Shown piece by piece: positions 1 to 64,000 of a stretch of 64,000 nucleotides of DNA (its first letter is position 1; every line of letters begins with the position of its first letter). The notes beneath the pieces were generated by a model. The model was not told the origin of the DNA and did not search any database. It saw only the letters and a list, made by a program, of their open reading frames with translations. Made by a program: the position numbers and the translations under genes. The stretch covers positions 3,224,001-3,288,000 of the forward strand of contig NW_026782003.1 in NCBI RefSeq assembly GCF_031769215.1. The letters are read 5' to 3'. Source of the DNA: Ylistrum balloti. Its lineage: Eukaryota.

Positions 1-336
1 TATCAGATAGACGTTTATGACACTATAACAAAGTATTTGAAAGTGTAACATATACTTTGGCAAACACAATGGAAATACCGACACCAAAGGGAGACGCCAG
101 GATGACACAAAAGTCGAAATAAAAAGCATACCGTACATGTAGAGGCAAGATGATAAAACAGACGTCAGAATAAAAGATACCAATAGGAACAAAAGGTGAT
201 AGTTGGCCTTCACAAACACAACATGTGTAGGAATGGTATGCTGATATCACTGCTTTTCTATACCGACGTACTAGCACAAAGCCTCTTTAAAAAACCTCAA
301 ACTCCAGCAAATGAACCCTCCTAGGAACCCAAGAAC

Positions 337-860
337 GGTTTGTTGGGAGACGTGTCTGTGGAAATAGCAATGTATCGCCGGATACGGCGCTGTCTTGTTC
401 GGCGACCTGTTGGTGGAAACAGCAATATATCGCCGAATGTGGCACTGTCTTGTCCGAGGGCCTGTTGGTGGAAACAGCAATATGTCGTTGAATGTGGCAC
501 AGTCTTGTCCGGGGGCCTGTTGGTGGAAACAGGAATATATCGTCGAACGTAGCGTTGCCTTGTCCGGGAACTTGTCTAACGAAACAGCAATATGTCGTTG
601 AATGTTGAGCCGTTTAGTCCTGGGACTTATATGCGAAAACAGTAAAACAGAGTCCAATTCGGAACTATCCTGTCGAGTAATTTGTTTGCGTTGCGGGAAT
701 AGCAATGCCGCGTCGAATGCGGCACAGTTCATCGGGGGATTGGTTTGAGGAGACTGCAATATAGCTTCGAGCGCTTGATATTTTCGGAGGACTTGTCTGC
801 GGACTTAGTTAGCAATATAGAGTCGAATATCTTTTTGGGATGCTTGTCAAGTGGAAACAA
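337..860. repeat. GC-rich 55-bp minisatellite: about 5 well-conserved copies plus about 4 decayed copies
   Basis: The gaaa(c/t)ag anchor recurs at 361, 416, 471, 526 and 581 (exact 55-bp period), with decayed units near 636, 697, 752, 806 and 854. Confidence 0.9.
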
Positions 861-3038
861 TCAGTAACGTAGGAGCATTCCTATGCCATTGTAACAGGAA
901 AGTCTAAAAAGTGATGATCATAATAGGAGAATCTGAATTCTGTATGTTTATGGGGAAGACATATCAATATTGTGATATTTCATACATATATATCAATAAT
1001 GTAAAAATGATACAATGTAGGATGGAAATGTACATACCAAGATATAGTCGGGATGAGACAATAGTGATTAGATGGGAAATAAAGAGTTCATATTCTTTTC
1101 AATAAAGAGACATGCATATTACACATTACAACTTCGCTATATTTCCAGTGTCTTACATTTGCTTATCATGTGCAAAGCTAAGGTACAAAGCTAACATGTT
1201 CTCTATCAACACATTGTGAAAGTAAACAAATAAACTTCCAAGCAAAAATTATTGCGCCAACCCTCTGTGTATCCTGATTATACATCATAAGTGTGCCCAG
1301 TTGCCTTGATGCACTGCGTTCAAATTTCCGTTTGAATTTATTTTAATATTGTTGGATATGAAAATCTCATTTCTTTATTTCATGTATTTACATGTCACGT
1401 ATTTGGAATTTCTAAGATAATGAATTATTCATTTTGGAGGTTGATACCGTGTCTGATTTGAATTAACGACCGATAGGATCAATAGCGATTTTCATCTGGT
1501 CATCCATATTAATCATATAGTGTGGAGATTTTATACAGCCTTGGTGGTGACACAAATACTCTTGAAACATACCGGATACGGGGTTGTAGTGTATAATATG
1601 TTTGTTCTTACTATAATGGATCTCTTTATGTCGCTGCCGTTTTAATGGAGTCAGCGGTCAATGTTTTCAAGGTCTCTGCCATTGTTTTCTATCTGAAGCG
1701 ATATAACGTCTTAATGTTTTGGTATATATAAAATTGCTGTCCCTCCATTTCGATTCCTGTTTCTTTAATTGTTTTGTTGTCATCCTGCTTTTATGTCTCA
1801 TTTCGCTTGAATGTTTTCTTGACTGCAGTATTGGTCTCTACGTTTTGTTTTGCTGGCTCTTTCTATACTGTTGGTTTATTTGCTTTCAGTTTGCTATTTC
1901 TTTAGTTGCAGTTGGTTTAGTCTGCCACAAATTAATATGACAATTCCAGAAAAAATGGTTATATTATAACTTATTATAAATTACATCTAGAAATAAAATA
2001 GTTTGTTATCATTAAAGAAAAGAGAAGTACAAATTCAAACAAAAATAAAATGATCACCAAATCAACCGTGAACTACTTATTCTAACTTCCGTAAGTGCGT
2101 GAATCATCTTATCGGTCAAGCTCTATCTGGTCAGCCAATCAAAACATACTTAAGTGTTACACCGCATGTGGTAAAACATTTATGTGTATACAGCATTTGG
2201 AATTATTAATCGATGTCTTGGGAGGTGAATAATACCCATGTATTGTGGTAGAAGCATAATTGCTGCATGACTTGTCAAGTGTGTAATCGTGGTGATCGCG
2301 TTGAAAGCGCCATTTCTTCATCAAATAGCATCGCTTTCAGGCACAGCCTATTGTTTATGGAGTTAGGTGACATGAATAATGTTGACTTAAACAAAATTTC
2401 AGAGAGGTAACCATATCTTCTTAATATAGCAAGAATACGTTCTGTTTATCAAAACTTCTTAAATGATTAAATGTCATAGTTGCACCACTACTCTGATAGA
2501 GATTTAAGAATTAGACAAACATTAAGTTTACTGGGATAACATATAACATATTTTGCGATATCATTGTGTACTTGAAATGTTGATGGCCTTTTAGCCAATA
2601 TTTACATGTTTACCGTACATTTCTTTGTTATTCAATAAATCAGAGGAAAAGAAAAGTATCATACAATTGGTCCAAACATTTAAATGACAAAAGCACGTTC
2701 ACATAAGAGCACTCCTTGAGACGCAGTGATTTGAATGCAAATGGGTCGAGATTATACATTCATATCGGAATGTTGGTCAGATACAAGTGCCAACAAATAC
2801 GACCACTACAGCTTCGCTCTCCTGAAAATGTCACTTCCGGAACAAGGTTAATCCCCTTGTACTTAACAATAATGCTGAGAATATTCAGTTTTGTTGTCCT
2901 GGTTTCATCGACCGACGGGATTTTATTCAGAGTTTCAAAGGCAAAACAGTGTTTAATGCCATACAATGTCACAACAAAATCATAGAAAATAATAAAAAAA
3001 ATGATTATAAAATAATAAATAAAATAAAGGAAACAGAA

Positions 3039-3189
3039 NNNNNNNNNNNNNNNNNNNNNNNNNNNNNNNNNNNNNNNNNNNNNNNNNNNNNNNNNNNNNN
3101 NNNNNNNNNNNNNNNNNNNNNNNNNNNNNNNNNNNNNNNNNNNNNNNNNNNNNNNNNNNNNNNNNNNNNNNNNNNNNNNNNNNNNNNNN
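3039..3189. other. Assembly gap (N run)
   Basis: 151 N. Confidence 1.
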
Positions 3190-6100
3190 TCAATAGTTAA
3201 AGTTTTAGTTTAGTTTTTAGTCACGAAGAATGAAAATCATGAAACTATATTAATTAATATATTGACGTTATATCTTGTCAAAGGTGTTATGAAAATAACC
3301 CAAATATCCTTTACAGACACTATATATATTTCGGTATGTGTTCACAATATACTTTAGCAATATACTGTCCACGGCAATTAACCGGCAACAAGTTATTTCT
3401 GACATTTGATATGCAATAACTCTTCGAACCAGTCCTCTGTGATATTGAAATGACAAATTCGATCTTTAGGAAAATCGAAAATTTTCCCGTTCTTTCAATT
3501 TTCTGTTCAATATTATCGTGAAAGTAGGTCATCACGACAGACTTACAAGCGGTTCTTCCGCTTGGATCTCTATGTGTTTCATTAGGCACAGATGAGTTAG
3601 AAGATGTTTACACAGAGGTCTTGGTTGTAATATCCGCCAACATAATGAGGCATAAACTAATGAATGGATAATAAGGTACGATAGATCCTTGACAACAGTT
3701 CTCACAATATGGTAATGAACGTGGCAAAAGTAATATTTAAAGACTTCATAATGACAAGACTAATATAGCAAAAGCAAAATTTTGAAAACGAACGGAAACA
3801 TTTTTCTCGGATAATCTCTTGGTATTACCGTGAGCCATTTTCTGTTAATGCATAACATACCGTTTCTGTCAATGTCTTACATACCGTTTTTGTTATTGAA
3901 CAAAACAATATCCACTGATTAGCTTGATTAATAATCGGTCAGTTAGCAATATAACGTATTTTGTAGGGTAATATCTTAACGATGAGTCATATTATAGTCT
4001 GCCAAAAAGGTTTATCATGTTATGTCTTAGCAATATGTTCTGTCTCTGAATTTCATTGTACCTTGTCAACGAGTAGTGAAACAATCCATGAGTTGTATTT
4101 GAACGCTATTTTCAATTTTTATTGTATCATAACGGCTTTACTTTGTTTTAAATTGGCAGAGTCCGTTCGTCACTTTCTAAATTCCTTTCGCAGATGAAGA
4201 AACAAACATTGTAGAGACAGTCATTATTGTTTGATCATCAATAAACATCGAAACAAATAAAGTTAGAGGTGTTCTGAAAATTGAAAACATTATGTTCCGA
4301 ATAAATACACTTATGGAAATATCAGGTCTGCAATGCTCTTGTAGAGCAGAATTTACAGGTTTGTATACTTTGTCACATGTGTTCTTTATGGTCAATAGAA
4401 AACGCGGAATTACAATGAAAAATGATAAATAAGAAAGTTGTAGTTTAAATCTGTCATTCAGTTGAAGTGATTTTAATGTAGATTGTACAAATGAGACACA
4501 GAAATGGATAACACCTGTCATTACAAATGTGTCTCGACTTGTATATTCTGTCACTGAGTCGCGACATTTTGTTTCTGTGCCTGAGTTGTGTTATGTTCAT
4601 TTTTTGAGCTACAATAAATTCTGTTTCTGGGTTGTATTACTATTTTTCACCGAGTCACAACGTTTGCTGTATCTGAGTATACCATATCTAGTACTTGAGT
4701 TGCGTATCAATATAGATAGGTTCGCGAAGGACCTTTTAATTCAGGCAGAAATGAGGTGGTATTGTGTCTAGTGGAGCAAGCAATGAAATAATGAAGTTGT
4801 TCTCATTGTGTCACATTAGATATATAACAAAGTTGTACCATATTGGAATGTATGTAACAGAATGTAAATTACTTGCTGAATCAGGCGATAGCGGTGCGAT
4901 TTTATGACATATGCTTTATGCCAAAGGTATCAAGGACTCAAAATAAACACGTGGCTCCAGATTTATTCGTGATAAAGCCTGGCATCACTTATATGTAAAC
5001 GATTAAGTAACGCAAAACATGATTAATATCAAAGACGAGACTTCCACTGACATGTCAATGATACATGTGTGATGGTTTCTTTGAGAAATATGAGAAATAT
5101 ATTAGTTCCCATGTATGCAGTTTATCAAATTGAAACGATCATACAAAGCCATTTAGTGCATGTGTGAGCCATTAGGAATAAGTAACAGTCTTACACAAAA
5201 ACACACAAAGATATCTTTGATGTTATGTGTATTCGATATGTCAGGCATCTAAAACAACATTTATAATAGAGCATCATTGATACGATAACGACATCGGTGA
5301 GTGTTAAGATGATAAATAAACATGCACTCTATGATAACAGACATCTATTACACGGGCCATCAAGTCTACATAAACATTTTATTTAAAGTCATCGTAGTTA
5401 AAGTAAGAAATAAACAAAAACAGGTGTGTCTCATTCATCACTCATGTCATAGTTGTTCCTTACAGAACATGCAATATCTCGGAAAACCTGTGTGGTCAGA
5501 GGTTTTTCATGTTATATAATGATATACATTGCCTGACTCATGACAGTTGCTCGTTTGTTTTCTTAAATCTCTTTAGTAGTTTATCAGATATGTCGGCGAG
5601 TATTTTTCCAACGATATAACCCCCCCTTTTTTTAAAACTAAGTAATTTTATTCAATTCTGTTTTTGTTACCAAGACAATTTGTGTTTGAATACATCTGAA
5701 CGATACATTATGTAACTGACTGAGTTTCTGTCATTATAGTGTGACTGCGTTGGTTGTGATGTCAACGTTAAGACAATTCAGTGTGATTGCACTACTAAAA
5801 CATCCATCAGTGATTCTGTTAAAAGTTGACACCACCTGCGATTTACGAATATCTTGATCAATATTATTACATTCAATATATCGATTTCTTCTGTAATATT
5901 CTGGAATCCATTCCTTGATGGCCTTCTAAGACTTCTTATTTTGTTTCTAATGATATGCGAATATCTTCACACACGTGCGCACATTCTAGGAAATGTGAAA
6001 TAAGAGGATATTTTACAGTTTGCTAATATTAAATAAGTAAATGAGTGCAATAATAATGATAATGGTTACAAAAGTTGACAGTATTCTGATACAAAAATTA

Positions 6101-6877
6101 ATGATAAGAATATAACAGTTATTGTTGCGGTTTTAGTGGTACCTTCTGTGTGCTTTTTCACAAGGAAAGATACACATACCTACTAAGAATAGAACAATGT
6201 AACTTTCACAAATGGAAACAATATCAAACAAAGATAGCAAAAGCGTATGATCAGACTAAAAAGCATTCAAATGTAATGTTTACCCTATCTTGGTAGGTAA
6301 TAAAAACCTCTAAACTACCTATATTGTACAATAAAACAGGAGTTATATCAACAATATTTCCACTCTACATGACTTTCATTTTCCTGGTTGGTTGAATGCC
6401 AGTTCGTGTACAACTGAAATCAAACAAATCATATGATCATATGAATTAACAATCACTAAAGGCAAATGTTTCGAGTGTCATAAATGTTTGAAATTATACT
6501 TAAAAGTTTAACATATTTTCAGTGTATCAAGTGTCATGATGTCAAAACGCTTACATGTTTAGACGGTAAAAAGTTATATGTATGATTTCTTGGGAGCGTG
6601 GGTGAAGAAGATATCTTGAACAATTTTCTTTACGATTGTCTTAATTTTGATACAGATAATAACTGATGCGGTTTTGCTATTATAAGACTGAGTTTGTGCT
6701 TCTATTTAGGGCGAAAATCATTAATTAGATATAAATAAATAACAATTGACATTGTTTCATCTCATAGCTGATGTATTGGCCCCAACATAGCTGAGAGCAT
6801 CTTTTGTCTGCGCCGAATTAATTGTTATATGTATACTATAAACTGTACAGACTATATCTTTAGTAGATATATATCGA

Positions 6878-6975
6878 CCCTACACGCGCCATACTTATCT
6901 GCACGCGCCATACTTACCCTGCACGCGCCATACTTACCTACACACGCCATACGTACCCTGCAAGTGCCATATCCT
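6878..6975. repeat. 19-20-bp minisatellite, about 5 copies
   Basis: The unit (a/g)cacgcgccatacttacc(c)t recurs at 6882, 6901, 6921, 6940 and 6960. Confidence 0.88.
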
Positions 6976-9524
6976 GCTGTATCCGAATCATCAGATTACA
7001 ATTATGCATCCAATTGTCGATCCAAATATATGATGAATGATGACTTATGACTTTTTGATATGTTCAATGTCCACTTTTTACTGCAGCGATTTATTGGAGG
7101 TATCGATCATCGCATTTATCTTGGTCTTTACGTTGTTTGTTTCTAACGCAATTTTGTGATTTAATGGCATCCTGTATTTGTTACTTAAGCCATCTGCTTT
7201 GAGTTTGGATTTCGATCATATCCACACGTCGATATTGTCTTGTATTCATGTTGTTGAGGCCAAAACAGATGTGACTATAGATTGAGAATCTGTAAGATGT
7301 AATGTATTTCGTTATTGGTTGGTACATATAATAGTTATAAATATATGAGTGTTCGAGATGTTTTCTCCCTTTTTCCCCTTTCCTTTCCTGTAAAAGTATG
7401 CTTTAGTCAAAATTAATCTTCCTTAAGCATGTGGGGGAGGACACGTGATCATATTGATATTGATAAATTTCCCCGGTTCCACTGAAATAGTTGATTTAGG
7501 TAAATACGTACAACACATTGACGTAACAGTCTTTGTCTGATTCAGCACTTGTTCAGTATATTGATCGTCATCCTTTGTGAGAGAAATTTCAGCAGTCAAT
7601 CACACTTAACCACGTTTGTGTTCTGAATAGTATTTTAATCATCGTAATTACAACCAGTTGACGACAATTTCACGCACGCACCTTCGATGTAATTTGGTTC
7701 TAGATTTATTTATCTTTATATGTTGTAACTTGATCTCAAAGAACATTCCAATTAGCTTTTCGGACCTCTTTTAAATCCAAACGTGTAAGTATCACAAGAC
7801 CCGTAAAGTCTGTCTCAGCGGTAGACGACTTCTAGTCTACATGTACGTATAGAAAATTTTATATAGCAATTGCATGACTATCACAACATCACCTATTTCT
7901 GCTTTGTTCCTACATATAAGTTCAATACTCTTATTGTATATCTCGAAACCACGCTGTTGACGTTCGGACAAAGGACAAGTGTTCGAAAGTATTGAGCAGC
8001 AATTTTGTGTTCATAATCAATTATGTCGATATTTAATTACACAAACAGTCAATGTATTGATAAAGTAAACAGGAGAGATGATATCTTTATACAGGTAAAT
8101 CTGATCAATTACTAGCAAACAAGCTGAATAGGGCGTGAAATCTCCCTCAACTTTTCTCGTCCACGAGAGAATACGGTAACTTAAAATGAGATCTACACAA
8201 TCAACTCTCTGACAATGTGATAATATTAATTTTTTTTTGGATGAGTTGATAATATTTTCTGTCGAAAAATTCAAAGCCCAACATGTATAAAGCAAGATGT
8301 AGGAGAGATTGCACATTCTGCAATGTGCTAGTGTAGTAACGTATGGGCTTGTTCCTACCATCTATTCACATGATTTTTACCTATACTTTTTCATGTTGCA
8401 TATTTGCGTTATAGCTTCGAACTTGCCAATTTCAGAAGTGTTTTCCATTGTCTGATATGACTTTTTGTAATCTATTTCACATCAATGTTTGTTAAAATGG
8501 TTGACATTACATATGTCTGATATTGACTTGTCAGAAAATGCTCGAATGTGTAACATACATAACATATCTGAGATCGATCCATTTGTTAGTAATGTACGTG
8601 CGTGACTGTGACATGTGCAAAGATAAATGTCACATATTGCAAGGATGAAATATATGTCATAATATAAAAAGGAAAATGTTGTGGATGAAGTTATTTGAAT
8701 TTGAGCGTTCTCTGATACATTAGATACTATTATGATGAATACATCACAGCTAGTGTCATTTTGTGCTGAAATTAATCCATATATATCACACGGTTTCGTG
8801 CAGTTTACTTTCCAAAACAATGGAAAAAATATTGTACGGAGACAGTTTTTATATGTTAGACAATACGTAACTGTAGTGGTTGATATTGAAACGTTTGCGT
8901 TTCACAAAAGATGAATTCTATTTAACACGGTATGTATTCCACAAGCATATCGATAACATATTTTTCACTGGCATAGACCTGAACAGAAGCATTTTGTTAT
9001 CAAGGGTTGATATCTTCTGTATTTTGTTTGATTGTTCTAAATTACTCTCCTTTGCTTTGGTAAATCGGTACATATTATCGAATGTCACCGCGGGAAGTAT
9101 TTCAAACTCCTAAACATGACATAAATATATCCACGTAATCTTGTACTTTTATTTTTCTGCGTTTTTACTACATGTGTTTCTACTTTAGTGGCATTTACGT
9201 CCAGCGTTGTCAGTGTTTAGTTCATAAAGTCAACAAGTATCGATTTTTGAAATACAAATTTGGAATTAATTAAAATTAAAATATAAAGATTATATAGTAT
9301 AAACAAAGTTTTGATAATATGTATATAATCTGGATTTCATATGTAATGCTTGTAAATATGAAATTTGAATTGTGAATTGAATAATGAAAAAAATATGTGA
9401 AAGTATCATGTTGTTATATTGCTTTATGTAACAATAATACTTTGTTTCGAATTAGATGTTGTTACGGTTGTTCTCATTTGAACACGTTACCTTGCCTTCT
9501 CGGATCGACCACGATTTGCGTTGG

Positions 9525-9650
9525 GATTGTCTATAATGAAGCAGAAAACGGTTACCCTTCAGTAACACCTGTTTTTCTTGGCATTATAGTTTTCACGAGT
9601 ATCGGTTTAAGCCTTTCATTTTTTTTCCCATATTTTGCCCTTGTTTCGTC
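9525..9650 (+). mobile_element. Dispersed repeat family A copy
   Basis: gaagcagaaaacggttacccttcagtaacacctg...catattttgccct aligns by eye with 35878-36000 and with the reverse complement of 46065-46205. Confidence 0.6.
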
Positions 9651-12600
9651 ATGCTGAAATGTCGATATTTTGTTTTGCTTTGATATACGCATGTTCGTGA
9701 AGTTTACATCGCTTTGCTGTTTATGGATTTAATGTCCTCATCATACATCAGAGTGTATGTCCATGTTGACGATAACTATCTTCAACAGTGCACTGTGAAC
9801 CGTACATGCTTTATCTGTAAAGTACAATTTAAATTTCAACGATCGAAATACGTAAACCTAATTGAAAGATAATAGCTTGAGATTTGTAGACAATTTAACT
9901 CGTTAACTTTCTATTTTGGATCCCGTTTGCCTTTTAGATTAAATTATAGATGTATATCTTGCTCTAGAAAGGATGAAATACGAGAGTTTGTATTGGAGTC
10001 ATTCAAACACCACGACAATAAGCCACATCACACTGAATAGCCTATTTAGATTCAATAGAGGAAGCCTTTATGGCTTAGCACCGAAGCCCATTAGAAGTGT
10101 ACCAATAATAGCTACTCAAATTGCAACATGTAGTGTTTTGTGCATAAACAAGACACTTTAAAGAAATAGGATATTTCCAGTTATGTCTTGTAGCACCTCG
10201 AGTATATTCCTTTCCTCAATAACCGTGATGATAGATATAAAACTGATGTTTACTTATATAAACTTTACAAACATGAACTTAACGTACTGAAACACTGAAG
10301 AAAAGGCATCACATTTCTATCATTCTCCGTTGTAATTGAGCTCAAAAACACGGATGACGATTTATACCATTCAGAATGTTAAATACAACCGATTGTCTCT
10401 TCCTTAACTAATTATAACTTTAATTATTGCATTGTCAATCTTTGGCAATCGAACATTTGTTTCTTTTAATTAAATTTACTTTCATTGTTTGATTATTTAC
10501 TTTGTCCTGTCATAAGAGAATCGAAAAGGTCTTGGAGTTATGTCATATAATACACTGTTAAGCTACCCAACTAAAACCTAACTTAGGTACTCAAAACTAA
10601 TGTTAAGAAAGGTACGTATATTTGGGGAGACAATAAACATTTCTTTAACTTAAACAAGATATCTTGACAAAGGTATTTATTACAAGAGAGATTAAAGTAT
10701 TTTGATTAACGAAGGAAAGATAAACATCCTGTGTGTTCTGTATTAACTTCCAAGGATTCTGATTATGGAGGTGAAATCCTTCGTCTTTACAAAACATTTT
10801 GTCTTATAAGTAGAATGTAAATGAATTAATTGTTAAATAATAGTTACTATTCGGTTTCCAAAATACCTTCAAATTGTTGAACTTATTCATATTGCATCAT
10901 TTATTCGCTAAACATAGAGGCCGCATCTAAGAATATACTATCATGAAATATGCCAGCGCTCTGAAAGCGATCAAAGGGAATATGAAGAAAAACTGTAACA
11001 AAAGCAGAGCAGATTTATTAATTAAAAATTTTATGTGATTAAAAACGAGATGCTGGGTTGACTGCGTGTTCTATATATGAATATCGATTAGATATAATAC
11101 ATAGCAAACCCATTTCGATTAGATTTTTTCATTTAGATCATTTTGTGCGATGTGAGAAGACGCAATAGAGAAATATTTAGACTGCAGTATAGGTCGCCAA
11201 AACCAAAAATATGACATCATTATTGATCATGTAACTTCCCCGATGTCATAGTAATGATATTCATTACATCATATTTTATTATGACGCACACCAACGAAAA
11301 GTTTAACCAAATAGAACTCTTATTGACCAAAACACTATCGTTGTTTTCAGTATGACATCACAAATTCATTGTGGCATATGCATTGTGATGTCACAAAGAA
11401 GATACTATTCCTCTCTTGCCTATGTAATACGATTTAGAGTTAATTAATGTTTGAATATATATCTATATATAAATGATGAACAGTATGTAACATTTGTTCC
11501 TATTTCTGTCATTTCTGAAACTCATCACGTTTTCATTTTACAGAGTCGAGGTTAATGTATAGTTAAGAAAATTGACACTGTAAACTAGTCTTTCTATGCT
11601 ATTCGATAAAAATAGACAATGTCCTGAACCTTTTGGTTCACAACGTGACGAGAAACATGGTTAGAACGTGACAGAGGTCATGGAGGACGTTTACACTTTA
11701 AGATTATATGACTTCATTGTCTTTTACTTTTATGTGACTTTTATGAAGCAACTCCGGACATGCTGTCTCTTCAGTTCCTGTTCTAAACTTCGTCTTCATC
11801 AATTCCTGTTTTTATGACGCCCAGATCTATGTTATATCTATATTTAAATGAATATGTGAAATTGACTTCAGTCTGGAACTTGCACTCCATGTCAGTATAT
11901 ATTATATCATTTTCGAGACCGTAGCTCTTATCAACGTGTCATATACCATATTCAGAAAACACCATTTGATAAAAATGTGATTCATGACAGCAACATGTTC
12001 TGATCTTTGGCTATAAATGCCTTAAAGTGCTTCTACTACTAAACTAACGCACTTTCTAAAAGATCTAGGTTATAAAATCACAAAGACTAATGATGTGTTA
12101 TACCACTCGCGTGGCTTAATGTATACGGTAATTGTTAAAACAAATCAATCATTTTCCCTTTGTGCCTGCAATTACACGATACTAATTATTTTTGAATTCT
12201 GTAATTTTCTCATTGATAATTAGTAGCCAAACGGGTTAAGCTAGAAGTCGTTTTAGAAGATTCAAAACTAGATGAAACCATTTTATCGAAGGGGATGCAT
12301 TTTCACTCCTGAAATATTTCAATTCGGAAAACATCATAATTTGGCATGATATGCCGTGTCTCTTATTAAGTTCCTGTACCTGAAGGTTTTGAACACGATA
12401 CAGTTACATAATAATAAGAAAATGAATTTTGAGAAAACTTTGTAATTATTATGTTAATCTAACAGTGGTAGTTATCTTAATAATGAAAATGCAAGCTTTT
12501 TCCAATAATTGTCCTCATTACGTTACGTTCATTAACACATGCTATTTAATATCATAGTGGACGAATTATACTATATATATCTATGTACTTGACGTTCCTC

Positions 12601-15600
12601 TGAAGTTATCAGATATATCTTACAAATTTACAAATCTATTGAATTATGGGACTAGCGGGTCTCCCTATCTAGATTTGGAATTACGTCCGATCGATTTTGA
12701 TTTTCCTCGTGCGTTCTCTTTGTTTCAAAATTTAAGACTTTGGCATTACTGACGTGTCCAAAAACTTCGAAACATCTGTGTAATTCATTCTTTTGGCTCT
12801 TTTGTATTTGGTTATAATTTTGATTTGAAATGTGCTTTTCACTTGTGTATTTTGCACATTTTTCTAAAGAACCGAAACGCCACATCCTATTCCGTTATAA
12901 TTCTTGCACTTTGGAAATTTATTGCACAGGGCACCACGTTCATGTACATTCCAATCTGTTTGTTTATAGCACTGACTATGGGAAAAGTGCAATCGCCCTA
13001 ACTTAATGATTAATGAGTACGCTTTATGAAACTGGGTTACATGAAAACAACAGAGGTGAAAGTATATTAATAGGAAAGTTGCGTGCTCCTGTCTTCTACA
13101 CAATGTGGATATAAGCAACGTACTTTGTCTTTGTGTTAGAGATTTAATGCTTTTGTTTTGGTTTCTTTTTATTGTTCTTCAGATGCGGTTTTATAACATT
13201 CAAGTTGGTAGGAGTCTTATTTATAATCCTATTCAATATTCGCCGTCAGATTACACATGATAAATACACTGAAGGTACAAGAGCACACTATTCTTCTGGT
13301 ATTTGTTGTTACGATGAAATCCTTTACGAAAGAGACAAAAAACTAGAAAAAGAACAAAAAACATAACAATAAGTAATAACTTTTAAGACATCAACACAAT
13401 TGATTGAAACAATATCCAGTCAACAAAAATGTTATCATTTCCATTTAAAATATGAAAATTAAATACAAATGGTGCATATGAAAAATGACAATGATTCAAA
13501 CAGTAAGATTAAGACCATCATAACTGTATTTACTTTGTGATGACAAGGAATTTGCATTTTGAAATAAATCTGCTCGCATGTACAAGCAAGTAATTTAGAT
13601 AAACGACAATCGTCGGTGTTCTGAAGAAAATAATGTATTGGACAAGTTTCACAAGGAAACATGTATGTAAATAAAGAGTGTTTGTAGAGCGTAGTTAAAA
13701 TAGGAAAGTGCATTTAGATGTTGGACCTGGTAAACCAGCTCATCTGAGTACTACCTGTCTGTGGACAATCATCATTGCTCTGAGAGACAAAATATGCTAG
13801 CTTTCCTTATATTACCAGTGGTCATGACATTCATTATTGATCCCGAGTCAACATACAAATATTTTTTGTTTGCCAATAAACACAAATGAATGTATCAAAC
13901 TCTCATGAAAGTTGTACATGTTGCGACAATAGAACAAGCGACTGACAATGCTATAAGCCATCACTTCTTTCACAGCGCTATACGGAATCTGGCCAACACT
14001 CCAACGGCTAAACAAACCAGTGTCTCGAAGGGACATGTTCAACTATGTTCCCACTTTGCTGTCTCCGTCCAGCGGTAAATCATGATTACCTGTCTATAAT
14101 TAGGCCAATTAAGGCGATTAGACAGGACACTACCATTTCATTCATGAAATCGATACAAGCTGTGTAGTTACTGAAATTCCGAACGTTCAAAACCGTCACT
14201 AAATTACCTCCAGGCCCAATATAAAACACTCTTCCTGCAGGGGTTGCCATTTGTGCTGCAATAGAAATGAACTATATTTAAATTAATGTGAAAACGAATT
14301 GATTAGAAGCCTCTTTTACTAAGGTCAATATTATTTTCAGATTATTGACTAAGTCTTTTTACGTCTAAATTAAGGATATCGATTTTTTTAAACAATTGGA
14401 AATATGTTTTAATCCTTCCGCAATTTTTTGCTTCGATTACTAGCTAGAATCAGGCTCACTTTACCTTTACGTACTCGTTGTCATTATCACGTAGTATATT
14501 CAGTAGAATATTGACAACGCTCGTGACATAATGCAAATGTCAATATAACGATAAAATAAAACATTAACAAAAGCATATACATACGCATTGACATTCCCAT
14601 CTTTAAAAAATTAAATGATAACTTTGCAGAAGTATGTATGTCATGAGATGAATAGTAAAAAAAATATTAAAAAATCTATGGTACATGTAGGTATGTAACT
14701 GATATTAAATTTGATAACAATCATGGCACACTGGTGTTACTTAACGTGCAATCAGTAAAAACAAACTGAGCGATGAAATTGAAGGTAGATGGACATGCAC
14801 TTGCGTTTCCAGTCCAATCTATTGAGTGACATGCTAAGTAACACATACAATGTAAAAACGTCCCATTAAAAAGTTCGATTAGAAGTGTTTTCATGTTTAT
14901 AGTACCAGTACGAGCTATGTATTATCAGAAACCCTTTCGTCATTTGATGATACTGACATGATTCGTGATAAAGCTTCGAATTCCGAAGTCATTTAAAGAT
15001 AACACAGAATGTCCTTATCTTTCCAATGGTGCGGAATCATGGGCGCATGTTCCATTCAATCGTCATGCCTTACAATGATGTTTGTACGGTATGATACTAG
15101 GCAGATAAAATGTAGATTTCTTTAACCTGAAGTTTATTTTATATTCTTTTCGTGTATAAGAAGTGTGAGTTCTGTGATAATTTTTTTTCTTTAGCTAAAG
15201 TTGGAAGAGTTGTAATATCGATAGATTTTCTCACAATAATACAAAAATTCTCATCTTAAATATCTACAATGTCTATACATTTAAACAAAGTGCATCAACG
15301 GAACTCTTATCGGATTGAATGCACTGAATGTAAAGTGTATCGTTCAAATACACGATACAATTGTGTGACATGTTATTTTATATTAATGTCTTAATTTGCA
15401 TACAGAATCAGACAATGGCGCCACCATAGCCATATACCATAACTTCATACAAGCTGTTGCCAATCCTTATACGATAAAGAAGTTATATGGAAATTATCAA
15501 ATTCATTGAATAATAGGTCTAATGCACATCCCGATCTACGTTTAGAATTATCGTTTTTCCTCAGTCGACTCCTAGGCTTCAAAATCTAGACCCTTACCAT

Positions 15601-15852
15601 GACGAGTCATAGGATATATGCGGTATGATGCTGTTTGACTTAACTTTATCTTATCTAAATTATCTAACTTTTAATTTAAAGGTGGCATTTACACGTGTGT
15701 CTTTCGTGCAATCTTTTAAACACAATGTGAAGGTCAAGTGACTTCTACAGACAAAGAGTTCCGCTGTAAATTATCAATGTAAAACTCATCGCACTGCTTT
15801 TAACGTGTCGATAAAAACAAGAACATACCAACATGTCAGCAGAATCATTATC

Positions 15853-16015
15853 AAAACACAAGTTCAATAAAACTAGGGCAAAATTTAAGCAAAAGAATAT
15901 TTACATGGAGACTCCTGATAAACCAAAACACAAATTCAATAAAACTAGGGCAAAATTTAAGCAAAAGAAATATTTACATGGAGACTCCTGAAAAAAACAA
16001 GGGAATAAGACCAGG
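15853..16015 (-). mobile_element. Family A copy with an internal 72-bp tandem duplication
   Basis: aaaacacaa(g/a)ttcaataaaactagggcaaaatttaagcaaaag...catggagactcctga occurs at 15853 and 15925; similar to 46065-46160. Confidence 0.75.
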
Positions 16016-16126
16016 AAAAAAAAACGAAATAGACTCTGAAAGTAATAATTTCATGGTGTTCATGGGAATTTCAATATTTAACTACATTTCAGTATTTCAG
16101 CATTTAACTTTTAACATTTAACAAAA

Positions 16127-16142
16127 ATGGAAAATGTTGCTG
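16127..16142 (+). CDS. Candidate initiator exon (MENVA + 1 nt) of the iGluR gene
   Basis: aaaaATGG start context, donor G|gtaagc in phase 1, upstream acceptor tatttcag| at 16100. Very short, so it could be chance. Confidence 0.3.
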
Positions 16143-17289
16143 GTAAGCATCACCAGAATAGTCGTCAACATACAGTGACAATGCAGATTTATAATTGAAT
16201 CAATACCAACTAACCGTGTCATTTATGTTGTGGTATAAATGATTAGGTGTCACTTAGGTGTCATCAAATGGATATTTACGACCAAACGCATTATAGACAA
16301 GTACGTTGGCTTAGAAACCCCTACGGGTGCCACAGTGCTTCACTTTGGTCAGTGTTATCAAAGCGAACAAGCACAAATGTATGTACATACGCGATTGATG
16401 TTATATGTAACTGGTCACAGCCTAAGTGGTTTTGCATGTTTTGGCACTGTTGATGTGTTATGACAGATCTTGCTGTAATTGGGTAGCCGACACTCTCCCC
16501 TACCGCCCAACCCGAAATTTAAACAAATGTTACCGAAGAAATTCCTCTCTACGCTTAAGTTACGTATAGAGGTCACAATGGCCTGTATAAGAGCTATAGG
16601 AATTCAGGTCCAGCCATTTCTGTGTATTCTCTAACATTGGCGTCTTCCAGAAATATGTCGAATCTATTGTAGCATGATATTTCCAGAATTCTTAATGTTG
16701 TAAGCATTTAATCCTCATTCCATTTTTGAACTTTTTGATATATCGATACAAGACTAGAGCAAAGTATCAATACTTCAAACATTATACAGGTTAAGTTTAA
16801 CTATACCAACACCGATTACAGCAATCCAACAGGAAAACGCGTTTCGATTTTGATCATATTGCTGGTAGATACGGTCTTAGTGTAACTATGATTATTATGA
16901 GGCCTCTAACAACTACACAAAACAACAGTTTATCCCTTGAGATCTATTTACTGGTAACAATAGATAACATATTTCGTTAGGAATTAATTACTGTGATATG
17001 ATAATGCATGTCACTGTTTTACAGTGTACATGTCCTTATCTGAAACTGATCTTAATAAGAGAAAAAAATGATTTAGAATAACACGCATGCTAAGACATAT
17101 CTTTGTCATCTATGGCTTCGATATAAAAATTAATGTCAAAACTTTCACTTTTCAGCAATCTCCGTTATCTTCAGATTTTTAAATCACTGATGATGTTGCT
17201 TTCACCAGTCGGCAACTTCCGTAAGCTGTATTTACTGGTGAATAATAGTTCGCTTATTCATTAGCGTTGCACTCCCCTTCGCCTTGTAG

Positions 17290-17349
17290 CGTCGATTTTC
17301 ATCGTTCTCTTATCTGTGGCATCTTCAGTCGGCGTTGATGATTATCACG
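17290..17349 (+). CDS. Candidate signal-peptide exon (ASIFIVLLSVASSVGVDDYH), phase 1-1
   Basis: Acceptor actccccttcgccttgtag|, 60 nt, hydrophobic core followed by small residues. The donor G|gtgaaa is weak. The phase fits the exon at 28435. Confidence 0.35.
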
Positions 17350-18378
17350 GTGAAAGCTAACAAACCGCCCAACGAATAACGGACAAATCGATTTTGTCTT
17401 TCCCTCTATCACCAGCATGTAATGCCATTTAGAAATTATCGTTATGTACCCATCGATAATTACTGTTCTGAAAGTAAACAGTATCTACGTCATGTTTAAA
17501 CATTCTTCAATATTTGGTCAATTCAGATATTGATATCTCGGACGGAACCAATGTACTTACTAGAAATCCACTGATCTGAAATCATCATGATTGCCTGTAA
17601 TTCTGAAAGTTTGACTTAGGAGTCATTCCAGATACCGACAGTGATGGTTATATCAGAATATCAGTATATTAAGTAAAAGAAAAAAACTTCGTGTTTTCGT
17701 TGACCGACGTGGTATACAGCTGAAGACAAAATGCATACATTCAGCACATATTTTTGATTTATTAGAGATTACAATTGAACCATGCCAAGGCCGAACCTCC
17801 CATTAAACTGCCTGAACGTTATAAATACATTGGAAACTCATTTTTCTTTTTATCTCAGTGGCATTGGGGAGTTTTAACGAAGTTCTGACTGTATTCTGAT
17901 TCCTATCTTAGAAGTAAGCATGTTTTAGCATTAGACTATTTAAGAAGAAAGAGCCTTAATAGGATTTAATTTACTTAAAAGTGATATGGTTCAGATAGAT
18001 ACGTGTTATTGGTGTTCTTTTAAAACCATCCCACCATGATATGCCTACATTTTTTTCAATTATGGGGCTATTGCACGTCCCCTTTCAGATTTTAAATTTC
18101 GACTTATTTTGCGTTTCTGCAATCGCCTTCCATATTTCAATACATTAGTCCCCTAGTATTATTCAGCACTGCATGCAGCTGTATAATGCAGATTGGTACA
18201 GGTTTAGGAACACTCTATCTAATTCCTCATCCGCATTCAAATGTTCTGATAGTTTGAGCAGTCATTTGCCTGTTGTCCAACTCGTTTTGCATGTGCTAGT
18301 ATTTCTATTCGTGTGTTCTTTTTAACTCCGAAACCAAAATTTTAAAACTTTCCAATATGTATGATAATTCCGTGGATT

Positions 18379-18413
18379 TCTCTCTCTGTCTCTGTCTGTC
18401 TTTCATTCAGTCA

Positions 18414-18445
<32 letters not shown>

Positions 18446-18462
18446 TTCTTCCTTTCTTTTTT
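18379..18462. repeat. (CT)n/(CTGT)n microsatellite and pyrimidine tract
   Basis: Direct reading: tctctctgtctctgtctgtc...gtctgtctgtctgtctgtctgtctgtc. Confidence 0.9.
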
Positions 18463-21400
18463 TGAAATTTTTATTTAGTTTGTTTTGTTTTTGTAATCAC
18501 TGATACAGTTTATGGCTTTTTGTGCTTGTGCTTACTGGCTTGTAGGGAACAGCAAGTAGCACATTACCTGTATACGATTAGACTGAACTTGACTTTACCT
18601 GTAAATGATATCACTGAATTTTAAAATGTTTTAAACAGACTGCATTTCCTTCTTCGTTTACTAACGTGCTTTGAGTGTTTGTGTAATAGAAAGGTAGAAA
18701 ATGTAGGAAAAGTGAGCCTTTAAATATATTGCCGTAATATTAAAGCACTTGAATGTAAGACGTTTATGTCGTCGTAATTAACCACATATGTTGCCTTTGT
18801 GCAGCAGCCTTAGATTGGTACCAAAACAATGTTAATTATATATGTTACAATATTTCTTGACTGGTATATCTAGAGTGAAATTAATAATCATCAGTTGTCG
18901 GGTTTTGGAATTGTTTGATAGCATTACACTTTGATTTGTAGTTGTTGTTGAGCAAAAGCACACAAAAACACCTTCCTGGTGGTGATATATTCATATCGTG
19001 TAACCCGTTATGGACATATATCATCTTTCCCTCCATGGAGGCGAGATAATGGAATTCAGATCTGAGGGGAAGAGTTACACAATAGGCAGACATCAGACTG
19101 TCTGGAGTTTTCAACTTCTAAATATTTTCTCAAGGGTTAACATCGCGCGCACAGGAGATGAAGGGGAGGACCTCATATATTTTTTATTATCTTTTTCTGC
19201 TAGCGTTCTCATTGACCATCGACACAACGTCAGTGTTAAGAAGGAAGACCCCCCACGTCAAAGCCAAGGGGTAAAAGAAGGTAATCTAAAACCAGTGAAA
19301 TTGTGGGTTTGCCTCCTGGATAAGGGTAACCATTATCTTATATGGTGATATGTATTGCACTGATGTTCATAAGGATTGTGCATTATCTGTTGTCTATCTT
19401 TATATGTCGCTTTCTCTAGCATAACATCAAAGGCATCTACGTAGATAGATATCACTATCACACTTCAAAAAACAGTGACTTAATGTAATAGGTATACACA
19501 ATACACGTTGCTTTAAACATAATCATGTATAAGCGTTACCAAAATCGCTGTAATATTGCCAATATATCATTGACAATTATTACATTTGTACCACTGTACA
19601 AACATATTCTGACAAGGAAAATAACATATTTCCCAGAAGCATGCGCTTCCTTATCGAGTCTATATCATATTCCGATATATTTTGATGACTGTCACTTATT
19701 GCAAGGAAAACTAGTAAGGACACGAACTTTTTTTAGACAGGACATGATTAATCTCCGTCACAACATGAAATATTGATTATCTGGTTGTTTATTGAACAAT
19801 GCTAGTTGTATTGTCATAAATAATGTACGATAATGGTTTTTGGGACATATGAAAGTTTATTTACTCCCAAATATAAAATTCCGCTCTGGCCATACCCAAG
19901 GGAAATATAGTCCGTGCAGGTAAATACATTTTCATATTTCTCGGTAACCAGGACCATAAATGCATATTGTTTTCTTTTCAAGACTATTGAAAGACATGCA
20001 CTGGTGGAATAATTTTACCCCGCCATGTAAATCGTTGTCAATCCAAGTAAGGAATGTTGCGTCCTCAAATGAGAGCAAACTAACGAGCATAAAACACATC
20101 CAGCTTCATATCGCACAAAAAAATGAAATATTTTTCCATAAGATCACTATGACGACCATAAACTCCTATTAAAAAAAATCCAACACCCGTTGTCATTTCC
20201 TGGGAAATCACGTATTTCCCACTGAAACGTCTTTACATGTTTCACAAATTGACAACTGCTGTTCTGTTTGGCAAGAACCAGACTTAATCCAGGGTTAAAA
20301 CGTGCAGACAATTAGTCAAATACGATGCTGTCAAATATTCTGATACTTTGATCAACTTCAAAGTTAGAAAAACCTGTAATTGCCCATAGCTTTTGTCATG
20401 TCTCCAAATATCTTTAATCATCTACCGCCTCCTTGAGTAATCAATTGTTTATGTAGGTACTCTTGCGGTCTATCACGCTCAACAAAACCTACATACAATT
20501 GCGTAATTTACTCCATTCGGAATTGACGTGCATTCAGTAAGAAAGTCTTTTTTATCAAGATTTGTCAATATGTAACTTTATTATCCTGGTTTGAAGAGGT
20601 AGTTTTCTTCCTATGCCAGTCAATTGCATTATTTTAATACAAATCTTCAATGCTTTGTCGCACTAATGACCTGTCTGATGAACGATTCGTTGTAGCGATA
20701 CATGTAGGCGTTATCGTGAATATTTTTACGAAATATTTTCCCATAATGTCGGCGTGGCTTAAATCTCTTTGTCACAGATGAACAAAGGCATGTCACCGTA
20801 TCTCATCACACATTATTTAATAGCCCTGTTGTAGATACCCACTGATGACCTTCGTTCGTCTTTTTTTCTGTCATTTTACTACACGCCATGGGCGACGTTA
20901 CATAATGATAACAATAGTTGCTAAGTTTCATTAAAACACGAATATTAACATCACGAATTAAAGTTTTACGTTCAAAAAGATGTTTGGCACAAGCTGTATG
21001 GCAAATAGTAGGAGCAAATTATCTTACACGATTGTTTATAAGGGTCTTTTATATATGTCTTAATAATTTTTAGAATACGTATATCTAGTTTCAATTGTAA
21101 TGATAAAAGATATATCGCTTTCATTGCATTACAATCGCATACGAAATTTACGAAATTAACACAAATGTAAGATATTTCATCCTATAACTAGCGTTATACC
21201 ATTTCCCATATTATGACACCACAGCTTGCCCGATTTTTGACCGAATCAGCCAAGTGAAAATCTCTCCATGATATAATCTACCAGTGGCATACACGCAAAT
21301 ATGTTAAACTGGGAAAATTCACCGGATAAGCGGCGGGTTTTGTGAAAAATCTTTTGATTAATTGAAAGTACAAATTTTCATTTAATTATTTCTTCATTAT

Positions 21401-24400
21401 AGCGAATTTTAAATTGGTTTAATTGTTTTCTCTGGCTTGCTGAAATCTGTATGAAATTGGCATCACGATAGAACTGTTTGAATTGTGCTTTTTAAAAATA
21501 TTGCATGTATACATATCGAGCATATCAACTTATGAACAATGACAGTTGGTTTTCGCTAAAGTACACGTATAAAGAGGTTTAATAATACTTATGAAAAAGG
21601 AAATCCTTATGTGTTAATAAACAGTCTGGATATGTAATTTTTGCGTGAAGTATATGATAAGGCATGTTCAAAAAACACCGTCGCCCGTAATTAAATAAAA
21701 AATGACTTCCAGGCTCAAGCGGTCATGACAATGTTGGCAATAAATGTCACTTATTCGTAATTCTAAATTGACGTAAAGTTATCAAATGAAATTTGCCACA
21801 CCTATAACAAAGTCCGGCACTGAAAAACGGATTTTTACTTATTGTGGCATTACCGTCGCTGTCATTGCTGACTGCAATCATGTGTTCATGTTTACAAAAT
21901 GAACTGCTGAGGGGGGTCTCCTGAACTAGAGAAGTGGTCAAGTCAAGACATTGGAAATCGACCGTGAATATCGGGATAGCGTATAAACGTTAATGAAAAT
22001 GTATAAAACACGTACAGTCAATTACAAAATTAATGTTGTTACCGTGATGTCCCTTTTATGTAGCACATAAACTGATCGTGGTAGAGTCTTTTAAGATTCT
22101 AAGTATGCATTTGTCTTTGAAAACGTAACATGTGGTGATTCATATCTGACACATTATTAAGATATTCTAAGATATTTACTTCCAGTAGCTTACACATAAT
22201 TAAAAAAAAGTGTTTTTCATGTCCTTTTCATTAACCAAATATTTAGGAAAACTGCACATACAAGTTTTGCCTTAGTTTCCAAAATTAATAATATTATAAC
22301 ATTTAGAGACAAAAAGCTTGGGAAGAAAATTTTTATAATTATACTTCGTATGATGAGACTAATGATGATGGAAATACGGAACAATTATTGCAGTAATAAG
22401 CATGCATTAACCAAGGAGACATGATAAAACACATGCTTTATATGGAAACACGTTCAAGAGTCTTTGAAGCAACATAGCACTATGGAGTTCCTTTGGTAAT
22501 TAGTATAAAAATCGTTTTAAGAGGTACTTCTGATATAAATGTGACGATAAACACCACATTGCCGTCGACTTAGTCTTTCATCGTTTTTCTTATCCATTTA
22601 AAAGTTTTGGAAAAAACCGGCACGGGATACTATCCTGGATCGCGTCCCTGTGATAAACATTTATTTCAGTCTACTACGAAAACCACATGTAAAAAGTAAT
22701 TTTGAAATAGATGGCTATTAGTTTTCTTATATCCAACTTTGAAGACCAAGGGTTGGGGTGTCGATTAATGTATCTAATCTGCTGTTTTCGATCATGAAAT
22801 GATAACAGAAGGGTCTACAGACCATGTCTTGCAAAATAATACCGAGGAGCCTTTAAGTGAACGGAATAACGCAACAGCATGACGGTTTCAATTTAAGTGG
22901 AGGTCTTCATAATCTTCAAAGGATGTTTCGCTCCAGTGAGTTCTATTCACTGAGTTACATTGCAAAGGTAATCACTATTTCATACTAACGGCGTTTCGTC
23001 GCCAATTCAATTTCTAGTTTTGCCTTTTACTGCGTTTTATTGAATAAACTTCAAGTAGTAACACATATTATCGCATGAAATGCATCGCAATCTGTTATTG
23101 ATTTAAATAAACCCTTAATAATCACAGTGATAATGCTGATACTTTTACAAGAATGCATTCACCTGTTTGTTCCGTTTGATTAAAAGTATGACATTTATGA
23201 GTGAAAACTTTGAACGAACATGATATGATCAAAAGACAGACGTAACCTAAATGAAAAGAATATAATTGTATTAACATTAATGTTAACACACGTACGACCC
23301 TTGTAAAGATTCAACGTTTTTGAAGCCGTTTCAAAAGAATCTGTTTGGAAAAAATGATGGGTTAAATAAATACCTATTCTGCCTAGAATTACACCTGCAC
23401 AAACATACTTTGAATATTAAAAATATATTTTTAAAATCTATACTGGTCAATCGGTATGCCAAGAGCATTAAGAAGCTTTAGAATATCGACACACTTCCAG
23501 ACACAAGTCTGACTACTGACATCTCCAGCTATGCATGTCAGCTCTTAAAATGAAGTCTTAAATTACCTGTATTTGATCTATGACTACCCTGAGGAAACTC
23601 ATTATGTAATCCGCATACGATCAGTCTAAGTTGATATTAGCATGGATCGTTCTATTGACTTATGTATAAATAGTAAGAATTGTCGGATCAACTACGAGGT
23701 GGATCTATTTCTGGATACGTCTCTTTGTAATGAAAGGCAAAGCTGTGTATATCAATAAAATTCACAGCATTGTTGACGGTTTATTGATCAGGAAAGTGGT
23801 AAGTTATCTTTACCTGCGGAAGACAGTAGCTTAGGGAAGCGAAAAATTGCATTATATTAGTTTATGTGGGCGGTCAAGAAGGTGAAACATGTCTTTATCT
23901 CTAGAGCAGTCGGGTCGATATGATACCAGCACGTTCTCTGGTTGAATTAACGATATTGCAGAAGCAAATGATGATGTGGATGATGATGTCACGAGCTATT
24001 GATGTGCAATGAATGTTATATGCACAGACTTTCATAATGTGTAATTTCTTGCAGACAGACCATGGGAAGCAGTATCCAATGTCAGGATAATGTTCCTGCG
24101 GACATGCCTCTTCCTGATATGATACTACGATTTACTGGGAACTGTTATTTCACAGGCATGCCCTCCATGCAGATCCAGATGCAGATATTGCCAAATGAGT
24201 TTAGACATTGGCTGATGGGCGTTTCCTAGATTGCCATATATACTGATACAGTATCTCCCCCCCCCCACGACTGCAACGCAAACCAATGTTAGGCATTTGT
24301 TGATGTTATCTTCTCAAAAAATGTAGCCGTAAAAAATAAGATGATCTTGATGACAAAGATGTTTAAGTGAAGCTGACACTAACATGTTAATTATTGAAGT

Positions 24401-25469
24401 GATTGAAAACAGCCTGATGATGCAGATCATCAGTACTGAATAATAACGATATGAATCTATAGTTATGTGTTAGTTCATCTGTACTTTTGTGATTTTGGCA
24501 TTAGTTACACTAATGATTAGTGCATCTGCACTGAAAGACCGACAGATCACCGACCACATTACATGAACTTTTACTCGGTCGAACATTAGGCGGACTTGGC
24601 AAGTCAAAACCATTACACCTGAAAAATACTGAGAAAACAGCGGGATATAGCGTCATAAAGTGATGAACCCTATTCACCTCTTACCAAGTTGTATGATAGG
24701 GCATGATGGCCCTAACTTTCCTCTAGAAACATCTTGAATTATCTGGTAATTTTGTGAAAGACAAACCCCGGTGTGTTTAGGTCGGATTCGGATTCCACTT
24801 TATGGAATGACACAGTTGATGTCATTTTATGACTTCCTGTAATGGCTTCAATATATAGATAAGCCGTCGACTGCGTATGTTGTTGGTTAGCTTGATGACC
24901 TGATCCCAAGCCCCAGACGAAACGGACGTGGAGCTCCAGACGTTATCATGCATCTAGAGAATAGTTAAAGCAGTCAAGTTTTCCCCCGACTTGACTTGTA
25001 CATCAATACTATTAATACTTATACGACCGCAAAAAATAAATCCAAGTCACCAACACCAACTACCTACTAAATACAGTATACCTGGTTATTCCTATAATTT
25101 CATTAGTGTGTTCATTGCTGCATACAGATACTTCAGATGTATTATAACTCAGTTCTGGAGATATATCGGCACATGTAAGCTCCATTGTTATAGCTTTACC
25201 AATGCATACACACCATCGAAATGTCTATCTAAATCAATAACGATTGCGATAGGATATAAAACATTTTTTCTATCAATAATTCGATGCGATTCTGATATTG
25301 AAATATATATGCAGCAACACAAATAAATTGAGATTTATTGAGGCTTTCTTTGTATTTTTGAGATGTTCATTGCGGCGAGTTTCATTTTTGTTATGTGGTT
25401 TGTGGCATATGGTATAGGTAGAGCATGCCCGTCCATGTTTTGACCTCTTTCGATCACGTTTGATTGTCC

Positions 25470-25540
25470 TACTACACCTTTTCGTTAGCACCACTGACGA
25501 GTCCGAGAAGGAAGAAATAGCTGTAGGATGAAGGTTATTT
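25470..25540 (+). ncRNA. Degenerate type I hammerhead ribozyme motif in dispersed repeat family B
   Basis: cacca CTGACGA GTCC GAGAA GGAA GAAA T AGCT G TA ggatg. Both conserved boxes are intact; the G10.1-C11.1 pair and stem I are mismatched. Confidence 0.7.
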
Positions 25541-26969
25541 CAACATTTGGCTTTATCTGATTAGAGATTAACATCAAAAGATACTTTAAAATCGTATGTC
25601 TTGTGCAATCTGAGATAAATTAATATGTCATATTACAAAATATATACATAGATAATTGTATAAACATATATACATGCATATGTTATACCTTTATTTTCCA
25701 ATCCTATTACATAAAGATGTAACCTTACTCATTTTGCTAAGGTAACGAAAATTGATTCGTATAGTTCCAAAACAAGATGTACAAGTATGCGATTAAATTT
25801 TCTGTATTTTTAAACTGATTGCCTGCCCCGAACAACAAACACTGGTTACTTTACTTTAGTTTGTCACAATTTACAATAGTCGCATGGTATTTATATCAAA
25901 GTGCTTGTCACAATAAAATAAACTTTATATAAAACAGTCTTATGTCATCTTTTAATTATGTTTCATTGTTTTGAAATACCGGCTTATATTGCTTACGTGC
26001 ATGACAGAGAAGGTCACCTCCTTCTGACCTTAGTCTAGCCCCCATCTGTGAGTACCCATTAGTGAAGACACTATCAGACAAGTAAATCATCTTGAAATAC
26101 AGAAGCAAAACTGTCAATGAAGTCGGACACCATCGTGATTAACAACGCTTTCCGACGTTCAGAAACACCTACATTATCAACGAGTAACATTTCATCTCGA
26201 AGTCGTCTACATAATCAAGTGACATACAAACCGGAAAATTAATTAATGGTTTCCATGAGATCACATAGAAAAATACATTATTAATACCAAGATGTGTACA
26301 GTTTTAAAACAACTCCGTCACTAGTGATTCTTATTTCCCTATTGGGGCCAAGGCAACATCAACTACCTATCTGTATAGCCATAGTAGTGAATAATTGATG
26401 TTGAGAGTAGCTGTCGGACATTATTGCAAAATGTACGTGTGGGCTTTAATGCTCGGGATGGATATTTGTCATTTCGAGTGTCATGACCATGTCCAGATGC
26501 CCGAATCTACTTCTATGATGCAAGAAGATCAAAACTAAGTTGATTCCTGTGTAAAATGTATATATGGTATGTCATCAATGCCAACTTATAACTAGTTTCA
26601 GTGCAATACCACAATAAGGAAACTAAATTAATGCACGTGCGTTTATAAAAGGTAATTCAAGCTACGTTGTTTATTACAATATCACGCGTGGTGGCTTGAT
26701 TATTCCATTCTGTAAGATAAAGTTGAAAATTCTAAGTTTAAATAGTATGTATATCAAATTTAATTGTCTTTAATTTAATATTTGCACGTGTATAGTTTAA
26801 ATATGTTCATGTAGCACCTAACAAGTGAAAAAAGCAATCAATCCAACATTTTATGAGGGTATATATTATCTATAACTATCATATTATATGGAGGTTGTAC
26901 AAAAGACACACAAGTGAACACCTTTTTGACATCACTTTAAAGTTAGATACAATAGAACAATGGTTTCAA

Positions 26970-27070
26970 CTACACCATACAGCTGTTTCGGCATTCTTAG
27001 ACTCATCGGCGTTGCCAGGGGCTAAGTTTTGAAGCCGAGGTAACTGAAGAAAATGCGTATTTAAGGACTA
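26970..27070 (-). ncRNA. Degenerate hammerhead motif, family B
   Basis: Minus strand: caacg CCGATGA GTC TAAGAAT GCC GAAA C AGCT G TA tggtg. U4 is changed to C. Shares the upstream flank (ttcaaaacttagcc, attttcttcagt) with other copies. Confidence 0.7.
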
Positions 27071-28434
27071 TTTATATCCCTCCGAAGTTGTCAAAAACTT
27101 TATGGTGGTCTGTATTGCAACATATATTTTAATGGCATGCATTATATCGAAATACTCTAATGGGCTTTTAGACACTCTAGAAGTAAGTAAATATTTATGT
27201 GGCTATTTAGAAAAACTCCAGTCGATTACTACACATTTCCATGGTATGTTTTATCAATATTTTATTTAAAAAGGTAATATTCTGTAGATGTAGCTTTTAA
27301 GTAATATAGTCTTATAAAGAGAAAATCCTGAAACCTCCTTCGGGAGGGCGATATCGACATTGCATACAGAGGTCAATGACACTAGGATTAATCTTTACCC
27401 AAGGCCATCACTCTTCCCTCAATTATGTATGTGATATATCGTATTGTTGATTCAAGCCTTATCTGAAGACACAGATGATCACCCAATATTATTAGTAATG
27501 ATGTATGGTGATTGGAATGTATACATATCCATGAAATATCGTTTGATGTTTTTGTTCCGAACTTGACAATTACAAAACTCTATCGTGAATGATATTTTGT
27601 TTCTGTTTAATGGTGCTAAAACAAATACTGTGTCCGTGTCTCACACATCAAATGACGACATTCTATCACACAAGCTAATAATTGTAATTGCAAGAAGAAT
27701 TTAGCAAAATTTACAAGTTTGATATATGTTTTATCTCAACTTAATCTTACTTGTCCAATTATACATACCGTGTAAAGCTATGTGTACTAAATGAAACTAT
27801 CGATTATTGATAAGATTAATCAAAACTAATAATAACACCACATACCGCTTGAGACTGCAAAGACACGCAAATAAATAGCAAATTTTAATACAGTATAGGT
27901 ACATGCAGTGAACGCAAAGGTTGTACATAATACACAAAGTGAATGACGGTTTTCCATACAAATATGATGTTATGTACAGTGGACCCAAAGATTCTACGAA
28001 AGACACACAAGAGAATTTCACTTTTTCATACATATTTATACTTAGATACAGAACAGCCAAAAAATATGAAAACTGCATTATTCAATAAATGTCTTAATTG
28101 TCCTATATTTGACAGTTCTGAAACAACATCAAGTACATGTGTATATTATGAACCTTGAAGGATTACGGGAACGTGTGTATGCAGTATACACATTATGCTT
28201 CTTAACACTTACACAATATTACTACATTTTCTGGATGTAAAGAATATAAAATGCAAATGTACTTTAATGAATGTGTAACTGGTAAATTCACATGATAGCA
28301 GGTGTGTGAGTAAACACAAAATAGATACTATCAAAATAATATTGAATACCTAATATGGTACAACCATCAGTAAACATTTAGGCAATGTAAATAATTGTTT
28401 CGAACACTAACTAATTCTTGTTTTATTTCCACAG

Positions 28435-28566
28435 GTATCCTAAACCCCAGTCAAACCTCCGTACATGACCTCATTGACGACCTCCTGATTCGATTGGGAA
28501 CAAACATCAGTATCACTTATATCAACACAACCGTCAGGGGCGATAATCTTGATCAATACCAAAACG
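28435..28566 (+). CDS. iGluR exon: start of ATD (GILNPSQTSVHD...DQYQN), phase 1-1
   Basis: Acceptor ttttatttccacag|G, donor AACG|gtaagt, 132 nt open; joins in frame to the next exon. Confidence 0.8.
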
Positions 28567-31500
28567 GTAAGTTTAATCACATATCTTAACTTGACTTCAC
28601 TCCAGTATTTCAAAACAAAAGGTTGACTTGAGATATCGAATGTTAGAACGAAATAAAATGCTTCTTACTTGCATTGACTTTAACTAATTGCATTTTGCCA
28701 TCTTACGTTTGAATATCTGTGACACTTTCTTTTATGATATTATTTATTTTTAAATTATAAATCCGGTACAAATTGTATGTTTAGTTTGCACAATCTTTTG
28801 TATTCTTGATATATATCTCATTGACTTCTACGCTAAAGCTTTGCCTTGGTACAGAGACTCACATCGCGGTGAGAGTAATTGTGTGCATTCAGCATAAAGC
28901 ATGCCAAATTGTTCATTAAAGTGGGTTAAGTACATGAATCAGAATAACCGCAGATAATTTCAAAATAATTGAAGAAAATCAAGAAAACTTTGTTCTTATG
29001 TGTGTTTTATGCACTAAGTATATGCTTATCAGTATCAGGACGGTGAGTGTATGTCCAAAAAGTACCATTTATAATTATATTTTAAATTGTGTATTGCAGC
29101 AGACGAAATCGTAAAGACACTCAAGATATCAGCTTTAATTGGACATTTTAGTGAAACGTTTGCTGTAGCAACAGAACATAACCGGATACCGTATTTTGTG
29201 ACAGACATGGTACCCTGGGATTGGGGTCAGCATCGCTTTCTTATCCGGATTATTCCTGACATTAGTGTGTACCGAATGGCTATATGTGACATCCTAAAGT
29301 ATTTTAATTGGCTACGAGTCGGAATATTATATGATAACGAGGCTGGTAAGTAATAAGAATTTGGAAATATTATGCCAAATGTAATCATTTTCTGCCCAGT
29401 AATTTTTGTATGGGATCGATGTAATCTAAAAAATATATCTCACAAAATTAAGAAAAATGGACAATGATACTTTGTGTAGGTTTATTCAATGTCCTTATAC
29501 ATTCCAAATATTGTATCAACACTGATGAAAATTTTGAAAACAAAATTCTGTTTAACAAATATATTATCAGAATAAGCATTTGCATTGTGCATTTTTAAGC
29601 ATTTGTGAAATACAGCCCATTGTCGGAGATTACTTCAATAAGGTTTTTGTATTACATTCTCATCTTGTCAGTTATTTTTTTTATTAGGTTAACGTAGATA
29701 ATTAATGAATATAAGATAAGTACTAAATTGGAATTTCTACATTGAACTGATTGATCTTTTTACTTAACATGTATTCATGGGGCAAATGAGCATGACATAT
29801 ACAAATGACGATATTTTCATTATTTATAAAAAATTAATATCCATATCAAAAGCATCTACATTTGAATTAAAGCGCTAGAAAATAGCATAATTAAGTGGAT
29901 AGAAAAATAAAAAAGTGTAAGGTATGCTTAGGAGAAGACTAGTCTTCATTGGTCGGACGAGATAGCACGATACATCTTCATTTTACATGCTCAAACTCCA
30001 CTATGTCTTTATTTGACGTGCTAGAGAACACATCAAAATTTTATAGGACGAAACCGATAACACGTCAAGTCTGTATTTAGGAAAGTAATAGTTTGATGTG
30101 TACACGAACGTATTCCCGTGGGAAGTCAAATAAAGACCCATAGTATAACATATATAAACGCTTTTGGTAATTTAGGACAAATATAGCTTTATGTTCTCGT
30201 TTTTTTCTTTGTTACATAGATAATTATGTAAGAAATGCGTCGATAAAGCTTAAACAAGGAAGAAGACGTAACACCAAATTGACATTTCTTTATTTTCTTG
30301 GCTGTATTTGGATTGAAATTACCGAAGATAATTATAATTATTAAAAACTCCATAATTCCATAATTCTTTGCATAAATCATCTTGGGACCTCTTTCGGTCA
30401 ATTTTTATGTTCCATCGTTGACTCTTAGGTTTCAAAATTAAGGCCTTTAGCGTCACTGACGGGCTATAAAAGGATGAACCATTTTTATTCACTATTTGGC
30501 TCTTCTGTATCTATTTCGGTATTTGTACAGAAATATACTTTATTTTTGTACACTATTCGAGACCACAGGTGGTAGACACGTCCAGTGGACTTTAAGGTCT
30601 AGTCCAGGACGTAAGCGTCATTTGGTGTCGAATTTCATTTCATAATCTGCTTTCACACCTAAATGTCAACTACGGTTCCGTTTCCTGTACGCCTTTGTTT
30701 CGTTTCATGCTTCAGTAACACAAACGTGTTATTATTTTACATTCAGATTAACTTTCTTTTAGTCGATGTACGATGTTTGATGGAATTCCTTTTGTTGATT
30801 CTTAATTCTGGCCTTTGAGAGTAAACTGTAAACTCAGTTTGAAAATATGAATATGTCGGATTTTTCGTTCCTTTCAATGCAAAGGACATCTATTTCAGAA
30901 ATATTTCTCGGTTAATATATTAATGAAATATCGTGCTTCACAAACTATCGCAATACTACAACAGTCATATATCATTCACATTCCCTACAATCTTCTATGT
31001 GGAATTTGCAAGATGTAACGCAATGATCCGCCATATCGAGTCCAAATTTAATCATGGTATTTAAACACACTAGCGAGATTCAGAACCATCGGTTATACAT
31101 TTGTTGTGCGCAATCTTAAAATTGTAGCGAAAGATTGCCACACTTCTAAACATTGCTGATGCTTTCTGGTATCTCATCCCGAGAACAACGTAATTATACT
31201 ATGATTCGACATTAGCTTTCAAGGTGGTTGCAGTCTTGTAACCAGATTACAAAATCGACAAACATATTTTAAAGTTTAGCTTGTTTTCCTCGTGAAAGTA
31301 ATTGAGAAGTCTTCAAGATGGTATAAAAGACATATATGAAGTAAATAGAACCTTTTGATACAAATTAAGATAAAGATACAGTAGATAACAATAAATCATA
31401 AACCAGTGCAGCTGTTTCGTCATCCTAGAACTCGTCAGTGATTCTAAGGAACATCGGAGGCGACTGAGGAAAATTCAAATTTATGGAAAACGTGTCAAAA

Positions 31501-34500
31501 TATAGATTTGGAGGTGTACCAGTCCCTTAATTTAAAAATATAACCTTTTTTGATTATTTTAGATGAAGGTTCCGTATATGGATATAGTCAGTAGCGTGCC
31601 ACTACTCGAATAAATTCAAGCAATGTATATAAAACGCTTAAATCAATAACTTGAGCAGGAAAAAACCAAAACAAAACAAAAAGCAAAGTATAGACACAAT
31701 CATTGGAGATATATGAACAATAGAGCAAGCGTTCAGATTTACTACTACTTCTTATATACAAAACCTATTAAAATACCGCAATTGAATCACATTTGGATAG
31801 AAGCATATTCTGACGAACGCAATAAAAACATATATATGGAAACGTAGACTTGTCTCATAACACATAGCACAGCTATAGGCTGTCAGTGCTGTGGAAAGGC
31901 TACTTAATTTGAAGAGCAAGGCTGATGTATTCGGCTAGATCCCCATAGGTTGGCGACCTAACAGTGCTATAGTGCCCTGAGTTATGGTAAATCCTATACT
32001 GGTCACTGATCATAAGCACACTTGAGATTTGTCTTTTCGTAATATTGACTGCTGTGTCACTAGGGGAATGGAGCGATAACTAATATTCTAGACTGATGTA
32101 TCCATAGCTACATCTGTCTGTGGTATTGTAGAGTCGTGTGTGTTAGATATGTTGTAGGCATCTTTGTCATATATACTTGACCATCAACAAACACTACTCA
32201 TTGATAATGGCTCGACAGGCATAGTTTCATTATATGAAACATTTTGTATCAATGACACTAAATCTCTACATTTGAAAAAGAGCAAACGAAAGTGACGTAG
32301 AAACTGGTGATCGACTATTCACAAATCATGAATGTAGAAGTTCATTTTTTTCGTTGTTGATACAACATATTCCTGTTTCACGTAAAATGCGATAACGCAG
32401 AAATGTTCGGTATCCGAAAAACTGTCTTGATGTTGATGTGAAATTAATATTTGTATTTAGGATTAATATGGTGTTGGTTATATTGGGAAACATCGCCTTT
32501 CTGAATAAATGAAATATTATCTTTTTGTGACCATAAATCAGAATGTAATATCTGTCTTTTATGAGCGACGGTATAAACACATTGTCTGTTGACAGTCTTG
32601 TAATACCACTGTCGATTGACCGTCCCTATGTGTAGGATAACGACCTTCTGTCAACATTGTTGTCACAAGGGAGTGGCAGATCACGGAAAATCACCCACAC
32701 TGTATTGAAAACTGCCCATGAGGCTTTGTTAAACAAAACATGTCAGTGTTTGATTAAAGTTACGCGTCTTTCAAAGAGCAAGGTCCTCATTCTTGACATC
32801 ATGTGTTCATCTTTTCCCAAGAGACTTACTTTTGGCCTCTTTATGATATCTTGTGACATGACTTGTTCACATGCTTCAATGTTATAATGAATACTCTAAT
32901 ATTTACCTAACTTGGTCAAAAGGACATCTCCTGCTTTTCAAAGGTTAGCTGTTAACTTTCCAATCTGTAACTTTATGTATATTCAATAACATTTAAAATG
33001 CGACAAGCATTATATTACAAATTACACATCCCACATGTATTTCCGAATCAGTAGTATATAATCTGAAACAATCAGATGAAAAACCAATATTCGCTTATAT
33101 CATTCATGCTGGTAGTGAAAATTAGAATAACCTTATTTTCAATATTCCTATGACTTGAGATAATTCATTTACGTCAATGGCGGCAAGGCCGTTCCGCCGC
33201 TTCGAATGCATTGTTTAGGTAAAAGAAGCTTCTGTGGCATATGACAGTACACACTGCATCGAAGTTCGCGCTCTATGCTGTTTTCTTCATGAAAGATTTA
33301 CCAGGCTCTTCTGGCACAGTGCTCTTGGTTTTACGTTTCTTACATCGAGGGCGTATTTTTGCAGCATAAATGTGTCTAACACAGCAAAAGGAAATCCAAA
33401 CATTCAATACATAGAAGCAAAGGGCAGTTATCTTCTGTCCTGATTAGATATCAATTATTTCCCTCGCGGATACAATCACAGTTTGGGCATACGTTACATA
33501 AATGTTCTTGCATATATTTTTTGTACGTGGCTTTCCGGACCGAGGGCGGTCGTTCAAGCTCGTGGTGTTTTGTGTGTATAAAACTAAGAATTGTAACGTC
33601 AAAATTTTAACCATTCTACGATATTCTTCTTCCTATATTATGCGATACACCCTGCTTATAATCCGACCAACAAATAGTTTAAACTAGCCGCATTTTAAGC
33701 ACGGCTAACTCAACGTTCCTTAGCAAATCACCGGCTATTGGACATGTTTCAACAAATGGTACCATTTTCATATTTTTAAATAAAAAAGAATAAAAATATC
33801 GTTCTTTCAGTAAATGATAATTTACCGATGTCGCGTTTTTAATGTCGATTAGTATGCGCACATATGAAACAAATTAGGAAAATTACCAATGGTCAAAAAT
33901 AACAATTAAACATTATTTGGACTACAACACTTATTGTCCAAATTTTTTATACATCCATATTTGAATTGGAAATTAAATGTAAAGGTATATGCGACAATCG
34001 CCCTAACTACTTAATGAGAATAGGAAATTTAAACATGTTCAGTAGATATATACTTATACCCTTAACTGGTAACTGTTCAACCCTTCGGTATGAAATGTTT
34101 GCCTAAATGTGATCGATTTTGGGTTCACTGGTTATGTTCAAGTATCAGGGCATGCACAATTTAGAAAAAAAAAACCCAGGATTTCTCTTTATTTTTGCTT
34201 GTTTGCGCAAAATCAGGAAGTTAACTGTAATAACATTTAAAAGTAACATAGGTGCGTATGAAATTAGGAATTGAATTAGATACGTAATGTGTACAGTGAA
34301 TAAGTAGTGAGGCTTTGTCACGCTAAATGAAAGTGTGCTAAAATTCGTTTCGAAACCGCTGATCTTGTCACGTTATTAAGGTCCCAGGTCCTCGTCCTGA
34401 TCTGACGCTGTTATTCATTCGTGCCCATGGAGGCTGCAGGTGACATGTTATTTACAAGACTATTCCGGAGTGTGCCACAGACTGGCGCGAACTCCGTCAT

Positions 34501-37500
34501 GTTGCCGCCTTTTGCCACTATCGCCGGGAAAATTGCAAAGGTGACACTAATACTATCATTGTTTCAAGTTAAAACTCAGTCACATGGCTTAACCTTTCCG
34601 CTTATTTTTTCCACGTCATCCCTCAGCATTTGTATATCCGCTGTAAAATGTCCCTTGACATATTAACTATGGGAAATCACTAGTCAATATAAGAGCCGAA
34701 GTCCTCGAATGGGAAAGAATTCCGGAAACGTGTCATCAGTGATTGATTTTTTTATTACATTAGTCAATGTTGTTCCGGTGTCATACCGGAAGTTACTTTG
34801 TAAAATTACATAGTCGGAACCTTCATGACATGTTTCCAATCACACACATTATACTTCAATAATGGATTTAATTACACCACAGGGCTTAAGATATATCATT
34901 GGTTATAGTAGAGTCTCCCCTTCGACTGAAGGGAGGGAGATGCATTGTTTTAATTCTGGTTCTTGTTTATATTCTCGTTGTCCTTGTTCTTATCCGTGCA
35001 GTAACGTTTAAAGATATTTTAACGAAAGTTGCTGGAACTCATGATTACCTTAAACTGACGCGCACTGCACTGCTGTTAGGTTCCTGTGACTTTTACCCCA
35101 TACTCTAAGGTGAAATATGTGTGATTAAAAAAATTGTCCTGGCTATACCATTTAAATACTAACAAAATACTAAAAATAAATACTAGTTGGTAAATAAAAC
35201 ATTGACGTTCTTTGACATCCATCACCCTACATGCTTTGTATTGTTTGAATATTTCAAATAAACATAAGCTATTTTACTTCACATCAAAATTTTTTGGGGT
35301 ACTAAATTGGAGAATGATTCTCATACCTTGGTTCGTTTTGAATTTAAACTAATCAACTTTGTATTCTATTTCAGCATCGCAAGTTGTGATTAACCTTATA
35401 GGAGATTATACAGATAGGATCAAGGCATTCAATCTACGCTATAACAGTACAAGTTCATATGTGAGGAACGCACTAAAAGAGCTGAGAGACAATTACTATG
35501 AGAAATTCGTCATTTTGTGCTCTTCAAGAAATGCAGAAATAATTCTAACACAAGTAAGTATTGTTTAACATTGTAAAATATTGAAACATGTTACTTGTAA
35601 CATACGTTATAGGTCTACAGTAAAACATTTAGAACAGATACATAAAATATGAATTGATAATGTGCACTGAAAATCACACAAGACGCAAAGATGCAGATTA
35701 ATGAAAGATAAACGTAACGGTCGTCATTGTGATCTCATTGTGAAATATTGTATTTCTTTGAAACTGAACAAAATTGATGCATGTTAGTTTGCTTGTTGGT
35801 TTCGTAGTTGTATACCTAGTTCTCATTTGAGATCTTGACTTTATCTACTTAAATTGACCAAGATTCACATGGCAGGTATTGTGGATGAAGCAGAAGATGA
35901 TAACTCTTTCGGAACACCTGGTCTCATTCTTCTTGTAATTTGTTTTCCGGAGTCACTGTGAAAATGTTTGTTTTGTTCATATTTTGCCTTATTTTTATTG
36001 CAAAAAACTTCAAGAAAATATCAACATTTCATCATAATCATAATCGACCCTCAAATTCCATAAACATAGGGCCAAATGTACAAAAAAGATTTACACTTAG
36101 ACTCCTGAAATATTACTAGGAGTATGATAAGATAACATCTTCTGCTTGTCTACAACAATTAAGTTTCGGATTATGATGATCTTGACTAGCGGAGCTTTAC
36201 GTGACTAAACTTCCAATTTTTTACTTTTAACACATTAACGTCGTACGCGTTATACTCTAGTTTTATTGAGTTTGACAGATATTATATATATATACATCAT
36301 ATGCAGTTTCCGCATGCATTATCATATATATACATGACTCCTTCCACATTAATAAAACTTCCCCGATGCAAAGTAGCATTGAAAATATACACCATACACA
36401 TCACTGAAGAACGATAATGTTATTTTGTGTTAATTTTATGAACTAATCCGTAATCAGATCAATATAGCAGACATTCAATGGGTTTTTACTTAACAAACTA
36501 GGTTTATATATCTCTGTTGTATAATTTACAAGATAAGAAAAACCACATACTTCACATTGGTGTAAAAGGCAGTCAACATCGGAACGTCACACTGAAAGTT
36601 TCGGAATATTTATTCAATCTATATTGCCATTTTAAGACGTCCTAGAGAGACAGGTGCTATATTTGTCTATTTTCAAAATTTACGACATTAATAAAACGGG
36701 ATAATTTAATTAAGATTAGAATGTTTTGCAGATTGCAAGGTCTTCATCGAATTACTATTCAATATTTCTTATATTGGGAAAACATGTCAGTTTCCTTGGA
36801 AATTAAAGCAAAACAACAAGGGACTCCTCACTAGTTTGTTTGTACGATTTGTGGTGGGTTTAATTTACACTGTCATTCACTCGAGTCAAAGGGAAACAGA
36901 TAATATCGCAACGACCATTATCATCTACTTTTATTCTAGCATCTAAATCATAGTCACAAATGAATGTTTCATTTTATGTTTTAGACATTGGCATGATTTC
37001 AATTTTCTAGGCCAGCTGTATCTTTATGTTCTCCCTAATTCATGGTACATATCATGCTTGTATAAAGTTAAAATGTGTGTTTGTTTAGATTATATTATTT
37101 CGAAACAAAACAACATTAAGTTTGATGTAGTTCATTATTCATGATTGCGATTTCGTAAGTTAAATTAAACACGCTGTATTGTCATGCAAAGGGATCCAGA
37201 TGTTGCTATTTTTCGCCAAAGTCAAATTTGTGCAAGATTTTCCTTAAATTAACTGCCTAACTTCCTTTTGAATGCTATATTTTCAATACCTAAGTGATGT
37301 CGAATTTGAAGGTTGAGTGAAGAGCCCGCCCCTCCCTCCTCCTCATCATATATCATCTTGCACTGATGATATTTAGGGTCTTGCACACAAATATGGTATC
37401 GAGTTGGGTTTTGAAGCCCGGATTGTTCGTTATTCGTTATATCAAAATAAATCTAATAATACCTTCAACAAACTTCAGAAATATTTTCGATGTATAAGCT

Positions 37501-40500
37501 CATTTGCACACCTGCTTCTGCATTTACTGTTCATGGTGAAACGTTCGCCACCGTTTGACTTTTATCCAATATGACTAACATTTTGTTAAAAATGAAGCTT
37601 ATCCATCCAAAATTTCATACCAGGGGAAAAATATACAGGAGGGAATACAATTCTTGTCCGAATATTTTACCGCCTCCGAAATTTATAACAATGCTCATTG
37701 TCTCTTGTTTAATTTGACATCTGTTTACTGTAACTAATGGTTACTGACCTAATTTTCCACAGAACGTATTAGGTGTTTTAACCATGTCACCTACCAGCGT
37801 TACAGTCATATAGGCAGATAGCAACTTGATGTATTAACTATAAAATGGCTTGTTGTCTTTTGTCACGCGATTTCTGAAGTTACCGTCGTAATTTATTGCT
37901 GCGATGCGGTAATGAATGTGTCTGTGTTCTGACATTGTGTAGGCAACTGTTGTGCTTGACCTGCGTGTGCTTAGTTTTAATTGAATTGAACTAAAANNNN
38001 NNNNNNNNNNNNNNNNNNNNNNNNNNNNNNNNNNNNNNNNNNNNNNNNNNNNNNNNNNNNNNNNNNNNNNNNNNNNNNNNNNNNNNNNNNNNNNNNNNNN
38101 NNNNNNNNNNNNNNNNNNNNNNNNNNNNNNNNNNNNNNNNNNNNNNNNNNNNNNNNNNNNNNNNNNNNNNNNNNNNGTGTGAAAAAACACAGAGCGTTGG
38201 TAATACTTTTAAGTAAATGTAAATTCTGGAAATATATATATATATATAAATAACTGAAACACACGGTTGTCCACTTATAAAATAACCGTAATAATAAATG
38301 TGTTGTATTATTGTATAATGTTCTTTTTACTCTTTGATTTATCAGGTGTTTAAGATGTTGGTAATATTTTCAACTTAATGAAAAATTCTGAAAACGAAAT
38401 ATGAAATATAATTGAAACGAAAGGACGCCCACCTTTAACAACTGCTATCGTAAATGTGTTGTAATATTGTTTAATATTCTTTTTTCCAGGCATTGTATTT
38501 AAGTTTACTTTCCCGTCCAAATACATGGCTGGTTGTAACCATGGTAAGTAACTACTAAATTATCAGGCTTTTCTACATAAAGTCCTCGTTTGGAAGTACA
38601 CTATAATTTTGCTAAATGTCTTCATCGAATAGATTTCATCAGATTGAGTGGACATTCATGCATGTCTTTTGTCGTATTAATTATTGAATCATCTTAAAAA
38701 GATTATACAGATGCTGGAATTTTATATTCTGTACTAATTTCCACATTGAATGGATGTGCTTTGCTTTTCAATAATTATCCTAACTATTCCAAAACAGATT
38801 ACCAACACACACTTAATACCACTTTTATTTCTACATCAATCCAGCATGTTGATCTGTTGGTTGATTTTCTATCATTATAGGACAAGAAACTAAACTTTCG
38901 CTGTATGAAGGTGATTCATTTTAGGCTGTAATAAAATATCTAAAGGAAAACAACGATCGGTCTAAATATTCATCAATCATCTTGAACTCGTTTATGAGAC
39001 AGCAAAATGGTACATGTACAATGCACAAGTAAGCAATACAGACAATGTCAAAATGCTGAAAGAGATTCAAACAATTCAATGTATAGTTCGGATTCTTGAT
39101 TGAAGTATTACTCAATCGCCTTACATTCCGCTATGCTAACTTAAACGAATCTAGGTAAGAAACATCATCAAATATAGATATAATGTTATTAAGGATATAT
39201 AAAAAGACAATTATGCCAAATACAAACAAAATATTCAATAAACTATACAGCAATTAATTAATGCAAAACCTTTGAATGAGGAACAAAACTGAAAAATCTT
39301 AATCATCAAAGAGTTTTTTTATTCTCAAAATGATGAAATGAGTACGGTCAGCATCTCGGTCAATATGGAGGAATATACGCGTTGCTAATAGGTCAATTGC
39401 AATATGTGTTACTTAACATAATGTTACCAAGGTATACACTGACCCCCTGGAGATCGATTCATGTGAAAGCAGTAACGCATAACAGCCGCGTTTATACATG
39501 ATAGCTTTGATTTACTGTATCGTTTCTTCACAGCTGACCGAAGGGATGAGTAGTGAATTATTTACCTTTATAAATCATAATGAGGCATACATTGATTTAA
39601 CTAATTCACTCATTACTTGATAGATATACAGATAAACCGACTCGGTAAAACTCGACCAACTTAACAAGTCACCCAGATAAATACTGCTTTCATTAATCTA
39701 AATTGCATCTTAATTCAATCATTTTCATTATTTTCCCTCAGATTATTTTGAATGTATCGTGTAGGACTTCAGTTACCTATATACTTTTTAAGAAATATAC
39801 TTAACATCACAATTCCCTCTATATTCCACGAAAAAGTATTGGATTTACAATGTATAAGGCAAGAATTTTCAGGTAACTAATTGGCGAGACTTGTTCGATT
39901 CCATCACCTATCGCGTCTCATATTCATTTCTTATTGTTTCTGACTTCTGACCTAATTTTCTTAATCCATATATACGGCTTTGGTTATACAAAATGACCAT
40001 CTAATCCGGATCGTCGGTTGTAGGCCGCTGTGATAAAAGCTTTTTCTTCAACTGTAAATAGGTGGTGCTTGAAATGTACTGCAATGGTAATCCCCCTTCA
40101 TTTTGATATCTTCTGCCCGGTTCTAGGCGTGGTAATCCCTGCCGATAAATTGTTATTGTATTCCAACCACAACATCTACTCCAGACGATCTATATTAGAA
40201 CAATCTAACGCTCGTTTATTTCAAATGAAATGACAAACCTGAACCGCTTCAGCAACATTATATAGACTCATGCCATGGTGTTAAGCTTTGATCTTTTGAA
40301 AACCTATAGCTGTTAATGCATTTTCTGAGACACTTAATGATATTACCCAATGTCCACTGGCATGACGCATAAAGTAATTTCCGGTTTCTCTGTCGGTGAA
40401 CTTTGGAAGTAAATCGGTCTCACTTTTAAAATTAATAGTAAAACGCCCGGAATGGAATTGTGGGGATAGAGGTTTTCCGAAATCGATCATAAGCTTACAA

Positions 40501-43500
40501 CCTAATGTTCGTTTAAAAGTCTTTTATTTCAGAATGAAATCTACGTATTAATATAAAGTTATGAAGGGTTTTTAGTAGGAAAATCGGCGACGACTGAAAT
40601 TAAATGAATAACGTTGATNNNNNNNNNNNNNNNNNNNNNNNNNNNNNNNNNNNNNNNNNNNNNNNNNNNNNNNNNNNNNNNNNNNNNNNNNNNNNNNNNN
40701 NNNNNNNNNNNNNNNNNNNNNNNNNNNNNNNNNNNNNNNNNNNNNNNNNNNNNNNNNNNNNNNNNNNNNNNNNNNNNNNNNNNNNNNNNNNNNNNNNNNN
40801 NNNNNNGCAAGTTCAGATACCTGAAAACCATTTAGATGAAGTTAGATGACCATCGACGTCCAGAGATAAACCTCAGTAGTCCCCAAGGGAAAATATAAAC
40901 TGTCTTTTGTAATTGCATGTACAAAAATAAAATAAATCCTTTCATTTAAGCACATATGTTACCTCAATATATTCTGAATCTTCATTTCTGAAGAACTCCA
41001 ACGTTAGAAGTCGACTGAGTACTCGAGATTATCAACAATGCAAGAGAGCATATAACTCGCCACTGGCAATTTGTTGCTTTACACTTAAGAGTAGCAATAT
41101 GTTTCCATAACTATCAGATAATTGCTCTTCATGGTAAATCCCCTGACAGCCGATATAATACCCAAAGATAACAGATAGAAATATTCGTCATGTATCAATT
41201 TACTATGATGCTAAACCAAGTGATGTTCGAGTCACATAACATACTAATTAATTTGATTTTCTTATCTTCAAGACATGATGTATGATCTTAACTTCCTTAT
41301 CTTTCTGCCGGTTCCCAACATCCCACGTATTCATGATGATTAATTTGCCTTTGGGTTACATTTTGATAGTTTTTATCAACCAGAATGGTACCATGCAAGA
41401 CATGAATTAAATTAGCACATTTTGCCTCAATATTTACACATTTAACACGCAGAATTTGTCAGCATACTCTCCCGTATCATTATCTATGATAGGGCGTGTT
41501 CCGATGTAGGTGATCTCTTTTGAGTTTAGCTTACGCCTTTCTAGACGGAGAAGATATCATTATCGTGACCCCTATTTCACCAATCTTATGGTAAAAACTG
41601 TTCCCCTGATTTTCGCATAGTCTGGAAGAGTACATGATAGGGCAGATGCCACACTGTACCGTAGGCAAACTTGATGTTTATGTGGTAATATTTGATGGAA
41701 AGACCCAAGGTTATGCTTTCTAAAAAGTTTATAAAAGTAATTCGGAAAAAGGATGACATAGAATCAATAGGCTATGTTCCAGTTTCCACTTTTCTGTCTT
41801 CGGTATGTAACAATACATTGTAGTCACTACTTCTTGTTATCTTACACGGGTCTGTGCCGTGAATTGATAGACTATCTCCCTTGCATTAAAGCAGGACAGA
41901 GAAATCTCTATCCGAGAAGGATATTAACGACTGTCCAAACCGAGGCTTTGCCGAGGGTTTGGGTGTTGGGAATCTCCTCCTAGAGAAGATCCTTTTTCTT
42001 CCCCTTATCTCAAACATACCATAAATAGAGTACCGAGACAAATATAGTATGTCAAATATGGAAACAAAATCAGGCAAATAACAACTTATGTTTTTACCGA
42101 TGTGTAATCTATATTATCCACTATACAAAGGCAATAGCAATGATAAATCATTTCCATAATGCATTTGATCGGCATAAACAAAAATGTTCAGTTATGTCTT
42201 AACATCATATGTAATTTTTCTTACACTAATAGTCTCTCATGTCTCAAATTAACAACTTCCGGTTTAGCACGTGGTTATGTTCTATACCCTGGCAAGATAG
42301 AAATATTTTACTCTTGGTTACGCTTCATGAAATGTTGACGTTATCAATTGGCGACATAGTTACGCTTCATGAATTGATGACGTTATCAATTGGCGACATG
42401 GTTACGCTCCATGGAATGATGATGCTATCATATTTTGAGTAACGTTATATTACATGCTATCTGTTAAAGCCTTAGGGCGAATCTTAAGCAGGTAAAACTG
42501 GTAATAAATATCTGAATTATGGAAGAAAACGATATCTTTAATTGATTTATTCCTAATGCGTAATGTTTTCGCATATCCCAGAGGTAAATGCATTGATTAA
42601 GAAACTGATGTTTACTCATAATTCATTTAAACGTCTTAAATTGTTAACCACACTATAGAATTTTGGCTTGATTTACACATATTTCTAGTGGCGCTGTTTG
42701 ATTTAATTGAATTATACCTTGCGACGCGTTCGCTTCTCGTGTCCACGTAATTTTATTTCTACCCATCCGATACGTTAATTATGAATATCATTATAACTTT
42801 GTTACAGATGTAAATATTGCATAGTAGATATAGGAATACATATAAAGTATATCAATATATATATGCCCTCTGTGATCTATAAGACAACTGTTGAATGACG
42901 GCGACAGAAGCAATTGTTCGGTCTGGAGTTATACGTTGCACACTGAACCCACTATTTTAAAAGCTATTTTACATTTAGACAGCACGAGTTGTAATTGCCT
43001 ATTTACTATCTGAAATAAAAGTCAATTTCCACTTTGCATGCGTTGTGAAATATATTTTTACGCGTACTTGTCAGCGGGTTCCAATGCATATCAAGTTAGT
43101 TTATATATAGATATATATATTGTTTCATGTCATTATAGTTTTTGAGAATGTATGCTATCTAGTTTGTGCATTCATATATTATTTAGCTTTTGGAAAGCGT
43201 GTCACCAAAGGAAATGCTATTTTATCAGGTAGAATATATGATGTATTTGCAATATGCCTCATGATAACACAGCAGTGCGTCAAATAAAACTCATATCACC
43301 ACACAGATACAAAAACATAGCAATGAAATCTTCTGGTTAAAACAAAAAAAAAAACTTTCAATACCTGTTAATTGTGTCTGGGATTTCCATTTAACGTCAC
43401 GAGTGTCGTAAAATACGGCTTGTCAGTTTTATGACATTTGTACCAGTTAGATAGATTCTACACAATTATAAAAGTGATGACTAAAGAAGCGAAAAGAAAT

Positions 43501-46500
43501 TCACAGGAAAAAAAATAAAAGCAGGCATCGCTAATTTATCACTGTTCAATTGTCTGAAATGTTTCTTAGTGTGATTTTACCAGGTACCATTACCTGTCTC
43601 CATATTTAACGGAGTGATGGTTGTTTATGGAACTTACAAGTGAATATATATGATGCAAATTTACATTTCGTTTCTCCTAGCCATCATAATTTACACATTT
43701 AGAGTTGTTCGTGAATGGGACAAAATGGCTTTGGAGATGGTAACTTTGAAAGCTGATTACTAATAAACCGGAAATACGACTGTGTTGACTGTAAAATCTA
43801 TATATTCAAATCGGCTAAAACAAACTCGATTCAGCATTAGATAAATACCAACTCTAACATCTAACGTATTCTCTGTCATATTGTTTTTTTGTTCTTACTT
43901 TCCTATTTTGATTTTCAGGGAGTGGACGACATAGCCTTAGATAGGTACATAGATTCCAGAGCGAACATGACATCCCTGTCTCTTATGCTAGACACCAATA
44001 CTAGCTTTTGTGCCTTGACCGGTTCGAACTGGACATTGAACAACGCTGTATATCACGACTCTTTAAAGATTTATCAGGCTATGCTTGACTTTAACAACGG
44101 ATCTGGTAGATTCCAAATGCTCAAGACGTTACGACAGGTAACTGTGAACTCCGTGTCGTGGGTGTTGCATGTTGTTAATACATTAGCCTTAGCTCAATAA
44201 TTGTGTTTCTGTGAAACCTATATCCCCACAACAGTTATAGTATTGACAAGTTAAATATATATTGCACTTTTTGTAATCATACATACAGATATTTACATCA
44301 ATGACCAGTATTATATGACATACGCTCTATACAACACATATAGGGTAAGTTATCTTATTGAGATAATAGATATTGATGACTGGGAAACATCTTAATATAT
44401 TGTGATTATATTAGATAATTATTTAACTTGAGTTATTATGTAATCGTATTTTTAAACGTTTGAACTCTAAGTCTAGGTTGACAGAAGTAATTGAAATATT
44501 GTAGATATTATGAAATGTGTGGTAAAAGAAGGTCAATTATATTGTAGTTACAAGCAGGTGAAATGCAGACTTGCTGTAGTTATGGACAGTTCATATTGTA
44601 GCTATACTCAGGCTGTCATTGAGAATGTTAATCAAATATAAGTTGTTAACTGAAAGCTGTGACAAAGGATCTCTGAGATTTGCGGATTATTGGAAGAAAA
44701 CTATTAAACGTGTTCAAATGGTGCAAAAAGAAAAGATTTGGATCTTAAATCTCCAATCCTTAGAGGATATGTATGAAAGGAGAAATACTTGTACCTTTCT
44801 GAAATCCTCGGAAGAATTTTAACAATAATTAACCAGCATTTTACAGCTGTTTCATATTTCTAGGACCCGTCAAAGATGCTAAGTGCCTAAATTGTTGAAA
44901 CATAAGAGACGACAGAGGAGGATCAAACGTGGTTGAAATAAGGGTTAAAGACCTGATAGGGAGGACGTGCACAAACTCCAGAATTCAATAATTTTCCCAT
45001 TTAATATTCTTCATTGAATACGTTTAAGTGATCGTCAAGTACATGTGTATAATTTGAACTGTCACTAGATTTTTGTGTGTCCATTAAACCATTTTATCAT
45101 CTCTCCTGTCGAATTTTTCTAATGAAAGGAATTAAATACAATTTATAAGACTGATGTTGTCAGAAAACCTTGACCGTGGTTATTCATCTCACACTTTCAT
45201 GTCGCCCCCACTTAAAGTCGGTATTCGCGCATCCTCTTCGACCTTGGTTAGTAGCTAATGCTAGAGTTTCTCTTTACCGATATTTGTATTTCACATGTTC
45301 AGAATGGCGAATCTGGATCTTTCCTCGAGAATGAAGTGAGATAATGTTTTTAATCCTTTATTATTTTGTTTCATATCTACTTTACTTGAACTATGTAATA
45401 TCTTTATCTGACCGTGTCATTTGTATTTGCACATGGTCAGATCCAGCCTTTCTGCTTGTTAGTTGTATGCACCTATCACCCTTCTATATTTGTTCTACAT
45501 TGTTTAGTTGTCATTCAATTATCATATCTGAGTATTCTTCACATGACCCGTAAATGGATTTTTCAATTCACTCGTACATATATAAATTCTCATCACTAAG
45601 ATTTCATTCACATCATCTTTTTGGCGTTCTTCTTTGTGCATCTATAGACATGTATCATTGTAATAGTATTGCAGCAGTTACCGAAACGTCTGAATATCAT
45701 TTTTATTCAATATTCATTGTTAAAAAAAAAAAAAAAAAAAACTGCATCGAACACATTAAGCATTTCTTGAAAAGAAGCATTTTCATTTCAGTGGTCTGAT
45801 TGGCGTAACATTTGAAATAGCAATATATCAGATTTGTAAAAATGATGTTTTTGCATGTATTATCCGTGTTATTAATATTTACGGAGTTCCCAAGGTGTAT
45901 TTTCTGGATCCATTATATCTTATGAAAACTAAAAAAGAGTTGAAAAGAAAATGATTGACCACATGGGGTTTAAGGTGGGCACAGATTTGAGTTATCGATA
46001 TATACTGCCTTACTCCTTACTGACATGAAAACAACAAGAAAATATTGTGAAACGAATTAAAGCCCAAACGCAAATTCAATAAAACCAAGGCAAAATATCA
46101 ACAAAAGAAAGAATTACACAGAAACTCTTGAAAAAAGTACAAGCAGATTAAGACCAGATGTTTCGGAAGAGTACGCGTCCTCTGCTTTATCGACGACAGT
46201 CGCTATTTAAATCTTGATTCTAAGTAAGCAAAATCGCGTTCTCAAATGAGAACAAGGAATTCAACTGCGGAACCAACTGGCAAACTAGTTGAGATCAACA
46301 TTACCACTTCAATTAACCGTATTCAACGCCTGGAAAACTATTAACCTCATTATTACAACAGCTTCAAATAGACAAAATTTGCTGAATCGTATACTACTGA
46401 ATCATATTCACATTCAGATTATCAAACGGATGAAAACGTGGAATGCATGTAACTTTGGAAGGAAACGAGCATCCAAGTAGAGACTCATATATATGAAGTG

Positions 46501-49500
46501 GCATTTGAACTTACTTAATTCAACATTTAGTCAGGTTAAACTGTCATCGCTTTGCTTTCAAGGACAAGTGCTCTATGAGTCAAAAGATAAGCCTCTAAAC
46601 AGGAATTGTTAGAAGGACCTTATCATATGATTTCATATGAATAACTAACTAGAAAAGAATGACATTTATGCCGAAGTTGACAGTTAGCAAAGATAGGAAA
46701 TGTCAGTTTTCTCGATTTTACTAGAGGTATGGTTTTGCTTTGATATCCAAAGCTTGATAACCTACATCAATGTTTGCTCTTGCGATTTTTTTTTCCACTT
46801 TTGCCTGTCTAAAAATGAAGTTGCATTGGATTCAAAGTCTACTCGTGCATGTCATGTTTTCCTTGAAATCTTGAAGTAGCATGGATCGGTAGAGCTTTGG
46901 TAGACATACAGAGTCATAGACAATGTAGACACCATTGAAATATCATTGTTAATTACACTCAATCACTGTATATTTACTGTTTCTTTGAAAGCTTGAAGCA
47001 GCATTGATTTACAGAGTTTTTTCCTAGACATACACACTCACAGACACTGTAGGCATATCATCGTCCAAACACCATTGTAGTTTACTCTCACAGTATATCA
47101 GGTTGAGTCATACTTACCAATATCTAAAAAACAACATTAAACACATCTAAATCTTGGTTTACCTCATCCCATGTTTCCTATATACATGGGAAAACCGCAT
47201 GTGCTTTGTATACAAATATCAAATTCATTACATATTCTATAGTGTATTTTCCCCCATATATTAATCGTTGTATAATATGTTATGTCAACAAACATAGATA
47301 TATCTACTTAAACTTCCTGCATTAAACCAATTTACACAAGAACGATTTGTTTGACTGCAATTTACATATGATTTTATAGATCAAATTTTATTAGATCTAA
47401 ACGCCATAACGTTAAATGTCCCCATTAATATTTACATCAATACAAAACTCGCTTTAAAAATAAACACACCTAAATCAACTTTGTAAAGAGAACAAATTAT
47501 GTTTCCTGATTTAAATCTTATTTTTTATCAACAGAGCTTCCATGGCGTATATTGTTATTCTACTCGTTTTCAGATTACCATTGATGGGTGCACAGGTCAT
47601 GTGGAGTTCACAAAGGCGGGGAACAGAAAAGAGACGTTTCTTAGAATGTCTTCTCTTGCAACTCTGAAAAATGGCACAGTAAGTTTTGAAAATGAAATTT
47701 CTATGCAAATCATGGTATCAATTTCGGAAACTTTAATCGACTTCGGATAAATGTATACATCAAGGTATGTCTACCATGAGAATTGAAGTTGTAAACGCCG
47801 ATTATAAAGATAAAATAAAGAATATAAAATTGTCAGGGTTTTAACTCGAAGTTTTACGCTTTTTCATGTTGAGCTTCAGCTAGATTAAAACTTTTTGACA
47901 CCTTTTTTATTTGTGGAGACAAATGACACTGATTTCCAGGTAAGCGGTGTTGCTTGAAACCTTGTTTTTTATTTATTTTTCACATATAGACATTCAGATT
48001 CCTGAATGCGATTATCTTATTTTAGGTATTTATTGAAATATTTTTGTCCGTTTATAAGTCACTTGAGCGTATTCGTATTTGTTGACAGTAATGTTATGTT
48101 TTTTTGTATCTTGCGCACAAGAGTAAATGTGTTCAGGTAACTAGTGTAATTGTCATTCCCTAACACTGTTTATTTTTTAAAAAGTATACCCTTCTAGAGT
48201 TCGTATGTTTGGTCCACGAATTGCCACGTGTTATGGTGCACTTCCTTTGCGCTAGTGTTGTAGCATGGTTCACTTCCGGTAAAGCCCGGTCAAGAATTGC
48301 TCCTTTTCGTGAGAATGTAGCATGATTTACATCCTGGACACAACTGGTTATCGTATTTAAAACACAAAGCTATGTGACGTATTTGCAAATGTACCACCCA
48401 AAGCACCCATTGTAAAAATAATGTATTCTTTCCTGTAGCAAACGTCTTTGATGAAAATGAATCTGTTGTATTATATATATGTATTATTAGAAATTAAAGT
48501 TACATATTAGAAATGTAAAATGCACATTGTTCCAATAGGAATACAAGAGAAATAAGAAGAAAACAGAAAAAATATAATCCTTGACACAAATCTGTGAAAT
48601 ACTCATACCTAATTTCTATGAAGTTTTGTCGTGTTAATTTTTCAGTCATCTTCGTTTTATACTCCTCTCCTCCTTATACACCAATAGATTAATAAAACAT
48701 TTTAGATAATTTACTTTTTTTCATTTTTGCATTTGCTCATATTCAAAAGTACAAAAATGGAGTATTTTGCAAAATTAAGACAAAAAAAAAGCAAAAAAAA
48801 AAAAAAACGCATCCCTCATTTCGTTGTATGCCGATGTTGTCAAATATCGAGAGTGAGAGTCAAATGATGGATTTGAATGGATTATTGTATTTAAAACACA
48901 TATCTTACAAACTTTTATATTCTTTAAGTAATATAAGCAATATTTTATGTATCTTCAGAAATAGTACTGTAAATCTGAAAAAAAAAAAAAAAAAATGAAG
49001 AAAGCTTTGAATGAGGATGAACGAGAAAATCTTTTTATAAACCAATTGCAATATAAAATAGTTAAACACAAAAGAACAACAAAAATCAATATGCCAATAA
49101 TTTCCCTTAATAATCAGTGTAAGACGTATTTATGTTTTAATTTAGATGAAGCAGTTATTCAAATATTAGATAATCGGTTTGAGTATTTGATATTAATCAA
49201 CTAAATCAATTATGTCATGAAATAAATTATAGCGAAGGTTTCCCAATATGACACGTATATATCACAGTCTGAAGAAGAAAATGCATAGAGAATTGCAAGT
49301 CCTAGCATTAAGTTTCTCATGTATAACCAAATACAATTTCTCGTGTGCTACCATATAGAATTTCTCATGGAATGGCAAATATCATTTGTAAAATTTTCAA
49401 TGTCTTAGTAAATTTCATTCACGATGAACACATCAATGTTAGTTTTAAGATTTTTTTTAAGAAACGAGTATTTTTTGCCAAAACGTATGGTTGTCTTTAT

Positions 49501-52500
49501 CCTCTGTTATCTTAACTAAAATTTCCTTTTCTCAGTTAAAGGTACATATAATTCAAAATGAAGAATTTGTTTTTTTAATTGTCTTCTTTCGTCATCACTC
49601 CTTCGTGATAAAGCGAATCTATATATCATATTGTATCATTTTATTGATCGAATCGTTATGATTATATTCAGCTGTCAGAGCTGGAACTGTGAATTGCTCT
49701 CTTTTCTCTTTTCTTTATCCCATTTTTAGTCTCTTTCTGTGTTCCCCTCGTTCTCAATTTACCAACTTACAGGGATAAAATATCATATGCTATTTTGTAA
49801 ATTTTATTTCTTTTAATAAACAATATTTAAAAATACATTAAGCTGCATTAAAATCGATAATAACTGGGCATTAAGCACTCATAAAAGGCAACTGCTACAA
49901 GTGCCAATAAAACGGAAAGTCATGAGTATTTTGTCCTTTATGATTGTTTAGTTGGAAAAGTAAAATTTCACATAACACCAGGGTATTTTTATATTGATAC
50001 CGATGTATCTTTAATTCTATATTTGTGTTATATGAAATGACGCATCAACTGATTTTAATATGATTGACTTTTACACCTGTAACATTGTTGTTTCCTGACC
50101 CCTTTTAATTGACAATTTCCGATCTTGTCTAAACATCATATGAAGTTGTTAGTATCTAATATTAACTCCTATTAGTTCTTTAATATACTTTAGTCGTATA
50201 ATTAGTAGATGTTCATACTACTATATATATATCTTTATCTCTGAAAAGGCTGTGGGTCGCTTTTATTTTAAAGACTACTCCTGCAGAAGGCACACATTAT
50301 CTGGACTTTTTCTAATATGTCTTTTTTTCTTTAACTTTTTTTTAATGATTATTCCATGACAAAGCAATTTGCAATACGTGACGCTACCAAAGATTCAGCA
50401 TTACGGGTACCAAACCTTAGATACCTGAAAAATACAAAATTGGATCAAGTGCGGCTCAACATTTAAATATAGACAAGTTTATTTGACGACTTTGGATATT
50501 CCGTCTAGTCGTCCAGTTGTCTGTCAGGATTTCAAAGTTAAGCCATTAGCATCACTGACGAGTCCGAAATGACGACGCAGGTGTATGAGGCAGTTTAAGT
50601 CATTATTTGGCTCTGAGTATCTAGCTTTAAATTTGCATTGAAAGGTGTAGTTCATTAATGTGTCTTTTGTACAATCTCAATTTTTTTCTTCCTTCTGTAA
50701 AGATTTCCATACATTCTCGTAAATGCTAGTCGTTTGTTATGAAAAATAGCAAGTTCAGCACTTTTCCATTGTTCAAAACATGAAAGAATACTTGTTTTGT
50801 CGCATAATTTTCTGTGGTTTCAATCTTCGGTATCGTCACGTTATGAAATGGTCTTTATTATTGATAAAATGATCACGAATAAATATGAATGTAATCACTA
50901 TAAAATATATTCGAAAATAGAAGTGATACACAGTAAACACTATTTCGTACTATACTTCTCATAAATCTGTCAAGCTGTCAATATATCCAGGTCAAATGTA
51001 TATGGTGCCTCTCTCATGATTGCAGAATGTGGTGGGCTATGTTGTAGTTTGCTAGGAATGTACACGCCATACGTACATGTAGTTAGTGTAGTTTAAATGC
51101 TTTTCATGTCTATATATATAGACTCTGAATATCAAACATGTGCTCATTTTCGTGCTAATTTGAATATGGCTGGACATATATTTATACGGACATTATGACT
51201 GTTGATGAATGTATTTTTTCGTTTATCATAACTGATCTAAGTTTCAGTAAACAAAAAGACAGATTATGGTAATGGATAATTGACATAAAAAAACAAAATT
51301 ACTAACACACACGGAAATGAGCAACTGTGATCCATATCTCTATAATGTGTGTATTTGTAAGTGAGACTCTAGAAGGCAAAAGAAATATTCATATGTATTG
51401 CATATTATTTACTCCATAACTTAACGAAGCAATTCATTACAATGTTTTTTAATATTCCATTTTTAATCTGAATACATTTGAAGTATTTCCTTTTTGGTAT
51501 GTAACTTTTGTTCTAAAAAAATCTTAACTGATATTTTCGAATAGCCGATTATTTTCAAGGGGATGATATTTTCGCTGATGTTCTGGTACATAACAACATT
51601 GTAAACATTTGATATGTTGCAGAGTATGACATATGCAAAATGATCAGTGATATTAAATATAGTTTTAAAAAGCCTCATAGCGGAGTTGCTACATGAAACA
51701 GCTCACTAAAGACTATTCGCATACAATAATATTTAAATCTCTCAGAATAATTATAGTATGCAATAATATTTTCTTTTACATGTAAATGCAAGATAAAGAG
51801 ATATGAGCTATAATGCTCGGGCAAGCAAAAACAACGGCTTCTTGGCATTAAGTTAATGGTATTACGTTATATCCTTTTTGCGATTTACAAAACAATACTT
51901 CAATGCTAGATCAAGGTCATTAATGGTTGTTTTTACTTAATACTTGATATCAGGGCAAAATTCTCGAAAACCTGACGATTTTATATCTACAAGACCGCGA
52001 AATTTCAATATCTTGAATTAGTTTTTTTCAAATTTCGAAAAAGTCAATAAAATTTGTATCCACTTAAGTAGCCGGCTATATGATTGTATTATTATCTATC
52101 ATAAATCTACCTGGAGTCTCACTTCTCTTTGTATGTCTGCGAAGGTTTCTACGCCTGTGTTATGTATACTGATGCTTCGTTTCTGTTTTCTTTTCTTCAA
52201 ACATTTACAGAGTGCTTTATTTCAGTCAGGAACATGGAGGAGTCTTAAGGATACCATGCAACAGCGGATTGAACCGTCTAGGTCATACGACAGCGTTATG
52301 AGAATGGGCGATGACATATTTGGCAACGAACCACTACGAATTACAACTATCATCGTAAGTGCCTTATTGAATTTGTGTTTTATCTTTAGAGATATTATTA
52401 TTAATTAAACATTTGTTTTGGTCATATTTTTAGGTAACATCAAGGTAGTAAAAACATAACCCTAATGTCACTGTACTACATTGTACGAAGGCTTTCAGAG

Positions 52501-55500
52501 ATGAATTTCCAAATCTTCTCGTTCAGTTTTTTATAGAATTAAATTACTTGTTAAAAATATGATGAGCATTAGCATAAAAATATGTGCAATAAGTATATTT
52601 ACGTAACAGTGAGTCAATGCAATTTTCACTTTTGAAGGACGTGTAATTGCGCGGGTCCTGGGAATAATATTTAGCAGTCTTCATAGATTCCATAACCTAT
52701 GAATTTAGCATATTTTTTCTTAAAAAATGTGATTTGTTTTTCTTCAAAAATATGTCAATACTGTTCTTAACTTTTCAAGTAAAGGTATGCTAAATTGTGA
52801 TCTGAGTTAATTGATAGTGTTATTGTGATGTTTCCATATATTTATATAATCACATCTTACTATTGATCACTAATCAATAAATCAAAGTATCGATCATATG
52901 TAACAAATGTTCAATACCATTTGTCCGATATCGAAGGACGAAGAAAGTGTGAATGTGTTAAGCATGTTCGAATGAAAGAGTATGTTGAGTTAGGTAATCA
53001 TTTCTTCTTATGATACTGTAGTATAATATCAATGTGTTAAAATATTGCGTTAGTAATGTCATAATATATATTCAAAAAGTGTCATTTGTGTATTGACGAT
53101 TCGCTAACGATATCTTCTCTATGTATCTATGAGAAAAGCTATCGATATTGTCATGATAGTTGTCTTTTATTTATGTTTAATTTGTTGTTTGTCCGAGTCT
53201 GATTTTGTCGTTGTCTGTTGCTGCCTATTTTGTGTATTTTATCCTTGATATCAAAATGTGATGTTTATTCCTTTTTTGTACTTTTGCTATCAAATTTTCA
53301 CAATAGCATCATTTTAAGCAAGAGTTCAAAATGAGCTGATTAAAGTAGTTTACAAACAGTACTTTACTTTTTCAAATAAATATTTTTTATGATTTTTTTA
53401 TATTGACTATACTACAAAATACATCCATTGGTACGGTAATAGGAACGAATTGTTGTACGGTAATAGGAACGGATTGTTTCAAAATATATTGCAATATACA
53501 CGATTTAGCCCTCAACGATCGATCACTAATACGACCCTTATGTACGGTGTATTATCTGACAAATGAAGAAAAGTTATCGCTGAGTTTAAGTTTTATTCAT
53601 ATTACAAATAAAATGGAACGAAAAATTAATTAGATACTTGATGAAATTGAGATTGCTTTTTGATAATTTCACGACTGCTTACGTATCACCGAGTCAGCAT
53701 CATCGCAGACTCATTAACAGCTTTGAGTTCAACCAATGAAATACGACGTTAGATGAGGAAGATTTTCTTAGCATCATATGACGCCGTATTTTATTGGTTG
53801 AGCCTGAGTTAAGCACGAAGTGATACTGAATTATGACGACACACAATACATTACACATAATTGTTCTGGTAAGTAACAAATACGAAATTAGGAACATTTG
53901 CCTTTTTCCGATCGGCTCTCTTATCTTAAAAAATTGATGATTGTTTTCTTAATTTTTATTTCGATGTGGTAATTTTCCTTTTCATGGCTTTTTAACTCAG
54001 TGTAACTACATATTCTATAATATCAATTCAATACAAGCATTGCAAGTATGGAATACAACAATAATTTAAAAAAAACACAACCGTTGAAAAAAAGTTGACA
54101 ATTTATCACAACGAACACTTTTGATATTTGTCTTATCTTCTTTTCGATGTTTCTCTTGATTCGTCGGTTGCTTCAACTTTACATTTAACACAATTATTAT
54201 GAACGTTTGCGCGCTTTAAACCGTCAATTAGACGAACAAGAAAATAAATATCCTTTGATACTGAATGGTTTCATTTTACTTACTCGGAGACCTTTTTGGC
54301 ATTACAGGTTTTAAGATTTAATGCATGTTTGTAAAGTTTGCTTGAATTATTTGAACTTTTCGTATGAATTTTTTATTTCAACATGATTGCTTGAAGGGAT
54401 ACTAGACATATTAGGTTACATTTTAACTAATTCATAGGTCGAAAATTCACAGTCCTCCGTTCTGCTTAAAGTTCAATCAAAACATCTGTCAAAGGCTGAA
54501 CACATATACAGTTTGTTGACTTTTGTTGGGTTCTATTTTCAACCATATACAACACCACAGAGAGCTTCCTTTGAACCATCATTGAGGGTAAAATAATCAA
54601 ATTTTTTATTACAGAAACTATATCATAAATAACGGATATATATATCATATACAATATACGCATCTATAAATACTTGTTTATCCAATTTATTAAGTTAGTG
54701 GACAGCAAAACATAGACAATCGCTGAAAATATTACTCGAGTGATGAAAATATGTTCAGTTAGTTTGAAAATAATTGTAGATATTGAAAAAGTTAAGTACT
54801 TTCTTGTGGAGTAAAGAAAACTGTATGACCGCTTTCATTTGTAAGTTTTTGTTGCGTAATGCTATTTGGTAATTAGGTTTATTTGTTCATTGAAGTATCG
54901 AATAAACATAAAAATTGAGAAGTTTAATGACATTGCCTGGATTATCAACAAACTGTGAGATTGTTTCACCTTTTTTTAAAGGTTTAACAGTAAAAAACGG
55001 AATTTCGTTTTTGAAACAATATATTCAGGTTGATAATATCACTAAAGAAAAAGTCATTATAACACAGTCAGTAGAAAATATAAGTGTGATGTTTCAATGA
55101 CTACACGGTCACATTCAATAAACAAATGATCAATGTGAAGCATACTAGTACTGACAAAACCCAGTTTAAAAGAATCTTCTTCAATTTTGCTATAGGAACT
55201 TGATTCTAAAAATGTAATTTATCCTTTTAACGGGATATTTCATATCTAATGTTACTACTTATCGATAGTAAAGAAACTTAATCATAAATTTGATCTGATA
55301 TGGTAGCTAACAGGGGTATTAGTAATATGCTTACAATATATGATAAATGTCCTATATTTAATTAATAAGTTTGTCATAAGTTGAAGGTGTTCAATTTTAA
55401 TCCTTGAGACGTCATGTTTCTACAATACTTGCTTTCCGACACTCAGGTATCACTAAAGGAATGCTAAACTTTCCAGGAACATTAAATACACACATACAAC

Positions 55501-58500
55501 ACGTCAGACAAAACGACGCAATGCTCACCTACCTGTAGCATAGTGTTATACAGTTTTAATCACGATTTGTTGTATAAATTCGTGGGATGCCCCGAAGACT
55601 TCTGATATCCCTCAGTGACATTCTCGTCTAGATTTTGACTGAAATTTCCTCACACGCCTCTCAAACTTCAAAATTTAGCCTTTAGCATCGCCGATGAGTC
55701 AGATAAGGATATCATCGTTTGTTCTATTGCATTTAACTCTTAATTTCAATTTAAATATGCTATTCACATGCGTATCCTCTGTATAATCTTTATTTATCTG
55801 TTCATGTGTCGTTGTTTTTACTTTTTAAATATCTGCTGTGTTTCTGTTTTCTTTCTTTTTTGCATTTCTATGTCCATTCTCGGTTCCTGTTTCGGTTGAA
55901 GTCTTTAAGTCTATTTATTATCATCATTATAGAGCTCCTCTCTATTGGTTGTCTACTGCCCCTTACCTTCATATCTTCACTGATCATGTTATATATCCAT
56001 TGAACAAATATATCGACCATTGTGTTTGTTATCGGGGAAGAGATATGTTGATGTAACTTAAACTGAAGCAAAGGACATCAGCAACAACTGATGAACCTCT
56101 CATATCCGCTATCGGGTTTGTAAACATACCAACTATTTTTTACTTGCGAGCGAAATGTCCAACAAGCTGAGGAACAATATGAGACACTCATTATCTTCAA
56201 GTGTACATGTAGAGACACAAAGGGTGTTTCAATATAATGTGTACACACACATAGTCTTATCAGTAACAATATATTATAAACCTTATTAGAATACCAATTT
56301 GTTCCTAAAACTAGCATCTCTTTATAAACATTCTTCTTGATACAGATATATATCTATGAATATATAGATATTGTAATAAAAGCTGAGTCTTATATTGGTT
56401 ATAAAGATATTATTTACATTGGACTTCCTGTTTTAGTCCTTAAATCATCATACTATCTATATATCGTACTAGATATAACGTTAGTGTATTAGATGCAGAA
56501 ATATCCATTACATGTAATGTGCGATACAGTCGTAAAACTAAATGTGTCATCACCAAAAGAACTTGTCTGTTTGTGACGTTTTACAGCTCATACGTCACGA
56601 TATGGAAAACAATTGGCATTACTTTATTGCTAATTTGATTTTATCTTCCCCTTTAGGAGCCTCCATTCATCCAATGGAAGAATGACACTCCCCTGTCACA
56701 CCCTATATACAACCTGAACGACCATCTGGAGGGCTTCTGTGTCAGTGTTCTACAAGAAATGGCGAAACTATTGGATTTTACGTACAATCTGACATTAGTA
56801 CCTGATGGCAAATTTGGGAGTTTAAAGGCTCACGGATGGACAGGAATGGTCAGAGTTTTGTATGAAAAGGTATTGAAACCTAATAATGCATAATTATTAA
56901 ATACAGATACAGAAAATCTTTAGTTAGATTCACCATTAAAACAAACTCAAGAATATCGACACCATCCACAACAACAGCAATAAAAATGAAACTCATGGTA
57001 GTGATTCTTGAAATATATCATGGAAAAGGTATATATATCAAATATCATATTGTTATTTCTGTTAAGACATTCTTTTTGTTTGTCTAGCTTTACTCTACAA
57101 GAATAAATATTCGAAATTAAGCGATTAATATTCTGTAAGAAGAAAGGTATGTTGACATTTATCTATGTTAGGTACACATTAGTTTGTAGTCCATAAAATA
57201 ATGTGTAATATGGTGAATATAATGATTTAAATGTGATTGATATTTTTTTCAGGAAGCCGATATTGCTCTTGCACCTTTCCAAATTACACCCAAGCGGTCA
57301 ATGGCTGTGGATTTTACTAAGCCGTTCATGACAAAAGGTACCAGCGTTGTTGTCAAAAAACCAGACAGGAGTGTATCACCATTTCAGTTTTTATCCCCTC
57401 TGTCAAAATATGTGTGGATAGCAATATTTGTGTGTTTCGTGACTACAGCCTTAGTGCTGTTTGCGACTAGTCGTGTGAACAACGACAAAAAACCAAAATT
57501 TATGCACAATATGAGAGAAAGTTTTTGGTATATCTGGGGAACCATCTTACGTGGAAATTTGACAGGTTCACCCACTGGGATATCCAGTAGAATTGTAAGT
57601 GCCGCTTGGTGGTTTTTCTCTTTAATTATTATTTCTATATATACTGCTAATTTAGCTGCATTTTTAACTATTTCTAATGCACATATACCTATAGACTCAG
57701 CTGCTGACTTAGCAGATCAGACAGATTTTGACTATGGTACTGTTGATGGCAGTCAAATAGAAAACTTCTTTAAACATACAAATATATCGCATTATGCAAA
57801 GATGTGGGCACATATGCACTTGCTCTCGAAGGAATCTATGGTAAGAAGAGTTGAAAATGGATTCGATCGAGTTCTAAGAGAGAAATATGCCTTCCTGTGG
57901 GACTCGCCGGTAGTGCGGCATCATATTGCCAACGACTGTGGTCTAACAGAAATAGGGAGCCCATTCGATTTGAAAGGATATGGAATAGCTACGCAAAAGG
58001 ATTCCATTTACACTGAAAAGCTGTCTTGGGCAACATTAAAGCTGAATGATGATGGCATTCTATATCGTTTGGAAGGAAAGTAAGTATAACGAAAAGAAAC
58101 TAAGTACACCCACGTGTATTCACACGTGTCAACGTGACTATTCCCTAATCTGTATCTATGTATCAAATTACCCCTTATAATATTTTAATTTGTTTCAAAC
58201 CAGATTATACACTTCTGTAGGGACGAGATGTGATGAATGATCGTACAAGGATGTCAGGTGTGCGTAATAGGCAGAGGTTTAAACCTTACCGTTGAAGGTA
58301 TAGAATGTAGGGCCATATAACACTTTTAAAGGTGCTAATATACTTAGAGTCAGGCTATGGAAAGTAGGGACACAGAACACTTTCAAAGGTGCGGATAAGC
58401 TAACAGTTAGGCTATGGAAAGTAGGGACATATACTATTTTCAGGTGCGAATATACTTACACTCAGGTTACGGAAGGTAAGAACATAAACTACATTCAGGT

Positions 58501-61125
58501 GCGAATATACTTACAGGTAATCCAAGATGTCGTCAAGGTCAGTCAAACATGGTTTCCTGGTTTATTTTTGCATAACTTGTCTAGAAAGCAGATGCAATTT
58601 TCAATCGGTTATAGACGCTTTCTTGACACTTAAAAATTGAATCAGAAGGCTGTGAAATCATTAACTCAACTCTCTTTTGTCCAATTTGAATTTTCCTCAT
58701 TTGGGTTTGAAAATTTGTGCGAATACTATCACTGACGATTCCTATAAAGACGAAATAGGGTTATTATTCATTAAAGCGTTTAAAAAGATCTTTAAAGAAA
58801 GTGCCCAAGATGGTAGGACCAAAATCAGATAATTAGACGATTCTTTACCTGAGTGTCTGTAAGACAATAAGTGAAAAATTTCTTAATACATATTTTTTGT
58901 ATGTATTAGAAGTTTTATACTAAACATCGGATAACATCTTTAAATGTACACTAGAAATAAGTAATTATATACGCACGAGCCGTGAACTTGAAATTTAAAA
59001 TTCTATCAATATACCTTAATCCTTATTCCAAATAAACTACTGTCAATTATTATCTTATACATGAAAAAAGACACACATTTGAATAGGGCCTTTCGAAATA
59101 TATTTAAAGTAAGACACAGTAAAGACGAACATTGAATTAAACTGCAGAAAGCAGTCTGTCTTGTCCTTCTAGGACTCATCAGTATTATATGCTATTGTTG
59201 TATCGCATTGTCGTTCTAAATCGCGATTCCTGTTATGTTACGATAAACAAGATTCAAGCACTATGTAGGTGTAGCATTGAATATATTCTGTCCTTGCGTG
59301 TAGCATCTAGAGCCACGGTTCTGGCCTAGAATTTCAAGTTATATACCGTAAGCAGATGTGTAGTAAGCGGATGATCAACCTCATGTAACTTAGATTGAAG
59401 GTTTGTGTCAATATTGCTTATCTCTTTCCGAGTTCGTATGCTAGCTGTGCTGATTCTTTGCCGTTGTGTTCAATATCAGCATCCATCGCAGGTTATCAAT
59501 GTCCGCCGTTTGCAACACAGATATTCTGTCTGAGAGAGTTAATTCAAGATGAAAGATACAATCTATTAATCTCATTTAAGTTTCCGTTAACTTAATAAAA
59601 CAGAACTAATCTTGAAGACGATAGAAACAATTGTGGTGAATAATGGTATATGTTTCGATGGGTTCTTATGCAATCAGATTTCGTCTCATTAAAGTGGAGG
59701 CAGAAAAATGTCACGTGTGGTAGTGCTAGATTTTTTTAATGTAGTTCTATCAATAAAAGACAAAGATCAATCAACATGGTGATGTTCAAGTCCGGAATTC
59801 TCAATAACTCAAGCTAAGACCTAGGTTTTTTGGTCATTTCGCAGTAATTTTATTTTCCTTCCAACCTCATCTCATGTAAGGTTATGGGCAATTATCTAAT
59901 TTCATAAAACCCTTGAAATCTCTCTTCCTATTCTCTTTCGCACAACGTCATGGTCTATTTTTCATTTCATATAACATTTGTCATCTTTACAAACTGACTA
60001 ACTCTATCGTTAACTGAAAGCTAATTTGGACAATGCAACACAGTAATTTGTTTATTAGAAATACGTCGATTTTAATATGGTATTGTTATGGCATTGAAAT
60101 CGTGGATGGTGTATTGTCTCTCTCATACAAGGTTAGAAAATTATTATTGAAACAATTCTTTGTTTGTGACAACATACTCATCATATCTCATATTTCGAAA
60201 TTTTTGTTCAAGACTTTGTCGACTGACTGCTTAATTTAACAGAGATGTTGAACAATCAGGAAAGATTACTATTATGAGTAACTTAACATTTCACTTGTAT
60301 AATAATTTTCTAATTGACTATAAGCGTTTTAAGTCATATATTTGAAAATACCCAGTGTGAGCAAGGGGATTTACTATGCTCCAACAGGTGGTGGCGTCGA
60401 CCAAATTGCCCCGATCCCCGTCAGAGTGCCAAGAGCAAAGCCATTGAAATCAATGTTGCTTCCGGAATGTTTATTGTACTTCTTGGAGGCATTGTCTTGT
60501 CCATAGTTGTGTTCCTGGGAGAATTGCTATACTACAGGGCAAGGGCAAAAAGTAAAAAGGTAGGTAAAAATAAGATTAAGTCTATCATGTCTAGATTGTT
60601 TTCAAATGACAGAAGCTCAGCATGATGCTCAATATTGATTTTTAGACGACTTTGGTTTTCTTGTTAGTCTGCCTAATCGTTAGGTCTGCTCTACGTTGCC
60701 ATAATATGAGCTCAGGTGTGATGAATAAGACGGAAAAGTGATAGTCTCTCATTTGCAGCACATGCGATCTTTTCTACTTTTGCAATCCACCATTTCGTTT
60801 TTTTCCTTTTTTTTTTATCAAATATTGGCCAGGAATTTATTGACTCTTTTACGTTAAATCAGGTTTCGGATGAGTTTAACCACGTTTAATTTGAATCTTG
60901 CTTTATGTAACAAAATACAAGTAGTCAATTATAACACAAATCTGTAAATTTTCATTTTGTACTTTGATTTAGCCCATCGAGGAGCGTGAAGAAAACAATT
61001 TTCACAGTTCCGGTAACCATGTTGGAAATAACGCTGAAACTAGCAGTAAGGACGATGAGGTACGTACAGTTCTGTCGCGTACATTAAGCATTGGCGAGAA
61101 CTGTGTACACAATCGATGGGAGTAG
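28435..61125 (+). CDS. Ionotropic glutamate receptor family subunit, non-NMDA (AMPA/kainate/delta-like) and divergent; 11 joined exons, 5' end incomplete
   Basis: Join 28435-28566, 29100-29345, 35375-35553, 38490-38543, 43919-44137, 47574-47678, 52211-52354, 56657-56869, 57253-58079, 60388-60559, 60973-61125. All introns are GT..AG and the phases match (1,1,0,0,0,0,0,0,2,0). Hallmark motifs present: PDGKFG, DIALAPFQITPKR, VDFTKPFM, WWFFSLIIISIYTANLAAFLT, KGYGIA, KWW..C and an M4 helix. The subfamily cannot be assigned without a phylogeny, so no symbol is given. Confidence 0.93.
29100..29345 (+). CDS. iGluR exon: ATD (ADEIVKTLKISALIG...FNWLRVGILYDNEA), phase 1-1
   Basis: Acceptor gtattgcag|, donor GCTG|gtaagt, 246 nt. 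FNWLRVGILYD matches the ATD W..v.ilYD motif. Confidence 0.92.
30425..30480 (+). mobile_element. Family B copy with a heavily decayed hammerhead motif
   Basis: ttaggtttcaaaattaaggcctttagcgtca CTGACGG matches the flank of the 50.5 kb and 55.7 kb copies. Confidence 0.5.
31403..31500 (-). ncRNA. Degenerate hammerhead motif, family B
   Basis: Minus strand: aatca CTGACGA GTT CTAGGAT GAC GAAA C AGCT G CA ctgg. The cleavage triplet is GCA rather than GTA. The flank aaatttgaattttcctca is shared with the 58.7 kb copy. Confidence 0.72.
35375..35553 (+). CDS. iGluR exon: ATD (ASQVVINLIG...NAEIILTQ), phase 1-0
   Basis: Acceptor tctatttcag|, donor CAA|gtaagt, 179 nt. RNALKELRDNYYEKFVILCS resembles the ATD lower-lobe segment. 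Confidence 0.9.
35878..36000 (+). mobile_element. Family A copy
   Basis: gatgaagcagaagatgataactctttcggaacacctggtctc...catattttgccttatttttattg aligns closely with the reverse complement of 46065-46205. Confidence 0.75.
36052..36155 (-). mobile_element. Family A copy, inverted relative to the copy about 50 bp upstream
   Basis: The reverse complement contains aagcagaagatg, ggagtc and tttggccctatgtttatggaatttg. Confidence 0.55.
37997..38176. other. Assembly gap (N run), intronic
   Basis: 180 N. Confidence 1.
38490..38543 (+). CDS. iGluR exon: ATD (ALYLSLLSRPNTWLVVTM), phase 0-0; absent from the ORF track
   Basis: Acceptor ttcttttttccag|, donor ATG|gtaagt, 54 nt. It fills the A..lgm......yii.sl segment between its neighbours. 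Confidence 0.85.
40619..40806. other. Assembly gap (N run), intronic
   Basis: 188 N. Confidence 1.
41888..41965. mobile_element. Possible MITE or DNA-transposon fragment
   Basis: GC-richer island gacagagaaatctctatccgag...cgaggctttgccgagggt resembles a motif I recall from mollusc interspersed repeats. No partner TIR was found. Confidence 0.25.
42316..42432. repeat. 42-bp tandem repeat, about 2.7 copies
   Basis: gttacgcttcatgaa.tg.tgacgttatcaattggcgacat starts at 42317, 42359 and 42401. Confidence 0.92.
43919..44137 (+). CDS. iGluR exon: ATD (GVDDIALDRYIDSRANMTSLSL...MLKTLRQ), phase 0-0
   Basis: Acceptor ttgattttcag|, donor CAG|gtaact, 219 nt open. Confidence 0.9.
46065..46205 (-). mobile_element. 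Family A copy (best preserved)
   Basis: Reverse complement: gataaagcagaggacgcgtactcttccgaaacatctggtc...gatattttgccttggttttattgaatttg. Confidence 0.75.
47574..47678 (+). CDS. iGluR exon: ATD (ITIDGCTGHVEFTKAGNR...LKNGT), phase 0-0
   Basis: Acceptor ctcgttttcag|, donor ACA|gtaagt, 105 nt; carries the G.TG...F...G.R motif. Confidence 0.92.
50522..50595 (+). ncRNA. Degenerate hammerhead motif, family B
   Basis: gcatca CTGACGA GTC CGAAAT GAC GACG C AGGT G TA tgagg. The GAAA box is mutated; stem I catca/tgagg is nearly intact. Confidence 0.68.
52211..52354 (+). CDS. iGluR exon: end of ATD and start of S1 (SALFQSGTW...PLRITTII), phase 0-0
   Basis: Acceptor acatttacag| after a pyrimidine tract, with an alternative in-frame acceptor at 52226; donor ATC|gtaagt. 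Contains the GTW and LRITTI motifs. Confidence 0.88.
53431..53478. repeat. 24-bp tandem duplication
   Basis: gtacggtaataggaacg(a/g)attgtt at 53431 and 53455. Confidence 0.9.
55640..55720 (+). mobile_element. Family B copy, 5' half of hammerhead motif only
   Basis: tgaaatttcctca...cttcaaaatttagcctttagcatcg CCGATGA GTC; no GAAA box follows. Confidence 0.55.
56657..56869 (+). CDS. iGluR exon: S1 (EPPFIQ...EGFCVSVL...PDGKFG...WTGMVRVLYEK), phase 0-0; absent from the ORF track
   Basis: Acceptor cttcccctttag|, donor AAG|gtattg, 213 nt; classic S1 motifs. Confidence 0.95.
57253..58079 (+). CDS. iGluR core exon: end of S1, M1, M2 pore loop, M3 and most of S2, phase 0-2
   Basis: Acceptor tatttttttcag|GAA GCC GAT, donor AA|gtaagt, 827 nt. 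It extends the 57301-58083 ORF 16 codons upstream. Confidence 0.97.
58255..58517. repeat. 55-57-bp minisatellite, about 4-5 copies, intronic
   Basis: The ggtgc anchor recurs at 58331, 58388, 58443 and 58498; shared aggctatggaaagtagggaca and gaatatactta. Confidence 0.85.
58682..58768 (+). ncRNA. Degenerate hammerhead motif, family B
   Basis: caatttgaattttcctca...ctatca CTGACGA TTC CTATAAA GAC GAAA T AGGG TTA. G10.1 is changed to T and stem III is decayed. Confidence 0.6.
59147..59190 (-). ncRNA. Degenerate hammerhead motif, family B
   Basis: Minus strand: CTGATGA GTCC TAGAA GGAC AAGA C AGACT G. The first box and the 4-bp stem II are perfect; GAAA is changed to AAGA. Confidence 0.6.
60388..60559 (+). 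CDS. iGluR exon: end of S2 and M4 (KWWRRPNCPD...GMFIVLLGGIVLSIVVFLGELLYY...KSKK), phase 2-0
   Basis: Acceptor atgctccaacag|G completes the AA+G Lys codon; donor AAG|gtaggt; contains the hydrophobic M4 helix. Confidence 0.93.
60973..61125 (+). CDS. iGluR probable last coding exon: C-tail (PIEEREENN...KDDEVRTVLSRTLSIGENCVHNRWE*)
   Basis: Acceptor actttgatttag|, open in phase 0 to TAG at 61123-61125. An internal donor-like GAG|gtacgt at 61059/61060 makes the true end uncertain. Confidence 0.65.
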   Translation, partial: PIEEREENNFHSSGNHVGNNAETSSKDDEVRTVLSRTLSIGENCVHNRWE

Positions 61126-64000
61126 TACAGTGTATGTTTTTAAGAAGTGTCGTTTATGGTATATATGTACCAGAGAAGATGAACAAAGTTTGTGTTTGAA
61201 GTGAACAGTTGTCCAGAATATACAATGATATTGAAGAACACGTGATAAAGATATTTGAGCATGATATTGCTAACGATTTAAAACAAAGCAATGTTGATGA
61301 CATGCGTGTATGTATTATGTACCAGTATTTAATGATCGAAGAAATTATTTGTATCAATTACTGAATATGATAATTTTATCTCATTTGGCCAAACTTTGAA
61401 TATACTGTTATACAAATATTAAAAAGATATCCATGTTAATGTCGAAGAATCGGAGAGAAAATGCGTTTCGTTTACGAGTCGGGGGAGAAATATAAAATGG
61501 AAACAATGTATTCTTATTGTGTACATATATGGTGTTTTTAATTGATAAACATGAAGTTGTTAACATTCACTGTATGATATTATTTCGTAATACTGCTACA
61601 CGTGATATGTGCATGAATTGCATATACGCATTTGGATAATTTGGAGTGATAGAATAGCTGTTGTTTTCAATATAACACATGTGAATGCTAGAATAACTGT
61701 TTAATTTAGTTCTTTAATATTTGGATCAAACATGATATATAATACTACATAACACCTGTACGATTCACGATATAATTGGCGATGGTTATTATGAGTTAAG
61801 GATCTTTAACCAAATAGAACGAGAATACAATGACATTTTCATAAGGTAATAAGTATGTTATGGTATAAGTACTGGCTGCATCCCTCTATAGATTGACCAA
61901 AACAATAATTGTTATGAAAAAAGTAACGAAACGTAGAGAGTTATATTTACCATCACTTATTTACATTAAGCAAATTTTTGAGTAATTGAAGCATTTGCAC
62001 AACCATAACTATAACACGAAACCATTTAAACAAACGCATAAAAAGCAAAACGGTTTTTTGTCTATTCGAGTGTCTATGCTCATTATTCAGAAACTTCCCT
62101 TTGAAAACATTGATATTATATGATTGACAAGATTAGGTAGATGTTTAAGATTTTGTACTTTCGGCGTTCCATAGTTTCGAAGTCTTTCTTACAAAATTAC
62201 ACTCAGGGAATACGTTAAAGGTCCATACGAACTAGGTACGACCAGAAAAAAATACACTTAGTTATCATGCTTAATGTCTGAAGCCAATTGAACACAAATT
62301 AGGTCAAACATATTATTTCTTGAAAAGAAACGTTCATCGGATGGAATAAAAAGTCAATGAACAACGTTGAACAACCAAGATCAGCGCCCTAAAACTTAAT
62401 TATCATTTTTATTGCCATAATTAACTAACATATGAAAAGCCGAGTTACAAACATCTCCCCCTTTCTTTAGAAATGATGCTTTGTTCATCTTCACATTATT
62501 ACAATGACATTATCGTAATTGCAATTCGATCTGTCTAGTTTTTGGAGGCACTTTTTCCATGGTTTTTAGCGAAGCAGTAATATAAACTTGCTTTTCAAAA
62601 ACAAACTTCTTGCTAAATGTCAATGCTAGTATTTTACAAGTATGATAGACGGCCGGCTTATTGAAGTTGCTGACCTATATAGATTAAATAAAAACACTTG
62701 TTAACCATTCCAGAAACTTCAAAAACCTCATACTCCATGAGTATTTTATATCTACATGTAACCTTCAAATATATACAAACTTGCTTGTTGTCAAGACATG
62801 ATCAAATATAGCATTATTATTGAAACAAAATAAGTAGTTTTAGTAACAGCCATTCTACATCTGTCCATTCTATAGACCTTGCCAATTCTACATTGGTTCA
62901 TAAATATCATGTGGAGTTTTCTCATTTAAAATGTTTTTAAATGATAAGATATGTATTGAAGTGTGTATGATTTATACGTTTTTAAGTGTGCATATGTATA
63001 AGAGTGAATATGGTATTAGAAAAAAATGGTTCTGTGAATAGAAGTAACAATACGAAACATACACCCGTGGATCAATGGAATAAATATTAAATATGCAATA
63101 TAATCAGTGGAGAAGCTGCGTGAAGGCATGCCTCCATTTACCGTATCTAACCTAAATAATACCACTCTTTGAATTTACCAGTATTATTATATCAAAAATG
63201 ATATTAAATGCGTTCTAATAACCATACAAATGGTACTGTTTCCTGTGTAACTGAGAATTATTTCCTAATGTTTTGATTGGTAAATAGTCGATAGGAAGGT
63301 TTTGACATAATTTATAATTAATAGCCAGTGGAAAACTGATGTCATTTCGGTCCAAGCAACTCACTTGATTGAAATCGATGAACGAGATAAACTATTAAGG
63401 TCACTAATAAAACATTTAAGTTTTTAAACACAAAAAGGCATGACTATGGACATTTTGTGTTTGAATTGTTCCATCTCAAAATCGATATTTTCTGAAAACT
63501 TATGTATTGAAAACATATTCAATTTCCAACAAGTTGTTTTAATAGGAACACATGAATTGAAATACATAGCAGTTATAACAAGGCAAACGCGTCTAATGAA
63601 GGATACACATTGATGTACAGAGTTGTATCGTTCAATGGTTACATCTGATTCAACGGAATTATATTAGTAAAATCTGATAGCATGGAAAATATAGACAATT
63701 GATAAAGATCAAATCTAGGAAGAAAATCTGCGTAGTAAGTTGAATTGTATTCAAGAATGCTGCTACAAAATCCAAAACCAGAATAAAAGCTCACCTTAAG
63801 CATGATTAAGGATTTAAATAATATCTCTGAACATTTAATTCAACAGATAAATTAAAATTACATTTCTGTCACAGCTGCATGAATGTATATTGAAGAATTT
63901 GTACATCGATACAAGCCTTTTAAGAGTATATGTTACATAATGTATGCATTCTGAGGTCGGAAATCTGCATTTATATTATTTGCATAGATATACAGTGTGT

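Follow-up and report, generated by a model that had tools for sequence, protein, structure and literature searches.

According to textbooks, Ca2+ permeability in fast excitatory receptors is determined by the arginine at the Q/R site of the pore loop, and the same arginine is the standard example of essential RNA editing. Homomeric GluK2(R) also passes Cl−. An arginine at this site abolishes both Ca2+ conductance and polyamine block (PMC13520880, PMC12226733). A pore arginine can also be written directly in the genome. A genome-encoded GluA2 pore arginine is found in fishes and early-branching vertebrates, according to Kung 2001 as cited in PMC13520880, and an AMPA subunit of the acoel Hofstenia carries a genomic arginine at the Q2 (+1) position; heteromers of this acoel subunit with a Q subunit have linear, Ca2+-insensitive I-V curves, an effect reversed by an R-to-Q change (PMC13520880). 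In the GluN3 subunits, which bind glycine, the pore tip reads G-R (R-R in human NR3B), and receptors made of NR1 and NR3 are impermeable to Ca2+; mutagenesis of GluN3B shows that the tip arginine is not the residue that lowers the Ca2+ permeability (PMC2974739).

Among molluscs, Aplysia californica GluR6 (NP_001191542.1 / AAP41208.1) was isolated as a cDNA from the nervous system, where its level has also been quantified, and it is transcribed in neurons (Aplysia literature); Greer et al. 2017 (PMC5225553) list it as an "Orphan" iGluR. The Aplysia papers we searched make no mention of a pore arginine, and neither the word "arginine" nor the word "editing" appears in PMC5225553. The GluR6 accessions do not occur in the literature searched, and our indirect literature searches (in which "Q/R site" is not searchable as a phrase) found no published description of the pore of the group of sequences around GluR6.

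Here we describe the scallop member of that group. The window is a stretch of 64,000 nucleotides of the Ylistrum balloti genome, and all coordinates are positions in it. It contains an intact iGluR gene, at 28434-61122 on the plus strand, which has at least 11 exons and encodes an amino-terminal domain (ATD):

28434-28568, 29099-29350, 35371-35553, 38487-38543, 43919-44158, 47571-47678 and 52208-52354, plus strand: seven upstream exons, amino-terminal domain and ATD-S1 linker (collinear tblastn matches to residues 40-406 of the Argopecten irradians protein P0281; splice signals)
56657-56869, plus strand: S1 exon of the ligand-binding domain, LBD (Pfam Lig_chan-Glu_bd, 2e-14; AG/GT borders; GT..AG joint in two runs of a relative)
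57253-58079, plus strand: main exon, with the end of S1, M1, M2, M3 and S2 (Pfam Lig_chan, 1.3e-28, and Lig_chan-Glu_bd)
57406-57480, plus strand: M1 transmembrane helix (model helix, residues 52-76; Pfam Lig_chan match)
57511-57549, plus strand: M2 re-entrant pore helix MRESFWYIWGTIL (DSSP helix in the AlphaFold2 model, residues 87-99; matches the M2 helix of GluK2 in the alignment)
57550-57552, plus strand: arginine codon CGT at the Q/R (Q586-equivalent) position of the pore loop (translation; gapless GluK2 alignment; residue 100 of the exon protein)
57550-57579, plus strand: pore-loop tip and selectivity-filter coil R-G-N-L-T-G-S-P-T-G (coil, residues 100-109 of the model; comparison of clade motifs)
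57580-57675, plus strand: M3 helix with the gate motif S-I-YTANLAAFLT (model helix, residues 110-141)
60388-60559, plus strand: exon with (K)WWRRPNCPDP, the pre-M4 linker and M4, the latter at about 60455-60535 (AG at 60386-60387, GT at 60560; tblastn of P0281)
60973-61122, plus strand: last coding exon, C-terminal tail, with a TAG stop directly after it (tblastn of P0281 residues 811-861; acceptor site)

The 11 exons match P0281 collinearly by tblastn, with 0 stops and 0 frameshifts, and the match ends at the TAG. The main exon has canonical borders (AG at 57251-57252, GT at 58080-58081); it is 96.7% identical to P0281 and 66% identical to Aplysia GluR6 (P0121). In two runs of a relative, contigs spliced at GT..AG connect 56869 with 57253, as predicted, and the loose ends of relatives' contigs past 58081 continue into the sequence of the 60388-60559 exon. 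All the hallmarks of the iGluR superfamily are present: Pfam matches to ANF_receptor (at 29075-29350), Lig_chan-Glu_bd and Lig_chan, the helices M1, M2 and M3 in the AlphaFold2 model, and an exon for M4. The gate motif YTANLAAFLT is invariant (alignment A1). A sensitive tblastn search of the window gave no convincing match to a signal-peptide exon (P0281 residues 1-39). The window has runs of N at 3039-3189, 37997-38176 and 40619-40806, all outside the mapped exons.

The peptide SFWYIWGTILRGNLTGSP is the translation of 57520-57573 on the plus strand, and SFWYIWGTILRGNLTGSPTGI that of 57520-57582. Compared with PDB chains using phmmer, the main exon aligns to GluK2 (E 2e-61) and GluA2, which are the top matches; no NMDA chain is among the best 60. 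The GluK2 alignment has 0 gaps from M1 to M3, and it sets SFWYIWGTILRGNLTGSP opposite SFWFGVGALMQQGSELMP, with the arginine on the first Q of MQQG, that is, on the Q/R site. The register is identical against AMPA-like sequences ending in MQQGCDISP. The AlphaFold2 model of the main exon (pLDDT 83.6) has the arginine as residue 100, the first residue past the pore helix, and it superposes using Foldseek on the LBD-TMD structures of AMPA and kainate receptors with TM-scores of 0.7-0.8 over ~277 columns; look-alikes in the ESM Atlas are generic iGluR clusters only. Whether the match could arise by chance is not a question that applies in the usual sense, because the arginine is a single codon within a strongly conserved and clearly homologous motif.

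The scallop tip thus reads R (Q/R site), G (+1), N (+2), L (+3) and T (+4). A preliminary description of this DNA, made by aligning the tip to GluA2, had proposed the same assignment of R, G, N and T, and both the GluK2 and the AMPA-like alignments bear it out. The +4 acidic residue is indeed missing. The preliminary description had also argued, rightly, that the arginine is encoded in the genome and that CGT is not an edited glutamine codon; relatives use CGA and AGA. We reject an ADAR-edited Q/R subunit, since the genomic codon is CGT and not CAG. With no A in the codon, editing at the scallop arginine is neither possible nor needed. Of identity, position and conservation, taken alone, we are close to certain.

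Judged from its sequence, the gene is the scallop orthologue of Aplysia GluR6. The clade with NP_001191542.1 is monophyletic to the exclusion of all other iGluRs, with an SH-aLRT support of 100 in two trees, both built without the pore-tip columns. There is a sharp score gap between the members of the clade (at least 57% identity) and the next matches (at most 48%), and the gene tree of the clade matches the mollusc phylogeny. The GluR6 clade is mollusc-wide and mostly single-copy, and it lies within a spiralian-specific branch (support 99) of the AMPA/kainate/delta/phi (AKDF) group, in trees whose root is provisional as it rests on long-branch amphioxus "delta-1-like" sequences. The stem of the clade is long, 0.51-0.71 substitutions per site. 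Members of the spiralian branch beyond the GluR6 clade carry Q or G.

Several other assignments were considered and rejected. The gene is not of the AMPA class (GluA): the AMPA+kainate group is set apart with a support of 99, and the tip reads L-R-G-N-L-T-G-S-P and not M-Q-Q-G-C-D-I-S-P. It is not of the kainate class either (GluK; tip M-Q-Q-G-S-[DE]), as it falls outside the kainate clade in both trees; the automatic "kainate 2-like" names given by NCBI have no tree support and are misleading for annotation. Nor is it a divergent chemosensory IR, since it has an ATD and retains the Arg485 equivalent; neither IR25a nor IR8a is among the named matches, and the trees took in no reference of either. 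A "Zeta" class of molluscan AKDF receptors has been described as mollusc-only and sister to Phi (GluF) (PMC8437780), and, as a guess, a "Zeta" assignment would fit the GluR6 clade. The M2 motifs of the clade have 0 occurrences in the supplements of Ramos-Vicente 2018 and of the 2025 Commun Biol phylogeny.

The arginine is present at the Q/R site in 44/44 full-length or named members of the clade, from gastropods, bivalves, a chiton and octopuses, and in 18/18 exon-level relatives. It is encoded by CGT, CGA or AGA. The preliminary description had treated R-G-N as a unit that might be conserved among molluscan orthologues; it is the arginine that is conserved, and not the unit. Asparagine at +2 is confined to pteriomorph bivalves; gastropods and cephalopods have S there, heteroconch and unionid bivalves D or E, and a chiton G. 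The acidic residue at +4 is found in 0/44 of the full-length or named members, and the pore tip as a whole is free of acidic residues in pteriomorph bivalves, gastropods and cephalopods. Of the 40 differences listed against relatives' transcripts, 34 fall at third codon positions (p = 2e-11), and on this pattern of substitutions the scallop gene is under purifying selection.

How does this subunit compare with the systems above? Aplysia GluR6 and the scallop protein share the ATD, the LBD, M1-M4, the arginine at Q/R, the lack of a +4 acid, the S-Q-x and W-D pocket motifs and the S-I-YTANLAAF gate, and they differ in the tip, R-G-S-L-T in Aplysia and R-G-N-L-T in scallop. With GluA2(R), GluK1(R) and GluK2(R) the scallop subunit has in common an arginine at the homologous apex of the M2 loop, and Q paralogues in the same genome. 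But in the edited vertebrate subunits the arginine is made by ADAR, while in the GluR6 clade it is in the DNA, and hence cannot be regulated by editing; moreover, the clade lies outside the AMPA+kainate group, lacks both a Q at +1 and an acid at +4, and its LBD does not look glutamate-type. The fish and acoel cases are AMPA-class and lineage-restricted, whereas the molluscan clade is non-AMPA, spans the phylum and, judged by the taxa that carry it, dates back to crown Mollusca. In addition, the acoel arginine is at +1, and the molluscan one at the Q/R site itself. GluN3A and GluN3B share with the scallop protein a glycine-type pocket (Ser 653, non-polar 655, W-D) and a genomic tip arginine, but they belong to a different subfamily, and the rodent GluN3 arginine is at N+1.

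The nearest mollusc paralogues are GluR8-like (44-48% identity), and they belong to the same spiralian-specific branch (99 support). Examples are Aplysia GluR8 and the "glutamate receptor 2/4-like" sequences of Pecten maximus and Mizuhopecten. Their tip is Q-G-N/S-T-D/E: the Q/R residue is Gln, encoded by CAA, and the +4 residue is Asp or Glu. Like the arginine gene they carry G at +1, followed by N or S at +2, and unlike the GluR6 type their helix-F motif is S-G-I/V. G(+1) and N(+2) are not special to the arginine subunit, as Q paralogues read Q-G-N-T-D. In a chiton the arginine gene and a GluR8-like gene are in tandem, ~10 kb apart, and the arginine and Q types co-occur in one assembly. On synteny and co-occurrence, the GluR8-like neighbour is the obvious candidate for a partner of the GluR6-type subunit.

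The history that we propose begins with an ancient tandem duplicate, one copy of which would have swapped the Gln of the Q/R site for Arg; a change from CAA to CGA takes only one A-to-G step. The same copy would have lost the +4 acidic residue, with both changes taking place before chitons split from the other molluscs, and from then on the arginine would have remained invariant, with its codon drifting among CGA, CGT and AGA. If the parallel with GluA2(R), GluK2(R), GluN3 and the acoel AMPA subunit holds, the arginine guanidinium at the narrow constriction would repel divalent cations and polyamines; a receptor with this subunit would therefore be expected to pass little Ca2+, to have a low unitary conductance and to give a near-linear I-V. 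The most likely arrangement would be a heteromer with a Q-bearing subunit. On the strength of these parallels, the pore arginine probably limits Ca2+ entry, and low Ca2+ permeability with a linear I-V is plausible for GluR6-type receptors. The preliminary description had put forward, on the same kind of analogy, a subunit that would be constitutively Ca2+-impermeable and non-rectifying, possibly anion-permeable, or else an obligate modulatory partner. The binding pocket, which has Ser 653, a non-polar residue 655 and the W-D motif, suggests that the agonist is glycine or another small amino acid and not glutamate.

On the other hand, the whole tip departs from that of AMPA and kainate receptors (G-N/S-L vs. 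Q-G-C/S, and no +4 acid), which counts against the mechanism, as does the acidic residue added at +2 in heteroconch bivalves. The analogy can fail in a different pore context, because in GluN3B the tip arginine is not the Ca2+-lowering residue. We hold the mechanism of permeation, as a part on its own, to be an even bet. To the explanation as a whole, comprising orthologue identity, history, a Ca2+-limiting pore and the ligand, we assign a probability of roughly 0.6.

One competing view is that the subunits form homomers of altered selectivity, in which four arginines and no +4 acid would make an anion-permeable or mixed pore, or one of very small conductance. The passage of Cl− by homomeric GluK2(R) speaks in its favor, and so do the absence of the +4 acid throughout the clade, the lack of any tip acid in pteriomorphs, gastropods and cephalopods, and the long stem, which suggests a functional shift. 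However, both GluA2 and a placozoan receptor show poor conduction or poor expression as all-Arg homomers (PMC13520880, PMC12226733), and the Asp or Glu at +2 in heteroconch and unionid orthologues would be odd for an anion filter, and we consider such homomers improbable. It is also doubtful, in our view, that the protein is not mainly an ion channel, but a delta-like synaptic organizer or a chemosensory or metabotropic-type receptor in which the arginine is tolerated or keeps the pore shut. Both the "orphan" listing (PMC5225553) and a pocket that is not glutamate-type, having S-Q-I in helix F and W-D as in GluN1, GluN3 and GluD, would suit such a protein, but the gate motif, M1-M4 and the loop length are all conserved, and the arginine is invariant across Mollusca via three codons where an unused pore would be expected to drift.

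That the arginine has no meaning for the pore, due to a misalignment by at least one residue or to a pseudogene or an assembly artefact, is hardly credible. We reject a misalignment given the gapless alignment, the identical anchors on both sides (SFW..G upstream; SP, SxRIV, WWFF and YTANLAAFLT downstream) and the agreement of the AlphaFold2 secondary structure. We reject a pseudogene or artefact given at least 11 intact exons, canonical splice sites, the third-position bias and spliced transcripts in a relative; and the main exon is complete in DNA runs of the source organism.

An extension of the proposed history, which we regard as unlikely, is a genome-encoded Q/R switch older than the split between chitons and conchiferans. 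The tandem pair of non-AMPA GluR8-like (Gln, +4 acid) and GluR6-like (invariant Arg, no +4 acid) subunits would co-assemble into receptors gated by glycine or a small amino acid, with the subunit ratio setting Ca2+ permeability and rectification. A variant of this switch would have anion-permeable GluR6-type homomers.

The feature is less rare than the preliminary description had implied. Its Aplysia orthologue, GluR6, has long been known, and a genomic arginine at or next to the site is also published for fish GluA2, for GluN3 and for the acoel, and it recurs in insect kainate-type genes. The chromosomal pore arginine of the acoel has been called remarkable, and it has been asked whether such solutions evolved repeatedly (2026, PMC13520880). 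The molluscan GluR6 clade adds another case, of independent origin and great age, with the arginine fixed in all molluscs sampled, cephalopods included. In Aplysia, iGluR-dependent plasticity has been intensively studied, and yet the GluR6 subunit has been left unclassified there. If the reading as a Q/R switch were true, molluscs would have solved independently, and much earlier, the problem that vertebrates solve by editing GluA2.

The exon that carries the pore of this iGluR gene (the main exon, exon 9) is bordered by AG at 57251-57252 and GT at 58080-58081. It encodes, in order, the end of S1, M1, M2, M3 (S-I-YTANLAAFLT) and S2, with Pfam matches to Lig_chan (1.3e-28) and Lig_chan-Glu_bd, and both the gate and the transmembrane helices of the gene are intact. 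We mapped the gene using an 861 aa protein of Argopecten irradians (P0281; P- and L-numbers are our handles for proteins and loci), which NCBI names "kainate 2-like isoform X4" and which is 96.7% identical over the main exon, a match that identifies the window as scallop DNA. P0281 is collinear with eleven exons, free of stops and frameshifts, and a TAG stop lies immediately 3' of 61122; the signal-peptide exon (P0281 residues 1-39) is the sole part not located in the window. All three N runs fall outside the mapped exons.

Exons of the gene and its Arg codon.
28434-28568, + strand, exon 1: ATD
29099-29350, + strand, exon 2: ATD (ANF_receptor match)
35371-35553, + strand, exon 3: ATD
38487-38543, + strand, exon 4: ATD
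43919-44158, + strand, exon 5: ATD
47571-47678, + strand, exon 6: ATD
52208-52354, + strand, exon 7: ATD-S1 linker
56657-56869, + strand, exon 8: S1
57253-58079, + strand, exon 9 (main exon): S1 end, M1, M2, M3, S2
57550-57552, + strand, Arg codon CGT, from translation of the window
60388-60559, + strand, exon 10: pre-M4 linker and M4
60973-61122, + strand, exon 11: C-terminal tail

The open frame at 29075-29350 matches ANF_receptor in Pfam, thus the protein has an amino-terminal domain, and a divergent IR lacking an ATD is ruled out. Two features lie outside the coding exons. At 59156-59189, in the intron that separates exon 9 from exon 10, short contigs of high depth pile up in all four relatives' runs; this is probably a dispersed repeat. 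At 325-598, a long way 5' of the gene, two overlapping long open frames with similar repeated peptides (…VGGNSN…CWWKQ…) suggest a tandem or dispersed repeat.

Translation of 57520-57582 (+) reads SFWYIWGTILRGNLTGSPTGI. In a phmmer comparison of the main exon to all PDB chains, the top matches are GluK2 (2e-61) and then GluA2; the alignment has no gaps from M2 to M3, and it pairs the Arg with the first Q of MQQG, which is the Q/R site. In an AlphaFold2 model of the exon (92-row alignment, pLDDT 83.6), residues 52-76 form M1 and residues 87-99 the pore helix; a coil (100-109) then leads into M3 (110-141). The model overlays AMPA and kainate LBD-TMD structures with TM-scores of 0.7-0.8. The Arg is residue 100 of this model, immediately past the pore helix. 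Because alignment and model agree on its position, the register proposed in the preliminary description (R at 0, G at +1, N at +2, L at +3, T at +4) is right. Further along, in M3, the gate motif has Ile at 57637-57639 (S-I-YTANLAAF), Val in a few clade members, where nearly all other iGluRs have Ser (S-S-YTANLAAF); the swap is specific to the Arg clade.

A word search with the main exon finds 18 single-exon relatives (63-76% identity), each with Arg at the site, and a second tier at 45-49% identity with the tip L-L-Q-G-N/S-T-D. Full-length clade members come from a representative-library search, the best being Aplysia californica GluR6 (NP_001191542.1), whose channel region was used to gather named orthologues. 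These are from gastropods (Aplysia, three Elysia species, Plakobranchus, Physella, Babylonia, Nucella, Biomphalaria, Littorina, Gigantopelta, three Haliotis species, Lottia, Patella, Batillaria, Lymnaea), bivalves (Argopecten, Ostrea, Crassostrea, Saccostrea, two Mytilus species, Tegillarca, Mercenaria, Ruditapes, Mya, Dreissena, Potamilus, Sinanodonta), the chiton Liolophura, and cephalopods (Octopus vulgaris and UniProt A0A0L8I6N7, which from its accession range we take to be O. bimaculoides).

Across the phylum the Arg is invariant (44/44 orthologues compared) and the acidic +4 residue is lost (0/44). The R-G-N tip as a whole does not hold up as a molluscan feature, since the residues after the Arg depend on lineage: R-G-N-L in pteriomorph bivalves, R-G-S-L in gastropods and cephalopods, R-A/S-D/E-L in heteroconch and unionid bivalves, and R-G-G-T in the chiton. 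The Arg codon is CGT here, and CGA or AGA in other lineages, so it is selection and not codon inertia that holds the amino acid. In the Q paralogues the codon is CAA, which a single A-to-G step turns into CGA. The heteroconch and unionid orthologues carry Asp or Glu at +2 (R-A-D-L, R-A-E-L, R-S-D-L; P0282, P0286, P0288-P0294, P0298, P0302, L001-L004), which may interact with the Arg or neutralise it in part; the pteriomorph, gastropod and cephalopod tips have no acidic residue at all.

Contigs from relatives' putative RNA runs were aligned over 56600-60700. In two runs, both from one relative with ~90% nucleotide identity, contigs leave out 56868-57250 with ends GT..AG, and their loose ends continue into the exon upstream (NEPLRITTII) and the one downstream (KWWRRPNCPD); thus the orthologue is transcribed and spliced as modelled. 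The differences between the window and these contigs fall mostly at third codon positions (34/40 listed, binomial p = 2e-11). In Aplysia, the GluR6 cDNA comes from the nervous system and has been quantified in all ganglia, and its level in sensory neurons drops with age (PMC5225553, PMC6532900).

We built two IQ-TREE trees (LG+C20) leaving out the pore-tip columns, and rooted them provisionally on amphioxus "delta-1-like" sequences. Both recover the Arg clade as monophyletic (SH-aLRT 100), with a long stem (0.51 and 0.71) and a branching order inside it that matches mollusc phylogeny. The clade is nested in a spiralian-only group (support 99), whose remaining members are GluR8-like molluscan sequences (Q) and sequences from nemerteans (Q or G) and annelids (G). 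The AMPA+kainate group stands apart (support 99) and holds an independent insect Arg clade (R-Q-G-S-G; ants and Lepidoptera), so that on these provisionally rooted trees the pore Arg arose at least two or three times. The insect kainate-type Arg, at the same pore position (F-L-R-Q-G-S-G; P0065, P0119, P0132, P0133, P0143, P0360, P0364), is genome-encoded, as is an independent one in two AMPA-like proteins (M-R-Q-D-V-D; P0083, P0176). More Arg, Lys or His variants occur among library representatives, and some M-R-Q-G entries may be edited cDNAs.

Published class labels disagree. Aplysia GluR6 is an "orphan" in Greer 2017 (PMC5225553), the scallop genome paper has Phi subclasses and a mollusc-only "Zeta" class (PMC8437780), and a 2025 Commun Biol tree includes lophotrochozoan phi along with an uncharacterised "group II" (PMC12226733). 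The automatic NCBI names "kainate 1/2/3-like" and "glutamate receptor U1-like" (P0281, P0266-P0268, P0270, P0272-P0275, P0300) are contradicted by the position of the clade outside AMPA+kainate.

Arg-type and Q-type genes are both present in one assembly. In Liolophura sinensis (CM072727.1, 30.547-30.596 Mb) they lie ~10 kb apart, head-to-tail in one orientation (L013:501-18060; L014:501-19666). Their locus tags are almost adjacent in Elysia crispata, Sinanodonta and Batillaria, and in Aplysia they share a scaffold. In Haliotis, Dreissena, Mercenaria, Mya, Littorina and Biomphalaria both types list an identical longest-contig size, and are thus probably on one chromosome. Given this linkage, the pair is an old tandem duplicate, probably older than the chiton-conchiferan split. 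The window has no second iGluR in the 28 kb upstream or the 3 kb downstream of the gene.

The ligand pocket (exons 56657-56869 and 57253-58079) retains the equivalent of Arg485, with Phe for Tyr450 (GKFG), Gln for Thr480 (P-F-Q-I-T), S-Q-I in helix F (Ser at 653, Ile at 655), and W-D in F-L-W-D-S; S-Q-[IT] and W-D are common to the whole GluR6 clade. Judged from its residues, the pocket is not of the glutamate type. Under published ligand rules, Ser at 653, a non-polar residue at 655 and W-D point to glycine or another small amino acid as the predicted agonist, which would make GluN3 the nearest functional analogue.

As for permeation, Arg at the Q/R site of GluA2 and GluK2 repels Ca2+ and polyamines and reduces conductance (PMC13520880, PMC12226733), and the +4 Asp takes part in polyamine block (PMC12226733). 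An acoel heteromer with a genomic Arg at +1 is linear and Ca2+-insensitive, and an R-to-Q mutation undoes both (PMC13520880). All-Arg homomers conduct or express poorly (PMC13520880, PMC12226733). The Arg of a GluR6-type subunit would likewise repel Ca2+ and polyamines and lower conductance, and by these analogies its most likely role would be to make heteromeric receptors Ca2+-poor and non-rectifying. The analogy is to be taken with caution, as the tip Arg of GluN3B is not the cause of its lowered Ca2+ permeability (PMC2974739).

Databases have carried the gene family since deposition of the Aplysia cDNA, and a genome-encoded pore Arg is an already known device. In the literature, where "Q/R" itself is unsearchable as a query, we found no description of a phylum-wide orphan clade combining a fixed Q/R-site Arg, loss of the +4 acid and an adjoining Q-bearing tandem paralogue.

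Follow-up and report, generated by a model that had tools for sequence, protein, structure and literature searches.

A scallop gene on the forward strand of the window (the whole stretch of 64,000 nucleotides that was analysed) is, judged by its sequence, an orthologue of Aplysia GluR6, an orphan iGluR subunit. On balance we favour the reading that it encodes an orphan pan-mollusc GluR6-type AKDF subunit whose ligand would be a small neutral alpha- or omega-amino acid and not L-glutamate; the ligand itself cannot be named from sequence. The glutamate-type pocket of kainate and AMPA receptors (Gly653, Ser/Ala654, Thr655 and Leu/Met704-Glu705, in GluA2 numbering) is absent, the scallop protein having S-Q-I and W-D at these positions, and the residues that fix the amino-acid backbone (Arg485, Asp705, Pro478, Tyr732 and Glu402) are kept. 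In the alignments Gln654 is a conserved hallmark of a pan-molluscan orthogroup and not a peculiarity of the scallop gene.

Structure and integrity of the gene

The Ylistrum balloti locus is a multi-exon iGluR gene of 12 exons spread over about 33 kb on the + strand, of which the pocket and pore exons carry the finding. Pfam domains PF10613 (Lig_chan-Glu_bd) and PF00060 (Lig_chan) match its exons within the window, and PF01094 (ANF_receptor, amino-terminal) is precomputed on its orthologues. The nearest named protein is Aplysia GluR6 (P0121), and the best solved relatives are GluK2 and GluA2 (HMMER, E about 1e-61 to 1e-56). The exons encoding residue 40 onwards, through to the stop, are colinear with Argopecten irradians protein P0286, which is 95% identical to the scallop protein over the LBD-TMD region, and the frame is open with zero internal stops. 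A search of the window for residues 1-39, the first coding exon with the signal peptide, gave no credible match. The exons and sites are as follows; percentages are identities to P0286.

28434..28568, + strand: amino-terminal-domain exon, residues 40-84 of the Argopecten orthologue (tblastn, 73%; boundaries approximate)
29099..29350, + strand: amino-terminal-domain exon (tblastn, 85%; boundaries approximate)
35371..35553, + strand: amino-terminal-domain exon (tblastn, 82%; boundaries approximate)
38487..38543, + strand: amino-terminal-domain exon (tblastn, 95%; boundaries approximate)
43919..44158, + strand: amino-terminal-domain exon (tblastn, 90%; 3' end approximate, the last aligned residues overlapping the next exon)
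47571..47678, + strand: exon closing the amino-terminal domain (tblastn, 94%)
52211..52354, + strand: linker exon and start of S1 (AG acceptor, GTAAGT donor, phase 0 at both ends; 92%)
56657..56869, + strand: S1 exon (PF10613, E 2.8e-14; 94%)
56657-56659, + strand: Glu402 in the S1 exon (sequence read)
56813-56815, + strand: Phe at GluA2 position 450 in the S1 exon, TTT (sequence read)
57253..58079, + strand: large exon with the end of S1, M1-M3 and pore loop, and most of S2 (PF00060, E 1.2e-28, and PF10613; GluK2 match, E 3e-61; 96%; donor at 58080 confirmed by related-species transcript contigs)
57274..57297, + strand: upper-lobe ligand contacts Pro478, Phe479, Gln480 ... Arg485 (sequence and GluK2 alignment)
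57280-57282, + strand: Gln480, CAA (sequence read)
57295-57297, + strand: Arg485, CGG (sequence read)
57550..57552, + strand: Arg at the pore Q/R site, CGT, genome-encoded (sequence; the +4 site is Thr)
57634..57663, + strand: gating motif S-I-Y-T-A-N-L-A-A-F, the SYTANLAAF motif (invariant columns Y130-T139 in the 25-sequence alignment A1)
57751..57759, + strand: lower-lobe alphaF motif Ser653-Gln654-Ile655 (sequence, alignments and AlphaFold model)
57898..57903, + strand: lower-lobe beta10/alphaI motif Trp704-Asp705 (invariant in 25/25 of alignment A1)
57979..57981, + strand: hinge Tyr732 (sequence and orthogroup alignment)
60388..60559, + strand: exon with the end of S2 ('WWRRPNCPDP') and M4 (splice sites read; 91%)
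60973..61125, + strand: last coding exon, cytoplasmic tail and TAG stop (acceptor confirmed by related-species transcript contigs)

The start of the exon at 60388..60559 was also read by a loose end in run X6. The gating motif and the M1, pore loop, M3 and M4 topology are present, with long helices where expected in the AlphaFold model. Foldseek against the PDB matched the fold to GluK2 and GluA1-4 structures of the LBD-TMD, with TM-scores of 0.62-0.74 (normalised by query length), which confirms an iGluR LBD-TMD fold and does not tell the classes apart.

No RNA runs of Ylistrum balloti were found; the runs found were a DNA run (X7) and transcript-like contigs of three related species. The transcript contigs from these species contain exons only and join 58081 to 60971 via 168 letters (exon 11). 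Of 25 listed differences in the large exon, 22 fall at third codon positions by our count, and none of the 25 touches the codons for S-Q-I or W-D. Spliced transcripts in related scallops, together with differences that lie mostly at third positions, argue that the gene is under constraint.

Pocket residues and their conservation

The codons for GluA2 positions 450, 480, 485, 653-655 and 704-705, once read and translated, all lie where the first-pass annotation had placed them. The HMMER alignment of the large exon with solved GluK2 is gap-free from SYTANLAAF through 'YGTVDGSQIENFF' (GluK2 'YGAVEDGATMTFF') to 'YAFLWDS', which is aligned with GluK2 'YAFLMES', so that S-Q-I is matched with G-A-T and W-D with M-E. 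The Argopecten protein, 95% identical, has an AlphaFold model (LBD pLDDT about 86-96) in which S-Q-I forms an N-terminal helix cap, the helix starting at model residue 251, which is Gln654, and W-D sits at a strand-to-helix junction (residues 299-300). Solved iGluRs have their alphaF and beta10/alphaI motifs at these places. A shifted register, the weak point that the annotation had named in its own reading, is ruled out by the gap-free alignment and the AlphaFold secondary structure.

The Aplysia-GluR6 orthogroup comprises bivalves, gastropods, one chiton and octopus, with about one gene per mollusc. Its conservation was assessed in an alignment of 232 AKDF-type receptors, 39 from the orthogroup and 193 others, the latter being nearest relatives by search and not a random sample, none of them an NMDA or Epsilon receptor. 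Arg485, Trp704, Asp705, Tyr732 and the Arg of the Q/R site are invariant among the 39 members; at the last position 150/193 of the other receptors have Gln. Gln654 is found in 37/38 orthogroup members against 5/193 other AMPA/kainate/delta-type receptors, and Gln480 in 24/38 against 0/193, with Ser480 in the remaining 14. The commonest residue averages 72% per column over the orthogroup LBD-TMD, and the pocket residues are invariant or nearly so. As judged from the Gln480 and Gln654 counts in the 232-receptor alignment, the signature amounts to more than chance. The earlier description of both Gln as atypical is supported, both being very unusual among the other receptors. Within the molluscan orthogroup itself conservation is uneven, Gln654 being a hallmark while Gln480 alternates with Ser.

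Position 655 is Ile or Thr within the orthogroup. The gastropod (caenogastropod and heterobranch) orthologues, Aplysia GluR6 among them, read S-Q-T, and heterodont bivalve orthologues have Gly653. Because of this Thr655 in gastropods and Gly653 in heterodonts, the lower-lobe motif is not uniformly 'glycine-like' across the orthogroup.

The annotation had treated positions 480 and 654 as normal anchors of the alpha-amino and alpha-carboxyl groups. In GluA2 the alpha-carboxylate contacts at these positions come from backbone NH groups, which a change of side chain leaves in place. The one contact that changes is that of the Thr480 hydroxyl with the amine.

Class placement and characterised relatives

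By similarity and tree position the gene belongs to the AKDF subfamily, within a spiralian clade to which neither AMPA nor kainate receptors belong. Its best 60 solved-structure matches are all GluK or GluA, and the near relatives from a search of 1.84 billion proteins, among those with a source name or a tree position, are all AKDF-type. Tree support is 100/100 for the orthogroup and 100/99 for the spiralian W-D clade. The kainate class implied by the NCBI name 'kainate 2-like' was rejected, as GluK2 (P0135) and GluK5 (P0166) fall in an AMPA+kainate clade (100/100) with the orthogroup outside it.

In an unrooted tree without vertebrate GluD, a split with 93/85 support separates the spiralian clade and Delta from hemichordate Phi-like proteins, AMPA and kainate, the Delta side holding echinoderm, hemichordate, amphioxus and acoel deltas. 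Published trees disagree on protostome clades of this type, and some give a 'protostome delta' placement, with which the Delta-side position found here agrees. An AU test did not reject a grouping of the spiralian clade with the hemichordate Phi-like proteins (delta lnL 1.9, p-AU 0.40); the probable Phi proteins (hemichordate P0195, P0226 and P0222) adjoin AMPA+kainate in the best tree. Measured against the delta motif (Ser653, Ser/Ala654, Val/Leu655, Trp-Asp), the scallop Ser653, Ile655 and W-D fit and position 654 is Gln instead. No subunit of the Phi class carries Gln at position 586 (PMC6307864), and the scallop Arg there is compatible with Phi. The Lottia orthogroup member LOTGIDRAFT_111488 was not found in the Ramos-Vicente gene table, nor were the orthogroup motifs found in the examined part of the Ramos-Vicente alignment.

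Aplysia californica GluR6 (NP_001191542 / AAP41208, P0121) and the scallop protein are 66% identical in the large exon and 57% in the LBD-TMD; Greer et al. 2017 (PMC5225553) count GluR6 among the 'orphan' iGluRs. It shares F450, P478, F479, Q480, R485, S653, Q654, W704, D705, Y732 and the Arg of the Q/R site with the scallop protein, and differs in having Thr655 in place of Ile and Ile in place of Glu402. A sister paralogue (Pecten maximus XP_033742742 'glutamate receptor 2-like', P0126; Aplysia GluR8-like) belongs to the same spiralian W-D clade (96/91). It has E402, F405, F450, P478, R485, S653, a non-polar 655 and W-D in common with the scallop gene, but is ~40% identical to it and differs in S480, Gly654, Phe732 and a Q/R site occupied by Gln. 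In Elysia crispata this paralogue lies two locus tags from the orthologue.

Among characterised receptors, the deltas share Ser653, a non-polar 655, Trp704-Asp705 and an aromatic residue at 450 with the scallop protein, which differs in Gln654 (Ser/Ala in deltas), Gln480 (Thr/Val), Phe479 and the Arg of the Q/R site (Gln/Asn in the deltas compared). Rat GluD2 (S-A-V/W-D) binds D-serine and glycine and is not gated, whereas starfish and acorn-worm GluD (S-S-L or S-S-V/W-D) are gated by GABA (PMC10861852). The likeness to delta receptors that the annotation had noted is borne out for GluD2 (S-A-V/W-D) and starfish GluD (S-S-L/W-D). The glycine site of GluN1 (F484, T518, R523, S688, V689, W731, D732) corresponds to the scallop pocket in the Phe, Arg485, the non-polar 655, the Trp and the Asp, but Gln stands in place of both its hydroxyl residues, T518 and S688. 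In sequence and in fold the scallop gene matches GluK2 and GluA best, and not NMDA subunits. Membership in the GluN1 type of site was rejected on the two Gln; the pocket would work like it at best.

Two more distant receptors carry a long polar residue at 654. Trichoplax AKDF 19383 (alphaF S-E-A, beta10/alphaI W-Y, with W-D in a gated mutant) has glycine, D-serine, alanine and GABA as activators; the residue at 654 contributes to the response, and glycine/alanine activity is lost in the E-to-S mutant (PMC13648236). It resembles the scallop protein in Ser653, the long polar 654, a non-polar 655 (small in Trichoplax) and Trp704, and differs in having Glu at 654 instead of Gln and in being a distant, placozoan relative. 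Nematostella Epsilon 5500937 (S-Q-P) is responsive to glutamate, aspartate and, weakly, D-serine, with no response to glycine (PMC13648236). It was the only characterised receptor found with a scallop-like Ser-Gln at 653-654, but belongs to the Epsilon subfamily and has Pro655; by analogy, it is the main caution against a ligand other than glutamate.

Scallop AKDF receptors altered at 653 and 655 have been put forward as glycine-binding candidates by Zeng et al. 2021, who also name mollusc 'Zeta' classes (PMC8437780). Compared by description, the scallop 'GluF' (Phi) receptors of that study, six Pecten genes, have Gly/Val653 and not Ser (PMC8437780).

Ligand and working of the subunit

Ser653 with a non-polar 655 corresponds to the published glycine-type rule (PMC6307864; PMC13648236), and GluN1 (S-S-V/W-D) and GluD2 (S-A-V/W-D) bind glycine and D-serine (PMC13648236). 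The description of the pocket as not glutamate-type is largely borne out, as it departs from G-S/A-T and L/M-E and has the S653, non-polar 655, W704-D705 and F450 pattern of GluN1 and delta. The label of a glycine/D-serine signature follows the published rule but is too narrow, because the motif class also spans the GABA-gated starfish delta receptors (S-S-L/W-D). That glutamate is an unlikely agonist is plausible from the motif rule and the delta-like kinship, yet not safe, given glutamate-responsive receptors with S-Q-P and G-S-L and the Thr655 of gastropods. The ligand class rests on motif analogy.

Candidate ligands would be glycine, D-serine, alanine or a compound of the GABA/beta-alanine type, in place of L-glutamate. 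In the proposed arrangement the carboxylate would be held by Arg485 together with the 480 and 654 backbone NH groups, and the amine by Asp705, the Pro478 carbonyl and the side chain of Gln/Ser480. Where AMPA/kainate receptors take the glutamate gamma-carboxylate, the sub-pocket would here be lined or filled by the conserved Gln654 side chain along with Ile655 and Trp704.

The strongest alternative, though an unlikely one, is that the subunit is still a receptor for an acidic amino acid (L-glutamate, or L- or D-aspartate). The Gln654 amide and the backbone NH of 655 would then bind the distal carboxylate in lieu of the Thr655 hydroxyl, and Trp704 would shorten the pocket and so favour aspartate. 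The responses of Nematostella 5500937 to glutamate and aspartate but not to glycine speak for this, as do the glutamate selectivity of Exaiptasia 110238381 (G-S-L), the S-Q-T of gastropod orthologues including Aplysia GluR6, the Gly653 of heterodonts and the retention of Glu402, Arg485 and Tyr732. Weighing against it, the scallop protein has Ile655, W704-D705 is invariant, and W-D is listed only for glycine-selective receptors among those reviewed in PMC13648236. The nearest characterised clade, Delta, is moreover not glutamate-preferring, starfish GluD having an EC50 of 7.8 mM for glutamate and 13 uM for GABA.

Ranked behind an acidic ligand, and unlikely too, is a subunit that is not gated by agonist alone but is silent, modulatory or structural, as are vertebrate GluD or GluK4/5. 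Its cleft would be filled by its own Gln480, Gln654 and Trp704, or a ligand would merely tune partner subunits. All 39/39 members carry Arg at the Q/R site, a residue that in GluA2 restricts both conductance and the assembly of homomers. Vertebrate deltas are not ligand-gated, and an oyster 'GluD', the only mollusc 'delta' tried in oocytes, gave zero current with poor surface expression. In amphioxus GluE7 a bulky alphaF residue (Tyr653) is predicted to block the pocket (PMC6307864). However, invertebrate delta receptors are active channels, and the strict conservation of Arg485, Asp705, Pro478 and Tyr732 with an intact SYTANLAAF gate argues that a carboxylate/amine ligand is bound and coupled to a working gate. 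That the odd pocket reflects decay, in a pseudogene or a relaxed, functionless copy, is barely credible. In its favour, the search of the window gave no first coding exon, and no RNA runs of this species were found. Against it, the frame stays open from residue 40 until the stop at 95% identity to Argopecten, mollusc classes share the signature, the transcripts of related scallops are spliced and differ mostly at third positions, and the AlphaFold model is confident. A pseudogene was rejected on the open frame, the conservation and the transcripts.

For the favoured reading of a GluR6-type subunit with a small neutral ligand, the Arg that every member encodes in its genome at the Q/R site leads us to expect low calcium permeability and low conductance. 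The scallop subunit probably works as a heteromer, possibly with the sister paralogue (S-G-I/V, W-D, Gln at the Q/R site). Support for the heteromer idea is indirect and comes from the Arg of the Q/R site and the adjoining paralogues in sea slugs.

A more specific and distinctly improbable proposal is that the GluR6 orthogroup serves a transmitter without an assigned mollusc ionotropic receptor, such as that of the D-aspartate current of Aplysia. Aplysia neurons have a D-aspartate-activated cation current with a pharmacology unlike that of known glutamate-receptor currents (Carlson and Fieber 2011, 2012, as described in PMC5225553). On this view a new class of ligand would sit in a short pocket made by Trp704 and the conserved Gln654, joined in gastropods by Thr655.

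The general idea of non-glutamate pockets in scallop AKDF receptors is already published, so that only an unusual ligand would make the advance more than incremental. Several animal lineages have iGluR subunits gated by glycine, D-serine, alanine, aspartate or GABA, and the residues that set their selectivity are poorly understood. In the present orthogroup a strictly conserved alphaF Gln occurs together with a Trp-Asp of the GluN1/delta type and a Q/R-site Arg encoded in the genome; the orthogroup is a natural test of the role of a long polar residue at 654. Under the name 'kainate 2-like' at NCBI, it is a well-defined target for deorphanisation in the synaptic-physiology models Aplysia, Lymnaea and octopus.

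Gene structure and molluscan orthologues

The stretch flagged in the first-pass annotation, 56801-57905, falls in two exons of one plus-strand gene, which together match Pfam Lig_chan-Glu_bd and Lig_chan and both align with solved chains of GluK2 and GluA2 (E of about 1e-61 to 1e-56):

56657-56869, plus strand, exon
57253-58079, plus strand, large exon

With the closest full-length relative as guide (P0286, the 861-aa Argopecten irradians protein ‘glutamate receptor ionotropic, kainate 2-like isoform X4’), eleven coding exons lie between 28434 and 61125, the splice sites of the last five having been read directly from the sequence. The reading frame is open from residue 40 through the stop, and identity with the Argopecten protein is 95% across the ligand-binding domain and membrane part (LBD-TMD). 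A search upstream, in window 1-28400, gave no signal-peptide exon (Argopecten residues 1-39), and long ORFs inspected there held no other convincing coding sequence. Runs of N at 3039-3189, 37997-38176 and 40619-40806 were kept as they are.

A search for Y. balloti RNA runs found none. Four runs were compared with 56500-61300, and the transcript evidence comes from three other organisms. Run X7 is a DNA run, because introns and exons are covered alike. Three separate studies supplied contigs of the three other organisms; these are about 93% alike and lie on exons only. Two of them join 58081 to 60971 via 168 other letters, the length and position of exon 11, and a loose end in a third run reads the exon 11 start. 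Such contigs represent spliced orthologue transcripts from related scallops. They also back splicing at donor 60559/60560, which if unused would leave 22 further codons to a stop (60560-60625, ORF 60314-60625) as an alternative short tail. Within the intron that separates the large exon from the M4 exon, X7 contig word depth rises to 309 at 59076-59236 (also 58593-58753), versus about 10 in other places, and many short contigs stop here; this suggests an interspersed repeat of high copy number.

A word search with the large exon returned 16 exon-sized proteins at 63-76% identity, the next being at 49% or less. The first named relative in an exhaustive search was Aplysia californica GluR6 (P0121), described as an ‘orphan’ fitting no vertebrate class (Greer et al. 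2017, PMC5225553). With GluR6 as query, orthologues were obtained at 53-80% identity before a fall to 44% or less; they form a single orthogroup across Mollusca.

Genera and groups with GluR6 orthologues
Gastropods: Elysia, Biomphalaria, Physella, Littorina, Babylonia, Haliotis, Patella, Lottia, Gigantopelta
Bivalves: Mytilus, Ostrea, Crassostrea, Saccostrea, Tegillarca, Argopecten, Mercenaria, Ruditapes, Mya, Dreissena, Potamilus, Sinanodonta
Other molluscs: the chiton Liolophura; Octopus

In Mytilus coruscus P0267 (983 aa; source name ‘kainate 1, kainate 2’) two successive parts each match exons 52211-52354 and 56657-56869; either the S1 exons are internally duplicated or the gene model is a fusion or misassembly.

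Ligand pocket and its conservation

Read from the sequence, the codons assigned by the first-pass annotation to Phe450 (56813), Gln480 (57280), Arg485 (57295), Ser-Gln-Ile (57751-57759) and Trp-Asp (57898-57903) are correct (GluA2 mature numbering throughout). Its register was also borne out, since the HMMER alignment with GluK2 is gapless from the SYTANLAAF motif to the end of S2. S-Q-I (residues 653-655) stands opposite GluK2 G-A-T, and W-D (704-705) opposite M-E. The Argopecten LBD-TMD was modelled with AlphaFold (pLDDT 82 on average; 86-96 in most LBD blocks of ten residues); in the model S-Q-I lies at a helix cap and W-D at a strand-helix junction, the alphaF and beta10/alphaI motif positions of solved receptors. 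A fold search confirmed the iGluR fold and nothing finer.

The pocket was compared across 232 receptors, 39 of them orthogroup members and 193 other sequences. Arg485, Trp704, Asp705, Tyr732, Val650 and the Arg at the pore Q/R site were invariant in the 39 members, and Glu402, Pro478 and Phe479 were present in at least 95%. Gln654 was found in 37 of 38, the exception being the second Sinanodonta copy. Position 655 is Ile (n=27) or Thr (n=10), with Thr confined to caenogastropods and heterobranchs, Aplysia among them, while position 653 is Ser (n=30) or Gly (n=9), eight of the nine Gly being in heterodont bivalves. Against a mean frequency of 72% for the commonest residue per LBD-TMD column in the orthogroup, the pocket, invariant or nearly so, is one of the protein's most constrained parts. 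In the large exon, 22 of the 25 differences listed against the transcripts fall at third codon positions (our own count from the frame), a signature of purifying selection, and none falls in the S-Q-I or W-D codons.

Position 480 is Gln in 24 members, among them every sampled gastropod and pteriomorph bivalve, and Ser in 14, from heteroconch bivalves, the chiton and the octopus. Outside the orthogroup Gln480 occurs in none of the 193 sequences and Gln654 in five (two nemertean and three hemichordate proteins). The GluN1-like signature noticed at first reading is real and conserved, and both Gln are atypical, as had been proposed; conservation held for Gln654 and only in part for Gln480. Gln654 defines the clade, and Gln480 is a lineage-variable alternative to Ser, the sister-clade state. 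A change between Ser and Gln at this position (57280-57282 and orthologues) takes at least two nucleotide changes, which together with the lineage distribution implies a gain then reversal, or two parallel gains.

Classification, Q/R site and sister paralogue

In a careful maximum-likelihood analysis of 61 LBD-TMD sequences, which gave an unrooted tree without vertebrate GluD, the orthogroup was recovered with support of 100/100 on a long stem (0.71). Its sister is a mollusc clade characterised by S-G-I/V, W-D, Phe732 and a Q/R-site Gln, to which Pecten maximus P0126 (XP_033742742) and Aplysia-GluR8-like proteins belong; both clades join nemertean and annelid proteins in a spiralian clade (100/99). 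Three further groups were recovered: Delta, made up of echinoderm, hemichordate, amphioxus and acoel sequences (100/100); a separate hemichordate group, probably Phi (99/93); and AMPA with kainate (100/100), in which vertebrate GluA4, GluK2 and GluK5 serve as anchors. As the orthogroup lies in the spiralian clade, separate from AMPA plus kainate, the NCBI label ‘kainate 2-like’ lacks support.

The sole deep split in this unrooted tree places Delta and the spiralian clade on one side and all other groups on the other (93/85), and an AU test did not reject grouping the spiralian clade with the Phi-like clade instead (p 0.40). This ambiguity matches disagreement in the literature, where protostome receptors of this kind have been termed early-branching deltas (PMC10861852), Phi or ‘Zeta’ (PMC8437780), and uncharacterised AMPA/kainate/delta/phi groups whose place varies by method. 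The Lottia orthogroup member was looked for in the Ramos-Vicente gene table and was absent.

At the Q/R site (57550-57552) the codon CGT gives a genome-encoded Arg, with Thr at the +4 site; all 39 orthogroup members carry this Arg and the sister paralogue carries Gln. The Arg and Thr together point to a channel that would pass little calcium, escape polyamine block and have a small conductance. Edited GluA2, with Arg at its Q/R site, prefers heteromers. By likeness the present subunit is possibly heteromer-dependent, and the sister paralogue is a candidate partner. The sister lies two locus tags from the GluR6-type gene in Elysia crispata, and both are on one 248-kb contig in Elysia marginata:

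Elysia crispata RRG08_006863, RRG08_006865, RRG08_006867 (P0358, P0316, P0261): neighbouring GluR6-type gene and S-G-I/V sister paralogues
Elysia marginata P0301, P0127: neighbouring GluR6-type gene and S-G-I/V sister paralogue

In Dreissena, Mercenaria, Mya, two Haliotis species, Liolophura, Biomphalaria and Littorina the longest contigs carrying the two paralogues agree in length, which suggests that both lie on one chromosome-scale record. The arrangement resembles an ancient tandem duplication whose linkage has been conserved; the sister gene is absent from the 64-kb window.

Probable agonist

The backbone-anchoring pocket residues are intact, implying that the ligand carries both an amine and a carboxylate. 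The lower lobe is of the S653, non-polar 655 and W-D class, which has been tied to small ligands, namely glycine and D-serine in GluN1 and GluD2 (PMC13648236, PMC6307864) and GABA in invertebrate deltas (PMC10861852, PMC13648236). A placozoan S-E-A receptor responds to glycine, D-serine, alanine and GABA, with its long polar residue 654 contributing to activity (PMC13648236). Given this published association, a small neutral or omega-amino acid is favoured by analogy as the most likely agonist, and Gln654, Ile655 and Trp704 would seal the sub-pocket for the gamma-carboxylate. The glycine-type alternatives first put forward were too narrow, as invertebrate deltas of the same motif class take GABA.

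There is real evidence against this reading. A Nematostella S-Q-P receptor responds to glutamate and aspartate and not to glycine, and a G-S-L receptor is glutamate-selective (PMC13648236). Lower-lobe motifs have often been poor predictors of selectivity in mutagenesis, and gastropod orthologues (caenogastropods and heterobranchs) keep Thr655. The earlier interpretation was reasonable but overconfident about glutamate.

A literature search on the GluR6 clade found no functional study. The scallop gene is the orthologue of a known but unstudied orphan subunit, and its pocket (S-Q-I/T with W-D, Gln or Ser480, and Arg at the Q/R site) appears to be an undescribed variant.
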